64,000 nucleotides of DNA from Minisyncoccota bacterium (GTDB lineage: Bacteria > Patescibacteriota > Minisyncoccia > Moranbacterales > UBA1568). Below, in pieces: positions 1 to 64,000 of this stretch. Location: contig JBPPMJ010000003.1 in assembly GCA_051306005.1 (NCBI GenBank), positions 33,764 through 97,763 of the forward strand, in the 5' to 3' direction. Both the position numbers and the translations under genes were made by a program. Each line of letters opens with the position of its first letter. Positions within the stretch are counted from its first letter, which is position 1. Below the pieces are notes generated by a model. The model saw only the letters and a program-made list of their open reading frames with translations, had not been told where the DNA came from and did no database searches.

Positions 1-392
1 CGGATTATTTATCTGTTTTGTCACAAGCGGTAAGTGTGCGAAATATTTTGCCAGTAACGTGGGAGGATACCGCGAGTGCCAGAGATGAGATGGGCGGTGA
101 GGACGCCTCAATTCATCCTCAGATGGGGACAGCTGAATATATCATTGAGCCATCTCCGCATGCCGTGTTGTCTCGGATGGTGCCGTACTTGTTGGAAATG
201 CGACTCTATCATGCTATTTTGGAATCCAACGCTTCTCAAGAAGCATCGCGCATGATGGCGATGCGTAATGCGACTAATGCGACCAAGGATATGGTCTCAG
301 ATTTGACATTGACGTATAATCAAATACGACAAGCAAAAATCACCCAAGAAATAGCCGAGCTCTCCGCTGGTATGGCAGCGGTCACGCGTTGA
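1..392 (+). CDS. atpG: ATP synthase F1 gamma subunit, C-terminal portion (5' end lies outside the window)
   Basis: Open frame from the window edge; the C-terminal sequence ...LTLTYNQIRQAKITQEIAELSAGMAAV is typical of AtpG; it sits immediately upstream of atpD. Confidence 0.8.
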   Translation, partial: DYLSVLSQAVSVRNILPVTWEDTASARDEMGGEDASIHPQMGTAEYIIEPSPHAVLSRMVPYLLEMRLYHAILESNASQEASRMMAMRNATNATKDMVSDLTLTYNQIRQAKITQEIAELSAGMAAVTR

Positions 393-450
393 TTTTCAAG
401 TTATCATTCGTTTTTCAATTATTTTATAAGTATTCGATATTTTTCTGTAA

Positions 451-1869
<1,419 letters not shown>

Positions 1870-1888
1870 TATTAACTATGCACGTTGT

Positions 1889-2332
1889 ATGTTGCAGTTA
1901 AAAATCGTTACGCCAGAGGGTATTGTAACGGAAGAGATGGTATATCAAGTTACTTTGCCCATTGAGGGTGGTGAGGTGACTGTTTTAGCGAAACATATGC
2001 CTTATATTGGCGCTCTCAAACCAGGCGAATTGTTGTTGCGCATGGATCCAAACGGTGATGAAAGAAGTTTGTTTGTTTCCGGTGGATTTGCGGAGTTTCA
2101 TGAAAATACCTTGGTTATTCTGGCAGATACCGCCGAACGAGTTGAAGAAATTGATAGGGAACATGCGGAAACAGCACGTCGCAATGCGGAAATATTGAAT
2201 CAGAGTGCGATGCAATTGGATGCGGAAGAATATGCTCGTACAGCGATTATTTTGGAGCGAGAATGGGCGCGCGTTAAAGTAGTCCGTAAACATCATAGTA
2301 AAAAACAGTTCCTCTACTCTTCGGATGAGTAA
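1889..2332 (+). CDS. atpC: ATP synthase F1 epsilon subunit
   Basis: Follows atpD; N-terminus MLQLKIVTPEG is typical of epsilon; the ORF-track start at 1856 is probably an upstream extension. Confidence 0.85.
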   Translation: MLQLKIVTPEGIVTEEMVYQVTLPIEGGEVTVLAKHMPYIGALKPGELLLRMDPNGDERSLFVSGGFAEFHENTLVILADTAERVEEIDREHAETARRNAEILNQSAMQLDAEEYARTAIILEREWARVKVVRKHHSKKQFLYSSDE

Positions 2333-2411
2333 GATTTGGCAATTATCAGTGTGTGATGTACAATATCTATGTCAGATAAAACTTTATGTATTCAGTTAAG
2401 GATGACTTTTT

Positions 2412-2828
2412 ATGGATACTGCTTTGCCGGCTAAGTGGGTTGTGTGTATTGTGGATGATAATCAAGATATCAGAGATATTTATCGTCTTAAATTTCAGCG
2501 AGAAGGCTTTGAAGTTGTGACAGCAGTAAATGGTGCGGAAGGATTGGAGATTATCAAGCAAACACGGCCGAACATTGTGCTGTTGGATATGGAAATGCCT
2601 ATACTGAATGGGATTGGATTGTTGAAGATTTTACGCCAGGACACAGAGCTTCGAAAGATTCCTGTGGTTATACTGAGTAATGTCGATCATGATGATATGT
2701 TTCAGGAAGTGAGTGAACTTGGGGGTGCTACGTACTATCTCGTAAAATCTATCACGACGCCACAGAAAGTAGTGGATATTACAGCCAAGGCATTGGCAGA
2801 GAGCAAAGATTCAACCAGTGAACAATAA
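2412..2828 (+). CDS. stand-alone response-regulator receiver domain (CheY-like)
   Basis: 138 aa; DD...D...K receiver signature (VCIVDDNQDIRD, LLDMEMP); no output domain; no histidine kinase nearby. Confidence 0.75.
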   Translation: MDTALPAKWVVCIVDDNQDIRDIYRLKFQREGFEVVTAVNGAEGLEIIKQTRPNIVLLDMEMPILNGIGLLKILRQDTELRKIPVVILSNVDHDDMFQEVSELGGATYYLVKSITTPQKVVDITAKALAESKDSTSEQ

Positions 2829-2924
2829 AGATCTTCTTGATAAACCTTGCTCAGGCTTGTTTTTTACTTGAACAAAAGCTTGAAATACGATACAGTAAGG
2901 AGGTAATGTCATAGAAAGGTCTGT

Positions 2925-5342
2925 ATGAATCGCGTGTACCGCCCGAAATCATTGGAAACGAAGTGGCAGAAAACTTGGGAACGGCAAGGCACATATCGTC
3001 AGTACAAACGTTCTCGGCAGTGTTATGTACTGGATATGTTTCCCTATCCTTCTGGTGCTGGATTGCATGTAGGTCATCCGCGAGGCTTTGTGGCGTCCGA
3101 TGTGTATGCGCGTTTTAAGCAACTGCAAGGGTACGGAGTGTTGCATCCGATGGGATGGGACGCTTTTGGTTTACCAGCTGAACAGTATGCCATCAAGAAC
3201 AACGTGCATCCGGCCATCGCCGTCAAAAAAAATATTGCGACGTATAAAAAACAATTGCAACGCATCGGCTGCACGTATGACTGGGAACGAGAAATAAATA
3301 CGACTGATCCGGAATATTATCGTTGGACACAGTGGATTTTTTTACAGTTATGGAAAAAAGGATTGGCCTATCAGTCTTTCGAACCGATCCAGTGGTGCCC
3401 GACTTGTCAAACTGGTCTCGCTAATGAAGATGTGGATCAGGGACGATGTGAGCGTTGTGAGAGCGTGGTAGAACAACGTCCGATGCGTCAGTGGATGTTA
3501 AAGATTACCGCTTATGCCGACAAAATGCTTCGTGATTTGCAGAATTTGGAATGGCCAGAAGGCGTCAAAGAAGCGCAGAGAAATTGGATTGGCCGTTCAG
3601 AGGGAACGGAAATAGTGTTTTGTATTGCAGATACCGAAGAGGAAATACGGGTATTTACGACGCGAGTGGATACGATTTTTGGTTGTACCTACCTTGTTTT
3701 GGCTCCAGAACATCCGCTTATCCATACGCTTGAAAAGAAAATTACCAATCTTTCTCAGGTTAAGAAATATAGAGAGGAAACAGCTGGCAAGTCTGATATA
3801 GAGCGAACAGGACTCACTAAAGAAAAAACAGGCGTACTACTTGAAGGTATCGAAGCAGTCCATCCGTTTACTGGAAAACGGTTACCAGTGTTTGTAGCTG
3901 ATTATGTTTTGAAATCTTATGGTACTGGGGCCGTAATGGCGGTACCCGCGCATGATAAACGGGATTTTGTGTTTGCTAAAAAATATCAGTTAGAAATCCT
4001 GACCAGCGTTATTGACGCAGAAGCCCATCTTGTAGAAGAAAAAACAGGGCCTTTCACGGATGACGGTATCCTGGTAGACTCTGGGAACTTTTCCGGACTC
4101 ACGTCTGTGGTTGCTCGTACCAAAATAACAACTTGGTTGCAAAAAGAAAAAATGGGTAAGAAACGTGTGAATTACAAACTGCGTGACTGGGTTTTCTCTC
4201 GCCAACGGTATTGGGGAGAGCCTATACCCCTCGTTCATTGTACAGTGTGTGGCGTGGTGCCGGTTCCGGAGAATGCTTTGCCAGTACGGTTACCATCAGT
4301 AAAATCATATCAGCCAACTGGTACGGGTGAGTCACCACTGGCAGATATTCTCTCGTGGGTCAATGTGCGCTGTCCAAAATGTACTGGTCCTGCCAAGAGA
4401 GAAACAAATACGATGCCCCAATGGGCTGGATCTTCCTGGTATTATCTGCGTTTTATCGATCCATCCAATACACGGGTTCTGGTGAGTACAAAAAAAGAAA
4501 AAATGATGATGCCTGTGGATGTGTATGTGGGTGGTGACCACGCGACACGTCATTTAATTTATGCGCGTTTTTGGCACAAGTTTCTCTATGATCAAGGTAT
4601 TGTGAGTACGCGAGAACCATTTAAACGTTTGGAATTTTTGGGACTCATCTTGGCCACTGATGGACGAAAAATGTCCAAGCGTTGGGGAAACGTGGTGAAT
4701 CCAGATGATATCATAGCTGAATTTGGAGCAGATGCTTTTCGAGTCTATGAAATGTTTATGGGTCCTTTTACACAGTCAATTGCCTGGAATACGGATGGAG
4801 TGGTTGGGGCACGGCGTTTTCTGGAAAAAGTATGGCGTCTGGGACAGAAGATGGAATATCGACGGACAGGGAAAACAGATGCTTCATTGACTGTATTATT
4901 GCACCAGACCATCAAAAAGGTGACTGAGGATATCGAAGGCTTCAAGTTTAACACCGCACTGAGTGCGCTTATGATTCTTGTCAATGCTTTGGAGAAACAT
5001 TCCATACCTCTCTCTCAGTACAAAACGTTGCTTGTGTTGCTTGCACCGTTTGCTCCGCACATAGCAGAAGAACTGTGGATGCAAGCAGGGCATAAAAAAT
5101 CTCTTTTTCTGTCTGTGTGGCCTAAGTGGGATAAGACAAAGATTGTGGCTAAAACTGTCAACATCGTCATACAAGTAAATGGAAAGGTGCGGATGGTGTT
5201 GCCTATCAGTGTGGGTGCATCGGAAGAGCAAGTAAAGACACGGGCTCTGCAGGATGAGAAAATACAAATACATCTTGTAGACAAAACTATGCGGAAAATA
5301 ATATTTGTTCCCGACAAGATTTTGAATATCGTGGTGAGTTGA
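2925..5342 (+). CDS. leuS: leucyl-tRNA synthetase
   Basis: 805 aa; HIGH-class motif PYPSGAGLHVGHPRGF; KMSKS motif KMSKRWGN. Confidence 0.95.
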   Translation: MNRVYRPKSLETKWQKTWERQGTYRQYKRSRQCYVLDMFPYPSGAGLHVGHPRGFVASDVYARFKQLQGYGVLHPMGWDAFGLPAEQYAIKNNVHPAIAVKKNIATYKKQLQRIGCTYDWEREINTTDPEYYRWTQWIFLQLWKKGLAYQSFEPIQWCPTCQTGLANEDVDQGRCERCESVVEQRPMRQWMLKITAYADKMLRDLQNLEWPEGVKEAQRNWIGRSEGTEIVFCIADTEEEIRVFTTRVDTIFGCTYLVLAPEHPLIHTLEKKITNLSQVKKYREETAGKSDIERTGLTKEKTGVLLEGIEAVHPFTGKRLPVFVADYVLKSYGTGAVMAVPAHDKRDFVFAKKYQLEILTSVIDAEAHLVEEKTGPFTDDGILVDSGNFSGLTSVVARTKITTWLQKEKMGKKRVNYKLRDWVFSRQRYWGEPIPLVHCTVCGVVPVPENALPVRLPSVKSYQPTGTGESPLADILSWVNVRCPKCTGPAKRETNTMPQWAGSSWYYLRFIDPSNTRVLVSTKKEKMMMPVDVYVGGDHATRHLIYARFWHKFLYDQGIVSTREPFKRLEFLGLILATDGRKMSKRWGNVVNPDDIIAEFGADAFRVYEMFMGPFTQSIAWNTDGVVGARRFLEKVWRLGQKMEYRRTGKTDASLTVLLHQTIKKVTEDIEGFKFNTALSALMILVNALEKHSIPLSQYKTLLVLLAPFAPHIAEELWMQAGHKKSLFLSVWPKWDKTKIVAKTVNIVIQVNGKVRMVLPISVGASEEQVKTRALQDEKIQIHLVDKTMRKIIFVPDKILNIVVS

Positions 5343-5383
5343 GATAAATATACCGGAGAAAAAAATATTGATATTATTTTCTT

Positions 5384-6067
5384 ATGCAAGCGGTGATCCT
5401 GGCAGCTGGACGCGGTACTCGGATGAAAACATTGACCGAACACACACCTAAGCCGATGATTCTTCTTCATGGTAAGCCGATTTTGGAATGGAAATTGTCC
5501 ATGTTGCCTGTAGAAATTGATGAAGTGATTGTGGTGATCGGATACTTAGGTGAGCAAATTAGCACTTATTTCGGAAATGAATGGCAGGGCCGGCGGATGC
5601 GTTATGTTTCTCAGGTTCCATTGGATGGTACGGGCAAGGCGATGATGCTCATACGGAGCATGATTCGGAATGTTTGTGTGGTGATGATGGGAGATGATCT
5701 GTATCACCGAGATGATATTGCGTGCTTAACCAAACAATCCATCGCGGTGTTGGGGTTTGCCGTGACTGATGCTCAGCAATATGGACTTTTGGAAACTGAT
5801 ACTACCGGTCATTTGATGCGTATTACCGAACGTCCGCATGGACGAACCGCTGGTCTCGTGAATACTGGCGCCTATCTTTTGAATGAATATTTTTTCTCAT
5901 ATCCATTGGTCAAGATTTCTGAAACTGAGTATGGCTTGCCTCAGACATTGGCATTGTTAGCCCAGGATATACCTGTGACCGTGTTGCGTGCGCGAGCATG
6001 GCAACCGGTCGGGACACCGGAAGATATCGTCTCAGGTGAGGCATTTTTGATTCAGTATGTACTATGA
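5384..6067 (+). CDS. sugar-phosphate nucleotidyltransferase (NTP_transferase family)
   Basis: N-terminus MQAVILAAGRGTRM (GxGTR motif); 227 aa. Confidence 0.7.
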   Translation: MQAVILAAGRGTRMKTLTEHTPKPMILLHGKPILEWKLSMLPVEIDEVIVVIGYLGEQISTYFGNEWQGRRMRYVSQVPLDGTGKAMMLIRSMIRNVCVVMMGDDLYHRDDIACLTKQSIAVLGFAVTDAQQYGLLETDTTGHLMRITERPHGRTAGLVNTGAYLLNEYFFSYPLVKISETEYGLPQTLALLAQDIPVTVLRARAWQPVGTPEDIVSGEAFLIQYVL

Positions 6068-6702
6068 ATATTTTTTTAGATTTTGATGATTGTCTTTTTG
6101 ATACGCACGCCTTTTATCAAGGTTTGCAAGCTCTTTTTTCAGAACATGGCATTCCAAGAAATATCTTTACAGAAACATATCAATCAATGAAACAAAATAA
6201 CACCGCGCAGGGATGGGCGTATTCTTGCGAGAAACATATGATGCTTCTGCAAGAACAGTTTGTGATTGAGGATGGCTTACAACCGGCATTGAATCAGTAT
6301 CTCAGTAATACGAGCGCATTTTTGTTTCCAGATGTGAAAAAGTTTCTCAGGATACTGCAACGACAACATGCACGAATCATTATCATATCCTTTGGTGACT
6401 CAGACTTCCAGTATCGGAAAATTTTAGGCACTGGCATTGGGTTATATACACAGAAAATTATCGTTACCGAAGGAAGTAAGGCGGAGGCCATTTGTGCAAC
6501 CAGCATTTCGCAAGGAGAGGAGACGTGGTTTGTAGATGATCGTGTGTCTTTTGTTGAGGATGTCAAGCAGGCATTGCCGATGATAAAAACAATATTGATA
6601 CAGCGTACCTCGGGGCGACATACGGATATAAAGAGTACTTATGGCACTGTTGTCGTGCGGGATTGCCATGAAATACTCCAGATTTTTGGGTATAATAAAT
6701 GA
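6064..6702 (+). CDS. HAD-superfamily hydrolase/phosphatase
   Basis: N-terminal DxD motif FLDFDDCLFDT; 4-nt overlap with the upstream nucleotidyltransferase gene. Confidence 0.55.
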   Translation: MNIFLDFDDCLFDTHAFYQGLQALFSEHGIPRNIFTETYQSMKQNNTAQGWAYSCEKHMMLLQEQFVIEDGLQPALNQYLSNTSAFLFPDVKKFLRILQRQHARIIIISFGDSDFQYRKILGTGIGLYTQKIIVTEGSKAEAICATSISQGEETWFVDDRVSFVEDVKQALPMIKTILIQRTSGRHTDIKSTYGTVVVRDCHEILQIFGYNK

Positions 6703-6740
6703 AGTGTTTTACAGGTGTAAATTATTAAATGAATACATAT

Positions 6741-8597
6741 ATGTGTGGTATTGTAGGATATTCTGGCAATAAACCAGCTTCAGATTTTTTATTGGAAGGG
6801 CTGCGGCGTTTGGAATATCGCGGATATGACAGTGCTGGAATGGCTATCATGCAATCTGGAAATGGATTGACGCGTGCTCAAAAATCTCCTCATATCGCCA
6901 TTATCAAAGCGGTAGGAAAAGTGGCGGAACTGGAAAAAAAAATGAGTCGCAAAATAGACGGCATGATAGGTATCGCGCATACGCGCTGGGCGACACATGG
7001 TAAACCATCAGAAAAAAACGCGCATCCACATACGGATTGTACCGGTAATATTGCCATCGTCCACAATGGTATTATAGAAAATTATCGTGAACTGAGAGCA
7101 GTATTGGAAAAACAAGGGCATCATTTTCGTTCAGAAACGGATACGGAAGTTATTGCACACCTCATAGAAGAGGCTATGAAAACCTTGTCCTTTGAGGATG
7201 CATTTGGAAAAATGCTCAAACAATTACGTGGCGCATACGGTATCGTCGCTCTCTCGGCACAGGAACCGAATATGCTCTTGGTGGCACGTCTCTCCAGTCC
7301 GTTGGTCATTGGGATCGGGCATCAGGAATTATGTATCGCCTCCGACACTTCAGCGATGGCTGGTAGAGTCAAACGCATTGTATATTTGGACGATCGAGAA
7401 ATCGCTGTAATCAAAGATGGCCATTACATCATCAAATCTTTTGCCAATGTTCCGCGAATCAAAAAAGAAACAGCTTTTGATCAAAATAAGACGGTAGTGG
7501 AACACAGCGGGTACCCGCATTTTATGCTGAAAGAGATTTTTGAACAGCCTCAGAGCTTTGCAGATGCTCTGCGCGGACGTTTGTTGGTAAAAGAGGGGGA
7601 GGCACATCTCGGTGGTTTACGGAATGTTGAGAAGCGTTTGCGAACTATCAAGAAAATCATTATTGTTTCTTGTGGGACATCATACCACTCCGCTCTTGTT
7701 GGAGAATATATGTTAGAAGAGTATGCACATATTCCGACGGAAGTTGAAATGGCATCAGAATTTCGTTATCGTAAACCGTTATTGGATAAGCACACGGCTG
7801 TTATTGCCATTTCGCAATCTGGTGAAACAGCGGATACACTGGCAGCGATTCGAGAGGCCAAGGCGCAGGGTGTATTGACACTTGGTATTGTTAATGTTGT
7901 TGACTCTACCATTGCTCGTGAAACTGACGCTGGCGTCTATTGCCACGCTGGACCTGAAATTTCTGTCGCTTCTACCAAAGCGTTTACGTCACAGTTAGCT
8001 ATTTTAACTTTGTTGACGCTTTATCTTGGACGAAAACGAGACATGTCTCTGGAGACCGGCAAACGTATCGCGCGAGCATTGCAACGAATTCCTCACTCCA
8101 TGGCAGAGATACTCAAACACTCGAAAGCAATGGAAAAAATTGCCAAAAAATATGCTCATGAAACTCAATACATGTATCTTGGACGGAAATATAATTTCCC
8201 TAATGCATTGGAAGGGGCGCTTAAGATTAAAGAAATCGCGTATGTTCCCGCGCAGGGCTACCCAACTGGTGAAATGAAACATGGACCCATCGCTCTTATT
8301 GATCCACAATCTGTTACTATCATCGTGATGCCCAAAGATAGTGTCCATGAGAAAAATATGAGTGGCGTGGAAGAAATCTTGGCGCGTGGTGGGAGAGTTA
8401 TTGCTGTTGCCACTAAAAATGACACCGCCATTGCCCACAAGGCAACGGATAGTATTTGGACTCCCAAGACCATTGAGATGCTGACACCATTGTTGACTGT
8501 CATACCTTTACAATTGTTTGCCTATTTTGTCGCTGTGGAACGTGGTTACGATATCGATAAGCCACGCAATTTAGCAAAGTCAGTTACCGTGGAATAG
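6741..8597 (+). CDS. glmS: glutamine--fructose-6-phosphate aminotransferase
   Basis: MCGIVGY N-terminus with the catalytic Cys after Met; two SIS domains; the ORF-track start at 6729 is 4 codons upstream. Confidence 0.95.
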   Translation: MCGIVGYSGNKPASDFLLEGLRRLEYRGYDSAGMAIMQSGNGLTRAQKSPHIAIIKAVGKVAELEKKMSRKIDGMIGIAHTRWATHGKPSEKNAHPHTDCTGNIAIVHNGIIENYRELRAVLEKQGHHFRSETDTEVIAHLIEEAMKTLSFEDAFGKMLKQLRGAYGIVALSAQEPNMLLVARLSSPLVIGIGHQELCIASDTSAMAGRVKRIVYLDDREIAVIKDGHYIIKSFANVPRIKKETAFDQNKTVVEHSGYPHFMLKEIFEQPQSFADALRGRLLVKEGEAHLGGLRNVEKRLRTIKKIIIVSCGTSYHSALVGEYMLEEYAHIPTEVEMASEFRYRKPLLDKHTAVIAISQSGETADTLAAIREAKAQGVLTLGIVNVVDSTIARETDAGVYCHAGPEISVASTKAFTSQLAILTLLTLYLGRKRDMSLETGKRIARALQRIPHSMAEILKHSKAMEKIAKKYAHETQYMYLGRKYNFPNALEGALKIKEIAYVPAQGYPTGEMKHGPIALIDPQSVTIIVMPKDSVHEKNMSGVEEILARGGRVIAVATKNDTAIAHKATDSIWTPKTIEMLTPLLTVIPLQLFAYFVAVERGYDIDKPRNLAKSVTVE

Positions 8598-8627
8598 TGA
8601 CAAAAGGGAGTAAGTTCTATACAATAT

Positions 8628-9326
8628 ATGAGTAATTCTTTGGAAATGAAGAATATGTATACTACGATCGTGGAGTATCTACCTTTGGAACGACCATTGA
8701 TCATTTTTGATTTGGAGACAACTGGTTTAACAATCGGAGAAGACAAGATTATTGAAATAGCATATGAAAAAATTTTGCCCTCCGGTGAAGTAATCGCATA
8801 TTGTCAGCGGGTGAATCCTGGCAAACCCATTCCAGAGGTTTCGAGTAGTATCAATGGCATTCATGATGCTGATGTGGCGGATGCACCGAGTTTCGTGACA
8901 CTGTGTTATGAGTTATGGAGTGCGTTTGAAGATGCGGATGTGGGTGGATTTAATGTTATTGGTTTTGATTTACCTTTTTTGCGCGGAGAGTTTGCTAGCG
9001 TGGGTAAAGGTTTTGATTTTAGCGCCAAAAGAATACTGGATGCCAAGATTCTATATCATAAAATGGAAGCGCGCGATATGTTTGCTCCGCGCAATCTGTC
9101 TGCTGCGTACAAATTGTATTGCGGAAAGGATCACATACAGGCGCATACGGGTGCCGGTGATGTGCGCGCAACGGTGGAAATTTTGGAAAAGCAGTTAGAA
9201 CGTTACCCTGAGTTTCGCAGTTGGGAATATATTGCCGAGCTTCATGGGAACAAAAAGTTATTAGAATCAGCCAAAATAGAGCATGCCCCATTAGTGGAGC
9301 AGAAACCGGCAGCGACACTTTTTTAA
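8628..9326 (+). CDS. DnaQ-like (DEDDh) 3'-5' exonuclease
   Basis: Exo I motif IIFDLETTGL; Exo III motif HTGAGDVRAT. Confidence 0.75.
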   Translation: MSNSLEMKNMYTTIVEYLPLERPLIIFDLETTGLTIGEDKIIEIAYEKILPSGEVIAYCQRVNPGKPIPEVSSSINGIHDADVADAPSFVTLCYELWSAFEDADVGGFNVIGFDLPFLRGEFASVGKGFDFSAKRILDAKILYHKMEARDMFAPRNLSAAYKLYCGKDHIQAHTGAGDVRATVEILEKQLERYPEFRSWEYIAELHGNKKLLESAKIEHAPLVEQKPAATLF

Positions 9327-9335
9327 CACATTCTC

Positions 9336-10106
9336 ATGTCAATAATTGACGCTATTATTTTTGGTATCGTGGAAGGAATAACGGAGTTTTTGCCTATTTC
9401 TTCCACTGGACATTTGATTTTGGTTGCAAAGATACTTGGTTTGCCAGAAACGGATTTTTTGAAATCGTTTCAGATATCGATTCAATTGGGAGCGATTCTT
9501 TCGGTTGTTGTTTTGTATTTTCGTCAGCTGTTTCTGGAATGGGAAATTATGAAGCGCATCATGGTGGCACTGGTGCCAGCAATCGGTATCGGCGGAGTTT
9601 TTTATGCTTCCATTCGTCAGCTGTTTGCATCTGAGTTGACCGTCGTGTTGGCGCTTGGTATCGGCGGCATCATTATCATTTTGTTTGAAATATGGCACAA
9701 AGAGCGGGAACAAGACGCAGAAGACTTAGCGATACTTCCTTACCGTACTGTTTTTTTGATTGGCCTCTTTCAGGCTTTGGCGGTAGTGCCAGGTGTGTCA
9801 CGAGCAGCAGCAACGATTCTTGGCGGACGATTTTTGGGACTGAAACGTGTTGCTATTGTGGAATTTTCTTTTTTACTGGCGGTACCGACAATGGTGGCGG
9901 CGACGACTCTTGATTTGATGAAAAGCGTTGCTCTCTTTTCTACTGCCGACTTTTCTCTTTTAAGTGTTGGTTTTATAATGGCCTTCATCACTTCCATCAT
10001 CGCTATCAGGGGTCTCTTGCGTTTTGTTCAAACGCACACGTTCATAGGTTTCGGCATATACCGCATTATTATCGCATTGTTATTTTTTGTTTTGGTTCTT
10101 TCGTAA
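9336..10106 (+). CDS. uppP: undecaprenyl-diphosphatase
   Basis: 256 aa polytopic protein; N-terminus GIVEGITEFLPISSTGHLIL is diagnostic of BacA/UppP. Confidence 0.85.
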   Translation: MSIIDAIIFGIVEGITEFLPISSTGHLILVAKILGLPETDFLKSFQISIQLGAILSVVVLYFRQLFLEWEIMKRIMVALVPAIGIGGVFYASIRQLFASELTVVLALGIGGIIIILFEIWHKEREQDAEDLAILPYRTVFLIGLFQALAVVPGVSRAAATILGGRFLGLKRVAIVEFSFLLAVPTMVAATTLDLMKSVALFSTADFSLLSVGFIMAFITSIIAIRGLLRFVQTHTFIGFGIYRIIIALLFFVLVLS

Positions 10107-10141
10107 AGAGAGGTATTTTCATTCATGAATGACTTGAGCAT

Positions 10142-10996
10142 ATGGCATGGTTGTATGGTAAACCGGTAGCGGAACAGATTCTCTCTGTGACAGAAACAAA
10201 TATGGCGACCATGAGTGTTCGACCTGGCTTGGCGGTGCTTTTGATTGGAGAAGATATGGCTTCGCAGTTGTATGTCGGTCTCAAAGAAAAGGAAGCGATA
10301 GCCAGGGGAATACATTTTGAAAAATATTTATTTGACGCACACGTTTCCGAAGAGCAGATTATAAGCTGTATTGATATATTGAACAGTCGGTCGGATATTC
10401 ATGGGATTATAGTACAGTTACCTATGCCTGCGAGACTGAATACAGACACTATCATCGCACGGATAGATCCCCGCAAAGATGCGGACGGATTTCATCCGCA
10501 AACAGTGCAACGATTTTTGGCTGGTTCTGATGAGGATTGTCCCGTTTTTCCGTTGGCGATGATTGAATTATTGCGTTCTACTGGCAATATCGTATCAGGA
10601 ACACTTGGTTGTGTGTTGGTACAATCGGCATTTTTTGGACAAGTAATGGTTCGCGCACTAGCTTTGGATGGTGTGCGCGGAGAGTATATGCTGTACTCAT
10701 CTCTCTCTTCTGAACAACGAGAAAGAATTCGTCGTATGCCAGTAATAATGACCGCACTCGGTGTGCCTGGCGCACTCACCAGCGAAATGTTGGCAAATGA
10801 CGCCATCGTTATTGATGGTGGTATTAGTCGGCGTGATGGTATCGTCGTGGGTGATGTCGAGCGCGCTGATACTGCCGAAAAAGTACGTTTTTTGACACCT
10901 GTGCCTGGCGGAGTAGGACCAGTAACGATTGCTTGTCTCTTGCGTCACGTGACACAGTTGGCACAACGTCAATTGTCAGTCAAGAGTGGACTGTAA
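10142..10996 (+). CDS. folD: bifunctional methylenetetrahydrofolate dehydrogenase/cyclohydrolase
   Basis: 284 aa; LAVLLIGEDMASQLYVGLKEKEA and the C-terminal GGVGPVTIACLL motif. Confidence 0.9.
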   Translation: MAWLYGKPVAEQILSVTETNMATMSVRPGLAVLLIGEDMASQLYVGLKEKEAIARGIHFEKYLFDAHVSEEQIISCIDILNSRSDIHGIIVQLPMPARLNTDTIIARIDPRKDADGFHPQTVQRFLAGSDEDCPVFPLAMIELLRSTGNIVSGTLGCVLVQSAFFGQVMVRALALDGVRGEYMLYSSLSSEQRERIRRMPVIMTALGVPGALTSEMLANDAIVIDGGISRRDGIVVGDVERADTAEKVRFLTPVPGGVGPVTIACLLRHVTQLAQRQLSVKSGL

Positions 10997-11436
10997 TGTA
11001 AAAATTGAAAATAAAAACAACTAATATGAATGCAATTCATGTCATACTCACTGAGATTATCATTATCAATACATTACAATGAGGGATATTCAACTCACTG
11101 AGCTCAAAACTGAGAGAGAATCCGAACGTGCTCAGATGAATGCGAAAATCAATAATGCAGAGCTTTCCGATACCGCCAGAGGAATAATATAAGAATTGAA
11201 TTTGTATTTCCTGTTCGCCCCGAATTTCTTCAAAACCAGTAGCGGGACTGATTCATTCGCCCAGTTTCCGTTTGAAAAATGTTCGTGCAAAATCGCTTCC
11301 TATTCTTCATTCCGGCACACCAGAGTGAAATCAAACAGAAATCAATCCTGTCGTTCTGCTTGTTTAGAACAGGTCAACACAAAAAAAGTTTCCGCGTACC
11401 AAAAGTCCTGCTCAGAATTCCGCCAAAACAGAAATG

Positions 11437-11648
11437 CAATGAGTGTTTTTTCTTTCGGGGTTCTGCCTGTAAAGATATTCGGGCAGTGCGTGAGGCTTCA
11501 ATGCGGTCGAGGCAAAGCAAAGCTATTTTTTTTGGATATGGATTTTGGCAAAACCGAGACTAATTTGTTTTTGCATTTTGTCCGCGCGGAGGAGGGGTCT
11601 GGGGAGGAATCCGTGCGGGCTTCTGGGATTTTTTTGGCGTTTCGCGCA
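11437..11648. repeat. left arm of a long inverted repeat; the inner 67 bp (11582-11648) are an exact reverse complement of 13143-13209
   Basis: Aligned by eye: the GC-rich core CCGCGCGGAGGAGGGGTCTGGGGAGGAATCCGTGCGGGCTTCTGGGATTTTTTTGGCGTTTCGCGCA is perfect, with roughly 85-90% identity extending outward to about 11437. Confidence 0.75.
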
Positions 11649-11682
11649 TATGCAAAATTTCCACAATTCTCTTTTTTAGGGT

Positions 11683-12132
11683 ATGATGATTTTATTAAAT
11701 AATTTCCAAATAAATATGAATAATTTTGAATCTCCCCAAAATAGTGTCGAGGAACCAAGAGAAATTAAGAAACTTAATTTCTATAAAGACACTGCGCGCA
11801 AAACATTGACCGGTGAACTCACTTATGGCGACACGGTGTATGAAGATTTGAGAAAATCTTTAGCGGAAGCCGAGGAAGCGAGTATTGATGTGTCCGCCCT
11901 TAAGGTTGAAGTCGAAGAAATTGTCGCTCAAATTCCTAGAGCTGAAATAAATAATGTGCTAAAGAAAACAGAAGAATTCGTCGAGAGTGGAGATATTGCT
12001 TCTGCAAAATCGTGGCACGCAGATTTGGAGAAAAGAATTAGTTATTGGGAAAGTAAGGGGGTATTGGAAAATGAAGAAATTTTGGCATTCCAAAAGAAGT
12101 GTAATGAAATTGGTTCAAAACTTTATTCATAA
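11683..12132 (+). CDS. hypothetical acidic protein (AT-rich cassette gene 1)
   Basis: 149-aa ORF starting 35 nt inside the left repeat; about 30% GC; no recognisable domain. Confidence 0.4.
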   Translation: MMILLNNFQINMNNFESPQNSVEEPREIKKLNFYKDTARKTLTGELTYGDTVYEDLRKSLAEAEEASIDVSALKVEVEEIVAQIPRAEINNVLKKTEEFVESGDIASAKSWHADLEKRISYWESKGVLENEEILAFQKKCNEIGSKLYS

Positions 12133-12140
12133 AAAGTCTA

Positions 12141-12329
12141 TTGAATTTTTCAATATTTATTATGCAAAATTTACAAACCCCACAAGAACAAGAATTGAAA
12201 CATAAAAATGAAAAGTTGAGATTTCAATTATGGAAAAATTCAGAAAAAGTTAAATTTTATGAATTCTTAAAATGGTCTCTTGAAAATCTAAAAATCAAGA
12301 AAATAAAGGACAGTTTATATGGGAATTGA
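12141..12329 (+). CDS. hypothetical small protein (cassette gene 2)
   Basis: 62-aa ORF between the cassette genes; very AT-rich; could be noncoding. Confidence 0.25.
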   Translation: MNFSIFIMQNLQTPQEQELKHKNEKLRFQLWKNSEKVKFYEFLKWSLENLKIKKIKDSLYGN

Positions 12330-13125
12330 AAATCAAAAACCAAACGATAATGAGATAATAAAACCGACTTCGGAAGGCCAGGCTATTGAATCAGAGTCCC
12401 AAATTGTTGGAGCGGAAAAAGAAAGCCGAGAGCTTGAGTTGTCTCTTGAACAAAGCGAGAAACATGTTGAAAGCCTAGAGCAACAATTTAGCACACCTAC
12501 TAATGTTGAAAATCAAGCCGGAGTCTCTTTAGACCCCAGAATTATTGCCTACTTTAGAGAACAATTAGGACCAGAGGAAACTCTAAACAGATTGCGACAT
12601 CTTGGCCCAGATTGGATACCAAAAATTCAAGACGCAATTTTATCTGGAAAATTAGAAACCGTTGCATATTATATGAGCTTAGCCGATCCTGAAAATAATC
12701 CAGATGCGAATATAACAACGTACGCTGGCAAACGAACAGATTATAAAAATGATAAAGAATGGCTAGCTGCAGTTGATGCGGAAGACAGAGAAAGGATGTC
12801 TCATATCTTATCTTATGGTGCTAAACAAATGAATGTTGTAGAAGATATAAAAAGACGACACGACCCTGAACAAAAATATGGAGAACATTATAAAGGCCCT
12901 AAATTAGACGAGGTTTTAGAAAAACTTGGAATGAATAAAAAAGAAAGTAATGACCCTCAAGAAAAAGCTATCCAAGAAAAATTGCAATCAATACCTGACA
13001 AATTTAGAAAATTAAAATCAGCATTGTCTAGTATGAATCCTGATACTAGAAAAATAATTGTTGACGATAATAGTTTACTAAACGCGACAGAACAAGATTT
13101 TGAAAGGTGGCAAGGTTATCTTTAG
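12319..13125 (+). CDS. hypothetical acidic protein (cassette gene 3)
   Basis: 268-aa ORF ending 17 nt before the right repeat; rich in E, D, K and Q; no recognisable catalytic motif. Confidence 0.45.
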   Translation: MGIENQKPNDNEIIKPTSEGQAIESESQIVGAEKESRELELSLEQSEKHVESLEQQFSTPTNVENQAGVSLDPRIIAYFREQLGPEETLNRLRHLGPDWIPKIQDAILSGKLETVAYYMSLADPENNPDANITTYAGKRTDYKNDKEWLAAVDAEDRERMSHILSYGAKQMNVVEDIKRRHDPEQKYGEHYKGPKLDEVLEKLGMNKKESNDPQEKAIQEKLQSIPDKFRKLKSALSSMNPDTRKIIVDDNSLLNATEQDFERWQGYL

Positions 13126-13142
13126 AAGGAATTTTTTATTGT

Positions 13143-13335
13143 TGCGCGAAACGCCAAAAAAATCCCAGAAGCCCGCACGGATTCCTCCCCAGACCCCTCC
13201 TCCGCGCGGGAAATTCAGTCTCGGTTTTGCCAAATCCAAATCCCCAGAAAATAGTTTTGCTTTGCCGAGTTCGCATTGAAGCCCCGCCACACTGCCCGAA
13301 TATCTTTACAGGCAGAACCCCGAAAAGAAAAATGT
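13143..13335. repeat. right arm of the long inverted repeat (partner of 11437-11648)
   Basis: Reverse complement of the left arm; the perfect 67-bp core is at 13143-13209; similarity decays outward to about 13335. Confidence 0.75.
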
Positions 13336-13524
13336 CCTTTCCATTTTAGAAAAATCCACCCCCGCGAAATACAGAAAAGCAAGAGACATTTTTCTTTTTT
13401 GGGTTGCCGAGTGAAGCGAGGCGGTGGCGAGGCGATTCGTCGAGTGTACGATTTAGTTTTGATTCATCATGCGCTTCGCGCGTGGCACATTGTCAGCGAT
13501 TTTGAAAAGGTTATTGTTCTATTC

Positions 13525-13610
13525 TGGTGCCGGGAGAGAGACTTGAACTCTCATGATATTGCTATCGCGGGATTTTGAGTCCCGTGTGTCTACCATTCCA
13601 CCATCCCGGC
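13525..13610 (-). tRNA. tRNA-Leu (anticodon CAA), type II with a long variable arm; CCA encoded
   Basis: Reverse complement reads GCCGGGA-TG-GTGG-AATGGTAG-ACAC-A-CGGGA-CTCAAAA-TCCCG-(16-nt variable arm)-AGAGT-TCAAGTC-TCTCT-CCCGGC-ACCA. Confidence 0.85.
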
Positions 13611-13802
13611 AATATGCGTCGCCTTTTTTCTAAGCCATAATCATCGACTAGAGCATAAAAACAGCATAGAAAATTGATAATCATTTGTCAATGGACTATA
13701 CTATACAGTAGACAAATGATGATCAACAAGATATGTGCGTTGTTCCGATTGTTTGTGGTAAAGATTTTTTGTTTGTCGTGCATGTTATTCATTGACTGAC
13801 CT

Positions 13803-14594
13803 ATGGCAAAAATTATTGGATTTATCAATCAGAAAGGCGGGGTAGGCAAAACAACCTCGACTATCAATGTTGCACGTTATCTAGCTGAAATGGGCAAGAA
13901 GGTGCTTTTGGTAGACCTTGATCCGCAGGGTAATGCCTCATCAGGATTAGGGATTAATGCACGAGGTCTGGAAAAAAATCTGTATCATGCGATGATTCTT
14001 GGGCTCTCTCCACAGGAAATTATTTTGCGTACGGAAACAGAGGGATTGCATATCATCCCTGCAGCTCAGGATTTGGCGGGTGCCGAAGTGGAGATGGTGC
14101 ACATTGACCGTCGAGAGTTCCGTTTACAGGGTGTGTTACGTCAAGTACGTGCGTATTATGATTATATTCTTATCGATAGTCCACCATCACTCGGTCTTTT
14201 GACCATTAATGGCCTGGTAGCTTGTGATGAGGTGATTGTTCCTGTACAGACAGAATATTATGCATTGGAGGGTTTGAGTCAATTACTCGGAACCATCGAA
14301 TTGGTTCGTGAACATCTCCAACCGGAATTGCGTATCGGAGGCGCACTGTTGACGCTGTATGATCGGCGGAATCGCTTGGCGCGTCAAGTGGTTTCGGAGG
14401 TCCGTGCGCATTTCCCTGGACCAGTTTTTGAAAATGTCATTCCTCGTTCGGTGCGTTTAGCGGAAGCACCAAGTTTTGGTAAATCCATCCTTGATTTCGA
14501 TGCGTTTTCCAAAGGTGCTCGAGCGTATAAGGGGGTAGTACGGGAACTTTTGGAACGTGACGAAAAAGAACGAAAACAGTTGAAAGTTTTATAA
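13803..14594 (+). CDS. parA: ParA/Soj partition ATPase
   Basis: Deviant Walker A NQKGGVGKTT; 263 aa. Confidence 0.9.
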   Translation: MAKIIGFINQKGGVGKTTSTINVARYLAEMGKKVLLVDLDPQGNASSGLGINARGLEKNLYHAMILGLSPQEIILRTETEGLHIIPAAQDLAGAEVEMVHIDRREFRLQGVLRQVRAYYDYILIDSPPSLGLLTINGLVACDEVIVPVQTEYYALEGLSQLLGTIELVREHLQPELRIGGALLTLYDRRNRLARQVVSEVRAHFPGPVFENVIPRSVRLAEAPSFGKSILDFDAFSKGARAYKGVVRELLERDEKERKQLKVL

Positions 14595-14614
14595 TTGTTT
14601 GATTTCTGTATCTT

Positions 14615-15583
14615 ATGGCACAACAGTATGGACTCGGTCGTGGTTTGGCTTCACTCATACCACCAAAGAAACTCGTGGATGATCAGAGTAATTCTTCTCC
14701 TTTTCAAGATGCGGAAACGATCAAGCACCCCGTTTTCTCTCCATCTGCATCGGTCAGTATCCCAACAGCTTCCGTCTCGGTACCTACGACGGTTCTTCCG
14801 CACGTGATCCACGCAAGTGAACTCGAAGTTCCGATTGACAAGATTGTTCCCAATCCACATCAACCACGTATGCATTTTGATGAGGACAAATTAAAGGAAT
14901 TGATGTCATCCATTCAGGAGCATGGAATTTTGCAACCTTTGATTGTGAGTGAAGTGGGGGAGTACTATGAATTGATTGCTGGGGAACGGCGTTTGCAATC
15001 GGCAAAAAAATTGGGCTTGCGGACAGTGCCAGTCGTAGTACGAAGTGTGACGGAACAGCAGAAATTAGAACTTGCTATTATTGAAAATATTCAACGTCAT
15101 AATCTCAATCCGATTGAAGAAGCGAAAGCCTATTTGCGTCTTTTGGATGAATTTGGTTTGCATCAGGAAGCGGTGGCACAAAAGATGGGCAAAAGTCGAA
15201 GTGGAGTGGCAAATACACTGCGTCTTTTGCATTTGCCGGTGGAAATTCAACGCGCAGTCGCATCGGGGAAGATTAGCGAGGGTCATGCCAAGGCATTGCT
15301 TTCCATTGAAAATCCAGAGAAACAGCGAGCTGTGTTTGATTTGATTCTAAAGGAGGAAATGACAGTACGGGAGACGGAAGTCAAGGTGCGGAGTATCGCA
15401 GTCAAGCCCCATGTACGCAGTACGACGCACCTTCATCCGGATGTTGTGGAACGGATGGACCATCTGACACAGATTTTGGGTACAAAAGTCAAAATTACTT
15501 CTTCTGGTAAGGGTGGAAAAATTTTGATCGAATACTACTCACCAGAAGATCTGGATGGGTTATTGCGTCGTTTGGAAAAGTAG
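14615..15583 (+). CDS. parB: ParB/Spo0J partition protein
   Basis: ParB box GERRLQSAKKLGLRTVPVVV; HTH; an N-terminal low-complexity S/V/P insert. Confidence 0.9.
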   Translation: MAQQYGLGRGLASLIPPKKLVDDQSNSSPFQDAETIKHPVFSPSASVSIPTASVSVPTTVLPHVIHASELEVPIDKIVPNPHQPRMHFDEDKLKELMSSIQEHGILQPLIVSEVGEYYELIAGERRLQSAKKLGLRTVPVVVRSVTEQQKLELAIIENIQRHNLNPIEEAKAYLRLLDEFGLHQEAVAQKMGKSRSGVANTLRLLHLPVEIQRAVASGKISEGHAKALLSIENPEKQRAVFDLILKEEMTVRETEVKVRSIAVKPHVRSTTHLHPDVVERMDHLTQILGTKVKITSSGKGGKILIEYYSPEDLDGLLRRLEK

Positions 15584-15635
15584 AGGATAGTTATGTGTGA
15601 AAGTTGTTTTTGACGAGAGATCGCATTTTTTATAT

Positions 15636-16739
15636 TTACAGCAAATTGTTTTTATCTGTTTTTTTGAGTTGTTCCAAAAGCGTTTTGACATTGGCGGAAA
15701 TATCATCACGATGTGCTACAAGCAGGATGTCATCTGTGTCAACAATAATTAAATCTTTGAGACCAATGGTTGCCACGAGCCGTTCTTTCCCGTATATCAA
15801 GATATTTTTACTGTCAAAATCTATATGCTGACCGCGGGAAATCATATGCGTGCCATTTTTTTCTTGAAGGAAAGCGTGTAAGTTACTCCAGCTACCCACA
15901 TCACTCCATCTGAGCGCACTTGGAATGACCAAACGTTGTTCTGCGGAGAGTTTTTCGACGATGAGTGTGTCTATCGGTTCATTGCGTGCGTGTGCATAAA
16001 GCATACTCCGTTTCTCCAGTGATTGATCCAGACTTTCCGTAAGATCGGTGATGACTTGATACAACTCAGGCGTCAACTTGTGAGTCCATTGCGCGAATTG
16101 TCTGGCGGAAAAAATGAAATAGCCTGCGTTCCAGAGGTATTCCCAATTGGAGAGATATTCTTCCGCCGTGACGAGGTCAGGCTTTTCTTTGAACGCATCA
16201 ATATGGAAAATGCGTTTTTCTTCAATGGTGGCAAATTCCTTCCCCATTTTTATATAACCCAGTCCGGTATCTGGATGTGTGGGATTGATACCGACCGTGA
16301 CTAACTTGTCCGGATATTGCATGAGCGTCGTATAGGCGACTCGAAGGGTCGTTTCAAATTCTTCGGGATTTTCGATGGCATGATCCGAGGCGATGGTAGC
16401 CACGATGGCATCGGGATCGATTTTGGCGACCGTCGCGGCGACCAGTGCGATGGCTGGGGCAGTGTTGCGTGGCTGTGGTTCCACTATGAGTCTGGCTGGT
16501 GTTATTTCAGGTAATTGTTCCAAGACAAGTGCCTGGTATTGATCAGTTGTAGAAACGAAAATGTTGTCTTTTGGTACGATGCGCGCCACTCGTTGAAATG
16601 TTTCCTGGATCATCGTTTGTTGTGAAATAAACGCATGGAATTGTTTGGGCATATGCTTGCGTGACAATGGCCAGAGTCGAGTGCCCGATCCTCCGGCCAT
16701 GATGACAGCGTAAGTATGCGCATTATTTTTTGAAGACAT
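15636..16739 (-). CDS. mannose-1-phosphate guanylyltransferase (GDP-mannose pyrophosphorylase)
   Basis: N-terminus AVIMAGGSGTRLWPLSR; 367 aa. Confidence 0.8.
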   Translation of the reverse strand: MSSKNNAHTYAVIMAGGSGTRLWPLSRKHMPKQFHAFISQQTMIQETFQRVARIVPKDNIFVSTTDQYQALVLEQLPEITPARLIVEPQPRNTAPAIALVAATVAKIDPDAIVATIASDHAIENPEEFETTLRVAYTTLMQYPDKLVTVGINPTHPDTGLGYIKMGKEFATIEEKRIFHIDAFKEKPDLVTAEEYLSNWEYLWNAGYFIFSARQFAQWTHKLTPELYQVITDLTESLDQSLEKRSMLYAHARNEPIDTLIVEKLSAEQRLVIPSALRWSDVGSWSNLHAFLQEKNGTHMISRGQHIDFDSKNILIYGKERLVATIGLKDLIIVDTDDILLVAHRDDISANVKTLLEQLKKTDKNNLL

Positions 16740-17013
16740 AAATCGAGTGAGTGTATTATTTTTTTATCAAACATTCCTTTATCATAGTATACGGGGTGTT
16801 TTCTTTTTGAACAATCGTCTAAAGGAACATTTTTTTAGAAACGACAATGAAACAGAGCATCACTATGCAGAGTATTGGATATATTAAGTGCGCCATAAGG
16901 CTTTGCACTGCTTCTTTTAGGTAATATTTTGATATTTTTGAAAAAATACTTTATACTATATTTAAAGTATTTTTAAGGAGGGGTAGTTATTACTTGTAAC
17001 GTATTGATAATGT

Positions 17014-19656
17014 ATGATATCTGAAAAGCCGTCATTTGTGCATTTTAAAGAAAGGATGAATCTGTCGTCATCAACGCAGACTTTGCCAAAAGACACACCG
17101 GTACAAAATACCACTGGTGTACACACCGATTTCAAGGGACCGAATACAATACAAAGGAGTAGCGTCGCAGGCCATCATTCCAAGACCGCGAGTTTTTTAG
17201 AAGGCGTTGTTTCAGTGAGTTTGGTGGCCTTGTTTTTTGGATTACCGTTATTTTTTACTGGCCTCACTTTTCAGGGAATTGTTTTTGAAAAGCAAATATA
17301 TTTTTATTTCTGGCTTTTGATTGGTGTTGTGGCATGGGCATCCAAAGGCATCGTTGTCGGAGAAATGCGTATTCGCCGAACACCATTGGACATACCGCTT
17401 CTCTTGTTTTGGCTCTTTTATGTTGTAACCGCCTTTTTTTCCGTCGATCGCTGGCATAGCTTCTGGGGATCGTTTGGTGATCCGTCACGAGGAGTGATTG
17501 CAGTCACCGCGTTTGTGTTGGTATATTATTTTGTACTTAGTCATTTCAATCCCAAGCGTTTTTATTGGATGTTCTGGTCATTTTTGATGTCGGGTTTTTT
17601 GGTGACCGTATGGAGTTTTTTGGTGGTCATGAAATGGACTTTTCTGCCGGAAGCATTACTGCGTATTGCACCCATGAGCCTCATGGGAAGTATATCTGCA
17701 CTTGGAATATTCCTGGGTTTCTTGATCCCGATTTTCATGCTCGGCACCTTTCTGTTGTGGAAGGTTGATACGCGTGTTTCCAAAAAAATGCGTGCCGTGG
17801 GGGTGACAATAATCTTATTAGGGCTTCTTTTGGCATTATTCTTATTGTTAGCGCTTTACTCATTTGTCTCATGGATCATGGTTATCGGGGGGCTGAGTTT
17901 TTTTCTCGTATATGTTCTGTCACAGGTAGTCCGTCCCGCTGAACAATGGACGTGGGTTCCCATGGCCGTTTTTATTATCGTTTTGGCCTTTCTGATGATT
18001 GGACAAAACAATTTAGTGCGTGTGACACTGCCAGTTGAAGTGGCTCCAAACATCAATCTTTCTTGGAAGATTGCCAAGGATGCCTTGCAGGAAAATTTTC
18101 TGACTGGCACAGGACCGGCAAATTATGGCTATGCTTTCTCTTTGTTTCGTCCGCAAGAATACAATTTAAATTCATTGTATACACTGCGTTTCTATCAGGG
18201 GTCCGGTATGCCTTTTGAAATGCTTTCGACTATCGGCGTTATCGGAACGGTCTTGTTTATGCTACTTTGGCTCTCAGCGCTTTCAGTGGGTTTCTTTTTA
18301 TTGACAAGTGACAGACAGCGAAACAAAGTAGCATCACTCGGTCTTTGGACAGTCAGTGTGATGTTTTTTCTGGCTAGTATGTCGGTGATGATGAATGGAA
18401 CGTTGCTTGCGCTCGGTGTACTACTAACGACACTTGCTCTCGGAGTTCTGTTGTGGGAGAGTGGCACTGAAGAGCGATATATTCAACTGTCTTTCAAGAC
18501 ATCTCCAAAATTCGCCCTTGCGCTTGCTTTCATTTTTATGGTTGTGTCCGCAGGTGTAGCGTTTTTGTTTGTCTTTATGGGGAAAGTTTTTGTGGCAGAT
18601 GTCTCTGTTGGCAAGGCAGTGCGCATGTCTGTGAATGGACCGAGTCTTGATGCAGTCAATGTGTTATCGCGCTCTATCGAAATTTATCCGCAAGAGGGTC
18701 ATTATTATACTCGTTTGGGACAAGAATATATGGCACTTGCCAATATGGAAGCAGGAAAACCCGATGATACACGGGATACAGATGCGGTTGTGGCATATGT
18801 GCGTGAAGCGATTAATGCTGGGGAAATATCTAAGCGAATTATGCCCAATGATGTAATGACTGTGGAATTATTGGGACTTTTGTATGAGAATGCTGGACTG
18901 TATGCGAGTGACGCATTAGCCAGTGCTGAAGTCTTGTATAAACGAGCCTTAGAATTAGAGCCACATAATCCATTGTATTCTTTGAAATTGGGACAAATCA
19001 AAAAATCAGAAGGTGACAAGATGAAGGGTGCGGATCAGAGTACGCGTTATCAAGAGGCAAAAACATTGTTTGAAACTGCTATTGCAGAGAAAAAAGATTT
19101 GTCAGTAGCTCACTATAACCTCTCTGTCGTATTGGCGCGTTTACAAGAAATAGATCAAGCCATCGAAAGTGCGAAAATGGCCGTTTTTCTTGATAGTCAG
19201 AATTTGAATTATCGTTATAACGCTGGTGTGTTGTATCAGTTACGTGCCAAGGAAGGAGATTTGACAGTGGCTGAATCAATATTCAAAGATATCCTCAGCG
19301 TGAATGATAAATTGATTGATGTACGTTTGAGTCTGGGGCTTTTGTATGAGGCACAGAAGAAAAATGATCTCGCCATTGCGGAATATGAAAACATTCTCAC
19401 CAATATCTCTGCAGAAGGAGACGAAGGCACTTTCAGTAAAACTCGTGAACAGATACTGCAGTTTATTGCGAATGTGCGTAATGGTACGGGTAATTTAAAA
19501 CAGGCTAACAATGTTTCTTCTGCGGAAATCACACCTCCTGTTTCGACTCCTGCACCAGCATTGGCACCGGAAACTTCTGCTGTCTCACCAACCAACCAAC
19601 CAGCACCTCCGCTGTTTCCTCCGGCTCCATCGCCATCAGAACCAACAACTCCATAG
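17014..19656 (+). CDS. polytopic membrane protein (O-antigen ligase/Wzy_C-like) with C-terminal TPR repeats and a Pro-rich tail
   Basis: About 12 predicted TM helices in the first 520 aa; TPR-like helical repeats over residues 560-820; C-terminus PAPALAPETSAVSPTNQPAPPLFPPAPSPSEPTTP. Confidence 0.6.
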   Translation: MISEKPSFVHFKERMNLSSSTQTLPKDTPVQNTTGVHTDFKGPNTIQRSSVAGHHSKTASFLEGVVSVSLVALFFGLPLFFTGLTFQGIVFEKQIYFYFWLLIGVVAWASKGIVVGEMRIRRTPLDIPLLLFWLFYVVTAFFSVDRWHSFWGSFGDPSRGVIAVTAFVLVYYFVLSHFNPKRFYWMFWSFLMSGFLVTVWSFLVVMKWTFLPEALLRIAPMSLMGSISALGIFLGFLIPIFMLGTFLLWKVDTRVSKKMRAVGVTIILLGLLLALFLLLALYSFVSWIMVIGGLSFFLVYVLSQVVRPAEQWTWVPMAVFIIVLAFLMIGQNNLVRVTLPVEVAPNINLSWKIAKDALQENFLTGTGPANYGYAFSLFRPQEYNLNSLYTLRFYQGSGMPFEMLSTIGVIGTVLFMLLWLSALSVGFFLLTSDRQRNKVASLGLWTVSVMFFLASMSVMMNGTLLALGVLLTTLALGVLLWESGTEERYIQLSFKTSPKFALALAFIFMVVSAGVAFLFVFMGKVFVADVSVGKAVRMSVNGPSLDAVNVLSRSIEIYPQEGHYYTRLGQEYMALANMEAGKPDDTRDTDAVVAYVREAINAGEISKRIMPNDVMTVELLGLLYENAGLYASDALASAEVLYKRALELEPHNPLYSLKLGQIKKSEGDKMKGADQSTRYQEAKTLFETAIAEKKDLSVAHYNLSVVLARLQEIDQAIESAKMAVFLDSQNLNYRYNAGVLYQLRAKEGDLTVAESIFKDILSVNDKLIDVRLSLGLLYEAQKKNDLAIAEYENILTNISAEGDEGTFSKTREQILQFIANVRNGTGNLKQANNVSSAEITPPVSTPAPALAPETSAVSPTNQPAPPLFPPAPSPSEPTTP

Positions 19657-19892
19657 CAGAGTCGGGCAACACTTCCCGCTGTTCTTTTTTGGGCACCACA
19701 ACACGTAATGTTTGAGTGTTCTATAGTATGTGAAAGATTTGATACCAGAACTCTTGACCGTTTTTGGAAATAAGAGTATGGTAGAATGGTGTTCGAAACG
19801 GTTTGCTTTTTGTTGAAAAATGTTCGGCGAGGAGCGTATTTTTTGGAACACGCCTCAACTTCATACAGGTATGAAGTATCTTTTCTTGATGA

Positions 19893-20570
19893 GTGGGTCT
19901 CCACTCTTTGTTCTTTGCACAATACAGGGGTTTGAAAATGAATTGTTGTGAAAATGCCGTATCAATGGTTGGCGACGAAAGGTCTGCCAGTATCTATGTG
20001 CCCTCTTTTCACATGGGACATCATCCGATTGGATCTGTGCCTATTGCTGACGTGGAAGATCTTGTCCGTACAGGACTCCTGACGGAATGTGATGGGCATC
20101 AGATATACGCTTTACAAGGTAAGGCACTCGGCTTGGTGTGTTCTGATCCAGCAATGCAGGAACACAAGATTCGGATTTTGAATCGCTCGGGTCCTTTGTC
20201 TATCTGGTCATTACCTGGATATGGACTGCGCTTTGATCCACAGGGCATGTTGCCAAATGAAGTGCCAGCACGGATAATGGAAATTCAAAAATTTTTGCAA
20301 GATGTCGGCATTCCACATTTTGGTTTGCGGGCTGTGGTGTTTGGAGCGCATGCTCCCTGTGGTGCTTCTGGGGGAATGACACTCAAAGAGGTATGCCGAT
20401 CTGTGGCGATTGGTGCCAGACATCTCAAACAGGCGTTGTTGAGTGCTGATATGACAAAACACTTCACCGTTTTTCCGACCATTTTTATCAATACGGAGAT
20501 GACGTCTCCTTCTGGTGAAACATCAATTCAATTGTTGTCATGGAAGTACATCAACAAGGGTATCCTGTAG
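19893..20570 (+). CDS. hypothetical protein with beta-carbonic-anhydrase-like zinc-ligand motifs (divergent)
   Basis: LGLVCSDPAM (CxD motif, but the Arg is missing) and VVFGAHAPCGASGG (HxxCG) about 70 residues apart; the true start may be an internal Met (about 20013); the track start codon is GTG. Confidence 0.4.
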   Translation: MGLHSLFFAQYRGLKMNCCENAVSMVGDERSASIYVPSFHMGHHPIGSVPIADVEDLVRTGLLTECDGHQIYALQGKALGLVCSDPAMQEHKIRILNRSGPLSIWSLPGYGLRFDPQGMLPNEVPARIMEIQKFLQDVGIPHFGLRAVVFGAHAPCGASGGMTLKEVCRSVAIGARHLKQALLSADMTKHFTVFPTIFINTEMTSPSGETSIQLLSWKYINKGIL

Positions 20571-20668
20571 CCATTATTGTGGATGAGTGTGTGTTACGCA
20601 CCACTCATCCTTCTTTCGCTTTGTAGTATACATTGTATTGTTTTTATCCATCAATATCTTTATTATTT

Positions 20669-22363
20669 ATGACTCAGACGAGTGCATCTTTTTTGAAAAA
20701 AATCAGAGAAAATTGGCGTTCTGGTTTGACAGTAGCTTTTATTTCTGTGCCTTTGTCTATCGCTTTGTCTATCGCTTCTGGCGCCGGTCCGCTTCCTGGT
20801 ATCATCACTGGTATTTGGGCTACGTTGATTGCGAGTGTGTTTGGAGGGAGTCATTATAATGTTATCGGAGCAGCTGGGGCCCTGACAACCATTTTATTTA
20901 CGGCAACACTAGATGCTCCTTTTCAGTTGGGCGCCTTGATTCTCCCTCTTATCGCCATAGTGACCGGAGTGATTATTTTAATCATTTGGCTTGTCGGAGC
21001 AGACCGATTTTTGTACTACATCCCTTCTAGTGTGATGTATGGTTTTGCGACCGGTGTCGCCATTCTTATCGCGTCTTCCCAATTGTTTGATGCAACCGGA
21101 TTGTCTGCTCTCAAGCGCACAGGAACGTTTCTGGGAGATATTCAATTATTTTTACAACACACCGCTGAAGTTGATATGTTGACAGTACTCACATTTACTG
21201 TTTTCTTGGTCGCCATTCTTTTATGGAAACATTTTATCAAGATTGTGCCTGCAGTGATCCCTATTGCGATAGTGGGTATCATATTCGGTTTTTTGGAAAC
21301 CACTTTTCTACCATCTTTAGATTTCATATCTTTGCGTGATAAATTTGGCGATATTGAAGGCGTACTGTTTCTACCCGTTGCTTGGGGAACATTTGCCCAA
21401 TTATTGGTCTCATATGATGCCTGGCAATTTATTATCAAGGTATCGGGTGTCGTAGCGATGATTGCTGTTCTGGAAACACTCATCACGGCGAAGATAGGTG
21501 ACAAAATCACCAAGACACAGTCATCAAGTCAGCGTGAGCTTTTGGGTCTAGCCTTAGCTAATTTAGGGAGTGGTATCATGGGCGGACTCCCCGCGACAGG
21601 AGTATTTATTCGGACTGGTGCCAATATCAAAGCAGGAGCGACACATCGCTTTTCAGCAACTCTTGCTGCCATCATTACTGCTATCATCGCATTTGCAGTA
21701 TTGCCGTTTTTCGCTTTCTTGCCACTAGTGGTCGTGGCGGCGATTTTGGTGAACACTGCCTTAGGTTTGATTGAGATGGAAAAAATCCGTGAATTTTGGC
21801 ATCGAGAAAAACCAAGTTTTTTTGTTGCGATGCTTGTTGTCGTTATTACCGTATTCGAGGATGCGGGATTAGGTGTTTTGGTAGGCGCTTTAGTATCACT
21901 TTTTCTGTTCGTGGATCGAGTGAGTCATGGACGTTTTGACATTATTTTGAATTTTGAAGACGGCACCAAAAAAGAAAGTCGGGCTGCTAGGATTTTGCGT
22001 CTTCCACACGACCAGGTCATGCCTATCGTAACATACAGTATTGCAGGTTTTTTGGGTTATATCGATAGCGAACACCATTCAGCCAATCTGCGTCATTTGG
22101 CACGTGCCAATAACGTGCAGAGCGTCATCATTCGTTTGCGTGATTTATTCAATTTGGATTTTGAGGGAAGTGAGATGCTGGCTGAGGCCGTAGAAGAGTT
22201 TCATCGCCACAAAAAACAAGTGTATGTTTCTTCGGCTAATGCGATAGTGACAGAACAATTGCGTCAAATTCCATCTTTTGCTGATTTGGTAAAAGAGGAT
22301 CATTTTTGTTCAAAAACAAGTGACGCTTTGCATCGTTTACATTATGTCAAAAAAGAAGTGTAA
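20669..22363 (+). CDS. SulP-family anion transporter with C-terminal STAS domain
   Basis: TASFLKKIRENWRSGLTVAFISVPLSIALSIASGAGP N-terminal signature; many TM helices; STAS-like C-terminus. Confidence 0.85.
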   Translation: MTQTSASFLKKIRENWRSGLTVAFISVPLSIALSIASGAGPLPGIITGIWATLIASVFGGSHYNVIGAAGALTTILFTATLDAPFQLGALILPLIAIVTGVIILIIWLVGADRFLYYIPSSVMYGFATGVAILIASSQLFDATGLSALKRTGTFLGDIQLFLQHTAEVDMLTVLTFTVFLVAILLWKHFIKIVPAVIPIAIVGIIFGFLETTFLPSLDFISLRDKFGDIEGVLFLPVAWGTFAQLLVSYDAWQFIIKVSGVVAMIAVLETLITAKIGDKITKTQSSSQRELLGLALANLGSGIMGGLPATGVFIRTGANIKAGATHRFSATLAAIITAIIAFAVLPFFAFLPLVVVAAILVNTALGLIEMEKIREFWHREKPSFFVAMLVVVITVFEDAGLGVLVGALVSLFLFVDRVSHGRFDIILNFEDGTKKESRAARILRLPHDQVMPIVTYSIAGFLGYIDSEHHSANLRHLARANNVQSVIIRLRDLFNLDFEGSEMLAEAVEEFHRHKKQVYVSSANAIVTEQLRQIPSFADLVKEDHFCSKTSDALHRLHYVKKEV

Positions 22364-22534
22364 ATGAACAGAAAGTGATACGGAAAAAATGAGTCCCGCA
22401 AAAGTAGTGGAAGCCAATTTTTTGATGTTGGTGAGAACGGACTTTATGAAGTATATTTTTCTGCTCTGATAAAGGAAAAAATATGATTTTTTGTCAATAG
22501 AAAAGATGCCTGTCTCGCAGTGATTGTTGAGGGG

Positions 22535-22563
22535 TTGACAAGTTTCCTGTGATTCTCTATTAT
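22535..22563 (+). promoter_or_regulatory. sigma70-like promoter upstream of the 23S rRNA (TTGACA-17-TATTAT)
   Basis: Consensus -35 TTGACA at 22535-22540 and -10 TATTAT at 22558-22563, about 430 nt upstream of the mature 23S start. Confidence 0.55.
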
Positions 22564-22772
22564 AGATAGTACGAGCTAAAAGTGTTTCGATGTAGTCTTG
22601 ACAGAGAAAAAAGAACCATCCTGATATTCTCAAGCGAGAAAACAATCGAATAAATTATAAGCCGTTTCTGACTCGTTATTGTTGCATGAATATTCTCGTT
22701 ACAGTGTAATAGTTAGCGTATTGTGAAGAGATAGTAGTCTCTCCCAGGGGGAGATTTTTGTTTCCGCAGAAG

Positions 22773-22790
22773 CGCCTTAACAATTTATGT
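22773..22790 (+). promoter_or_regulatory. rRNA leader boxA antitermination element, with a boxB-like hairpin just upstream
   Basis: GCGCCTTAACAATTTATGT compared with the E. coli rrn boxA GCTCTTTAACAATTTATCA; preceded by the hairpin TCTCCC-AGG-GGGAGA. Confidence 0.6.
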
Positions 22791-22989
22791 CTTTTTCGAA
22801 ATGACCAATGATTGTCTGGAGCGGAAAACAATCCGATTGTTTCGAAATAGTCTAAAATGTATGTAATGGTCAAGCAAATTCAATAGTGAATAGGCTTTTT
22901 GAGCACTGTTCACTGTTAACCGATTGTCCGTGAGTATCTTCATTTTTTTATCGCAAGATAGGAAAATGGAATATTTGCGGACAAGAGAA

Positions 22990-25985
<2,996 letters not shown>

Positions 25986-26067
25986 TTTCTCGTGCGGTTA
26001 ACAGTGAAGAGTGTTTGAAACAGCATACAAGATGAGGGGACAAAAAAAGACATCATTTCAAGACAGC

Positions 26068-26181
26068 ATTCTCGGTGCTTCTAGCGTCAGGGAAACACCT
26101 GTTCCCATACCGAACACAGCAGTTAAGCCTGACAGCTCCGATGGTAGCCTTTGGTGGCAAGAGTAGGACAGTGCCGAGAAT
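26068..26181 (+). rRNA. rrf: 5S ribosomal RNA
   Basis: CCCATACCGAACACAGCAGTTAAGC...GATGGTAG...AGAGTAGGACA; terminal helix ATTCTCGG/CCGAGAAT. Confidence 0.85.
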
Positions 26182-26357
26182 ATTGTTTTGAAACGAAAAA
26201 GAAGAAAAAAGAAACCCTTGTTTTTTGGGTGTTCAAACAGGAAGAACGGAGAAAAAATAGGTTACTAACATTGAGTGAGTGATCGTCTTATTGTCGCATT
26301 GTATGCTATACTGATAAAGAGCATTGAATATTCTTGTCTATGGTAGTATCTAGAACG

Positions 26358-27188
26358 ATGAAGCGATCCGTCATCATATTGACCTACGGAATATTTTTTT
26401 CTTTGCTGATAGGGAGTGTATATTTTTTCTTTTTCAAGCCGACAGAAACCTGTTTTGATGCTATTAAAAATCAAAATGAACAGGGAATAGATTGTGGTGG
26501 TGTGTGTCAGGCGATATGTCGAGAAACATTGATAGGCACTGAAATGCAAGTGACGGAATTGGCTTTCGTGCCTGCTGGTGAAGGACAATATGATGTTTTG
26601 AGCCAGGTGTATAATCCGAATGATGAATTGGGTGCTTCGTCTTTCATGTATACGTTGGCACTCAAAGATGCTTCAGGTGCTGTTGTGGGGACTCGTTCTG
26701 GAACGAGTTATATCTTGCCACAGGAAAAAAAATATATCTTGGAAATCAATATGTCGACGTCTGGCACACCAGTATCCGCATCCCTACAGGTCACGGAAGT
26801 AGAGTGGACCCGTTTTTCTGGGTATCAGGAAAAGCCGGTATTGAATATCTACCAGAAACGTTATGGCCCCATTGCTTCTGGTTCAGGTTTTGGTGAAGCA
26901 TATGGATTGTTGTCCAACGAGAGTGTGTATGATTTCCGTTCTATTCGGGTTAAAGTGATTTTGCGTGAGAGTACTGGGAAGCCATTGGCTTTCAATACGA
27001 CTGAGATGCGTACTGTCAATGCTCACGAACAACGTGATTTTCGTTTGGTATGGCCAACGGCATTTCCTGGTACGGTAGAAAAGGTGGAGATGGAAGTGGA
27101 CGCTGATGTGTATCATTCTGATAATTTTGTGCGCCAATATCTACCGACAGGGAAGTATCAGGAATTATCTCCCCTAAAAGCATACTGA
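26358..27188 (+). CDS. hypothetical membrane-anchored protein
   Basis: Single N-terminal TM segment, then a soluble domain with CGGVCQAIC; no family recognised. Confidence 0.45.
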   Translation: MKRSVIILTYGIFFSLLIGSVYFFFFKPTETCFDAIKNQNEQGIDCGGVCQAICRETLIGTEMQVTELAFVPAGEGQYDVLSQVYNPNDELGASSFMYTLALKDASGAVVGTRSGTSYILPQEKKYILEINMSTSGTPVSASLQVTEVEWTRFSGYQEKPVLNIYQKRYGPIASGSGFGEAYGLLSNESVYDFRSIRVKVILRESTGKPLAFNTTEMRTVNAHEQRDFRLVWPTAFPGTVEKVEMEVDADVYHSDNFVRQYLPTGKYQELSPLKAY

Positions 27189-27249
27189 GCGGGGGATATA
27201 TTTAGACTTGCGCGGAGTTCATAGTATCTATTGAGAGTGTTTGTAGAAT

Positions 27250-28377
27250 ATGTCACGTACATTGTTCAAAGTGGATTGGGTGTTATTGGCAATTGTCATC
27301 TTACTTCTTGGTGTAGGCCTTTTAGCACTATATAGTTTGTCATCCAGCGGTGGGATTAATTATTTTCTGCGCCAAGCATTTTTTGCGTTACTCGGGCTAT
27401 CGGCCATGGGCTTTCTTTTTTTTACCGATTATCGACATATTGAAAAATATAGCACGTCCCTGTATTTCATAACATTGTTTGTGTTGGCTGGCGTTTTGGT
27501 TTTTGGCACGAGTATTCGTGGAACCGCTGGCTGGATTACCTTGGGAGGAGTGCAGATTCAGCCGGTTGAATTTGCCAAAATTACACTGATTATTTTCTTG
27601 GCGAGTTTTATATCCAAGAAAAAATCTGAATTGGGAGAATGGACACGCGTCATCGTATCACTTATCTTGTCTGCTGTTCTTATTATTCTTGTGTTGAAAC
27701 AACCTGATCTGGGATCAAGCTTGGTACTTATGGCCATTTGGGGCGGTATGATTCTCGCATCAGGCTTGCGTCTAAAACATTTGCTTGTCTTGGCGGTATT
27801 AGGTTTAGTGTTGGTGGTGGGAAGTTGGTTTACGTTGGCAGAGTATCAAAAAGATCGTATTACCACCTTTATCTATCCAGAACGTGATCCTCAAGGGAGT
27901 GGATACAATGTATTGCAGGCGATTATTGCAGTGGGTTCAGGAGGTCTGTCTGGTAAGGGAATTGGTCATGGATCACAATCTCAGTTGAGTTTTTTACCGG
28001 AAAAACACACAGATTTTATCTTTGCCGTTATTGGTGAAGAGTTGGGTCTGATCGGCGCTTTTTTGGTTCTGACGTTATATTTGACACTTTTTTATCGTAT
28101 CAAACGTATTGGAGAATTGGCGAGTGATAATTTTGGTTATTTGTTGGCGGTCGGAACATTGATTATGTTGCTTGTGCAAGTCACCATCAATATTGGCATG
28201 AACATTGGGCTTTTACCAGTAACTGGAATTCCAGCACCATTACTGTCATATGGCGGGAGCTCTCTTCTCGCTACCTGTATCGCCTGTGGGCTCCTTTTAA
28301 GCGTCTCTCAAAGACAGCGACGTCCAGATGAGATCCAACTTTCTCTGGAAAAAAGTTTTCTTGAAGAAGGGCGTTGA
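27250..28377 (+). CDS. ftsW: SEDS-family peptidoglycan glycosyltransferase (FtsW/RodA)
   Basis: 375 aa polytopic protein; conserved FIFAVIGEELGLIGA and PVTGIPAPLLSYGGSS motifs. Confidence 0.85.
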   Translation: MSRTLFKVDWVLLAIVILLLGVGLLALYSLSSSGGINYFLRQAFFALLGLSAMGFLFFTDYRHIEKYSTSLYFITLFVLAGVLVFGTSIRGTAGWITLGGVQIQPVEFAKITLIIFLASFISKKKSELGEWTRVIVSLILSAVLIILVLKQPDLGSSLVLMAIWGGMILASGLRLKHLLVLAVLGLVLVVGSWFTLAEYQKDRITTFIYPERDPQGSGYNVLQAIIAVGSGGLSGKGIGHGSQSQLSFLPEKHTDFIFAVIGEELGLIGAFLVLTLYLTLFYRIKRIGELASDNFGYLLAVGTLIMLLVQVTINIGMNIGLLPVTGIPAPLLSYGGSSLLATCIACGLLLSVSQRQRRPDEIQLSLEKSFLEEGR

Positions 28378-28390
28378 ATAGCAGAGATAT

Positions 28391-28419
28391 TTGAAAAAAA
28401 ATTATATTTATGGTATAAT
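28391..28419 (+). promoter_or_regulatory. strong sigma70-like promoter with an extended -10 (TTGAAA-17-TGGTATAAT)
   Basis: -35 TTGAAA at 28391-28396; TG-n-TATAAT at 28411-28419; upstream of secG. Confidence 0.5.
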
Positions 28420-28564
28420 ATCATTTCTTACTTGACCAAAAGGCATTTTTTTGTTAGTCTGATAGAGTTGTAGCAGGTAGATTATGAGAATATTTTTTTG
28501 ATTGCTTCCGCATGATACTCTTGTTTTTGAAGAATATCATCCGTACGAAATCCTTGACACAGAT

Positions 28565-28789
28565 ATGCGTTTTTTGTTTATTGCCCAGGCGATTGTCGGT
28601 ATATTGTTGATTCTTTCTATTCTTTTACAGAATCGTGGAACCGGATTGGGTGGAACCTTCGGGGGAGATATGGGCGGATACTACACCAAGCGCGGTATGG
28701 AAAAATTTTTTGTGAGTTCAGCTATTATACTTGCTCTCACCTTTTTCATCCTTGCGATACTCAATGTCCGTTTTTTTATTCCTCAATAA
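28565..28789 (+). CDS. secG: preprotein translocase subunit SecG
   Basis: AQAIVGILLILSILLQNRGTGLGGTFGG is typical of SecG; two TM helices; the ORF-track start at 28502 is an upstream extension. Confidence 0.75.
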   Translation: MRFLFIAQAIVGILLILSILLQNRGTGLGGTFGGDMGGYYTKRGMEKFFVSSAIILALTFFILAILNVRFFIPQ

Positions 28790-28869
28790 TGAAAAGTTTG
28801 TTAGTTGGAAAAACAGGGCATGAAGGCACTTATAATTCGTAAAGTACGCGTATTCGTATCTTAGAACCT

Positions 28870-30555
28870 ATGCATACTCCGAAACCGCGCCTGAGACGAC
28901 TTTTTCAGGCCTTGAGGACACGAGACAAAATATTAGTATTGTTTTTTCTCGTGCTCGGTATCGGATCGCTGGTGTTTTGGATGGGTGCGTTGTATGTCAC
29001 TTCGACCGTTTCAGTGCCAAAAGCAGGAGGTGAATATATTGAAGGAATTGTGGCGCAACCTCGATACATCAACCCAATTCTCTCACAAACGAGTGGTGCG
29101 GACGCTGATTTGTCTCGTCTTATATATAGTAGTTTGTTTGCATACGATACACATGGTGCGCTCTTGCCGAGTATCGCTCAGGAGTATACGACGACTGATG
29201 AAGGAAAATTATATACCGTGACTCTGCGTCAAGGTATTAAATGGCACGATGGACAAGAATTGACTGCTGATGATGTCGTATATACCATCAAAGCGATTCA
29301 GGATCCGGTGTACCGCAGTCCGCTACGAACTAGCTGGCTTTCTGTGGATGTGGCCTCTTTGGATCGCTACACGGTGACGTTTTCTCTCAAAAAATCTTAT
29401 GTCAGATTTTTGGACAATTTAACCGTTGGAATTCTTCCAAAACATATTTGGGAGAATATCAGTCCGGAAAATTTTCTTTTAGCGGATTACAATTTGACTC
29501 CCATCGGCAGTGGACCTTATTATTTTTTTGATTCTGAGAAGGATTCCAATGGTAATATGTTGTCGTACAAATTGCGTTCCTTTGAACAGTATTTCGAGGG
29601 AGCGCCTTACATCACCCGTGTAACGTTTCATTTTTATCCCGATGAACCGGCACTGATAGATGCCTACGAACGCAAAGAGATTATGGGTATGGGTTCAGTC
29701 AGTGCGGGAAGTTTGCAGAATCTTGAATTTCGTAAAAGTACGCATATATATGAAATCGCCATCCCGCGTCTTTTCGGAGTTTTTTTTAACGTGACCAAGA
29801 GTGTGGCCTTGGCTGATGATACTGTACGTGAGGCCTTGAATGATGCCACGGACCGAGAGCGCATTGTTCATGAAATATTGTTTGACAGAGGTCAGCCGGC
29901 GTACAGTTCTTCTCTGCCTTTCATGCAGGGATATGATGCCAATGATCCGAAACGTTCTTTTAATCTTGATCGTGCCAATACGCTTTTGGATGACAAAGAC
30001 TGGAAACGTGGTGATGATGGTGTGCGTTTTAAAAATGGCACGGCATTGGAAGTAGAGATTATGGTGCCAGATTGGCCTGAACTGCTCAAAACAGCAGAAG
30101 CTCTGAAGATACAATGGGAACAGATCGGAGCACGTGTGACAGTACAATCTCTATCGGCTTCTGAGTTGCAACGTGACGTGATTCGTCCGCGCGAATACTC
30201 AGCATTGCTTTTTGGAGAAGCGGCGATGTTGTATCCGGATCCCTATTCTTTTTGGCATTCCAGTCAGAAAAATGATCCAGGATTAAATCTTGCGCTTTTT
30301 GACAACAAAGAGGCGGATGATATACTGATGACATTGCGTGAAGAATTGAATGCTGAACAATGGCAAAAACAATACCAGAAATTTCAGGATATTTTATATA
30401 AAGAAAATCCAGCCGTGTTTTTGTATAGCCCTTCGTATCTCTATGTGATGAATAATAGTGTTAAAGGTGTAGATGTTCAGAGCATCAATGCACCGAGTTT
30501 TCGTCTGAGTCATATCAAAGATTGGTATATCAACACAAAAAGAGTAAAAAAATAA
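28870..30555 (+). CDS. ABC-transporter substrate-binding protein, family 5 (peptide/Opp-like)
   Basis: N-terminal TM/signal anchor; SBP_bac_5 signature GIKWHDGQELTADDVVYTIKAIQDP. Confidence 0.8.
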   Translation: MHTPKPRLRRLFQALRTRDKILVLFFLVLGIGSLVFWMGALYVTSTVSVPKAGGEYIEGIVAQPRYINPILSQTSGADADLSRLIYSSLFAYDTHGALLPSIAQEYTTTDEGKLYTVTLRQGIKWHDGQELTADDVVYTIKAIQDPVYRSPLRTSWLSVDVASLDRYTVTFSLKKSYVRFLDNLTVGILPKHIWENISPENFLLADYNLTPIGSGPYYFFDSEKDSNGNMLSYKLRSFEQYFEGAPYITRVTFHFYPDEPALIDAYERKEIMGMGSVSAGSLQNLEFRKSTHIYEIAIPRLFGVFFNVTKSVALADDTVREALNDATDRERIVHEILFDRGQPAYSSSLPFMQGYDANDPKRSFNLDRANTLLDDKDWKRGDDGVRFKNGTALEVEIMVPDWPELLKTAEALKIQWEQIGARVTVQSLSASELQRDVIRPREYSALLFGEAAMLYPDPYSFWHSSQKNDPGLNLALFDNKEADDILMTLREELNAEQWQKQYQKFQDILYKENPAVFLYSPSYLYVMNNSVKGVDVQSINAPSFRLSHIKDWYINTKRVKK

Positions 30556-30579
30556 CACCATAAGCAATTTTTCATAGTT

Positions 30580-31605
30580 ATGTCCCACCCTCTTGATCCT
30601 TCTGATTTTCACCAGATGCTTGTTGACAGCCCAGATCAACTCGGTGTTGGCCTCGCGCTTGCCAAAGATATTCGTGTTTCCGGCACTTTTACGTCCGTTA
30701 TGATTTCTGGTATGGGAGGATCGGCATTGCCGGGAAACATTTTGCGGATATATCTGAATGATCTCTTTCGTACCGAAGCGCCAACACAGCAACCACTCGC
30801 TATTTATCAGAATCGTTTTTATACTTTACCACCAGAAGGATATCATGAGTGTTTGAATTTTATCTGCTCATATTCTGGCAATACCGAAGAAACCGTTGCC
30901 AGTTTTACGGAAGCCCTGGCACATGGTTTGCCCTGCATTGGTATTTCGAGCGGAGGAAAAATTGAAGAAATGTGCCAAACCAACAATGTACCACATATCA
31001 AATTGCCACTCCCGTATCCTGATTTTCAGCCTCGAGTAGGCACGGGCTATTTTTTTGGGGCATTGTTTCAAGTGTTGGTTAATCAGGGATTGGTACCAAA
31101 TACAACAGCGCAACTTTTGGTAGAAGCGGAACAGTTAAAAAGTCAATTATCTATTATCGAAGAGCAAGGGAAAGCACTTTCACAGAAATTGGTTGGCAAG
31201 ACACCAGTCATCTATGCCACACCAAAATATAAGTCCGTCGCCATGGTATGGAAAATCAAACTCAATGAGAACGCTAAAACGCCAGCTTTTTGGAATTTTT
31301 TTCCGGAACTGAATCACAATGAAATGGTTGGTTTTACCCTGCCTCAAGCCAAATTTATCGTTCTGATGTTGCGAGATCGTGATGATGATCCGCGTAATCT
31401 GCGTCGTTTCGCTATGACGGCTGAACTGTTGCGCACACAAGGAGTAGAAGTAGAGATACTTGACATGGATGGAGAAAGCGTATATACTAAAGTATTCATG
31501 AGTATTTTGCTCAGCGATTTTACTTCGTATCATCTAGCGTTGGAATACGGTCAAGACCCGACCCCAGTCGCCTTAGTGGAAGCATTGAAGAAATTACTTG
31601 CTTGA
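30580..31605 (+). CDS. bifunctional phosphoglucose/phosphomannose isomerase (SIS-domain PGI/PMI)
   Basis: MISGMGGSALPGNILR and SYSGNTEET motifs; 341 aa. Confidence 0.8.
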   Translation: MSHPLDPSDFHQMLVDSPDQLGVGLALAKDIRVSGTFTSVMISGMGGSALPGNILRIYLNDLFRTEAPTQQPLAIYQNRFYTLPPEGYHECLNFICSYSGNTEETVASFTEALAHGLPCIGISSGGKIEEMCQTNNVPHIKLPLPYPDFQPRVGTGYFFGALFQVLVNQGLVPNTTAQLLVEAEQLKSQLSIIEEQGKALSQKLVGKTPVIYATPKYKSVAMVWKIKLNENAKTPAFWNFFPELNHNEMVGFTLPQAKFIVLMLRDRDDDPRNLRRFAMTAELLRTQGVEVEILDMDGESVYTKVFMSILLSDFTSYHLALEYGQDPTPVALVEALKKLLA

Positions 31606-31658
31606 TTACTATACGGTATATGGACATGGAGTACGTCTTTTGAGTACGATATCATGGA

Positions 31659-31742
31659 GCCGAGATGGCGGAATTGGTAGACGCACTAGCTTCAGGTGCT
31701 AGCGTTCGCAAGAACATGAGGGTTCGAGTCCCTCTTTCGGCA
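31659..31742 (+). tRNA. tRNA-Leu (anticodon CAG), type II; CCA not encoded
   Basis: GCCGAGA-TG-GCG-GAATTGGTAGA-CGC-ACTAGC-TTCAGGT-GCTAG-(long variable arm)-GAGGG-TTCGAGT-CCCTC-TTTCGGC-A. Confidence 0.85.
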
Positions 31743-31816
31743 CAACGTAAAATAATGTTCACTCATCATCTTGATTGGTGGAGATTCATCTTTCGTCGGG
31801 AAAGTAAACGGAGAAT

Positions 31817-33964
31817 ATGAACTTCTCGCGGTACTCTCCAATAAATAATTTGTGTACGGAACGGTTTGTTCGGATGATTTTTGATAAATCAACCAAACGA
31901 CGCATCCGTCCAGTAAGCAGAAAAAATATGCAAACGAATCATTCGTTTCAACCGAAGCAGGGACGACCAACCCATGCTTCAGTTTCAGGAGACCGGAGCG
32001 TCTCCACACCAAAAGGTCAAACACATACAGTTGGCGCATTTGAAGGCATCGTGGCTCGTGAACAAGCTCCCAGAGTTTTTCATGCCCGCCCGCAGTCTCG
32101 CGTCAATCCCCAAAGTGCTACCGAATCAGTAGCTCAACCCCTGCGTAATGAGGCGATGAAAAGCACCCCTCAACGTCCAGCAAAAAAATCGGGTGGGAAA
32201 AAAAGTGGACGCCGAGACAATCGACGCTTTCCACAAACGACAACCCATCGTTTGGAATCAAAGCACAATGGTATCAGTGTCCCGCAAATCGGGGAGAAAC
32301 GTTTGCGCATCATTCCTCTTGGCGGACAGGAAGAAGTCGGCCGTAATATGACTGTCTTTGAATACGGGAATGATATCGTGATCATTGATATCGGATTACA
32401 ATTTCCCGAAGAAGATATGCCGGGTATTGATTATATTGTACCCAACGTCGATTATCTCAAGGGTAAGGAGAAAAATATTCGTGGGGTGATTTTTACTCAT
32501 GGACATTTGGATCACATCGGTGCGGCGCCTATTCTTTTGAAACAGCTTGGTTATCCACCAGTCATTGCCCGAGACCTCACATTGGCACTTATCAAACATA
32601 AAGTGGAAGATCAGGATAAAGGAGCAGTCAGTCAGTTGAAAATGGTGCGTGTCAAAACGTTGGATGACCGCATTCGTCTGGGTGTTTTTGAGTCACGTTT
32701 TTTCGAAGTAGAACACTCTATCATGGACGCTATCGGGATTATTCTTATCAGTCCTGTCGCGACCGTCATCCATATGGGGGATTGGACGATTTCCAACGAA
32801 CCACTGGAGGAGAAAGAAATTTCCTATAAACATCTTGCTGATCTGCCACGCCCAACTATCCTGATGTTGGAGAGTTTAGGAGCTCTCAAAAAAGGCAAAC
32901 CGCCGTCCGAACAAGAAGTACATCAAAATCTCAAGGATCTCATTCGGATGGTGCCGGGACGTTTGATTATCGGAACCTTTGCGTCACAGATTCGTCGCAT
33001 CAGTTATCTTATTGAATATGCTGAACAGCTGGGCAAGAAAGTGGCGCTTGAAGGTTACAGTATGAAGATGAATATTGAGGTTGCCAAACAGCTTGGATAT
33101 ATCAAGGTCAAAAATGACACATTGATTACCGTCAATGATATTCATAAATATCCTGACAATAAAGTCGTCGTCATTTGTACGGGCGCGCAAGGTGAGCTCA
33201 ATGCCGCACTTTCCCGTATCGTGACGGACAACCATCGTTTCATCAAATTGCAAAAAAATGACACCATCGTTTTTTCTTCTTCAGTTATCCCAGGCAATGA
33301 GCGGACCATTCAACGTCTCAAGGACAATCTGTATCGTAAGTGCGACAATATCATTCACAGTGATATTATGGAAATTCATATCGGCGGACATTCGACGGCA
33401 CAAGGAATGGAAGAAATGATTCGTCAGGTCCAACCAAATTACTTCTTGCCCGTGTATGCCAATCACTATTTCCTCAAAGAGGCTGCCAAAATCGCCTACC
33501 GTATGGGATTTCCCCAACAAAACGTTTTTGTTTTGGATAATGGTAGTGTGTGGGAAATCGATGAACAGGGTACCCCCCGAGTGCTCAAAGAAAAAGCTGA
33601 TACCAGCTATATTTTTATCGACGGACTCGGTATCGGAGACATTGGACACGTCGTGCTTCGCGATAGACAGATGCTCGCACAAGACGGTATGGTCGTAGTA
33701 ACTGTCATTGTTGACGCCAAGACCAAGAGTATCATTGGTAATGTCCAGATTACTTCGCGCGGTTTTATTCATGTCAAAGAAAACTTTGATTTGTTGAATG
33801 AAATGAAACGCAAGGCGGAAAAAGTAGTTAAAGACAATACGTCCAAAAGCACATCCATTGATTGGGATCTGATCCGCAATCAGATGCGTGACAATATTGG
33901 ACAATTCCTTTTTACCAAAACGGAACGTCGTCCGATGATACTTCCAGTGGTTATAGAAGTGTAA
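31817..33964 (+). CDS. rnj: ribonuclease J (metallo-beta-lactamase / beta-CASP) with a roughly 160-aa basic N-terminal extension
   Basis: LRIIPLGGQEEVGRNMTVFEYGNDIVIIDIGLQFPEED and HGHLDHIGAAP motifs; the start is uncertain and internal Mets exist (for example 31928). Confidence 0.85.
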   Translation: MNFSRYSPINNLCTERFVRMIFDKSTKRRIRPVSRKNMQTNHSFQPKQGRPTHASVSGDRSVSTPKGQTHTVGAFEGIVAREQAPRVFHARPQSRVNPQSATESVAQPLRNEAMKSTPQRPAKKSGGKKSGRRDNRRFPQTTTHRLESKHNGISVPQIGEKRLRIIPLGGQEEVGRNMTVFEYGNDIVIIDIGLQFPEEDMPGIDYIVPNVDYLKGKEKNIRGVIFTHGHLDHIGAAPILLKQLGYPPVIARDLTLALIKHKVEDQDKGAVSQLKMVRVKTLDDRIRLGVFESRFFEVEHSIMDAIGIILISPVATVIHMGDWTISNEPLEEKEISYKHLADLPRPTILMLESLGALKKGKPPSEQEVHQNLKDLIRMVPGRLIIGTFASQIRRISYLIEYAEQLGKKVALEGYSMKMNIEVAKQLGYIKVKNDTLITVNDIHKYPDNKVVVICTGAQGELNAALSRIVTDNHRFIKLQKNDTIVFSSSVIPGNERTIQRLKDNLYRKCDNIIHSDIMEIHIGGHSTAQGMEEMIRQVQPNYFLPVYANHYFLKEAAKIAYRMGFPQQNVFVLDNGSVWEIDEQGTPRVLKEKADTSYIFIDGLGIGDIGHVVLRDRQMLAQDGMVVVTVIVDAKTKSIIGNVQITSRGFIHVKENFDLLNEMKRKAEKVVKDNTSKSTSIDWDLIRNQMRDNIGQFLFTKTERRPMILPVVIEV

Positions 33965-34158
33965 TTTGTGTACTTTAAAAAAACTCTCCTTGGATGGGGG
34001 AGTTTTTTTGTTCTCGTTATTGTTCAACAGCCAAAAGTATTTTTTGGCTACCGTACTGAGATGTCAGGTATCGTACCTGAGAAAGAACTCAACCTTACAG
34101 ACAGGAAATTTAATTTTTATGGTACAATATCCGTATTAACTGCTAGCGTGTTTTATTT

Positions 34159-35142
34159 ATGCAAAAAAGACTTTTCTCAGGGATTCAGCCGTCAGGCAAT
34201 CTGCATCTGGGGAATTATCTCGGAGCTATTCAGCAATGGGTGGAACTTCAAGATGATCATGAGGCGATATTCTGTATCGTTGATTTGCATGCTATTACGA
34301 CACCACAAGATCCGGGAGCGCTTCACCAAAAGACACTGGAGATTGCCAAGGTCTTTCTCGCTTCCGGTATCGATCCAAAAACATGCACGCTCTTTGTGCA
34401 GTCTCATGTCTCAGAACATACTGAGCTTGCCTGGATATTGAATACGGTGGCGCGTATGGCAGAATTGGAACGAATGACTCAATACAAAGACAAAAGTGCC
34501 AAAGGAGATGCATCACAATCGAGCGTCGGGCTTTTTGATTATCCGGTCTTGATGTCAGCGGATATTTTGCTCTATGACACGGCAGTGGTGCCTGTCGGTA
34601 CAGATCAACTGCAACACATCGAGCTGGCACGAACGTTGGCACGGCGGTTCAACGAGCGGTTTGGAGAGACATTTGTTATTCCGGAAGGCAAACTTTCCGA
34701 AACAGGGCAATTAATTATGGGACTTGATGATCCGACCAAGAAAATGTCTAAGTCTGCGCCATCCGAATATAATTATATCGCCTTGACTGATACGGCGGAG
34801 ACTGTACGGAGAAAAATAAAAAAAGCCGTGACGGACAGCGGATCAGAGATTGTGTACCATGATGACAAGCCAGCTCTCAAAAATCTCATCAATATCTATG
34901 CGTTGTTATCTCAACAGACGCCTTTGACGCTTGAACAACAATATGTCGGTCGGAGATATGGAGATTTCAAAAATGCCTTGGCAGAAGTTATTATTGATTT
35001 TTTGACGCCTTTTCAGACGCGTTTGGCGAGTATTTCTGATGCGGAGGTCTCAGTTATCTTGACTGCCGGTGCTCTGCGTGCCCGTGCTCTTGCGGAACAA
35101 AAAATGCGCGTGGTCAGAGAACGTATCGGTTTCGTGTCTTAA
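34159..35142 (+). CDS. trpS: tryptophanyl-tRNA synthetase
   Basis: SGIQPSGNLHLGNYLGA (HIGH-like) and KMSKSAPS (KMSKS); 327 aa. Confidence 0.9.
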   Translation: MQKRLFSGIQPSGNLHLGNYLGAIQQWVELQDDHEAIFCIVDLHAITTPQDPGALHQKTLEIAKVFLASGIDPKTCTLFVQSHVSEHTELAWILNTVARMAELERMTQYKDKSAKGDASQSSVGLFDYPVLMSADILLYDTAVVPVGTDQLQHIELARTLARRFNERFGETFVIPEGKLSETGQLIMGLDDPTKKMSKSAPSEYNYIALTDTAETVRRKIKKAVTDSGSEIVYHDDKPALKNLINIYALLSQQTPLTLEQQYVGRRYGDFKNALAEVIIDFLTPFQTRLASISDAEVSVILTAGALRARALAEQKMRVVRERIGFVS

Positions 35143-35170
35143 AAAAAAGTCCCCACTTAAAAAGAGGGGA
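35143..35170 (-). terminator. candidate intrinsic terminator acting on the minus strand
   Basis: The minus strand reads TCCCC-(11-nt loop)-GGGGA followed by CTTTTTTTT; on the plus strand the A-run precedes the hairpin, so it is effective only for minus-strand transcripts. Confidence 0.4.
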
Positions 35171-35357
35171 TGAATGGTTTGGTACCACGTGTCCAGACAG
35201 CGTTGAAGACCGGACGCACAGCATCTGGATCAATGACACGAGGGAGACAAGTAGAACCGTGGAAACAATGACCGGCGAGACGTATATGTTGTATACGTGA
35301 AGCATCGATATCGCACGGGATGATACCTGGTTTCCAGAGACCAGGCACGCGTGCCAT
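35157..35357 (-). CDS. candidate small Cys/His-containing protein (66-80 aa depending on start)
   Basis: MARVPGLWKPGIIPCDIDASRIQHIRLAGHCFHGSTCLPRVIDPDAVRPVFNAVWTRGTKPFIPSF; lies between two terminators; upstream in-frame Mets at 35399/35372; no homolog recognised. Confidence 0.3.
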   Translation of the reverse strand: MARVPGLWKPGIIPCDIDASRIQHIRLAGHCFHGSTCLPRVIDPDAVRPVFNAVWTRGTKPFIPSF

Positions 35358-35515
35358 GAGTGGACAAAACATTACAGTAACGTTTTGTATTTTCTCCATC
35401 TCTTGGTACCATACAAGCAAATCTTGATGTGTGAGCAGATTGGTCACAGACATGAGCAGTCTCCTGATTGTCAAAGAAGAGAGGTGGGTTGTGTGTTCTT
35501 TGTGTGTGATGACCA

Positions 35516-35544
35516 TGAAAAAACCGCCCAGAGGGGCGGTTTTA
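35516..35544. terminator. bidirectional intrinsic terminator
   Basis: AAAAAA-CCGCCC-AGAG-GGGCGG-TTTT: a perfect 6-bp GC stem flanked by an A-run and a T-run; on the minus strand it sits about 80 nt downstream of the pgm stop (35623). Confidence 0.6.
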
Positions 35545-35622
35545 CAACGCTTGATACTGCATTGAGATTGTCGTGTGTATGAATCATCATCTCCAGCAGA
35601 ATACTCTCTCGCAGAATGCTTG

Positions 35623-36969
35623 TCAAATGGTTTGTTTGTGCCGGATAATTGCCAAGAGTTCCGCTTGTTTCTCTGCGAGCATTTCTGATGTTTTGGCTTC
35701 AAGATTGAGACGGAGCAATGGCTCGGTATTGGATGGGCGCACATTGAACCACCAATCGGGATATTCAACTTTGAGTCCATCTAACTCATGTTGATGTCCA
35801 TCGGCATAAGTGGTGCGCAACGTGGCGAGGAGAGCGTCCTTATCATCAACTTCACTATTGATCTCACCAGAATGATGATAGCGTCTGATGTCCGCCACCA
35901 ATTGCGAGATGGTTTTTCCTGTTTCTGCCATCAAATTGAGTAGGAGGAGAGCCGGCAGACTACCAGCTTCCGCAAAAGAATTTTCTTCGAAATAATAATG
36001 TCCGGAGAGTTCGCCGGCAAAAATAGCTCCATCTTCGCGCATTTGGCGTTTGATATTGGCGTGTCCGACTTTGCATTCTTTGGCAATCCCGCCATTTTCT
36101 TCGATGATTTCTTTGACAGCGCGTGAAGAACGTAAATCATAGAGGATGATAGCGCCAGGATGTTTGTGGAGGATAATTTTGGCGAGAAGAGCAGTGACCA
36201 AATCCATTGGGATAATTTCACCGGTTTCATCAACGAAGCCGATACGGTCTGCGTCACCATCGTAGGCGATACCAAGATCAGCGTTTGTAGTTCGGATGGT
36301 GGCACGCAGTTCATCAAGCGTATCAAGCTTGAGAGGATTGGCTTCATGACATTGGAAAGGTTTAGAAAGATCATTATAGAGATTGATGACAGTTAGGTTT
36401 TCAGGAAATTGCGCATAGATAGGCAACTCCAAAACCCCCATGGCATTGGCAGTATCAATAGCTAATGTGAATTGCTTGTCGCCAAAATTGGCAAAAGAAG
36501 CGAAATACCCATAATACGCGCCCCGAATATCCTCGGTGCTCAGCGTCCCGCTTATGGCAGAAACCGGAAATTCTCCTGCCAGGGCGAGATCACGAATGTC
36601 TTGGAGTCCTGTGTGTTCACCGACGGGAATAGCGCCATGCAAAGCGATTTTCATCCCGTTGTATTCTGGAGGATTGTGCGATGCGGTGATGGAAATAGCC
36701 AGATCAATCTCCAGCCGACCCGCTGCGAAATACACCATCGGCGTTGTAATGACACCGAGATCTATGACATCGCATCCGCTATCAAGTACACCCTGGGTGA
36801 AGCTGGCAAACAAGTCAGGACTGGAAACACGAATGTCCCGTCCGACGCCAATGCGCTTGGGGGAGAAACGTGCTACAACAGCTCGTCCAATAGCATACAC
36901 GAGTGTTTCGTTGATCTCTGTGGGATAGATACCGCGAATATCGTAGGCTTTGAAAATAGTACCAGACAT
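35623..36969 (-). CDS. phosphoglucomutase/phosphomannomutase (alpha-D-phosphohexomutase)
   Basis: Active-site TASHNPPEYNG; start probably MSGTIFKAYDIRG at 36969 (ORF track: 37017). Confidence 0.85.
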   Translation of the reverse strand: MSGTIFKAYDIRGIYPTEINETLVYAIGRAVVARFSPKRIGVGRDIRVSSPDLFASFTQGVLDSGCDVIDLGVITTPMVYFAAGRLEIDLAISITASHNPPEYNGMKIALHGAIPVGEHTGLQDIRDLALAGEFPVSAISGTLSTEDIRGAYYGYFASFANFGDKQFTLAIDTANAMGVLELPIYAQFPENLTVINLYNDLSKPFQCHEANPLKLDTLDELRATIRTTNADLGIAYDGDADRIGFVDETGEIIPMDLVTALLAKIILHKHPGAIILYDLRSSRAVKEIIEENGGIAKECKVGHANIKRQMREDGAIFAGELSGHYYFEENSFAEAGSLPALLLLNLMAETGKTISQLVADIRRYHHSGEINSEVDDKDALLATLRTTYADGHQHELDGLKVEYPDWWFNVRPSNTEPLLRLNLEAKTSEMLAEKQAELLAIIRHKQTI

Positions 36970-37116
36970 AAAAGCGTCATGAGAAATTATTATTTTTAGT
37001 ATACCACAATATCCCATTGACCAAAGGGTATTTTTTTGTCATAATGGCAAACATACTTTTCCCGCCTTCATCTACAAGCATTCAACCACTGTAAAATACT
37101 GGTAGTACATTTCCTT

Positions 37117-38175
37117 ATGGCAGGTACAAAACTCAATGTCGGTATCGTCGGTCTTCCCAATGTGGGCAAGTCTACTCTCTTCAAAGCGCTGACAAGAAAG
37201 GCGGTGGACATCAACAATTACCCATTCTGCACCATCGAACCCAATGTCGGTATCGTAGAGGTGCCTGATGATCGTTTGGCACGTCTCGCCCATATGTCGG
37301 GAAGTCAAAAAATTATTCCTGCTGTCATTGAGTTTGTAGACATCGCCGGTCTCGTCCAGGGTGCCAGTGAAGGCGAAGGTTTGGGCAACAAATTTCTTGC
37401 CAATATTCGCGAAGTGGACGCCATCATCCATGTCGTCCGCATTTTTGAAAACCCGGATATCATCCATGTTCACCAACGTGTTGATCCGTTCCAAGATATG
37501 GACATCATCAACACGGAACTCATCTTGGCGGATATGGAAACTATCACCAAGCGCAAACTGAAAACCATCAAAGAAGCCCGCTCCGGAAAAAAAGAAGCCA
37601 TTACCGAAATGTCTATCCTGGAAATACTTGCCACAGAATTAAATGCTGGACACCTGGCATACGACGCTGTCCAGGCGCTGGCACCGACCCTGCGACCCAT
37701 TGCAGAGTCTCTCCAACTCCTCACTGCCAAACCGATTCTCTATGTCTACAACGTCTCCGATATGGATCGTGCGCTGAGTCCCTCTCTCACTCTTTTGCCC
37801 CATGTCGCACTGGATATCAAAATTGAAGAAGAATTGATTGAAATGTCCCCCGCGGAAATCCAAGAAATGGAACTTGTTTCGCATCTGGGAGACTTGGCAC
37901 GTCACGCCTACGCGCTTTTAGGACTGATGACTTATTTCACCACGGGTGTCCAAGAAACACGAGCCTGGACGGTGCGCCAAGGTTCGACTGCGCCAGAAGC
38001 AGGGGCAGCCATTCATAGCGACTTTGCCGACCACTTCATCCGCGCCGAAGTCATCCATTGGACTACATTACTTGAGGCTGGTTCATGGAGCTCCGCACGC
38101 GATGCCGGCACTTTGCGTCTTGAGGGCAAAGAATATATCGTCCAAGACGGCGACGTCATTGTATTCAAAATCTAA
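37117..38175 (+). CDS. ychF: ribosome-binding ATPase YchF
   Basis: N-terminal G1 motif [14 protein letters not shown]; C-terminal TGS-like domain ...[16 protein letters not shown]. Confidence 0.9.
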
Positions 38176-38334
38176 TCTCCACCGCATCACTACACACCGT
38201 CTCCATCCGTAACTTGACCACCACCTGTTTTTTTGCCACAATAGAAACGAAAGAAACAAACCAAAACAAGCTCAAAAAAAGCTTACCGAATCAATATTGC
38301 GGGTTTTGAATATCAAAAATGAGCCAGAAAAAAA

Positions 38335-41300
38335 ATGTCTCTCACTGCTCATCGTATTATCCAGTACAGTATCATCATTCTTTTCTGCATCATCGCTGGA
38401 GGAGGGTATTGGTATTGGCAAAACGCCCGCGCTTCCCAGACTCTTTCAAATGATAAGCCGAGTTGGGTCGCTCCACTCACCAATTCCCTCAGTCTCTCCG
38501 CCGGATCGGGCAAGCCAACGTATTCTCGTGCCGATGGCGCGGACCGGCGTGCCACTGTTACGGATTTCGCGGGGCTCATCATTCCCGTCAAACAAAACGA
38601 AGCGAGATTTGAAGGCGCAAGACGAGTAGAGAATCTGTTGACGTATAGTGAGGCGTTTGATAATGGCGTATGGGTTACTGGTGGAATCTCAACGACTGCC
38701 AATGCGACGGTGGCGCCTGATGGAACATCAACGGCAGATAACCTGATTTTTCCTGCTTCAGCGCAAACAAACAAAGGTCAAGCAGTATCCGTGCTCGCTG
38801 GACATACGTATGCTTTTTCCATATGGCTCAAGTCACCAGTAGCGGGGAAGACTATTCAAATTTCTTTTGAAAATTGTGGAAGCGGTGGAGTTGGTTGTGG
38901 GTATTTTGTAACCAACCTCTCTACTCAGTGGCAACGTCACACGAGGACGGTGACTATGGGGACATCAACATCATTCAATGTCTTGTTGTATAATTTCACT
39001 GGTGACAATGGTGGTGCTGGAGTGACAGTGAATGCCTGGGGTGCTCAATTGGAAGACGTAACCGGACAAACCAATCAGAATCCGAGTGAGTACGTTTCCA
39101 CCAATGTCAAAACATCCGCCCCTTATCACGGTGCTGGCGTAGACCAAGTGCGATACTTCTCCACCCAAAACGGCAACACCGTCGCAAGCAATATCGTCAC
39201 CGAAGCGACCGGCACCGCCATTTCCGACGCGACCCTCCACGGGTATGTGTCGGAAGGGACACGGACGAATTTGGCTTTGCAGTCGGAGGATCTAAGTGCC
39301 TCACCATGGAGTTTAGGCCCTGGCGCAAGTACTGTGTCCGTAAATTCAACCGTTGCACCATCTGGCGCTCAGGTAGCCGACAAGCTTATACCAAACACAC
39401 AAAACACTTATCATTATATAAGTTTTCCAACAACCGTTGTTTCGGCAACCGTCTATACATATTCAGTATATGTGAAGGCGGCTGGATACAATTATGTTCT
39501 TATAAATTCGGCTACAGGAAACAGTTTGGGAGGAAATTCCGGTCCAATAATAGATTTAACCAATGGGACAAAGGCAGGATACTATGTTTACGACAATCCA
39601 ACAACGATTACCAATATTGGTAATGGGTGGTATCGAGTCAGTATTAAAATTACTACTTCGGGTACAACATTAAAGATGGACCATAATGTTTTACCAACTT
39701 CCTCCGTTGCGACTTCTGTCGGCAATGGAACCTCCGGCATCTACCTCTGGGGAGCCCAACTCGAAGCTGGAGATTTTGCATCTTCCTACATCCCCACCAC
39801 TTCCACTACCGTCACGCGCGCAAGTGACATCTTGACTTACCCGACCAACAAAAACATTAACGTATCGCAAGGGTCAGTGTATGTTGAAGAACTGTTACAG
39901 GGTTTTACGGGTTTAGTACAACAAACCTTGACTCTTAACGATGGCACCGCCAATAATCGACTCTTGATAAGAGGATCTAATACGAGTTCGGATGCGATTG
40001 TGGTCTCAACAGTAAATGGTAGCAACGGTTTGGCTGGCACCAACAGAACAATTGGGGTCCCTATGAAACGTGCTGTTGCATATTCGCCGACATTCTTCAA
40101 ACTTTTTGATACCAATGCGCTGAAAGGTACTGATGCGGATGGCGTACAATTGGGAGCAACTACCAATCAAATAGAAATCGGGCAGAGAGGTGGTATGGAA
40201 CATCTTTTTGGCACCGTCAAAAACGTCAAGATATGGAAGAAGGCTCTTTCTGATACGCAACTCACTGAAATGACGAGTGCCAATTCGGTGATTGCCAATT
40301 CTACCACCCAAGCAACCACTATCAAAGCACCCGATAACACCGGACTCGTGGGCTACTGGTCTTTTGAAGAAGGTACGGGCACCACAACGGAAAATGCTTC
40401 TCCGAAAGGCAAAAATACCGGCACCCTCACCAACGGTCCGACTTGGACCAGTGGTAAAGTCGGAAAAGCATTGAGTTTTGACGGGACGGATGATTATGTC
40501 CAAGGGTCGATCCCATCCTCTACATTTTCAAACGACTGGACAGTTACGGCATGGTTCAATCACCGGGCTACTACAACATGGGGAGCAATATTTTCAAACA
40601 GTGTTGGCACAAATAATACCATGATTATGACTATGCGTAATGCTACGACTCAGTTTGGTATCATGCGAGTAGGATCAGCTGAGACTGGTGTGTACGTTGA
40701 TCTCGGAGCAAATCATTTTAATAAATGGATATTGGGAGTGATAAAAAAGGAAGGTTCGACTCTTACCGTGTATGCCTATAAAGATGGTCAACTTCAGACT
40801 GCGACAGGTGCTCTGAGTTGGACACTTAATACCGATAATGAGTTTTATATAGGCAGGCATTATGCATCTGCCACTCATATATTCAATGGTCTTATTGACG
40901 AAGTACGTGTCTACAATAAAGCGCTTTCTGCGGGGGAAATACAGGCGCTGTACAATGGATCCGAGGCTTCACACACAACTATCAATGTCAATCAGAACGA
41001 CAAATTGACGAATGGCTTGGTCGGTCTGTGGAGTTTCAATGGTCCAGATGTCTCGGGGACGACCGCCTTTGACAGAAGTGGTCAAGGCAACAACGGCACC
41101 CTCACCAACGGTCCCAAAGTTACCCAAGGCAAAGTCGGTCAAGCCCTAAAATTTGACGGGACGGATGATTATGTGAACACGGGCTCAACTTTTTCATCAT
41201 TGACATCCACTTTCACTATCTCTACTTGGGTCAATCCAGGGGCATCACAGACAACTTATGCTGAGATTTTTGGCAATCACACTGGCTATCGTGGTCTTGT

Positions 41301-41637
41301 GTTGCAACAAAATGTTGCAAATACAAATCAATACTATTTTGCCTATGGCGATGGCTCTGCCTGGAGATATTCAAGTAATTTTACCTTGACAGCCAATCGT
41401 TGGCAACACATAGTCGCTATCAAAGATGCCAGCAGTACCACCGTGTACGTCAATGGAGTAGTCGTGGCAACTGGTTCTTCGGCAACCAGTGTCGCGCCTA
41501 GTCCAGATTCCTTACGTTTTGGTAGAGGATATGTGCCTCAGTCTCGATGTTGGAAAGGTAGTATGGACGAGTTTCGTATCTACAATAGAGTGCTTTCTGC
41601 GGGGGAGGTTCAGGCGCTTTACAACCTCGGTCGCTAA
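38335..41637 (+). CDS. 1100-aa membrane-anchored surface protein with internal beta-sandwich repeats and two C-terminal LamG-like (concanavalin A-like) domains
   Basis: N-terminal TM segment IIQYSIIILFCIIAGGGYWYW; two roughly 180-aa repeats, each ending ...WGAQLE; tandem repeats GLVG(Y/L)WSF...G...NGTLTNGP..T.GKVG.AL.FDGTDDYV ... DE.R.YN..LSAGE.QALYN. Confidence 0.7.
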   Translation: MSLTAHRIIQYSIIILFCIIAGGGYWYWQNARASQTLSNDKPSWVAPLTNSLSLSAGSGKPTYSRADGADRRATVTDFAGLIIPVKQNEARFEGARRVENLLTYSEAFDNGVWVTGGISTTANATVAPDGTSTADNLIFPASAQTNKGQAVSVLAGHTYAFSIWLKSPVAGKTIQISFENCGSGGVGCGYFVTNLSTQWQRHTRTVTMGTSTSFNVLLYNFTGDNGGAGVTVNAWGAQLEDVTGQTNQNPSEYVSTNVKTSAPYHGAGVDQVRYFSTQNGNTVASNIVTEATGTAISDATLHGYVSEGTRTNLALQSEDLSASPWSLGPGASTVSVNSTVAPSGAQVADKLIPNTQNTYHYISFPTTVVSATVYTYSVYVKAAGYNYVLINSATGNSLGGNSGPIIDLTNGTKAGYYVYDNPTTITNIGNGWYRVSIKITTSGTTLKMDHNVLPTSSVATSVGNGTSGIYLWGAQLEAGDFASSYIPTTSTTVTRASDILTYPTNKNINVSQGSVYVEELLQGFTGLVQQTLTLNDGTANNRLLIRGSNTSSDAIVVSTVNGSNGLAGTNRTIGVPMKRAVAYSPTFFKLFDTNALKGTDADGVQLGATTNQIEIGQRGGMEHLFGTVKNVKIWKKALSDTQLTEMTSANSVIANSTTQATTIKAPDNTGLVGYWSFEEGTGTTTENASPKGKNTGTLTNGPTWTSGKVGKALSFDGTDDYVQGSIPSSTFSNDWTVTAWFNHRATTTWGAIFSNSVGTNNTMIMTMRNATTQFGIMRVGSAETGVYVDLGANHFNKWILGVIKKEGSTLTVYAYKDGQLQTATGALSWTLNTDNEFYIGRHYASATHIFNGLIDEVRVYNKALSAGEIQALYNGSEASHTTINVNQNDKLTNGLVGLWSFNGPDVSGTTAFDRSGQGNNGTLTNGPKVTQGKVGQALKFDGTDDYVNTGSTFSSLTSTFTISTWVNPGASQTTYAEIFGNHTGYRGLVLQQNVANTNQYYFAYGDGSAWRYSSNFTLTANRWQHIVAIKDASSTTVYVNGVVVATGSSATSVAPSPDSLRFGRGYVPQSRCWKGSMDEFRIYNRVLSAGEVQALYNLGR

Positions 41638-41881
41638 TCCTCTCAGTACAGCGATTCAACCTCTGTCAGTGTTGTTTGAGTGGGGATGCATATTCTGGTG
41701 ATATTTGAGCAATCATTGTGTTACCAAAAGAGTGTTTTGAAACAGTTTCACAGTACAAAAGAGTATAGGGGTTTTGCCGGACAGTCTATCCGCGGTGTTT
41801 GAGACAGCGAAATATTGTCTCAGGCACTTGGTGTGGAGGAGTACTTTCTGCAGGGGTTGAATCGCTGTATTGAGGGGGCTC

Positions 41882-41909
41882 TTGACAGTTTGTGCTGGCA
41901 GTCTATAAT
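41882..41909 (+). promoter_or_regulatory. sigma70-like promoter upstream of groEL (TTGACA-16-TATAAT)
   Basis: -35 at 41882-41887; -10 at 41904-41909; roughly 35 nt before the groEL ATG. Confidence 0.5.
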
Positions 41910-41911
41910 AG

Positions 41912-43594
<1,683 letters not shown>

Positions 43595-43686
43595 GGATCT
43601 TGGAGATTTTTTTCTCGCAACGCAAAAGGCTCTCTGTCTCGGGGAGTCTTTTTGTGGTATACTAAAAAAAAGAAACAAAAAAATAT

Positions 43687-45435
43687 ATGCGTATTGAACC
43701 ACATCAATTGAAATTATTTCTACTGGATTCCAATCTGGTATCCAAGGAAGCGGTGGAAGAAACGTCCAAGGAAGCAGAAGAGTCCGGCAAGAATTTTGGC
43801 ACGTTGCTTTTGGAGAAAAAACTCATTCGGGAAGAAGATTTACAGAAAGTGTATGCCTATATTTTGGGTATTCCGTTTGTGGACTTGTCCAAAGATACCA
43901 TTCCGCTTGATATCTTGCATATTGTTCCCGAGTTGATTGCCAAGAAATACAACATTGTCGCGTTTGAGAAAAGCGGTGTCAATCTCAAAGTGGCTATGCT
44001 CAATCCGGAGGATTTGCAAACGATTGATTTTATCAAGAAAAAAACAGGACTGAAAATCGTGCCATGCCTCACGACTCGTGAAAATATTCAGACTATTTTG
44101 CATCAATACGAACGAAGTCTGAAAGCAGAGTTCGGTGAGATTTTGACCGGAGAAATCGGTCCAGAAGGGGAGAGTAGGGATGACGAAAATTTGGCACAGG
44201 TAGCCGTGGGATTGCCGATTATTCGGGTGGTAGATACGCTTCTCAAACACGCCATTTTGGAATCAGCGAGTGATATCCATATTGAACCTGACGAAAAAGC
44301 AGTGCATGTACGGTATCGTATCGATGGTGTTTTGCACGACGCGATGACTCTGCCTCGTGATGTGGCGGCCGGTATCGTGGCACGTATCAAAGTTCTGTCC
44401 AATCTCAAACTTGATGAACACCGTTTGCCACAGGATGGTCGTTTCAAAATTCAAAGTGATACATACAAGATTTCTTTTCGCGTGAGTATTCTGCCAGTGT
44501 TTGACGGGGAGAAGATCGTGATGCGTCTTTTGGACGAAACCTCCAAAGGATTGACTTTGGAAAAAATGGGACTCAACGGTACCGCACTTGAAGCCGTCCA
44601 TCGCGAAATCAGCAAGCCAAACGGTATGATTCTTGTAACCGGACCAACGGGCTCTGGTAAAACGACTACGCTTTACACTGTGATGGATATCTTGAATACG
44701 CCAGAGGTCAATATCAGTACCGTAGAGGATCCGGTGGAGTATCGGATGCCACGAGTCAATCAGACGCAGATTACTTCCAAAATCGGTATGACATTTGCCG
44801 CGGCTCTACGTGCCCTGTTGCGTCAGGATCCGGACATCATCATGGTGGGAGAAATTCGTGATGAAGAAACGCTAGAGATCGCGATGCATGCTGCCATGAC
44901 TGGTCATCTCGTGCTTTCTACGCTACATACCAATAGTGCCGCAGCGACCCTACCTCGTATGTTGGACATGGGTGCGGAACCATTTTTGATTGCCTCAACT
45001 GTCAATGTGATTATCGCTCAACGTCTCGTACGTCGTTTGTGTCCTGAGTGTCGAGAGGCTTACACACTTGATGACAAAGAAATTGCTTCGTTGGAAAAAT
45101 CATACGATATCATGGATGTGTTGCGTTACTTGCAGAACGATGTGGTGGGCAAAAAAGTACTCAAGGATATCAAAAATTGGTCTGAAATTACTTTGTACCG
45201 ACCGAAAGGATGCGATCAATGCGGAGGAGAAGGTTATCGGGGACGTAATGGTCTATATGAAGTCTTGCCAATGGATACGGATATTCGTAAATTGGTGACA
45301 CAAGCATCGACGACAGAGGCCATTGAACAACAAGCGAAGAAAAATGGCATGACCACCATGGTGGAAGACGGCTTCTTGAAAATTATCCAGGGTTTGACTT
45401 CCTTGGAAGAGGTAATGCGTGTGACCAAGGAATAA
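43687..45435 (+). CDS. pilB: type IV pilus / type II secretion assembly ATPase (PilB/GspE family)
   Basis: N-terminal GSPII_E_N-like domain; Walker A GPTGSGKTTTLYT; tetracysteine CPEC...CDQC. Confidence 0.85.
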   Translation: MRIEPHQLKLFLLDSNLVSKEAVEETSKEAEESGKNFGTLLLEKKLIREEDLQKVYAYILGIPFVDLSKDTIPLDILHIVPELIAKKYNIVAFEKSGVNLKVAMLNPEDLQTIDFIKKKTGLKIVPCLTTRENIQTILHQYERSLKAEFGEILTGEIGPEGESRDDENLAQVAVGLPIIRVVDTLLKHAILESASDIHIEPDEKAVHVRYRIDGVLHDAMTLPRDVAAGIVARIKVLSNLKLDEHRLPQDGRFKIQSDTYKISFRVSILPVFDGEKIVMRLLDETSKGLTLEKMGLNGTALEAVHREISKPNGMILVTGPTGSGKTTTLYTVMDILNTPEVNISTVEDPVEYRMPRVNQTQITSKIGMTFAAALRALLRQDPDIIMVGEIRDEETLEIAMHAAMTGHLVLSTLHTNSAAATLPRMLDMGAEPFLIASTVNVIIAQRLVRRLCPECREAYTLDDKEIASLEKSYDIMDVLRYLQNDVVGKKVLKDIKNWSEITLYRPKGCDQCGGEGYRGRNGLYEVLPMDTDIRKLVTQASTTEAIEQQAKKNGMTTMVEDGFLKIIQGLTSLEEVMRVTKE

Positions 45436-45488
45436 CAGGAATGTTGCCGATGATCCGCATTTATACGGTATGAGTTTTGGGTATACCT

Positions 45489-46997
45489 TTATTCTTTTTC
45501 AAATTCATGATCACGAAGTTCTCGTTTGATGTGAGCTTTAGCAGATGATGTTTTGATAAAATTAAGCCAATCACGGCTCGGTTTCTTCTTGTCTTTGACG
45601 GTGATGATTTCGACGACTTGAGCGTTTTGAATATGATGGTTGAGTGGTACCATCTTACCGTCTACCTTGGCACCAACGGCTCGGTTTCCGATTTCACTGT
45701 GAATGGCATAGGCAAAATCAATCGGGGTGGCGTCTTCGGGCAAATCAATGATGTCACCTTTTGGTGTGAAGGCGAAAATATGGTTTTTGAAAAATTCAAT
45801 CCGCAATCCTTCCATGAATTCTCGATTATCATTGCCGATTTCTTTCTGCCATTCCTTGAGCTGACTGACCCACATAAGTTCTTTGGGGGGCGTGGGCAGA
45901 GTCAATGCCTTTTTGGGCAAAAAGAGATTACGCCAACTGGAACGAGATTTTTCGGTATACATCCAATGGGCAGCGATGCCATATTCCGCTTCATCATGCA
46001 TTTTTTGGGTACGAATTTGGATTTCGAGAATACGTCCGTCTGGACCGAAAACGGTTGTGTGGAGAGATTGATAGCCATTGGGTTTCGGAAGAGAAATATA
46101 GTCCTTGATACGACCAACCATGGGGCGGTATTCACGGTGAATGATACCAAGTGCTTCATAGCAATCGGCAATTTCTGGAACGATGATGCGAATGGCGATG
46201 AAATCATAGATACGCGTGATATCCATTTCGTGACGCAGGAGTTTTTGATAAAGCCGATAGAGATACTTGGTCCGCCCGTTGATATCAATGACGCGTATTT
46301 TTTCCGCTTCCAAGATTTCACGAAATAATTTGACGACACGGGTCATGTATTCTTTGCCTTCATGAAGATACAGAGTCTCTATTTTCTTGGTCTCTTCGTA
46401 ATGAATGGGATCGAGATATTGAAAACAAAGATCTTCCATTTCACCTTTGATTTCTCCGATGCCCAGACGATTGGCCAGTGGAGCGTAAATATCAAAAGTT
46501 TCCTGGGCAATGCGTTCGCGTTTATCGGGGGGAAGATATTCCAACGTTCGCATATTGTGGAGGCGATCGGAGAGCTTGATAATGACGACACGAATATCCT
46601 GTGCCATGGCGAGAAACATCTTGCGCAGATTTTCCAACGAGCGTTCTTCCTTGGTGCCACGCAGTTTTATTTTTCCCAGTTTGGTGATGCCATCGACGAG
46701 GTAAGCGACCTCACCGCCAAATTGTTTCTCTATTTCTTCTAATGTAACCGCAGTGTCCTCAGGAACATCATGGAGAAGGCCGGCAACAATAGTCTTGGTA
46801 TCCATCCCGATTTCTGCCAACATCTTGGCGACATGCAGACAGTGGACGATATATGCTTCACCAGACTTTCGTTTTTGTCCTTGATGAGCTGTTTGCGCAA
46901 ACGTGTAGGCACTCAAAAGAAAGCGTTGTTCATCACCAGATATGGGGTGAAGCATAGCGCGCAAAACGTCGTCAAACGTGATTGGATCGGATGGCAT
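45489..46997 (-). CDS. rel: (p)ppGpp synthetase/hydrolase Rel/SpoT-family, C-terminally short (HD + synthetase + TGS, no ACT/RRM)
   Basis: HDVPEDT HD motif; the synthetase domain; TGS-like C-terminus ...GDIIDLPEDATPIDFAYAIHSEIG; only 502 aa. Confidence 0.85.
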   Translation of the reverse strand: MPSDPITFDDVLRAMLHPISGDEQRFLLSAYTFAQTAHQGQKRKSGEAYIVHCLHVAKMLAEIGMDTKTIVAGLLHDVPEDTAVTLEEIEKQFGGEVAYLVDGITKLGKIKLRGTKEERSLENLRKMFLAMAQDIRVVIIKLSDRLHNMRTLEYLPPDKRERIAQETFDIYAPLANRLGIGEIKGEMEDLCFQYLDPIHYEETKKIETLYLHEGKEYMTRVVKLFREILEAEKIRVIDINGRTKYLYRLYQKLLRHEMDITRIYDFIAIRIIVPEIADCYEALGIIHREYRPMVGRIKDYISLPKPNGYQSLHTTVFGPDGRILEIQIRTQKMHDEAEYGIAAHWMYTEKSRSSWRNLFLPKKALTLPTPPKELMWVSQLKEWQKEIGNDNREFMEGLRIEFFKNHIFAFTPKGDIIDLPEDATPIDFAYAIHSEIGNRAVGAKVDGKMVPLNHHIQNAQVVEIITVKDKKKPSRDWLNFIKTSSAKAHIKRELRDHEFEKE

Positions 46998-47067
46998 AGA
47001 AACGCAAAAAATGATTGTCCTGTTTCAGTATAAAGCAAAGCGGTGCTTGCGTGAAGATACGGCACGC

Positions 47068-47096
47068 TTGACAGATGCAACTCAGTTGCGTTAATC
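47068..47096 (+). promoter_or_regulatory. candidate zur promoter (TTGACA-17-TTAATC) with a perfect palindrome GCAACT-C-AGTTGC in the spacer
   Basis: TTGACA at 47068-47073; 13-bp inverted repeat at 47077-47089; immediately upstream of the Fur-family gene. Confidence 0.4.
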
Positions 47097-47118
47097 TACA
47101 ATAAATGTCAGAAGAGTT

Positions 47119-47553
47119 ATGTATATACAAGAAGAAATAGTGAATATCTGGCGTCAAAATGGAATGCGCCTGACCAAAACCCGTTTGGCAGTGGCAGATA
47201 TTTTTTCGTGGAGCACCAAACCGATATCTGTTGTGGAGATTGTCGGATTTTTGAAGAAGAAACATATTCTCGTTGACAAAACGACGGTGTATCGGGAATT
47301 GGAACGCCTGTGCGATCTCGGTATAGTGATACCGGTGCAGTTGGGTGAACGCAAACGCTATTTTGAATTGACACTACGCGATCATCATCATCACTTGGTA
47401 TGTCGTCAATGTGAACACGTAGAAGACGTGGTAGTCGATGAGCGGGATTGGTGTCGCCGTGAACAGGAAGTGGGGCATGCGAAAGGATTTGTCCAAGTAC
47501 GACATTCATTGGAGTTTTTCGGGCTCTGCATCGGATGCCAGGCGAAGTGTTAA
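47119..47553 (+). CDS. zur: Fur-family metalloregulator, probably Zur
   Basis: 144 aa; HHHHLVCRQCEHV and C-terminal CIGCQAKC metal sites; first gene of a ZnuABC-type operon. Confidence 0.8.
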   Translation: MYIQEEIVNIWRQNGMRLTKTRLAVADIFSWSTKPISVVEIVGFLKKKHILVDKTTVYRELERLCDLGIVIPVQLGERKRYFELTLRDHHHHLVCRQCEHVEDVVVDERDWCRREQEVGHAKGFVQVRHSLEFFGLCIGCQAKC

Positions 47554-47574
47554 TCAGTATGGCAATGTTTCTCT

Positions 47575-48513
47575 ATGTGGCACATGCTTCAAAAGAAAAA
47601 AAATATCATCGGAATATTCAGCATCATTGTAGGAATATGTGGAAGTGCGGGATGGTGGCTGATCGTTCAGCGTGAAAAGCATACAGAGGTCTCTGCCGAA
47701 ACACTGACTGTCGTCACAACGTTGTATCCGTTGACCTATATGGCGCAAAACGTCGGGGGTACAGAAGTAACTGTTCGGAGTGTGGTACCGGCTGGCACGG
47801 AACCGCATGAATATGAGCCGACGGCGCGTGACGTTGTGTCTATGTATCAGGCAGATATTTTTGTGTTGAATGGGGGTGGTATAGATGCGTGGGCGGAAAA
47901 ACTTCGTTTGGAGCTGGAACAACGGGGAGTAACCGTGATTCAAATGTCGGATTTCATCAATATGCAAGTTGATGCGTCTTTCGGGACTCCTGATCCGCAT
48001 TTTTGGCTGGACCCTACATTGATGCGCAATGCTGTATCGATCATAGGGACTGCGTTTATAAACCGCGATCCTTTGCGGGCGGACAAGTATACAGAAAATA
48101 TGATGCGTCTTGACACACAACTGAGCGCATTGGATGAGACATATCAGGCAGGATTACAGAGATGCGCTTTACGGACTTTCGTAACGTCACATGACGCATT
48201 TCGTTTTTTGGCACGACGCTATCATTTGGAAGCATTGTCAGTCAATGGAATGTCTCCGGATGCTGAAGCTTCACAGCGTACTTTGGCGGATTTGACGGTT
48301 ATTGTTCGAGAACGTTCCATACCTGTGGTGTTCTTTGAAACGCTCGCCAGCCCCAAAGTTGCTGAAACGTTGGCACGGGAAGCAAATGTGATGACAGCGG
48401 TCTTGAATCCTATTGAAGGTTTGACTGAGGCAGAACGCACGGCTGGACAGGATTATAGCACCCTGATGCACAATAATCTTTTATCTTTACAATCAGCACT
48501 GCGATGTCAATAA
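47575..48513 (+). CDS. znuA: metal ABC transporter substrate-binding protein (TroA/ZnuA family)
   Basis: N-terminal TM anchor; cluster-9 SBP fold by sequence; operon context. Confidence 0.75.
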   Translation: MWHMLQKKKNIIGIFSIIVGICGSAGWWLIVQREKHTEVSAETLTVVTTLYPLTYMAQNVGGTEVTVRSVVPAGTEPHEYEPTARDVVSMYQADIFVLNGGGIDAWAEKLRLELEQRGVTVIQMSDFINMQVDASFGTPDPHFWLDPTLMRNAVSIIGTAFINRDPLRADKYTENMMRLDTQLSALDETYQAGLQRCALRTFVTSHDAFRFLARRYHLEALSVNGMSPDAEASQRTLADLTVIVRERSIPVVFFETLASPKVAETLAREANVMTAVLNPIEGLTEAERTAGQDYSTLMHNNLLSLQSALRCQ

Positions 48514-49259
48514 TCACTCCCTCCATTATCGATGTGCAACACCTCTCTTTCCACTATGGAACGACGGAGGTATTGCAAGATGTTTCTTTTGTCGTTTCTC
48601 CTGGAGATTATGTGGGTCTTGTGGGAGGAAATGGCAGTGGTAAAACGACGCTTCTGCGTATGATATTAGGATTAATCCGAAACGAAGATGGTGCAGTGAA
48701 AATTTTTGACACCCCCGTGGAGGATTTTCAGGAGTGGTCACGGGTAGGATATGTGCCACAAAATGTTTTTCGGGGAGATTTGTCCTTTCCGGCTACGGTG
48801 GAAGAAATCGTTGCGAGCGGGTATCATGGCGGGCAGGGGATATTTCGTGGCTTGCGTCGTCAGGCACGAGATGAAACACGAGAAGCGTTGATTCGTTTGG
48901 ATGCCGTGCACCTTTTGAAGAAACGTGTTGGAGAATTGTCTGGTGGTGAGCGTCAGCGCGTTTTTATCGCACGTTCTCTTGTAGCGCATCCACAACTCTT
49001 GATACTAGATGAGCCCACTTCAGGTATTGATACGGCGACTGAAGAACGTTTGTATGCGCTGTTGGGCGCACTCAATCATGAAGGCGTAACTATCGTGTTG
49101 GTTTCACATGATTTGGAGGCAATTGCTCGTGAAGTGAAAACCGTTCTCTGTCTCAATCGTAAGTTGGTATGCGCGGGAAATCCGACACATTTGCAGTCTG
49201 CCGAGGTACTACAGGCAATGTATGGGAATAAAAAACAGATAGTGCATCATGGACACTGA
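48504..49259 (+). CDS. znuC: metal ABC transporter ATP-binding protein
   Basis: Walker A GGNGSGKTT; signature LSGGERQR; Walker B LILDEPTSG. Confidence 0.8.
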   Translation: MSIITPSIIDVQHLSFHYGTTEVLQDVSFVVSPGDYVGLVGGNGSGKTTLLRMILGLIRNEDGAVKIFDTPVEDFQEWSRVGYVPQNVFRGDLSFPATVEEIVASGYHGGQGIFRGLRRQARDETREALIRLDAVHLLKKRVGELSGGERQRVFIARSLVAHPQLLILDEPTSGIDTATEERLYALLGALNHEGVTIVLVSHDLEAIAREVKTVLCLNRKLVCAGNPTHLQSAEVLQAMYGNKKQIVHHGH

Positions 49260-49313
49260 AAAGAAGATCGATAAATATATATGTGCAGTGAATATTTTGT
49301 ATAAAAAATAAGT

Positions 49314-50123
49314 ATGTATTTTATTGATTTGTTCCAATATGATTTCCTCATGCGTGCCTTTTTGGCGGGGATGGTTCTGGCAATCATTGCTCCGCTTATT
49401 GGGATGTTTCTTGTTGTACGTGGGTATTCTTTATTGGCGGACGCCTTGTCACATATGTCGTTACTCGGAGTAGCGCTAGCACTCTTTTTCAAGGTACCAG
49501 TACTGGTTGGCGCACTGATCTTTTCACTGTTGACCGCCTTGGGAATGGATCGGTTACGTACCAAAGGACAGATGCTTGGAGAGGCGGTCATTGCACTGTT
49601 TTTGTCAAGTAGTTTGGCGTTATCAGTGGTATTAATCAGTGCCGTCAAGGGGCTGAATGTCAATCTATTGAGCTATCTTTTTGGCAGTTTGACCACGATT
49701 ACAACACTGGAAGTATGGCTGTTAATTGGTTTGGCGGTTGGCATTATTTGGTTCCTTATTTTTTTCTATCGAGAATTATTTTTGTTTGCGTTGGATGAAG
49801 ATATGGCTCGAGTGAGCGGTGTTTCAGTATGGAGACTGAGTGCGATGTTTATGCTCATGACCGCTCTTACGGTGACGCTGGCTTTGCAAATGGTGGGTGC
49901 TCTCCTGATTGGTGCCCTTCTTGTCGTGCCAGTCCTGACCGCGATGCAGTGGCGTCAGGGTTTCCGTATGACACTCATACTGGCAATCTGCTTCTCTTTA
50001 TTGTCTGTTTTTACCGGTTTTTGGCTGGCATATTTTTTTGATTTGGCGAGTGGAGGAATGATCGTATTGTTGTCCACGAGTTTTTTTGGCCTTTCTTATA
50101 TATTCTCGCATGTGCGGAATTGA
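49314..50123 (+). CDS. znuB: metal ABC transporter permease (ABC-3 family)
   Basis: 269-aa polytopic protein typical of ZnuB/MntB. Confidence 0.8.
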   Translation: MYFIDLFQYDFLMRAFLAGMVLAIIAPLIGMFLVVRGYSLLADALSHMSLLGVALALFFKVPVLVGALIFSLLTALGMDRLRTKGQMLGEAVIALFLSSSLALSVVLISAVKGLNVNLLSYLFGSLTTITTLEVWLLIGLAVGIIWFLIFFYRELFLFALDEDMARVSGVSVWRLSAMFMLMTALTVTLALQMVGALLIGALLVVPVLTAMQWRQGFRMTLILAICFSLLSVFTGFWLAYFFDLASGGMIVLLSTSFFGLSYIFSHVRN

Positions 50124-50343
50124 GAGAATGTTCGTGGAGATATATTTTTCAAGCACAATAACTCGGTCCCTTGACACCCCCAAAAAACCGACGTGGAACA
50201 AAGGAGTCGTTGTCAAAATGAATGGATCGGTATTGGTATTCTCTACCGGAGAATCAAAATGTCTCAAATGGGGTGCTGGTGCCAGTGTTGGCAACAATTG
50301 GAAAACGTGCGGTCCGGTGAATTGGTAGGAGGTGCAGGATATT

Positions 50344-52503
50344 TTATTGGTTCATTTTGTCTGGACGATGATTGGGGCACTCTTTTTTGGAACAGCGGTC
50401 GGGGATGGTTTTGGTTCCTGCCATCATAAGAGAACCACAGAGGGGACAGAGGGAGCCGGTCGGTTTGGCCTTGATAGCATTTTTGCAATCGGGATAGTTG
50501 CTACAACTATAAAATATCCCAAAACGTCCACGTCGTTCAGTCATTTTGCCTTTGTGACAGACGGGACAATCAACATTCGTTGAAGGTTCTGCGTGTTCAT
50601 CTTTTTTGATGAATTTGCATTTGGGAAAGTTGGAACATGCCACAAAGGTGCCAAACTTGCCTTCGCGGGTAATGAGCCTGCCGTTTTTGCATTGCGGACA
50701 GGCCTCGCCTGTTTCTTGAGGTGGCGCTATTTCTTTACCTTCGGAAGTGAGGGCGCCATCGCATTCAGGAAAACGTGAACAGCTGAAAAATTTTCCTGAG
50801 CGCGATAGTTTGATGATCATAGTGGCACCGCACTTGGGACAGAGGGTGCCTACTGGAGCTTCGCCCATGTTCGTGACTTTGTCGATTTTTTCTTTGTTTT
50901 TGACAGCCTGAGCAAAAGGGGTGTAGAAATCTGTGAGTGTTTTGACGTAGTCTCGTTCACCATGAGCGATGTCATCAAGTTTATTTTCCATATCAGCGGT
51001 AAAAGTTTCGGAAACGATATTAGCGAAATGAGCAAAGAGAAAATCATCCACGACGATGCCGGTATCAGTGACAGACAGTGCCTTTCCTTCTTTCCGAACA
51101 TATCCTCGATCCTGAATAGTCTTGATAATAGAGGCATAGGTACTCGGACGTCCGATACCGCGTTTTTCAAGTTCTTTGACGAGTCCGGCTTCGGTGTAGC
51201 GTTTCGGCGGTTCGGTTTGTTTTTCTTCGGACGTGATGGCAGTAATCGTGAGAGGATCGGAAGCAGTGAGATGAGGAACCTCTACATCATCTCCGCGTGC
51301 CTGAGTATCGAGTGCGAGCCATCCATCAAAGAGGAGACGTGAACCATTGAGTACAAAATCTGGCAGAGAGCGTGAGAGCGTATTGGCGATAATCTTGGTG
51401 CGTAAGATCCTCGCATCGCTCATTTGGGAAGCCAAGGTTCGGACGCGGATAAGAGTATACAATTTTTTCTCATCTTCGGTGATGCCGGCAGAAACTTTGG
51501 CACTATCCGTTGGACGAATAGCTTCATGTGCTTCTTGGGCGTTTTTGCTTTTTGTTTTGTAGTGACGCACTGTGAGATGTGATTCACCAAAGGTTTTCTG
51601 GATGACGGCAATGATAGCAGGCAAAGCATTTTCGGAAAGTGATATGCTGTCCGTCCGCATATACGTGATGTGTCCTTGTTCGTAGAGTTTCTGAGCCGCT
51701 CGCATCGTTCGTGAGGGAGACATGCCAAGACGAGAGCTGGCGGTTTGCTGGAGAGTGGAAGTGGTAAAAGGCGCATAGGGACGACGCACGGCTTCGGTTT
51801 CATTGATTGAAACGATAGACCAAGGTTCCTGACGGGCCCGCGTAAGAATATCCTCTGCCATTTGTTTATCTTTTGGCTGTTCACTGCAGAGTAGAGTCAA
51901 GGTTGTTTGTTCTGCGGTATGACACTTTGCACTAATAGTATAGTAGGTTACTGGTATAAAATTTGCTATTTCTTTTTCGCGGAGAGCAAGGATATGCAAA
52001 GCGGGAGACTGGACACGTCCGGCAGACAGACCGTAGCGCACTTTCTTCCAGACGAGGCTGGATAAATCATAGCCGACAAGACGGTCCAAAACTCGTCGAG
52101 CTTCTTGAGCTTTGCGGAGATTGGTATCGAGCTGGCGTGGGTGATTGACTGCTTCTCTGACCGCTTTTTCGGTAATTTCATAAAATAACACGCGTTGCGG
52201 TTTTTTGATAGCGCAAATATCTGCTACGTGCCAGGCGATAGCTTCTCCTTCACGATCTGGGTCGGTAGCGAGAAAGATAGTGTCACTTTTCTTGACGAGT
52301 GTTTTGAGCTCTTTGACGATGGTTTCTTTACCAGGGGAGACGATATAGTGCGGTACAAAACCGCCAGCTATGTCGATAGCATCTTTGTTGGATTTGGGAA
52401 GATCACGAATATGTCCTACGGAAGCGATAACTTTGTACTCATTATTGAGATACTTTTCAATCGTTTTGGCTTTGGAAGGAGATTCAACAATGAGAAGCTT
52501 CAT
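50344..52503 (-). CDS. topA: DNA topoisomerase I
   Basis: MKLLIVESPSKAKTIEKYL TOPRIM N-terminus; three C-terminal C4 zinc ribbons. Confidence 0.95.
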   Translation of the reverse strand: MKLLIVESPSKAKTIEKYLNNEYKVIASVGHIRDLPKSNKDAIDIAGGFVPHYIVSPGKETIVKELKTLVKKSDTIFLATDPDREGEAIAWHVADICAIKKPQRVLFYEITEKAVREAVNHPRQLDTNLRKAQEARRVLDRLVGYDLSSLVWKKVRYGLSAGRVQSPALHILALREKEIANFIPVTYYTISAKCHTAEQTTLTLLCSEQPKDKQMAEDILTRARQEPWSIVSINETEAVRRPYAPFTTSTLQQTASSRLGMSPSRTMRAAQKLYEQGHITYMRTDSISLSENALPAIIAVIQKTFGESHLTVRHYKTKSKNAQEAHEAIRPTDSAKVSAGITEDEKKLYTLIRVRTLASQMSDARILRTKIIANTLSRSLPDFVLNGSRLLFDGWLALDTQARGDDVEVPHLTASDPLTITAITSEEKQTEPPKRYTEAGLVKELEKRGIGRPSTYASIIKTIQDRGYVRKEGKALSVTDTGIVVDDFLFAHFANIVSETFTADMENKLDDIAHGERDYVKTLTDFYTPFAQAVKNKEKIDKVTNMGEAPVGTLCPKCGATMIIKLSRSGKFFSCSRFPECDGALTSEGKEIAPPQETGEACPQCKNGRLITREGKFGTFVACSNFPKCKFIKKDEHAEPSTNVDCPVCHKGKMTERRGRFGIFYSCSNYPDCKNAIKAKPTGSLCPLCGSLMMAGTKTIPDRCSKKECPNHRPDKMNQ

Positions 52504-53618
52504 AGGGCGGTCGTTGTTTTTATATAATGCATACCGCCGATATCTTTTGCACAGCCTTTAATCTCAAGCAGTGAGAGTGCCACAGTCACAGACGATGTCT
52601 CTAGTCTAACGGCTTTGATAATCTTGTCAACGTGGATGGGTTCATGCGAGAGGTTTTGGAGGATCTGTTGTTCAATGTCGGAAAGTCCGGGAATAGTATG
52701 AGAAAGAGGAGGTGCCGATGAGTTGGTAGTGAGCAGAGATCGCGTCAAGGGTAATTCTTCGAGGATGTCTTGAACGGAGGTGACGATTTTGGCACCGGAC
52801 CTGATGAGGGCATGCGTACCGATAGAGGTAGGGGAAAAGATAGATCCAGGCACTGCAAAAACTTCGCGATTGTAATCGAGGGCGAGACGCGCGGTGATGA
52901 GTGTGCCACTTTGTTCTGTTGCCTCAATCACGAGCGTCCCTAGACACATGCCAGCCATGATGCGGTTGCGTGCTGGAAATGTGCCTTCATTGGGTTGGGT
53001 ACCGGGGCGATACTCTGACAATATCGCGCCAGTTTGCATGATATGATTCGCCAATTTCATATGAGAACGAGGGGCGATGGAAGTGTCATTGACACCACCA
53101 GCCAGAACGGCCAGTGTATATCCACCAGTATCAAGAGCGGTTTGGTGCGCAATAGCATCAATGCCGAAAGCGAGGCCGGAAACAATCACGAATCCCGCTC
53201 GCACGAGGTCTGCAACCAGGCGTTCTGTGACTTGTTTACCGTATGGAGTGAAACGACGTGAACCAACAATCGCCAGAGTCGGATGTTCATTCCATCGATA
53301 GTGTCCACGTGCATACAGAAGGATGGGTGCATCAGGCGTTTCTGCTAAGAGGGCTGGGTAGCGAGGGTCGGTAACGGGAAGTATGTCGATGCCTTGTGCA
53401 CAGACACGTTCCCATTCTTGGACAGGATTGAGAGCACGCCTTCCTGTCATCAATGCAGAGACTGTCTTGGGACCGAGACCCTTGATAGAGAGGAGCGTTT
53501 TTTCGTCAGCGGACCAAACCGCTTCTATGCTTCCGCATTGTCGAATGAGCTCATGCAAAGTCTTGGTGCCGATACCGGGAATCAGGGTGCAGGCATGGAG
53601 GAGGATAGTTGTATCCAT
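52500..53618 (-). CDS. dprA: DNA-processing protein DprA (Smf)
   Basis: Rossmann-like core GIDAIAHQTALDTGGYTLAVLAGG; 4-nt overlap with topA; start probably MDTTILL at 53618. Confidence 0.85.
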   Translation of the reverse strand: MDTTILLHACTLIPGIGTKTLHELIRQCGSIEAVWSADEKTLLSIKGLGPKTVSALMTGRRALNPVQEWERVCAQGIDILPVTDPRYPALLAETPDAPILLYARGHYRWNEHPTLAIVGSRRFTPYGKQVTERLVADLVRAGFVIVSGLAFGIDAIAHQTALDTGGYTLAVLAGGVNDTSIAPRSHMKLANHIMQTGAILSEYRPGTQPNEGTFPARNRIMAGMCLGTLVIEATEQSGTLITARLALDYNREVFAVPGSIFSPTSIGTHALIRSGAKIVTSVQDILEELPLTRSLLTTNSSAPPLSHTIPGLSDIEQQILQNLSHEPIHVDKIIKAVRLETSSVTVALSLLEIKGCAKDIGGMHYIKTTTAL

Positions 53619-53769
53619 AGGAAAGAAAAAAGAAAGTACTGTTATTGTACTGGTTCCTGACGGTATGAGCAACTGATTACACAGCATCTTTTTCATTTCA
53701 TGGTATTGATGAGGCAATAATTTCGGTAAACACCACTTAGGCATTTTTCTTCACCCATGTTTCAACATA

Positions 53770-53798
53770 TTGACAAGATAATGGTTCCGCGCTATACT
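53770..53798 (+). promoter_or_regulatory. sigma70-like promoter of cspA (TTGACA-17-TATACT) with a roughly 65-nt 5' UTR
   Basis: Consensus hexamers at 53770-53775 and 53793-53798. Confidence 0.5.
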
Positions 53799-53868
53799 AT
53801 AAAGGTGTATAGACACAGGGAAACGGAGTCGAGTTTTCGCAGTATATAAGCAACCATAGAGAATCAAT

Positions 53869-54066
53869 ATGCAAGGAACTATCAAAACCCTTACAGATCG
53901 AGGATTCGGATTCATCTCTCGCGAAGGCGAAGAGAAGGATCTTTTCTTCCATGCTAAGGAATTGGTCGGTGTGACTTTTGATGAACTGAAGGTCGGCGAT
54001 GCCGTTACTTTTGAAGTTGTCAACGGTGACAAAGGCCCTTCAGCTGTCAGTGTTTCACGCACCTAA
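53869..54066 (+). CDS. cspA: cold-shock protein (CSD)
   Basis: 65 aa; RNP motifs GFGFI and FFH. Confidence 0.9.
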   Translation: MQGTIKTLTDRGFGFISREGEEKDLFFHAKELVGVTFDELKVGDAVTFEVVNGDKGPSAVSVSRT

Positions 54067-54095
54067 GCTCTCGCGTACTTTGTACGTGTGGACCA

Positions 54096-54122
54096 AACAC
54101 CTCTTTACAGAGGTGTTTTTGG
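54096..54122 (+). terminator. intrinsic terminator downstream of cspA
   Basis: ACACCTCT-TTAC-AGAGGTGT followed by TTTTTGGTTTGG. Confidence 0.6.
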
Positions 54123-54161
54123 TTTGGTTAAAAGGAAGAAAGCGTGTATACTATAAGTAGT

Positions 54162-54572
54162 ATGAAACAAATACGTACAATTATCAGTGGCGGTTTGATC
54201 GGAACGCTGGTATCGCTAGTGGGGGGATTGTGTATGGATGTTATGCCAACACAGGCGATGGAGATGTCTTCGGTTGTCAGTGAGGATATGTTGACGATGC
54301 ATCAGACGGTCATCGTCAAAGAATATGCAGACAACATTACCCATCCCATGCCGATGAGTGCTCTGCACATCTGTGTGGTGGATTGTGTGGGCAATGTGAC
54401 GAAAACGAATAGCGTCAAAAAATTCAGCCTCAGTGTTAATGGTGATTGGCACGGGAATATCACCGATCAATCGTTTGTCTTGGTACATGATGCGGTGTCT
54501 GAAGTACCTCTATCAAGCGATATCGCTCCACCGATACCCGATATACTTTTTTCGGTATTCAAAAAAGAATAG
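54162..54572 (+). CDS. secreted or membrane-anchored Met/His-rich small protein (candidate periplasmic copper-binding protein)
   Basis: N-terminal hydrophobic segment; MPTQAMEMSS...HPMPMSALH motifs; first gene of the copper cluster; the track start at 54144 is GTG. Confidence 0.45.
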   Translation: MKQIRTIISGGLIGTLVSLVGGLCMDVMPTQAMEMSSVVSEDMLTMHQTVIVKEYADNITHPMPMSALHICVVDCVGNVTKTNSVKKFSLSVNGDWHGNITDQSFVLVHDAVSEVPLSSDIAPPIPDILFSVFKKE

Positions 54573-54685
54573 ATTTTTTTGAGGTGTCTACGGAAATATT
54601 TTTGTGCGTTTTTCCCCCTGACACTTAACAGCCATTTCTTTTTGGAGGAATGGTTTTTGCTTCTTAAATATATAACAATATACTT

Positions 54686-56335
54686 ATGAATAAAAAATAT
54701 TGGTTGATTATTGTGATAGCGGGATTGATCGGGCTAGGGTCTTGGTCTGTTGGATATTTGGGTAATCGTGAGGAAAAGCGTACACAAGTAGCAAATGAAT
54801 TCAAAGAGAATGGCGCATTTTCACGTGATGTAACTGGTTTGCCTGAAGCACGGACAGCGGAAGTAGTAGCACTCAAGGATGGCGATACGTACGAGATGGA
54901 AATGAGTGCGGTCAAGAAAAAAGTCGGTAATCAATGGATGCGGATGCTCGCGTACAATGGCTCTATACCCGGTCCGACGCTAAGCATTACAGAAGGAGCA
55001 CAGGTAACGATACGCATCAAGAATAATTTGGATATTCAGACAACACTTCATTCGCATGGAGTGCGGATGGACAATGGATTTGATGGTGTGCCTGATATGA
55101 CACAGGTGCCGATTGCGCCAGGTGAAACATTTGTCTATCAATTGAAATTTCCTGATGCTGGTGTGTATTGGTATCACCCACACGTGCGGACGGACTATAC
55201 GATTGAGTCCGGTTTGTATGGGAATTATATCGTAACGCCTACGGACAAAAATTATTGGGCGCCTGCTAATCGGGAAGTTACGTTGATGCTAGATGACGTC
55301 GCATTGGACGACTATGGATTGTTGCCATTTCAAAAACAAGTTGATCATGTGTTGATGGGACGGTTTGGTGATACGATGCTCATCAATGGAGGAACCGATT
55401 ATACACTGACAGCCAAACAGGGAGAAGTAGTACGGTTGTATTTGACTAATACCGCCAATACCCGAGTATTCAATTTTGCACTGCCAAATGTCAAGATGAA
55501 ATTGGTCGGCGCGGACATAGGGAAATATGAGCAGGAACAGTGGGTAGAGGAAGTATTGATTGGACCAGGAGAACGGCGCGTTGTGGAGGTACTCTTTGAA
55601 AAACAGGGGAAGTATCAGATACTGCACAAGACTCCGGGTAAGCAATATGTCTTGGGTACGGTATCGGTGGCATCAGAAATGGCTGATCCTCTGCTGGCGG
55701 GAACATTTTCATCACTACGAACCAACGAGGCCATAATGACGGACGCGGAGATTCTCAAGCGATTTATTGATGCGCCGGTCGCCAAGAGTCTGCGTTTGAC
55801 GCTTGATATGAATGGGAGAATGCAGAATATGATGCGTCAAGGCGGGATGATGGGCGGGGGACATATGATGAGTGATGGGACGATGATGTCGGGTGATGCG
55901 ATGGGTGACATGATGGGTCAAGGTGATGATGGTGATGCGATAGAGTGGGAAGATACGATGTCAGCGATGAATCAGGTATCTACTCCGGATATGGTACAGT
56001 GGAAACTCGAAGATACCGTCACCAAGAAAACCAATATGGATATCAATGATTGGACATTCAAGAAGGGTGACCACATAAAAATCCGTATTTTCAACGATCC
56101 GCAATCAATACATCCGATGCAACACCCGATTCATTTTCACGGACAACGATTTATGATACTCGCAACCAATGGCGTGCGAGACAACAATCCTGTGTGGCGG
56201 GACACGACGCTGATTCCTAAAGGTGATACGGTAGATATTCTCCTTGAGGCTTCCAATCCGGGGAAGTGGATGGCGCACTGCCATATTTTGGAACACGCGG
56301 AAGGCGGAATGATGATGCCATTTACCGTGGAGTAA
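54686..56335 (+). CDS. multicopper oxidase (CueO/CopA-type) with a Met-rich insert
   Basis: Copper-ligand motifs HSHGV, WYHPH, HPIHFHG and HCHILEHAEGGMMM; Met-rich stretch MMRQGGMMGGGHMMSDGTMMSGDAMGDMMGQG. Confidence 0.85.
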   Translation: MNKKYWLIIVIAGLIGLGSWSVGYLGNREEKRTQVANEFKENGAFSRDVTGLPEARTAEVVALKDGDTYEMEMSAVKKKVGNQWMRMLAYNGSIPGPTLSITEGAQVTIRIKNNLDIQTTLHSHGVRMDNGFDGVPDMTQVPIAPGETFVYQLKFPDAGVYWYHPHVRTDYTIESGLYGNYIVTPTDKNYWAPANREVTLMLDDVALDDYGLLPFQKQVDHVLMGRFGDTMLINGGTDYTLTAKQGEVVRLYLTNTANTRVFNFALPNVKMKLVGADIGKYEQEQWVEEVLIGPGERRVVEVLFEKQGKYQILHKTPGKQYVLGTVSVASEMADPLLAGTFSSLRTNEAIMTDAEILKRFIDAPVAKSLRLTLDMNGRMQNMMRQGGMMGGGHMMSDGTMMSGDAMGDMMGQGDDGDAIEWEDTMSAMNQVSTPDMVQWKLEDTVTKKTNMDINDWTFKKGDHIKIRIFNDPQSIHPMQHPIHFHGQRFMILATNGVRDNNPVWRDTTLIPKGDTVDILLEASNPGKWMAHCHILEHAEGGMMMPFTVE

Positions 56336-56351
56336 GCTATTCCATTTTATA

Positions 56352-57704
56352 ATGCGAAAAAATATGGGGAAAATAACACTGAACATTAAGGGAATGCACT
56401 GTCGATCGTGCGAGCTGATGACGGAAGAAGAATTACGCGCAGTATCGGGTGTCAAAGACGCCAAGACGAATTTTCGTTCCGGTACGGCAGAGGTGTTTTA
56501 TGAGGAAGTGAAGCCGGATGCGCTCAGTTTGGAAAAAGCCGTACAGAGAGCCGGATATACTCTTGGTCAGAGTAAGCGTCAATGGGTAACCTCTGATACG
56601 GAGGGTTGGGTGGGATTGTTGTTCGCCATCGGTATCACGGCGGTACTGTATTTTTTCGCGCAGGCGTTTGGGTTGTTCACGCTTTCGCTCGGATCAGCAC
56701 AGAGGCTTGAGAGTCTACCCTTTGTGCTCCTTTTGGGTATGGTAGCGGGATTTTCTACCTGTATGGCGATGATCGGCGGATTAGTATTGGCGATCGTAGC
56801 ACGTTATAGCGAACGGCATCCGGAAGTGACCGTGCGTCAGAAATTTCTCCCTAATGTATATTTCAATATTGGGCGAGTCGGAGGATTTGCAGTGTTCGGA
56901 GGACTGCTCGGGTGGTTCGGATCGATACTGCAACTGTCATCGCTTATGGTAGGAGTGATGACAGTTTTTGTCGGGGGAGTAATGTTGTTTATCGGAGTGC
57001 AGTTATTAGAACTCTTCCCGCGTCTCTCCGCGTGGAAACTGATGTTGCCAAAAAGTATCGCGCGCGTTCTTGGGATTCAGGCGCACACGAAAAAAGAGTA
57101 CAGTCATTCTCGGGCAATCGCGATCGGGGTGTTGACGTTTTTCTTGCCCTGCGGATTTACGCAGGCGGTACAGTTGTACGTCGTGACTGTGGGGAGTCCG
57201 CTCATCGGAGCTTTGACGATGGGAGCGTTTGCTCTGGGTACGGTTCCGGGACTGCTCAGTATCGGCGGTATTGTCTCGATTGTTCAAGGATCGGCACGCG
57301 GATTTTTCTTCAAGACAGCCGGTGTCGCCGTCATCGCGCTTGGCGTGCTCAATTTCCAGAATGGCACGACACTGGTCAAGCTCGGTGCCCAATCGTTCAT
57401 CAAGAGTGGTACGGTTTTGACTGGCGGGGTGGTGGGCGATGTACAGGTAATCCGCATCACGCAAACGGCCAACGGCTATTCTCCCGATGAGTTGACTGTC
57501 AAAAAAGGTCGGCCAGTAAAACTCATCATTGATTCCCAAGACTCTTATACTTGCGCATCAACTTTCAATATGCCGAAAATGGGGATTCAGGAAACACTCA
57601 GTCCCGGTGAAAATGTGTTTACATTCGTGCCGGAAAAATCGGGACCGATACCGTTCAGTTGCAGTATGGGGATGTTTCGTGGAACGATGCATGTTGTTGA
57701 ATAA
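56352..57704 (+). CDS. fusion protein: N-terminal HMA domain, a polytopic permease domain (DsbD/CcdA- or TauE-like, with two intramembrane Cys) and a C-terminal cupredoxin-like beta domain
   Basis: GMHCRSCE (MxCxxC); about 7 TM helices with FSTCMAM and FFLPCGF; C-terminal 100 aa with YTCAST...FSCSMGMFRGTMHV. Confidence 0.6.
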   Translation: MRKNMGKITLNIKGMHCRSCELMTEEELRAVSGVKDAKTNFRSGTAEVFYEEVKPDALSLEKAVQRAGYTLGQSKRQWVTSDTEGWVGLLFAIGITAVLYFFAQAFGLFTLSLGSAQRLESLPFVLLLGMVAGFSTCMAMIGGLVLAIVARYSERHPEVTVRQKFLPNVYFNIGRVGGFAVFGGLLGWFGSILQLSSLMVGVMTVFVGGVMLFIGVQLLELFPRLSAWKLMLPKSIARVLGIQAHTKKEYSHSRAIAIGVLTFFLPCGFTQAVQLYVVTVGSPLIGALTMGAFALGTVPGLLSIGGIVSIVQGSARGFFFKTAGVAVIALGVLNFQNGTTLVKLGAQSFIKSGTVLTGGVVGDVQVIRITQTANGYSPDELTVKKGRPVKLIIDSQDSYTCASTFNMPKMGIQETLSPGENVFTFVPEKSGPIPFSCSMGMFRGTMHVVE

Positions 57705-57720
57705 TCATTGATGAAATAAT

Positions 57721-60096
57721 ATGGAAACCAAGACAGCTGGTGGTGAAGCGATGCGGGTACAGCTCTCTATCGGCGGGATGCATTGTGCATCGTGCGCCAA
57801 TATCATTGATCGCGAATTGAAAAAAGTACCAGGGGTATGGCAATCCAACGTCAATTTCGGGACGGAAAAAGCGACGGTGAGTTTTGATGGAACGACGAAT
57901 ATTGACGCGTTGAAAAAAGTAATCAAAGAAGCCGGCTACACAGCGGACGTGGTGGATGTGGCAGATATCGAATACGAAACCAAGAAACGTTCCCGTGTCG
58001 AGCGAGAGTGGCGCCAGAAATTTTTGTGGGGGCTGGCATTGTCGTTCCCGATGTTTTATTTTATGCTGTTTGATTTTTTTCATATTTTTGGTCGGACGAT
58101 ACTTTTGCCGTATGTCGGTATTTTCTCTTTACTCCTAACTCTTCCGGTGCAATTTTGGATTGGCAAGGGCTTCTATCACGGGATGTGGTCGTCGCTCAAG
58201 ATGCGGATGTTCAATATGGATAGTCTGATTGCCATCGGAACGACGATGGCTTTCATCTACAGTACAGCGAATTATCTTCTCTATGCAGTACAGAATGCCT
58301 CGCTAGTCGGCGTGTGGGGAGAAAAAATTCCGGAATTATATTTTGAGACGGCGGCGTTTCTGATTACATTTGTCATTTTTGGCAAGTGGCTTGAGGCACG
58401 CACCAAGGGAAAAACGTCAGACGCTATCCGATCTTTGATGCAACTTTCCGCCAAGACTGCGCGTGTGGTACGAAACGACACAACAGAAGATATTTCAGTG
58501 GAGGATGTTGTGCACGGTGATGTGGTAGTTGTGCGCCCGGGGGAGCGGATACCAGTGGACGGCGTGGTACGGATAGGGCACTCCACGGTGGATGAGTCGA
58601 TGGTCACAGGAGAAAGTATGCCAGTGGAAAAAAATGTCGGTGCGATGGTGATCGGCGGGACGGTCAACAAAGTGGGAAGTTTCGAATTTTCAGCGACACG
58701 CGTGGGCAGTGAAACGACGTTAGCAAACATCGTGCGTCTGATAGAGGAAGCGCAGGGATCAAAAGCGCCGATTCAGGATTTTGCCGATCGTATCGCGGGT
58801 TGGTTTGTACCGGCAGTAATCAGTATCGCACTCCTCACATTTGTCGTGTGGTATTTTTTCCTGGGCGCATCATTTGCTTTTGCGGTGATGACCTTTACGG
58901 CAGTGATTGTTATCGCCTGTCCTTGCGCGCTTGGGTTGGCAACACCGACGGCCTTGATGGTTGGGACTGGAAGAGGCGCCCAAAACGGCATCTTGATCAA
59001 AGGTGGCGGACCACTAGAAGCGACACGAGCCATCACCGCTATCGTGTTTGACAAGACCGGAACACTGACCAAAGGAAAACCGGAAGTGACCGATATTTTG
59101 TCATTTGGCACGCGATCAGAAAATGATATCGTAACCGTTACTGCTTCACTGGAACGGCAATCGGAACATCCATTGGCGGAAGCGATTTATGCTTTTGCTG
59201 AAAAAAATGGTTTAGCATCGCAGGCTGTCACGGATTTTCAGGCACTCTCCGGCAAAGGTGTGATTGGTAGGATAGACGGAAAGATATACGCTTTTGGCAA
59301 TCGAATGCTGGTCGCAGAACAAGGTATCGCACTTTCAGCAGAAGCCGAGCAGATAGTGATGGATTGGGAATCAGTCGGGAAAACCGTGATGTACCTGATG
59401 GAAAACAAAGTGGTACTTGGGGCGATCGCGGTCGCGGACACGGTCAAGGAAACTTCCAAAGAAGCGGTACGGCAACTCAAAAAATTCGGATTGGAAGTGT
59501 GGATGGTGACGGGCGATAACGAGCGCACGGCCCAGGCGATTGCGAAAGCAGTCAACATTGACAATGTGATGGCGGGAGTTCTGCCAGAACACAAAGCAAC
59601 GAAGATCAAGGAATTGCAATCACAAGGAAAAAAAGTGGCGATGGTCGGAGACGGTATCAATGACGCGCCGGCATTGGCACAAGCGGATCTCGGAATCGCG
59701 ATGGGTGCTGGGACAGATGTCGCGATGGAGACGGGCGGGATTGTCCTGATGAAAAACGATTTGCGCGACGTGGCGACAGCTTTTGAACTCTCGCGGGAAA
59801 CGATGAGCAAGATCAAGCAGAATCTGTTTTTCGCGTTGCTCTACAATGTGATGGGTATTCCCATAGCTGGCAGGGTATTCATCGGTTTCGGTATCGTGCT
59901 GAAACCGGAATTGGCAGGATTGGCGATGGCGCTCTCATCGGTGTCGGTGGTTATCAATTCTCTCCTTCTGCGCTTTTTCCGTCCGGGAAAGCGTAACTGG
60001 CTGTCATTTGTAGCGCCGTTTGTAATGGTGTTGGCATTTTCGTTCCTATTTTTTGAATTCGCCCGACTGAGTAGCACCCAGTCTATGGGGATGTAA
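57721..60096 (+). CDS. copA: Cu(I)-translocating P1B-type ATPase
   Basis: N-terminal [12 protein letters not shown]; CPC in [11 protein letters not shown]; DKTGTLT; SEHPLA; [10 protein letters not shown]; MALSS in the last TM helix. Confidence 0.9.
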
Positions 60097-60172
60097 CGAC
60101 ATCAAGATGTTTAATTTCCAAATTATTAGACTGTTATGATGCAATAATCATAAGACATAAGTAAAAAAATAT

Positions 60173-60568
60173 ATGGAAACAACAAAATATGGTTTCGGGA
60201 AAACCGTTACGCTTTCCTTTGCGGATGCGGTCGTAAAGGTGAAGGAAGCACTGGCGATTGAGGGCTTTGGTCAGCTGACGGAAATAGATGTGCAAGCCAA
60301 ATTGAAAGAGAAAATCGGAGCAGAGATGGAGCCGTACCTCATTCTCGGGATGTGCAATCCACAGTTGGCACATCGCGCGCTTTTGGTGGAAATGGAAATC
60401 GGTTTGCTCTTCCCGTGTAATGTCATTGTTTATGAGAAGGATGGCATCGTACGTATCATGGCACAACAACCGAGTTTGATGTCGGAACTTATACAAAAAC
60501 CAGAGGTCTCAGCGGTGGCAGGTGAAGCAGAAGTGTGCCTCCGCAGAGCATTGGAATCTATTTTGTAA
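60173..60568 (+). CDS. DUF302-family protein
   Basis: 131 aa; GFGQLTEIDVQAKLKEK...YLILGMCNP matches the DUF302 pattern. Confidence 0.6.
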   Translation: METTKYGFGKTVTLSFADAVVKVKEALAIEGFGQLTEIDVQAKLKEKIGAEMEPYLILGMCNPQLAHRALLVEMEIGLLFPCNVIVYEKDGIVRIMAQQPSLMSELIQKPEVSAVAGEAEVCLRRALESIL

Positions 60569-60580
60569 TCATCTATTCTT

Positions 60581-62836
60581 ATGCACCATCAGCATTACGA
60601 TATACCAAAAGAAGCAGTCAAGCAAAAAAATCGCTGTTCATACGACGAAAATTGTCTTGCCTGCATGGCGGAAAAACTCAGTGTGTCTTGCGGTTGTGCT
60701 CTGGAAGCGAAGCAGTACGAATATGCGAAAGATACGCATACTGGACAGCAGAAACAGACTGATCATCACGCGGGGCACGACATGAGCGCAATGCCCGCTC
60801 ACCATAGTCACAGTGCGGGAGGGTCGCATATGGATCATGATGTGGCGATGACCGATCCCCGGATGGCCAAAGCGATGGAAAAGGATATGCGTCGTCGCTT
60901 TTTCATATCGCTTACGCTGACCATTCCCATCGTTCTCTATTCGCCGATGGGAGAAATGTTGTTCGGGATCAGGCTGTTCTCACCCATTCACAATGGCCTG
61001 CTCCTGTTTCTATTGACGACGCCGGTGGTTTTTTGGACTGGTTCCATATTCATTACTGGGGCGTACTATTCGCTCAAGGCCAGAAAACTCAATATGGCGG
61101 TGCTGGTCGCGACTGGAGTGCTCGCGGCTTTTCTCGGGAGTCTGATCATTTCTCTGTTGGGCGGTGAAGAAGTCTTCTATGAAGCCGCGGCGATGCTGGT
61201 GACGTTTGTGCTTTTCGGACACTGGATGGAGATGAAATCACGACGCGGGACATCTGATTCCTTGCGCGCACTGTTCGATCTGGTACCGCCACAGGCACGT
61301 GTGGTGCGCGATGGTCAGGAGATGCTTATCGCGAGTGTCGACGTAACACGAGGTGACATTGTGATTGTAAAGCCTGGTGACAAGATTCCCGTAGATGGAG
61401 AAATTACACAGGGAGAAACAGCGATTGATGAGGCGCTAGTGACTGGCGAATCTCTGCCTGTTGCCAAAAAAATCGGTGACCGAGTCATCGGCGGATCCAT
61501 CAATCAAAACGGATCCATCCAATTCCGTGCCACGAAAGTCGGAGCGGATACCGTTTTGGCGTCTATCATCAAGATGGTGGAGACCGCGCAGAACTCCAAA
61601 GCCCCGGGACAGCGCATCGCGGATCAAGCGGCAGCTTGGCTGGTCGCTCTGGCAGTCGGATCTGGTATTCTCGCGTTTGTCGGTTGGTATTTTGTGGCCG
61701 GTGCGACGCTCATTGTCGCATTGACTTTCGCTATTGCCACCATCGTTATTGCATGTCCGGACGCGCTCGGGTTGGCGACACCGACAGCGGTCGCAGTTGG
61801 GACAGGGCTGGGTGCGAAACATAATATTCTCATAAAGGATGCCACCACCCTTGAGGGCGCATCGAAAATAAATGCCATCGTGCTGGATAAGACAGGTACG
61901 CTCACGCAAGGCAAACCGCAGGTGACTGACGTGATTGCAAGTGGAGAGATGACGGAAGATAATCTCCTTGTATTGACGGCAAGTGTCGAGATGAAATCCA
62001 ATCACCCTATTTCTATGGCGATTCTGGAGGAAGCACGCAAGAGAGGTGTTACTTTCTTGGAAGCGGAAAATTTCCAATCATTGGCGGGAATGGGACTGGA
62101 AGCAATCGTTGATGGAAAAAATATCTTGATCGGCACGGAACGTTTGCTCCGTGATCGGAACATCAGCGTAGAGCATCTAAGAGGCGCGATCGACACACTG
62201 TTAACCAATGGGAAAACGCTGAGCATCGTCGCCGTTGACAACTATGCCATCGGATTGATTGGTATTTCCGACCAGGTGCGCACGACATCAAAGAAAACGA
62301 TTACGGAGTTGAAGCGTCTCGGTATTGAAACAGCAATGATCACAGGGGACAACACAACTATTGCTGAAGCGGTCGGGGCAGAGCTCGGCATCGACCGGGT
62401 TTTCGCGGAAGTTTTGCCAGCGGACAAGGCGAGCTATGTCAAGAAACTTCAGGACGAGGGGAAGTTTGTCGCGATGGTCGGTGATGGTGTTAATGATGCA
62501 CCAGCTTTGGCACAAGCAGACATTAGCATCGCCATCGGTGCGGGCACAGATGTCGCCATCGAAACAGCAAATATCGTCTTGATGAAATCCGATCCGTACG
62601 ACATCGTGGCTGCCATTCGTTTGAGCAAGGCGACCGTTCGGAAAATGAAACAGAATCTTTTTTGGGCGGCGATTTACAACATACTCGCTATCCCTGTTGC
62701 CGCTGGCGTGTTTTATACGTCTCTCGGTTGGTCACTGCGTCCGGAAATCGCGGCGCTTCTGATGTCTGCGTCGTCCATTATCGTCGCGACCAACGCCGTG
62801 CTTTTGAAACGAGTCGAACCGCATCTCAAAGTATAG
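60581..62836 (+). CDS. P1B-type heavy-metal ATPase with a His/Cys-rich N-terminus (CopB-like) and a CPD intramembrane motif
   Basis: N-terminus MHHQHYD...CSYDENCLACMAEKLSVSCGC...DHHAGHDMSAMPAHHSHSAGGSHMDHD; IACPDALGLATP; DKTGTLT; SNHPIS; GDGVNDAPAL; MSASS. Confidence 0.85.
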   Translation: MHHQHYDIPKEAVKQKNRCSYDENCLACMAEKLSVSCGCALEAKQYEYAKDTHTGQQKQTDHHAGHDMSAMPAHHSHSAGGSHMDHDVAMTDPRMAKAMEKDMRRRFFISLTLTIPIVLYSPMGEMLFGIRLFSPIHNGLLLFLLTTPVVFWTGSIFITGAYYSLKARKLNMAVLVATGVLAAFLGSLIISLLGGEEVFYEAAAMLVTFVLFGHWMEMKSRRGTSDSLRALFDLVPPQARVVRDGQEMLIASVDVTRGDIVIVKPGDKIPVDGEITQGETAIDEALVTGESLPVAKKIGDRVIGGSINQNGSIQFRATKVGADTVLASIIKMVETAQNSKAPGQRIADQAAAWLVALAVGSGILAFVGWYFVAGATLIVALTFAIATIVIACPDALGLATPTAVAVGTGLGAKHNILIKDATTLEGASKINAIVLDKTGTLTQGKPQVTDVIASGEMTEDNLLVLTASVEMKSNHPISMAILEEARKRGVTFLEAENFQSLAGMGLEAIVDGKNILIGTERLLRDRNISVEHLRGAIDTLLTNGKTLSIVAVDNYAIGLIGISDQVRTTSKKTITELKRLGIETAMITGDNTTIAEAVGAELGIDRVFAEVLPADKASYVKKLQDEGKFVAMVGDGVNDAPALAQADISIAIGAGTDVAIETANIVLMKSDPYDIVAAIRLSKATVRKMKQNLFWAAIYNILAIPVAAGVFYTSLGWSLRPEIAALLMSASSIIVATNAVLLKRVEPHLKV

Positions 62837-62893
62837 TGGGTATCTTTTTGTCACAGGAGTGTTGAATCCAATAAAGAAAGGGGGTGAGTACGT

Positions 62894-63142
62894 ATGATGG
62901 GAAATTATTTTGGAAACGGCTATGGGTTTATGGGAGGATTCGGATTCTTCTTTATGATCTTTTTTTGGGGGTTGGTCATCTGGGCAATTATCACGCTGGT
63001 GCAGTCCGTATCTAGAAACAACACTCAGTCTGTCGGTGGGTCACAGGTTGACACAGCGCTGGAGATGCTTCGCAAGCGCTATGCTAAAGGTGAAATCACC
63101 AAGGCAGAGTTTGATCAGATGAAGAAAGATCTGGCGGAATAA
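62894..63142 (+). CDS. small membrane protein with a C-terminal SHOCT domain
   Basis: Gly/Phe-rich TM segment followed by LEMLRKRYAKGEITKAEFDQMKKDL (SHOCT signature). Confidence 0.6.
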   Translation: MMGNYFGNGYGFMGGFGFFFMIFFWGLVIWAIITLVQSVSRNNTQSVGGSQVDTALEMLRKRYAKGEITKAEFDQMKKDLAE

Positions 63143-63317
63143 CCCTTGTCGCAAGAGCACCCCGACTCACTTGGAGGGTTTAATCTTCAAGTGTTTTGGT
63201 GGTGCGTCACTCCCATGCGATCCAAGTGATATCCTATACGCAAGGAGTTATGTAATCGGTTACATACCAAATGTGACATATCAATGCGGTTTTTTTCGGA
63301 ACACCATTGTCAGGTAT

Positions 63318-63361
63318 AAAAAAGCAGTTATTGCTCTGTTGGGATAACCGCCTTTCTTTTT
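63318..63361. terminator. bidirectional intrinsic terminator between the SHOCT gene and the VanW-like gene
   Basis: AAAAAA-GCAGTTAT-(12-nt loop)-ATAACCGC-CTTTCTTTTT: A-run, hairpin and T-run. Confidence 0.5.
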
Positions 63362-63432
63362 GTCTGAAACGTCTTGCAACATTCTGAGTCCGAAGCCGTT
63401 TGTATACTGAAGGAATGAAGAGAGAAGGGGGG

Positions 63433-64000
63433 TCAAGGGTGAATTTTTTTGTAATCTTCCCATTGTTTTTTGGACCATCCACTTGGTTTTTCGGTATAGG
63501 TAGGAGTTTCTTCACCCGGATGCGGAAAAAGGCTGGGTGATTTGTAATTACTCCAAAATTTGTCTCGAATAAAGTTTTCTCCCATACTATTGTTCACTTC
63601 TTGAGTAAAAACTGTTTTCATACTGCCATCAGGATGACTTTCCAAAATATGCGGTCCATCTACTGTGGTAGTGCGCCCATCGTTGGTACCGTAAAAATGA
63701 AAAGTAAGGACCGTGCCTTCGATTGTTGCCTGCATCAAAATGGATCCTGGGGTATTGTTGACAAAGGTGAGATCGGGTTTGGGAATATAGATGGTAGCAT
63801 CCATACCATAGGGTGCATAGTAACGGACAGGGTAAGCATGGTTTCGACGCGCTGTTATTTTGAGTCCGCTGTAAATGGCAGCACGAAATACTGTGCTGGA
63901 TACCTGACAAATACCACCACCAAATTCTGGTTCAGTACGATTGTTTTTGATTACGAGTTCTGGGAGATAGCCATGCGCTTCGTCTACTTCTCCCAAATAA
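63433..64000 (-). CDS. VanW-family protein, C-terminal part (the N-terminus lies beyond the window end)
   Basis: GGGICQVSSTVFRAAIYSGLKI... VanW domain; the ORF runs into the window edge. Confidence 0.6.
   Translation of the reverse strand, partial: YLGEVDEAHGYLPELVIKNNRTEPEFGGGICQVSSTVFRAAIYSGLKITARRNHAYPVRYYAPYGMDATIYIPKPDLTFVNNTPGSILMQATIEGTVLTFHFYGTNDGRTTTVDGPHILESHPDGSMKTVFTQEVNNSMGENFIRDKFWSNYKSPSLFPHPGEETPTYTEKPSGWSKKQWEDYKKIHP

Follow-up and report, generated by a model that had tools for sequence, protein, structure and literature searches.

An orphan three-gene cassette between structured inverted arms in a Minisyncoccota genome belongs to an apparently undescribed cassette family of CPR/Patescibacteria

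The window analyzed here, a 64,000-nucleotide stretch of a Minisyncoccota bacterium genome (contig JBPPMJ010000003.1), carries at positions 11432-13484 what is well supported as a horizontally acquired cassette of about 2 kb, made of a promoter, three compact genes and two convergent arms. Its membership, as an orphan, in a large family of arm-flanked cassettes in CPR/Patescibacteria is likewise well supported, and this family is apparently undescribed so far. As to how the cassette moves, we give about even odds (roughly 50%) to exchange by recombination within the arms, likely through a Ccr/XisF-like enzyme acting in trans, with transcription termination as a second role of the arms.

The initial annotation had described an AT-rich segment standing out from its flanks, and the computed GC deviation agrees. 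No other 1.4 kb of the 64 kb is as poor in GC as positions 11716-13125, whose coding GC is 34.5% against a mean of 45.0% (sd 2.9%; z = -3.6) in 1,410-nt windows. GC3 of the cassette genes is 0.23-0.32 compared with 0.38-0.42 for folD, parA, parB and glmS. Across hosts, the GC content of the cassettes is 33-37% and that of the host flanks 36-52%. Searched against 5.8 billion proteins, the host's FolD meets nothing but itself above 55% identity (53% in the best species-representative genome), so that the host has no close relative that might show an empty site. The DNA of the cassette and its arms nevertheless matches a Kerfeldbacteria contig at 85.6% identity over 1.9 kb, from which we conclude that the cassette is foreign. 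A DprA-like open reading frame (ORF) of the window (52500-53744) shares 40% identity with the gene annotated as DprA in the related locus L009, and the cassette proteins match the same contig at 79-86% identity. Together with the occurrence of the cassette in eight distinct genomic contexts, the DNA identity upholds the earlier view of the segment as foreign and mobile.

The spacer 3' of folD (10997-11431) probably lies outside the cassette: a blastn search of 11000-11715 against related loci aligns only from about 11422 on, and 10997-11431 has no homologue in any related locus and no supported ORF of at least 40 aa. The non-coding gap between folD and the coding block measures about 690-720 nt rather than the roughly 440 bp first given. 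Its description as repeat-containing was correct in that a repeat is present, which proves to be one arm of an inverted repeat of about 220 nt that flanks the cassette and had been missed.

The three genes are co-oriented on the plus strand. Gene 1 (11716-12132) encodes 138 aa with a pI of 4.8; its homologues begin with MNKFE, and the mechanical ORF begins at 11683. Gene 2 (12162-12329; mechanical ORF from a TTG at 12141) encodes 55 aa, has a GC content of 22.8% and ends 11 nt inside the start of gene 3, an overlap that suggests translational coupling of the two. Gene 3 (12319-13125) encodes 268 aa, has a pI of 4.9 and is predicted to be all-helical. The initial annotation had listed three acidic proteins of 149, 62 and 268 aa; the three ORFs and the last length stand, homologues place the real starts of the first two genes so as to give 138 and 55 aa, and acidity holds for genes 1 and 3, gene 2 being basic (pI 9.65).

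Homologues of gene 1 fall into five clusters at 69-89% identity (dN/dS 0.09-0.12), gene 2 is kept in L004 and L008 at 89-98% identity (dN/dS 0.04-0.08), and those of gene 3 form eight clusters at 64-100% identity (dN/dS 0.14-0.25), with only 17 matches to its profile among 1.84 billion representatives. An absence of coding signal had been named beforehand as an outcome that would speak against the cassette; the dN/dS values of 0.04-0.25 across all three genes instead indicate that they are real and under purifying selection. No significant match was found for the three proteins in Pfam, PHROG, PADLOC, NCBIfam or PDB sequences, in keeping with the earlier remark that they lack recognizable domains. 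Structure prediction, which had been proposed for them, gave a confident five-helix bundle for gene 1 (pLDDT 91.7), for which a PDB fold search returned nothing at E ≤ 0.001 and a weak S20-like resemblance only, and a poor model for gene 3 (pLDDT 56). Between the arm tail and gene 1, a consensus scan places a plus-strand promoter-like site, TTTCCA-N18-TATGAT (11658-11687); judged by eye, the same box stands upstream of gene 1 in L001, L009 and L010.

The coding block is enclosed by two arms that both read inward. The left arm (11432-11650, plus strand) is truncated at its outer end and comprises a small hairpin (11463-11486), a hairpin 1 (about 11511-11566), a hairpin 2 or "core" (stem 11582-11589/11611-11618, enclosing a 21-nt loop rich in G), then a U-run at 11630-11636 and a tail whose last base is 11650; it matches our arm covariance model, R1, at 125.5 bits (E = 1.5e-30). 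The right arm, in its long form, spans 13143-13484 on the minus strand and runs from an outer region (13484-13350) through the small hairpin and hairpin 1 to hairpin 2, the U-run and the tail (13209-13143). It scores 108.4 bits (E = 3.9e-26) against R1 at 13147-13266 and is homologous to the L001 arm out to 13484 and to the L009 arm out to 13438. The two arms form the inverted repeat (11432-11650/13143-13346), within which a 67-nt core (11582-11648/13143-13209) is 100% identical. Both arms have a degenerate hairpin 1, and the 64-kb window holds exactly two R1 arms. Single-strand folding of the 399-nt right arm gave similarly modest z-scores on both strands (-2.3 and -2.6) and so did not settle the arm strand. 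A match that might be taken for the relic of a recombinase 3' end in the right arm (13376-13483) was dropped, because it arises through an ORF running into the L146 arm and reflects arm-to-arm DNA homology only.

The same arms recur widely. A 23-nt core pattern retrieved the arm core from at least 120 metagenome contigs. The initial suggestion of "something not yet described" is supported, and an ordinary island is not. Of the proposed search of metagenomes and viromes, the first half was productive; 2.9 million viral contigs held no arm core and no relative of gene 3. Among the loci listed there are 38 convergent arm pairs with an inner spacing of 1.47-4.1 kb, and only three unpaired arms with at least 4.5 kb of room. 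The cargo is unrelated between cassettes and, by Pfam, includes restriction-modification systems, HTH proteins, ABC transporters, methyltransferases and GluRS, besides a large number of proteins without assigned function.

In the window, a minus-strand tRNA-Leu(CAA) gene (13525-13610; ARAGORN, with 58.6 bits against the Rfam tRNA model) lies 40 nt upstream of the right arm in the same direction, and a promoter scan places a promoter-like site before it (13691-13663, minus strand). The cassette had been said to abut the 3' end of this gene; the gene is where it was reported, and about 400 nt of conserved non-coding arm separates it from the coding block. A tRNA 3' end adjoins the cassette in six of its eight contexts, involving six different tRNAs and either cassette end, and two contexts have no adjacent tRNA. 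This pattern bears on the picture of a classical tRNA-targeted island or prophage remnant that has lost its tyrosine integrase, for which the adjoining tRNA 3' end and the low GC speak. We find no direct repeat of at least 14 nt involving the tRNA-Leu gene; the repeats present are inverted, structured and 130-400 nt long, and the enzyme linked to related arms belongs to the large serine recombinases and is no tyrosine integrase. Such an island would also measure only 2.5 kb, the one cassette is found with six different tRNAs, on one side or the other, and neither the viral contigs nor PHROG yielded a match. We regard this explanation as largely refuted and very improbable.

Across the family, arms are 130-400 nt long and run toward the cargo in a fixed order: hairpin 1, hairpin 2, U-run and a cassette-specific tail of 25-45 nt. 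In hairpin 1 the stem varies and the loop, UUUUCUGGGGAnAnGGA, is conserved; hairpin 2 has a GC-rich stem of 9-10 bp, of the form CCCGCGCGG/CCGCGCGGG, around the 21-nt loop AGGAGGGGUCUGGGGAGGAAU. The apparent invariance of the core is partly built in, since the metagenome loci were fetched by the exact core pattern. In the covariation analysis 97.7% of cells pair, as against at most 52% when the partners are slid, and compensatory double changes occur at nine of nine pairs of hairpin 1. Arms of unrelated cassettes are 88-96% identical. Within one pair the core and tail are about 95-100% identical while the outer arms are identical, diverged or unrelated; the conserved part is internal, and the outermost ends are least conserved and variably truncated.

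U·G pairs in the arm stems are consistent with the inward-reading strand, on which the U-run follows hairpin 2 by 10-12 nt. Hairpin 2 and the U-run may serve there as a terminator that would keep transcripts of an upstream tRNA or recombinase gene from running into the cassette; a loop of 21 nt is unusual for an intrinsic terminator, and a simple terminator scan made no call. The arms might even be primarily RNA elements (a leader, insulator, terminator or small RNA cotranscribed with tRNAs), paired around operons for regulatory reasons, to keep transcription out from either side, with the cassettes moving by some unrelated means. Covarying hairpins, conserved loops and U·G pairs fitting one strand would suit this, as would the U-run after hairpin 2 and the fact that arms often begin with a promoter-like box or right after a same-direction tRNA gene. 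We nevertheless consider it unlikely: Rfam 15 gave no match at E ≤ 1 for the arms of the window or of six canonical loci, the downstream arm copy is antisense to the cargo, and the identical tails at both ends, the sharp break in homology described below and the eight contexts would go unexplained. A role as RNA element and a role in cassette exchange are not mutually exclusive.

When arms of different cassettes are aligned, the homology breaks off abruptly where hairpin 2 ends on its 3' side. We mapped this junction in 744 inter-locus alignments spanning the outer arm and reaching the core: the end point lies 21-30 nt past the core start in 341 of them, 31-45 nt past it in 242 and 46-70 nt past it in 111, and only 33 extend into the cargo. 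Orthologous platforms consisting of a recombinase and an arm differ in their tails and cargo, and hybrid arm pairs exist, for example at L125 and L120. A breakpoint inside the hairpin-2 loop, deduced from the junction CATACTGGGTCT in L120, L103 and L137, was rejected; all three loci share CATACTGGGTCT and thus are not independent breakpoints, and this sequence appears to represent one more type of arm, or else the neighboring IS110-type element has inserted there.

In the reading that we favor, cassettes would pass between genomes and loci by recombination inside the conserved arms. With the junction at the 3' edge of hairpin 2, the outer arm would belong to the landing platform and the moving unit would be tail-cargo-tail. 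As the two sites are in inverted orientation, a recombinase could flip the cassette or swap it for another, but not excise it, which is how recombinase-mediated cassette exchange between inverted sites works.

The most likely enzyme would be a Ccr/XisF-like large serine recombinase encoded beside the arms in related loci, on an invertible segment of its own. Among the loci listed, 16 of the 17 large serine recombinase genes or fragments lie within 150-1060 nt of an arm core. In the L146 recombinase, Resolvase, Recombinase and Zn_ribbon_recom domains are present, and among NCBIfam models it matches CcrB best, with 110 bits where the cut-off is 900; CcrB/A/C and XisF are the nearest named families. 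These genes are flanked by their own inverted repeat of 100-149 nt (IR-X), and a comparison of orthologous contigs about 90% identical to one another shows the recombinase segment in either orientation. The inversion seen in this comparison uses IR-X, not hairpin 2, so that the recombinase is only a candidate for action on the arms. No recombinase was found among the ORFs of 8.5-16.5 kb, and tblastn detected no large serine recombinase in the whole window, which confirms the initial observation that no integrase, transposase or recombinase accompanies the genes. Since the window does not encode it, the candidate enzyme would act in trans. The earlier phrase "decayed or trans-mobilised" fits as well, given the truncated left arm, the degenerate hairpin 1 and a candidate recombinase present only in related loci.

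Several observations weigh against the reading that we favor. The window has no recombinase, and among the loci listed one is found near only 10 of the 61 arms whose outer flank extends for 1.7 kb or more. The same cargo was not found in both orientations in any contig pair; inverted repeats can mislead short-read assemblers. A sharp junction and hybrid arms such as those of L125 would also be expected from ordinary homologous recombination, and the arms could simply be portable homology, used in RecA-dependent double crossovers after DNA uptake with no dedicated enzyme, the recombinase being a frequent passenger. CPR bacteria are thought to be naturally competent, and the window has its DprA-like ORF. 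Arms of this length and identity between unrelated cassettes offer ample substrate, the homology ends exactly where conservation ends, at the tail, as such crossovers predict, hybrid pairs such as L125 and L120 fit, and most arms have no recombinase nearby. This explanation does not say why the same cassette-specific tail stands inverted at both cassette ends, how arms arrive at new loci beside different tRNAs, or why 16 of 17 recombinase genes among the loci listed sit within about 1 kb of an arm. We find it a serious contender, though doubtful. Tentative, and to us well below even odds, is the broader proposal that the favored exchange mechanism operates as a lineage-wide, hitherto unrecognized system of CPR/Patescibacteria. 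Platforms built of an invertible large serine recombinase gene and structured arms would there receive 1.5-4 kb cassettes of accessory genes by exchange at a hairpin-shaped site, inverted copies of which bound each cassette, so that inversion and exchange would be possible and loss by excision would not.

The arms could also be the terminal inverted repeats of a non-autonomous composite or MITE-type transposon whose transposase lies elsewhere. [quoted passage not shown] Those units share with the arm-flanked cassettes a compact cargo, flanking inverted repeats and the lack of a mobility gene, and some arm cassettes carry restriction-modification genes; in contrast, one conserved, structured arm family surrounds dozens of unrelated cargos here, and no target-site duplication was seen at L107 or L153. 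An IS110-family transposase gene does adjoin one arm in L120, but it looks like an insertion into the arm rather than the arms' partner. The outermost ends are the least conserved part and vary in how far they are truncated, and neither the cargo of 25 pairs nor an ORF clustering of the 120 loci listed revealed an autonomous element, with a transposase between these same ends. A transposon seems quite improbable.

Among known systems, the cassette chromosome elements of staphylococci (SCC) and enterococci (ECC) are similar in being accessory-gene cassettes handled by a large serine recombinase, here a candidate enzyme whose best scores are against CcrB, CcrA and CcrC, far below the Ccr cut-offs. 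Cassettes that lack a recombinase exist there too (ccr-less pseudo-SCC elements), and ECC cargo is highly variable (PMC6222049), as it is in the arm-flanked family. However, SCC integrates at one gene, the 3' end of rlmH, has short direct and inverted repeats and spans tens of kilobases, whereas the arm-flanked units are 1.5-4 kb long, have long structured inverted arms, occupy many loci, often at tRNA 3' ends, and are linked to a recombinase gene that is itself invertible; the window cassette alone occurs in eight contexts, mostly at tRNA 3' ends.

Serine invertase segments (Gin/G segment of phage Mu, Cin, Hin, Pin) and shufflons resemble the cassettes in being segments of a few kilobases between inverted sites whose serine recombinase gene lies next to an invertible segment or within it, and both orientations of the recombinase segment are observed here. 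The window has the inverted sites (the 67-nt core) and lacks the recombinase, which stands beside arms in 16 related loci. Those segments switch gene ends or promoters at one fixed locus through sites of about 26-34 bp and exchange no cargo; the arm-flanked cassettes have unrelated cargo, their own promoter and no inversion isomers found. In pdif modules of Acinetobacter plasmids, accessory genes lie between inverted 28-bp XerC/XerD sites with no recombinase inside; one module can be found in several contexts, and one context can house several modules. These modules, like engineered recombinase-mediated cassette exchange between inverted sites, would share with our family the discrete modules, the inverted sites, the lack of an internal recombinase and this interchange of modules and contexts. 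Our family differs in placing its sites within 130-400-nt structured arms, in CPR chromosomes, with a large serine recombinase as candidate enzyme. Integron cassettes are likewise small and mobile, with structured covarying sites and a recombinase outside on a platform. Their attC sites are direct, one per cassette and beside intI/attI, the cassettes are mostly promoterless and a tyrosine recombinase acts on folded single strands, unlike the two inverted sites and own promoter of the arm-flanked cassette. A Pfam scan limited to the cargo and recurrent neighbor proteins of related loci showed no tyrosine recombinase.

CPR genomes are very small and have few recognizable mobile elements, and for this reason the acquisition of accessory genes in these bacteria is poorly understood. 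The cassette reading accounts for three conserved genes in an AT-rich pocket beside a tRNA gene with no integrase. The arms offer a simple sequence marker for accessory genes in metagenomes, and the associated serine recombinase, should it act on the 40-bp hairpin site, would be a candidate for a new cassette-exchange tool. Occurring across several candidate phyla, the arms would be a major vehicle of CPR gene flow; should the lineage-wide system prove true, engineered recombinase-mediated cassette exchange would have an equivalent in nature, and gene flow among these very small genomes would have in it one of its main routes.

The AT-rich cassette between folD and tRNA-Leu(CAA)-parA is bracketed by an inverted repeat that the initial annotation had overlooked. 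Positions 11432-11650 are the reverse complement of 13143-13346 (80-86% identity), including a 67-nt stretch that is 100% identical (11582-11648 and 13143-13209). The right arm of this repeat extends outward to 13484, 40 nt short of the tRNA, and the left arm is truncated. Scanned across the 64 kb, a covariance model of the arm detects exactly two copies (125 and 108 bits). The match that follows, at 58007-58098 on the plus strand (15.1 bits, E ~0.05, last but one in score), is probably due to chance. Two very short ORFs of 18 and 37 codons (11024-11195) lie in the otherwise unassigned 430-nt spacer after folD, and no homologue of them was found in the related loci.

The unusual composition reported initially was borne out: coding GC over 11716-13125 is 34.5% versus 45.0% for the window (z = -3.6), the lowest of 1252 sliding 1410-nt windows and the sole stretch below 39%. 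A second, smaller GC dip (~35%) covers the start and upstream region of a mannose-1-phosphate guanylyltransferase-like gene (16600-17200). The tRNA-Leu(CAA) lies on the minus strand at 13525-13610. Three co-oriented ORFs were also retained, with the starts of two moved after comparison with homologues: gene 1 begins at 11716 (138 aa) and gene 2 at 12162 (55 aa, overlapping gene 3 by 11 nt). All three products had been described as acidic, which holds for genes 1 and 3 (pI 4.8 and 4.9) but not for gene 2, which is basic (pI 9.65). Comparison with five to seven homologous loci gives dN/dS values of 0.09-0.12 for gene 1, 0.04-0.08 for gene 2 and 0.14-0.25 for gene 3, a purifying signal (0.04-0.25) by which all three are real genes. 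As first noted, their proteins carry no recognizable domain, with no match in Pfam, PHROGs, PADLOC, NCBIfam or PDB sequences. Gene 1 is predicted to form a five-helix bundle (pLDDT 91.7) with no significant neighbor in the PDB. The sole hints on its function are the three-helix resemblance of this model to ribosomal protein S20 (E ~1; TM-score ~0.6-0.7 when normalised to S20), a Pfam S20p match below threshold and an S20 annotation in the source. No usable structure model was obtained for gene 3.

Homologues of gene 3 are rare, forming only eight clusters at 64-100% identity, and a profile search returned only 17 matches among 1.84 billion representatives. On the contigs that carry them, the same gene set (genes 1, 2 and 3, or 2 and 3 when gene 1 is missing or carries an internal deletion) occupies eight different neighborhoods: folD / tRNA-Leu(CAA)-parA in the window and, in the other contigs, tRNA-Ser(GCT) / restriction-modification genes (L001-4), tRNA-Arg(TCG) followed by an M50 peptidase and rpsL (L005-7), tRNA-Leu(TAA), tRNA-Cys, rbfA and infB (L008), ddl (L009), LDcluster4 with an RNase T-like gene (L010), an intron-containing tRNA-Arg(GCG) / prfB-ftsE (L011-13) and tRNA-Leu(TAG) (L014-15). 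The tRNA-Arg(GCG) of L011 (1-305) has a 231-nt intron in its anticodon loop; default ARAGORN and Rfam missed it, and it was detected only with introns allowed. In the same contig, gene 1 has shrunk to an in-frame remnant of ~20 codons. Six of the eight contexts have a tRNA 3' end pointing at the cassette, at either cassette end. The initial annotation had called such a position the classic integration site for genomic islands. A classical tRNA island is not supported, as no att repeat occurs, the cassette borders six different tRNAs and no viral relatives were found.

The host lineage is isolated in protein comparisons: self matches aside, none of 5.8 billion proteins exceeds 55% identity to its FolD, the best species-representative genome reaching 53% and a Kerfeldbacteria genome 35%. 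The cassette with its arms aligns to a contig labelled Candidatus Kerfeldbacteria at 85.6% DNA identity (1932 nt). The DprA-like ORF of the window (52500-53744) and the DprA gene of L009 share 40% identity, versus 79-86% for the cassette proteins on that contig. Cassette GC stays at 33-37% across hosts with flanks of 36-52%. On these comparisons, vertical inheritance is excluded. Compared with L001, the window shows a synonymous divergence of 0.90 in gene 1 and 0.28 in gene 3, which marks the cassette as a recombinant mosaic. L009, a public metagenome contig, ends (6866-6922) in Illumina adapter sequence (…ACACTCTTTCCCTACACGACGCTCTTCCGATCT) joined to its right arm, an artefact of assembly.

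The arms define a much larger family. A 23-nt core pattern in hairpin 2 of the arm occurs in at least 120 metagenome contigs and is absent from the viral contigs searched; because these loci were retrieved by the exact pattern, the invariance of the core is partly built in. Among the covariance model matches listed, arms form 38 convergent pairs (plus then minus) separated by 1.47-4.1 kb, a partner is missing for only three arms that have at least 4.5 kb of available sequence, and 44 further arms are too near a contig end to judge. Cargo is unrelated from one pair to the next. It includes small HTH_3 proteins, SAM methyltransferases, complete amino-acid ABC transporter sets, NUDIX/ASCH and SET proteins, type I and type II restriction-modification genes, a LexA-methylase fusion, a 1105-aa surface protein, GluRS and many domain-free proteins. 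Cargo GC is 32-41%, and either strand of the arm pair can carry cargo genes. Assembly from short reads can flip segments that lie between inverted repeats, and many contigs stop at arms; the populations behind L001-4, L107/L131 and L117/L143 come from groundwater. In contig L195, two arms face apart (3237-3354, minus; 3704-3838, plus) with their outer ends 20 nt apart, an arrangement implying that two cassettes adjoin without an intervening recombinase module.

Toward the cargo, each arm consists of a variable outer part, hairpin 1, hairpin 2, a U-run and a tail of 25-45 nt. The outer part starts at a promoter-like box (e.g., TTGGCGGTGTCTATTGTACAAAAT) or directly 3' of a co-directional tRNA gene. 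Hairpin 1 has wholly different stems among subtypes (GGTTTTGCGAAAA, GGCAAAACGAAAA, CGCCCCGCC and GGCAGGGC) around a conserved loop (UUUUCUGGGGAnAnGGA), and many compensatory double changes were found in 9/9 of its pairs. It is degenerate in both window arms, its 5' half resembling one subtype and its 3' half another. Hairpin 2 has the stem CCCGCGCGG/CCGCGCGGG and a 21-nt G-rich loop; U·G pairs at its base (31/104) fit the inward-reading strand. Across 115 distinct sequences, 97.7% of cells are paired, and while the alignment was fitted to the model, which favors structure, controls with slid partners remain far lower (at most 52%). No Rfam family matches the arms. In contig L163 (3096-3140), the 21-nt loop is reverse-complemented (ATTCCTCCCCAAACCCCTCC), the stem halves around it are intact, and neither tail nor cargo follows; this arm may be a scar of cassette loss via the palindromic stems. 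In L120, an IS110-family transposase gene (1370-2464, minus) lies directly outside an atypical arm at 2713, whose hairpin 2 5' half is replaced by ...CATACTGGGTCT. The same junction occurs in L103 (~60-113) and L137 (~1784-1830), three loci in all, as if an IS110-type element targeted the hairpin 2 loop.

Arms of different cassettes align at 88-96% identity over 300-400 nt and then stop abruptly. We counted 744 inter-locus alignments that covered at least 150 nt of outer arm and reached the core, and measured their ends from the start of the 23-nt pattern: 16 end within 20 nt, 341 at 21-30 nt, 242 at 31-45 nt, 111 at 46-70 nt, one at 71-150 nt and 33 beyond 150 nt, into the cargo. Orthologous platforms, each made up of an arm and a nearby recombinase gene (see below), are ~90% identical with differing tails and cargo, for example L153 versus L155, and L099 and L121 versus L209 and L117. 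Within a pair, core and tail are ~95-100% identical, and tails vary between cassettes. Outer arms within a pair can be identical (L107, L136, L156), diverged (66-69% in the window, 82% in L009) or unrelated (L001, L120, L125, L175). The abrupt stop, the shared platforms and the matching tails thus point to tail-cargo-tail as the travelling unit, with hairpin 2 as its junction to the platforms. Variable outer ends and the lack of any visible target duplication speak against a MITE or composite transposon. The main rival is RecA-driven exchange within conserved arms following DNA uptake, which accounts equally well for the junction but leaves the inverted cassette-specific tails and the spread to new tRNA-adjacent sites unexplained.

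Clustering of all ORFs from the 120 loci listed shows that the dominant family outside arm pairs encodes a large serine recombinase (Resolvase, Recombinase and Zn_ribbon_recom domains); its best NCBIfam matches (CcrB, XisF, CcrA and CcrC) are all well below cut-offs. Among these loci, 16 of 17 recombinase genes or gene fragments are 150-1060 nt away from an arm core, 15 on the outer side, a tight linkage that RecA exchange also leaves unexplained; of 61 arms with sufficient flanking sequence, only 10 have a recombinase gene close by. None was found in the window by tblastn, and a short match at 13376-13483 was ruled out as a coding relic, being arm-to-arm DNA homology. Each recombinase gene sits inside its own GC-rich inverted repeat of 100-149 nt (89-99% identity; 74% in L109), e.g., L146 3111-3253/4667-4810, L209 9228-9376/10651-10799, L133 4191-4339/5909-6057, L153 3279-3397/4959-5078 and L188 3072-3170/4583-4682. 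One repeat copy falls within the 3' coding part of the gene (the genes of L146 and L133 span 3275-4969 and 4517-6085), so that inversion would swap the enzyme C-terminus. The 1.4-kb recombinase segment of L117 is inverted relative to the adjacent arm when compared with the ~90% identical L099, L121, L209 and L191. Clusters at 90% identity hold members of 442 to 581 aa labelled Woesebacteria, Nomurabacteria, Harrisonbacteria, Kerfeldbacteria and Taylorbacteria, consistent with alternative 3' ends produced by inversion and with spread among lineages of the candidate phyla radiation (CPR).

Full-text literature searches found no cassettes of this kind in CPR bacteria; the nearest described are inverted-repeat-flanked restriction-modification units that lack a transposase (PMC2853133) and Ccr-type cassette chromosomes (PMC6222049). 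Altogether, these comparisons establish, at the level of sequence, that the segment is a cassette acquired by horizontal transfer, with inverted repeats on both sides, and that it belongs to a widespread family whose members share a conserved, structured arm and show a sharp boundary between cassette and platform. We infer that cassettes are exchanged by recombination at hairpin 2, where inverted sites would permit inversion or exchange but not excision. The candidate enzyme is the arm-associated serine recombinase, which would work in trans, and hairpin 2 with its U-run may also terminate transcription entering from the tRNA or recombinase gene.

Follow-up and report, generated by a model that had tools for sequence, protein, structure and literature searches.

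Three open reading frames (ORFs) on a contig of a Minisyncoccota bacterium are closely bracketed by two copies of one sequence in inverted orientation, and the question raised by this locus is what kind of element these repeats belong to. The first-pass annotation, made from the letters of the DNA, had offered an invertible segment, the terminal repeats of a non-autonomous mobile cassette, and paired insulators or terminators. The genomes of CPR bacteria (Patescibacteria) are tiny, and descriptions of mobile elements from them are few.

We have analysed the whole 64,000-nt stretch of DNA containing the locus, called the window below, together with related loci in other CPR genomes. The reading that we favour, with a probability of roughly 55%, is that the repeats are the arms of a ca 2.5-kb cargo module (ca 10997–13524) that lacks a recombinase gene, is located at the 3' end of a tRNA-Leu(CAA) gene, and belongs to a CPR-wide family.

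Geometry of the Inverted Repeat

A repeat search shows that the left core with its tail (11582–11648, plus strand) is the exact reverse complement of the right one (13143–13209, minus strand) at 67 of 67 nucleotides, just as had been claimed, with a spacing of 1494 nt. The tight fit around the ORFs is also as previously described: there are 34 nt from the left repeat to the ATG at 11683, and the right repeat follows 17 nt past the stop at 13125. The same holds for the T7 run, which faces the cassette in both copies (11629–11635, mirrored as A7 at 13156–13162).

Beyond the perfect part, the two arms remain similar over further blocks of 57 nt (86%), 59 nt (80%) and 40 nt (75%), with limits at 11432 and 13346, and a global alignment of the outer parts of the two arms has 36 differences in 152 columns. 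The outward extension reported in the first-pass annotation is thus real, but its identity is ca 76–86% on re-alignment and not 85–90%. The limit of 130–150 bp per side applies on the left (11432) but not on the right, where the element reaches the tRNA-Leu 3' end (13525). The inner ends were rightly said to be the best conserved, with 100% identity over the inner 67 nt and ca 76% further out.

A pattern search of the whole 64 kb, allowing up to three mismatches, found these two core copies only (zero expected, from 100 shuffles), and nhmmer with the family profile returned the same two. A DNA uptake sequence was also considered and rejected, as there are just two copies in 64 kb. No flanking direct repeat of the kind left by target-site duplication was found around the repeats.

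Metagenome assemblies can make inverted chimeras and can render near-identical repeats identical, so that chance similarity or an assembly artefact has to be weighed. This explanation is effectively refuted. Not even a single copy arises in any of the 100 shuffles, and the architecture recurs in more than 100 genomes from many studies and assemblers. Furthermore, two independent Logan read sets each have a contig over 11619–13172 that stops inside the repeat on both sides, 30 nt into each core, which is how a true inverted repeat behaves in a k=31 graph.

Insertion at the tRNA-Leu(CAA) Gene

We now turn to the surroundings of the segment, which in the window are FolD, tRNA-Leu and ParA. The tRNA-Leu(CAA) gene (13525–13610, minus strand), identified with ARAGORN and Rfam, reads toward the right arm, and a junction alignment shows that the arm abuts its 3' end directly. 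In relatives with 88–89% identical ParA, the order is RNase_T, BacA, FolD, a short terminator, tRNA-Leu(CAA), ParA and ParB. In the relatives with an empty site (L136/L137 and L140/L141), the FolD terminator is followed directly by the tRNA gene, and the distance from FolD to the tRNA 3' end is ca 35–60 nt in relatives, compared to ca 2.5 kb in the window. These empty sites in syntenic relatives therefore identify ca 10997–13524 as an insertion, which begins exactly at the tRNA 3' end. No obvious palindromic attB was seen in the empty sites.

Between the FolD stop and the left arm, the insertion contains non-coding DNA (10997–11431) that is missing from the empty sites of the relatives. Short blastn matches to family loci show here a remnant resembling the outer tip of family-A1 arms (11266–11291) and another resembling an inverted tail sequence (11410–11437). 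An inverted copy of the tRNA-Leu 3' end (13525–13533) is found at 11313–11323 (CCGGCACACCA). On the other side, a sigma-70-like promoter lies upstream of the tRNA gene (13663–13691, minus strand; TTGACA, 17 nt, TATGCT), matching the consensus, and only in this sense a promoter, at 10 of 12 positions. Transcription from this site could pass through the tRNA and reach the right arm.

The proposal of terminal repeats of a non-autonomous mobile cassette comes closest to the evidence, but simple transposon tips they are not, because the repeats are only the 3' portion of a structured element that is longer, and integration probably took place further out, at the tRNA end. A tblastn search of the 64-kb window with a family serine recombinase found nothing, and with no recombinase gene there, mobility at this locus is historical at best.

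A Module Family across CPR

The first-pass annotation had asked for further copies of the core in other genomes, and these exist: a 27-nt core pattern has matches in at least 120 stretches of CPR genomes. The core pairs are nearly always convergent and 1.5–5 kb apart, and many of them adjoin a tRNA gene. For a set of 37 convergent pairs, the spacing is 1.5–4.9 kb, the cores are inverted in 36 of 37, and the arms are 55–433 nt long, their outer ends varying between genomes. Within a genome the two arms are mostly 93–100% identical, where the value of 100% in some metagenome-assembled genomes is possibly in part an assembly effect. The tails differ between genomes and are identical at both ends of a cassette. 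Different genomes carry unrelated cargo genes. The layout common to the family is a variable gene cassette with a conserved structured non-coding element on either side, both copies facing inward.

In 11 of the 37 pairs, a gene for a large serine recombinase (LSR; Pfam Resolvase, Recombinase and Zn_ribbon_recom; ca 500–575 aa) is present just outside an arm. The LSR modules carry perfect inverted repeats of 98–151 nt on both flanks and are positioned exactly between the tRNA 3' end and the arm tip, not at the cores. The tips of their inverted repeats repeat the last 5–8 nt of the tRNA, and these copies of the tRNA end, which mark the borders of the modules, have an inverted and not a direct orientation. 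As judged from junction sequences only, crossover would involve the tRNA end and the tips of the arms. The LSR would move cargo modules in trans. With no LSR and with a truncated left arm, the copy in the window is, in this reading, a non-autonomous and probably now immobile derivative.

The cargo of the window (11649–13142, plus strand) consists of three ORFs taken from the ORF list, namely ORF1 at 11683 (or 11716)–12132, ORF2 at 12162–12329 and ORF3 at 12319–13125, and a promoter-like site at 11658–11687 (promoter scan). Searches of all three against Pfam, PHROG, PADLOC and NCBIfam gave no significant family. For ORF3 there are eight homologs, and its AlphaFold2 model has a pLDDT of 56 and is not usable. 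The same cargo recurs with its cores, at ca 85–88% DNA identity, beside tRNA-Ser(GCU) in L007 and tRNA-Leu(UAA) in L011, where the gene neighbourhoods are unrelated.

Structure of the Arms

The right arm is a conserved, structured, non-coding element of ca 380 nt on the minus strand, running from the tRNA-Leu(CAA) 3' end (13525) to 13143. According to homology and the consensus fold, its body (13210–13524, minus strand) has the full-length form, comprising hairpin 1, the long-range helix GCCTCGCCAC/GTGGCGGGGC and additional hairpins, and its homology to L007 extends to position 13484 of the window. The outer part of the left arm (11432–11581, plus strand) aligns with the right arm as a degenerate copy. 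Its hairpin 1 loop has lost the conserved CTGGGG, and the left arm is a 5'-truncated, decaying copy of the right-arm element.

The arm hairpins covary. In hairpin 1, compensatory changes are found at seven of the nine pairs, and 96.3% of the cells are paired, as compared to 30–62% when the partner is slid. The consensus fold of the long arm form is a multi-helix structure.

Local resemblances to tmRNA, RNase P RNA and SRP RNA were noticed, but these identities were rejected, as ARAGORN and Rfam gave nothing and the positions of the motifs do not fit. A coding function of the arms was also rejected, as the overlying ORFs shift frame between genomes. Rfam has no match to the arms at the gathering score or at E≤10 in the window, nor at E≤1 in five family loci. 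The viral contigs, phage records and plasmid records searched do not contain the core or the arm, and the literature that was searched, also with the core sequence as text, does not describe the arm, the core or the module family. This agrees with the initial impression that no standard annotated feature type is at hand.

The Core Hairpin

In the family, the core is a GC-rich hairpin of the form CCGCGCGG, 21-nt loop, CCGCGCGG, followed by a T-rich tail. The stem has 8–11 bp, and the T-run begins ca 10 nt past it. The left core of the window has the stem half CCGCGCGG at 11582–11589, the 21-nt loop at 11590–11610 and the stem half CCGTGCGG at 11611–11618, after which come GCTTCTGGGA, the T7 run and GGCGTTTCGCGCA. 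The core had previously been described as starting with a palindrome; the start with CCGCGCGG is correct, but this is now seen as one half of a stem that pairs with CCGTGCGG.

A T-run of at least five within 30 nt downstream of the core, facing inward, is present in 100 of 122 family copies, while an A-run of at least five upstream is present in 9 of 122. The one-sided changes in the core stem comprise 21 G-U/U-G cases, compatible with G-U pairing on the inward strand, versus two non-pairs. A scan of the window for intrinsic terminators did not call the core, and the folding energy of a single arm is no better than that of shuffles on either strand (z-scores −0.6 and −1.0). Together with the 21-nt loop and the late T-run, this means that the core would be a non-canonical intrinsic terminator. 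With this reservation, the earlier suggestion of paired terminators or insulators is plausible for the core, which resembles a terminator facing inward at both ends.

In our preferred reading, the core hairpin and T-run would thus serve as an inward-facing terminator or insulator. The right core would stop read-through from tRNA-Leu, and the left one read-through from FolD, whose ancestral terminator would have been split off from the tRNA by the insertion. Such a role would give a reason for the core alone having remained perfect at both ends. The core and tail have no differences between the two ends in the window and one in L007, whereas the window and L007 differ from each other at ca 13 positions; that is, both arms share lineage-specific changes. 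Gene conversion or recombination between the arms would maintain the identity of the two cores.

It is also conceivable that the arms encode functional structured RNAs, each of 150–400 nt, transcribed inward and ending at the core hairpin and U-run. The right-arm RNA would then be a 3' trailer of tRNA-Leu that acts in trans or with the recombinase, and the second arm copy would be a by-product of the construction of the module. Such an RNA would account for the covarying stems, for the loop motifs TTTTCTGGGG and GGAGGGGTCTGGGGAGGAAT kept across many CPR classes, for the ornate fold of the long form, for the T-run being on the downstream side only, for the 21 to 2 ratio in the core stem, and for the arm lying directly 3' of a tRNA in matching orientation in 13 loci. 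However, the exceptions in hairpin 1 are G-U and A-C with equal frequency, which favours neither strand, and DNA hairpins would covary in the same way. Some loci tolerate flipped loops, and the window's own arm copy has several helix mismatches in the consensus fold. The decay of the second copy, in the window as in L007, has gone as far as the core, such that the RNA body is dispensable at that end. We regard the idea of an arm RNA as improbable.

Inversion and Cassette Exchange as Possible Explanations

The 67-nt perfect inverted repeat around 1494 nt has the geometry of an invertible segment. The cores would here be the crossover sites, used by RecA or by a serine recombinase acting in trans, with 11649–13142 flipping and the crossover region being homogenised. 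A number of observations fit with this: the core and tail evolve in concert within each genome, a serine recombinase gene adjoins the segment in family members, the repeat is a place of contig breaks, cargo operons differ between genomes in their direction relative to the LSR, and a comparison of L051 with L097 shows one case where a cargo end may have been swapped between the sides proximal and distal to the LSR.

Against it, the two ends carry the same inward-facing element and all ORFs are wholly inside, which means that an inversion would alter no promoter–gene or gene-end junction. The recombinase gene is absent from the 64-kb window, the three diverged genomes (window, L007 and L011) agree in how the cargo is oriented to the full-length arm, and in a subfamily beside tRNA-Asn the same cargo end always adjoins the tRNA. 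The opposite orientation did not turn up in any contig; when a metagenome was scanned for the inverted state with the left junction of L007, only the already known contig was obtained. Inversion is therefore, in our view, an unlikely explanation of the locus.

Another option is that the core is a site for the insertion, exchange and deletion of cassettes, forming an integron-like platform served by the neighbouring LSR, with the inverted arrangement being a property of the cassettes themselves. The usual order is arm-core-tail, but the same core also joins unlike partners. In L074, two cassettes, each with an inverted tail pair of its own, meet in a tail'-core-tail junction, and in L061 there is an arm-core-arm' junction without cargo. 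Core copies in L031 and L056 start inside the loop at GGGGTCTGGGG, beside unrelated DNA, and the loops in L084 and L061 are flipped relative to their flanks. The junctions of unlike modules in L074, L061, L031 and L056 suggest that the core may itself be a recombination site. In addition, the tails match at both ends of a cassette yet vary between genomes, and the core, with its ca 41 bp and dyad-symmetric ends, has the size of a serine-recombinase site.

The difficulty is that the cores would come out direct if a circular cassette underwent a single conservative crossover with one core, while 36 of 37 pairs are inverted; the simple scheme in which a circular cassette integrates at one core was on this ground rejected for the usual loci. 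Moreover, the LSR modules abut tRNA ends and arm tips rather than cores, no circular-junction sequence was seen, and heterologous junctions can also be produced at a conserved GC-rich palindrome by homologous or microhomology recombination. We consider exchange at the core to be doubtful.

A more far-reaching proposal is that the arms encode, or themselves form, a new structured nucleic-acid partner of the LSR. Together with the self-symmetric LSR unit, they would constitute a CPR-wide landing pad at tRNA ends, where core-bounded cargo cassettes are inserted, swapped or flipped. This would amount to a natural recombinase-mediated cassette exchange, possibly aided by RNA or hairpin DNA. To our knowledge, a system of this kind has not been described with serine recombinases, and we consider the proposal quite speculative.

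Comparison with Known Systems

The SCC elements of staphylococci (SCCmec, psi-SCC) are moved by the Ccr large serine recombinases and target rlmH. They share with the CPR modules the link between an LSR and insertion at the 3' end of a conserved gene, the tandem arrangement of modules there, the variable accessory cargo, and modules without recombinase that are presumably moved in trans. The CPR modules, however, target tRNA 3' ends and have inverted rather than direct copies of the target end, and they are bounded by long near-perfect inverted arms (55–433 nt) with a conserved structured element. Their recombinase gene forms a separate unit flanked by inverted repeats, and their recombination is putative. 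The inverted tRNA-end copies also set them apart from classical tRNA islands, whose copies are direct.

With the serine invertases (Hin, Gin, Cin, Pin; the P1 C segment has long inverted repeats), the family shares a segment bracketed by inverted repeats that are kept identical, and an adjoining serine recombinase gene in some members. The invertases have ca 190 aa, as compared to ca 500–575 aa for the CPR recombinases, of which the window has none; also, no alternative gene end or promoter lies across the CPR site, and a second orientation was not observed.

Integron cassettes with attC are similar in having diverse cargo at one platform and imperfectly palindromic boundaries that conserve structure, and the two-cassette array with a shared middle site in L074 adds to the likeness. 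The CPR modules differ in that the neighbouring enzymes are serine recombinases and not the IntI tyrosine recombinase, the sites are inverted and not direct, the core is highly conserved in sequence and not only in structure, and there is usually one cassette per genome.

Like non-autonomous transposons and MITEs, the modules have inverted repeats around transposase-less DNA, occur in varied places and cause assembly breaks. Unlike these, they show no target-site duplication, their inner ends are the most identical and the outer ones variable, and they occur once per genome, tied to tRNA 3' ends and a serine recombinase. ROOL and GOLLD are likewise sizeable structured non-coding elements near tRNA genes and in mobile DNA of uncultured bacteria, but the CPR element is smaller (150–400 nt), comes in inverted pairs around cargo, and at the E-values given above matches neither these nor any other Rfam family.

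The findings point to a single-copy, modular locus for accessory genes that spans many CPR classes and has a highly conserved boundary motif. It includes a covarying structured element outside Rfam and compact LSR units that lie at tRNA genes and have perfect inverted ends. If the proposed mechanism is true, it would account for the movement of restriction-modification genes, surface proteins and other accessory genes among CPR, and it would provide a set of small serine recombinases that naturally target tRNA genes and have recognisable sites. For annotation, the arm repeats account for frequent contig breaks in CPR genome bins.

Results and Discussion

The first-pass annotation had reported an exact inverted repeat, and the alignment bears this out: 11582–11648 is the reverse complement of 13143–13209 over 67 nt, with a spacing of 1494 nt. 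Two copies only are present in the 64 kb (a profile search also gives two), and shuffles lead to a chance expectation of none. Similarity does continue outward, to 11432 and 13346, but the identity is 75–86% by block, not the 85–90% that had been estimated. With a perfect 67-nt core and 36 differences in 152 columns of the outer parts (global alignment), the inner ends are indeed the best conserved. Contigs from two independent sequencing runs span 11619–13172 and end 30 nt inside each core, as a true inverted repeat behaves in a k=31 assembly graph. The core is laid out as CCGCGCGG, a 21-nt loop (AGGAGGGGTCTGGGGAGGAAT), CCGTGCGG, GCTTCTGGGA, T7 and GGCGTTTCGCGCA. Below, core denotes the GC-rich hairpin end of each repeat, tail the T-rich sequence that follows it, and arm the whole structured element.

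Between the repeats (11649–13142) lie three ORFs, of 138/149, 55 and 268 amino acids, none of which matched a family in Pfam, PHROG, PADLOC or NCBIfam. Only eight of 5.8 billion proteins are homologous to ORF3, whose structure model was of too poor quality for use. The tRNA-Leu(CAA) gene (13525–13610, minus strand) reads toward this cassette. Alignment with other loci identifies the right arm as a conserved element of ca 380 nt that runs from the tRNA 3' end directly to the right core; the left arm copies only its last 217 nt, and the loop of hairpin 1, the hairpin upstream of the core, is degenerate there.

The gene order RNase_T, BacA, FolD, tRNA-Leu(CAA), ParA, ParB is common to the window and two relatives (L136/L137 and L140/L141), whose ParA is 88–89% identical to that of the window. 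In these relatives a short terminator hairpin is all that separates the FolD stop from the tRNA 3' end; the window holds ca 2.5 kb there (10997–13524). This DNA was inserted at the 3' end of tRNA-Leu. As a third relative (L138/L139) carries an unrelated insert of ca 1 kb at the same place, this 3' end is a hot spot for insertion. The leftmost 435 nt of the insert contain remnants, namely an arm-tip-like piece (11266–11291), an inverted copy of the tRNA-Leu 3' end (11313–11323) and an inverted-tail-like piece (11410–11437).

At the same tRNA-Leu(CAA) locus of the third relative (L138 ca 6700–6990, also L139), fragments of the tRNA are duplicated and broken up by copies of a palindromic repeat (CCCTGTACCACAAGGGTACAGGG) that resembles a small REP- or MITE-like element. 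Genes with 23S_rRNA_IVP / bAvd Pfam matches (L138 7850–8224; L140 4728–5096 and 7749–8204; L141 4–225) adjoin ParA and BacA in the relatives, with no counterpart at that position in the window, and may be signs of diversity-generating retroelements or of other accessory insertions.

We now turn to other genomes, where the three-gene cassette recurs with its cores at 85–88% DNA identity in unrelated neighbourhoods. One copy (L007) adjoins tRNA-Ser(GCU) and another (L011) tRNA-Leu(UAA). Homology between the window and the L007 locus spans 11575–13484; the left copy in L007 consists of a 71-nt core only, and its two cores are complementary at 70 of 71 positions. A wider search for the core, proposed earlier as a check, does return further copies: at least 120 stretches in a collection of species-representative genomes match its 27-nt pattern (GGGGTCTRGGGAGGAATCCGYGCGGGC), and the matches listed come nearly all from Patescibacteria (Candidate Phyla Radiation, CPR), in many classes. 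Since the scan was anchored on the exact 27-mer, part of the conservation seen in this motif was built in, and the scan overlooks diverged relatives such as the one visible in L061. The core had no match in viral contigs, phage records or plasmid records, and does not occur in the literature searched.

Joining adjacent tiles gives, among the matches listed, at least 37 convergent core pairs 1.5–4.9 kb apart and at least 81 other cores, most of which lie at the ends of contigs or tiles; many family loci are interrupted by contig ends. Arms in these matches measure 55–433 nt and are mostly 93–100% identical within a genome, perfect identity being possibly inflated by assembly in some cases. As far as the sampling goes, a genome usually has one pair. 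The cargo varies by genome and includes PEP-utilising enzymes, DNA methyltransferases, restriction systems, LamG-type surface proteins, an FAD oxidase, HTH regulators and many unknowns. The insert in the window belongs to this family of cargo modules, which extends across the CPR and has structured arms that face inward.

Some bins that carry the core motif are labelled Gammaproteobacteria, Polynucleobacter, Actinomycetes or Woesearchaeota (L020 with L051, CAZXMM010000001.1, 950 kb; L022, L037, L088, L125, L132, L114, L076, L042). These are probably mislabelled or hold mis-binned CPR contigs.

Across 66 non-redundant arms, the loop of hairpin 1 (TTTTCTGGGG..AGGA) is kept while the stem changes completely (GCGCCCCGCC/GGCGGGGCG, TTTTGCGAAAA/TTTTCGCAAAA, GGCAAAGCGGAAAA/TTTTCCGCTTTGCC), with compensatory changes in 7 of 9 pairs. 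Its cells are paired in 96.3% of cases, compared to 30–62% with the partner slid, and none of 500 shuffles reached the observed score. The structure may act as RNA or as DNA: where one side alone of the core stem has changed, the inward strand can nearly always still form G-U pairs, but among the exceptions in hairpin 1, G-U and A-C are equally frequent. The long form of ca 350–400 nt, to which the right arm in the window belongs, has in addition a long-range helix around three further hairpins. No Rfam family matches the element. Such an arm might also be the gene of a trans-acting RNA, an option that partly overlaps with the mechanism proposed below.

For transcription, the flanks of the core are informative: among the matches listed, a T-run of at least 5 lies within 30 nt downstream in 100 of 122 copies and an A-run upstream in only 9 of 122. 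The core hairpin therefore looks, from its sequence, like a one-way, inward-facing terminator, non-canonical in its 21-nt loop. Together with the T-run it would stop transcription from entering the cargo, on the right from the putative tRNA-Leu promoter (promoter-like site 13691–13663, minus strand) and on the left from FolD, the shared terminator having presumably been lost through the insertion. Such blocking would account for the core being the one part that stays perfect at both ends.

Core and tail differ at ca 13 positions between the window and L007, compared to 0 within the window and 1 within L007, so sequence has been exchanged between the two cores or both have been replaced together. 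The outer arms of the window have diverged from each other about as much as from L007, which means that these parts were not exchanged. In the mechanism that we take as the most likely, gene conversion between the arms keeps the cores identical. Inversion of the segment between the repeats, considered in the first-pass annotation, is a rival that overlaps in part with this mechanism, and so is the use of the core as a cassette-exchange site. In line with the latter are cores that join unlike partners. In L074 the middle core is common to two cassettes, the cores having the same orientation and each cassette its own inverted pair of tails; in L061 two unlike arms meet at a single core without cargo, next to a further arm fragment with a diverged, flipped core; and in L031 and L056 the copy has its start within the loop, at GGGGTCTGGGG. 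Both loops of L084 are inverted with respect to their arms.

The recombination part of the proposed mechanism draws on genes beside the arms. Just outside the arm in at least 11 pairs, and in further single-arm loci, lies a large serine recombinase (LSR) gene (Resolvase + Recombinase + Zn_ribbon_recom). Each is flanked by perfect inverted repeats of 98–151 nt, ca 1400 nt apart, which cover the upstream region and gene start on one side and the gene 3' end on the other (L072 5538–5677/7079–7218; L094 1–127/1525–1651; L051 808–927/2347–2466; L046 5083–5217/6615–6749; L075 1073–1213/2753–2893; L093 757–907/2182–2332; L040, two units, 287–406/1967–2086 and 6353–6466/7887–8000; L041 1631–1757/3181–3307; L025 3991–4088/5496–5593). 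The unit of 1.6–1.8 kb sits exactly between the tRNA 3' end and the outer arm tip, and its repeat tips carry the last 5–8 nt of the adjoining tRNA (TCACCA, CCGCCA, GCACCA, GGAGCCA). It looks like a compact, self-symmetric recombinase element. L101 and L127 have miniature remnants of it between tRNA-Asn and the arm, and in at least 13 loci, the window among them, the tRNA reads directly into the arm. No recombinase gene was found in the 64-kb window. The LSR unit occupies the tRNA junction in fuller family members and is missing from the copy in the window. We propose that the modules are mobilised by the family LSRs, which would cross over at the tRNA end and at the arm tips; the copy in the window, in which one arm is truncated, would then be a stranded, non-autonomous relic.

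In L025, a third type of unit (2827–2929/3894–3996; 103-nt arms of 95% identity with 964 nt in between) lies right against the LSR unit, so that the islands may be made up of several self-symmetric modules in a row.

In its logic the family comes closest to SCC/psi-SCC of staphylococci, which combines an LSR with insertion at a conserved gene's 3' end and in which recombinase-less cargo modules stand in tandem. The CPR family, by contrast, targets a tRNA, has long inverted arms with a conserved structured element in them, and has a recombinase unit that is self-symmetric in turn. With Gin/Cin-type invertible segments it shares only the geometry, and with integron cassettes only the modularity. 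Unlike classical transposons, the window module has no target duplication, and its inner ends are the best conserved.

Elsewhere in the window, Rfam matches place 23S and 5S rRNA genes at 22992–26179 with no 16S gene directly upstream, which suggests that the rRNA operon is unlinked. Two direct-repeat pairs (40414–40499/41089–41174 and 40885–40955/41554–41624), 78–80% identical and ca 670 nt apart, suggest a tandemly duplicated domain inside a large gene.
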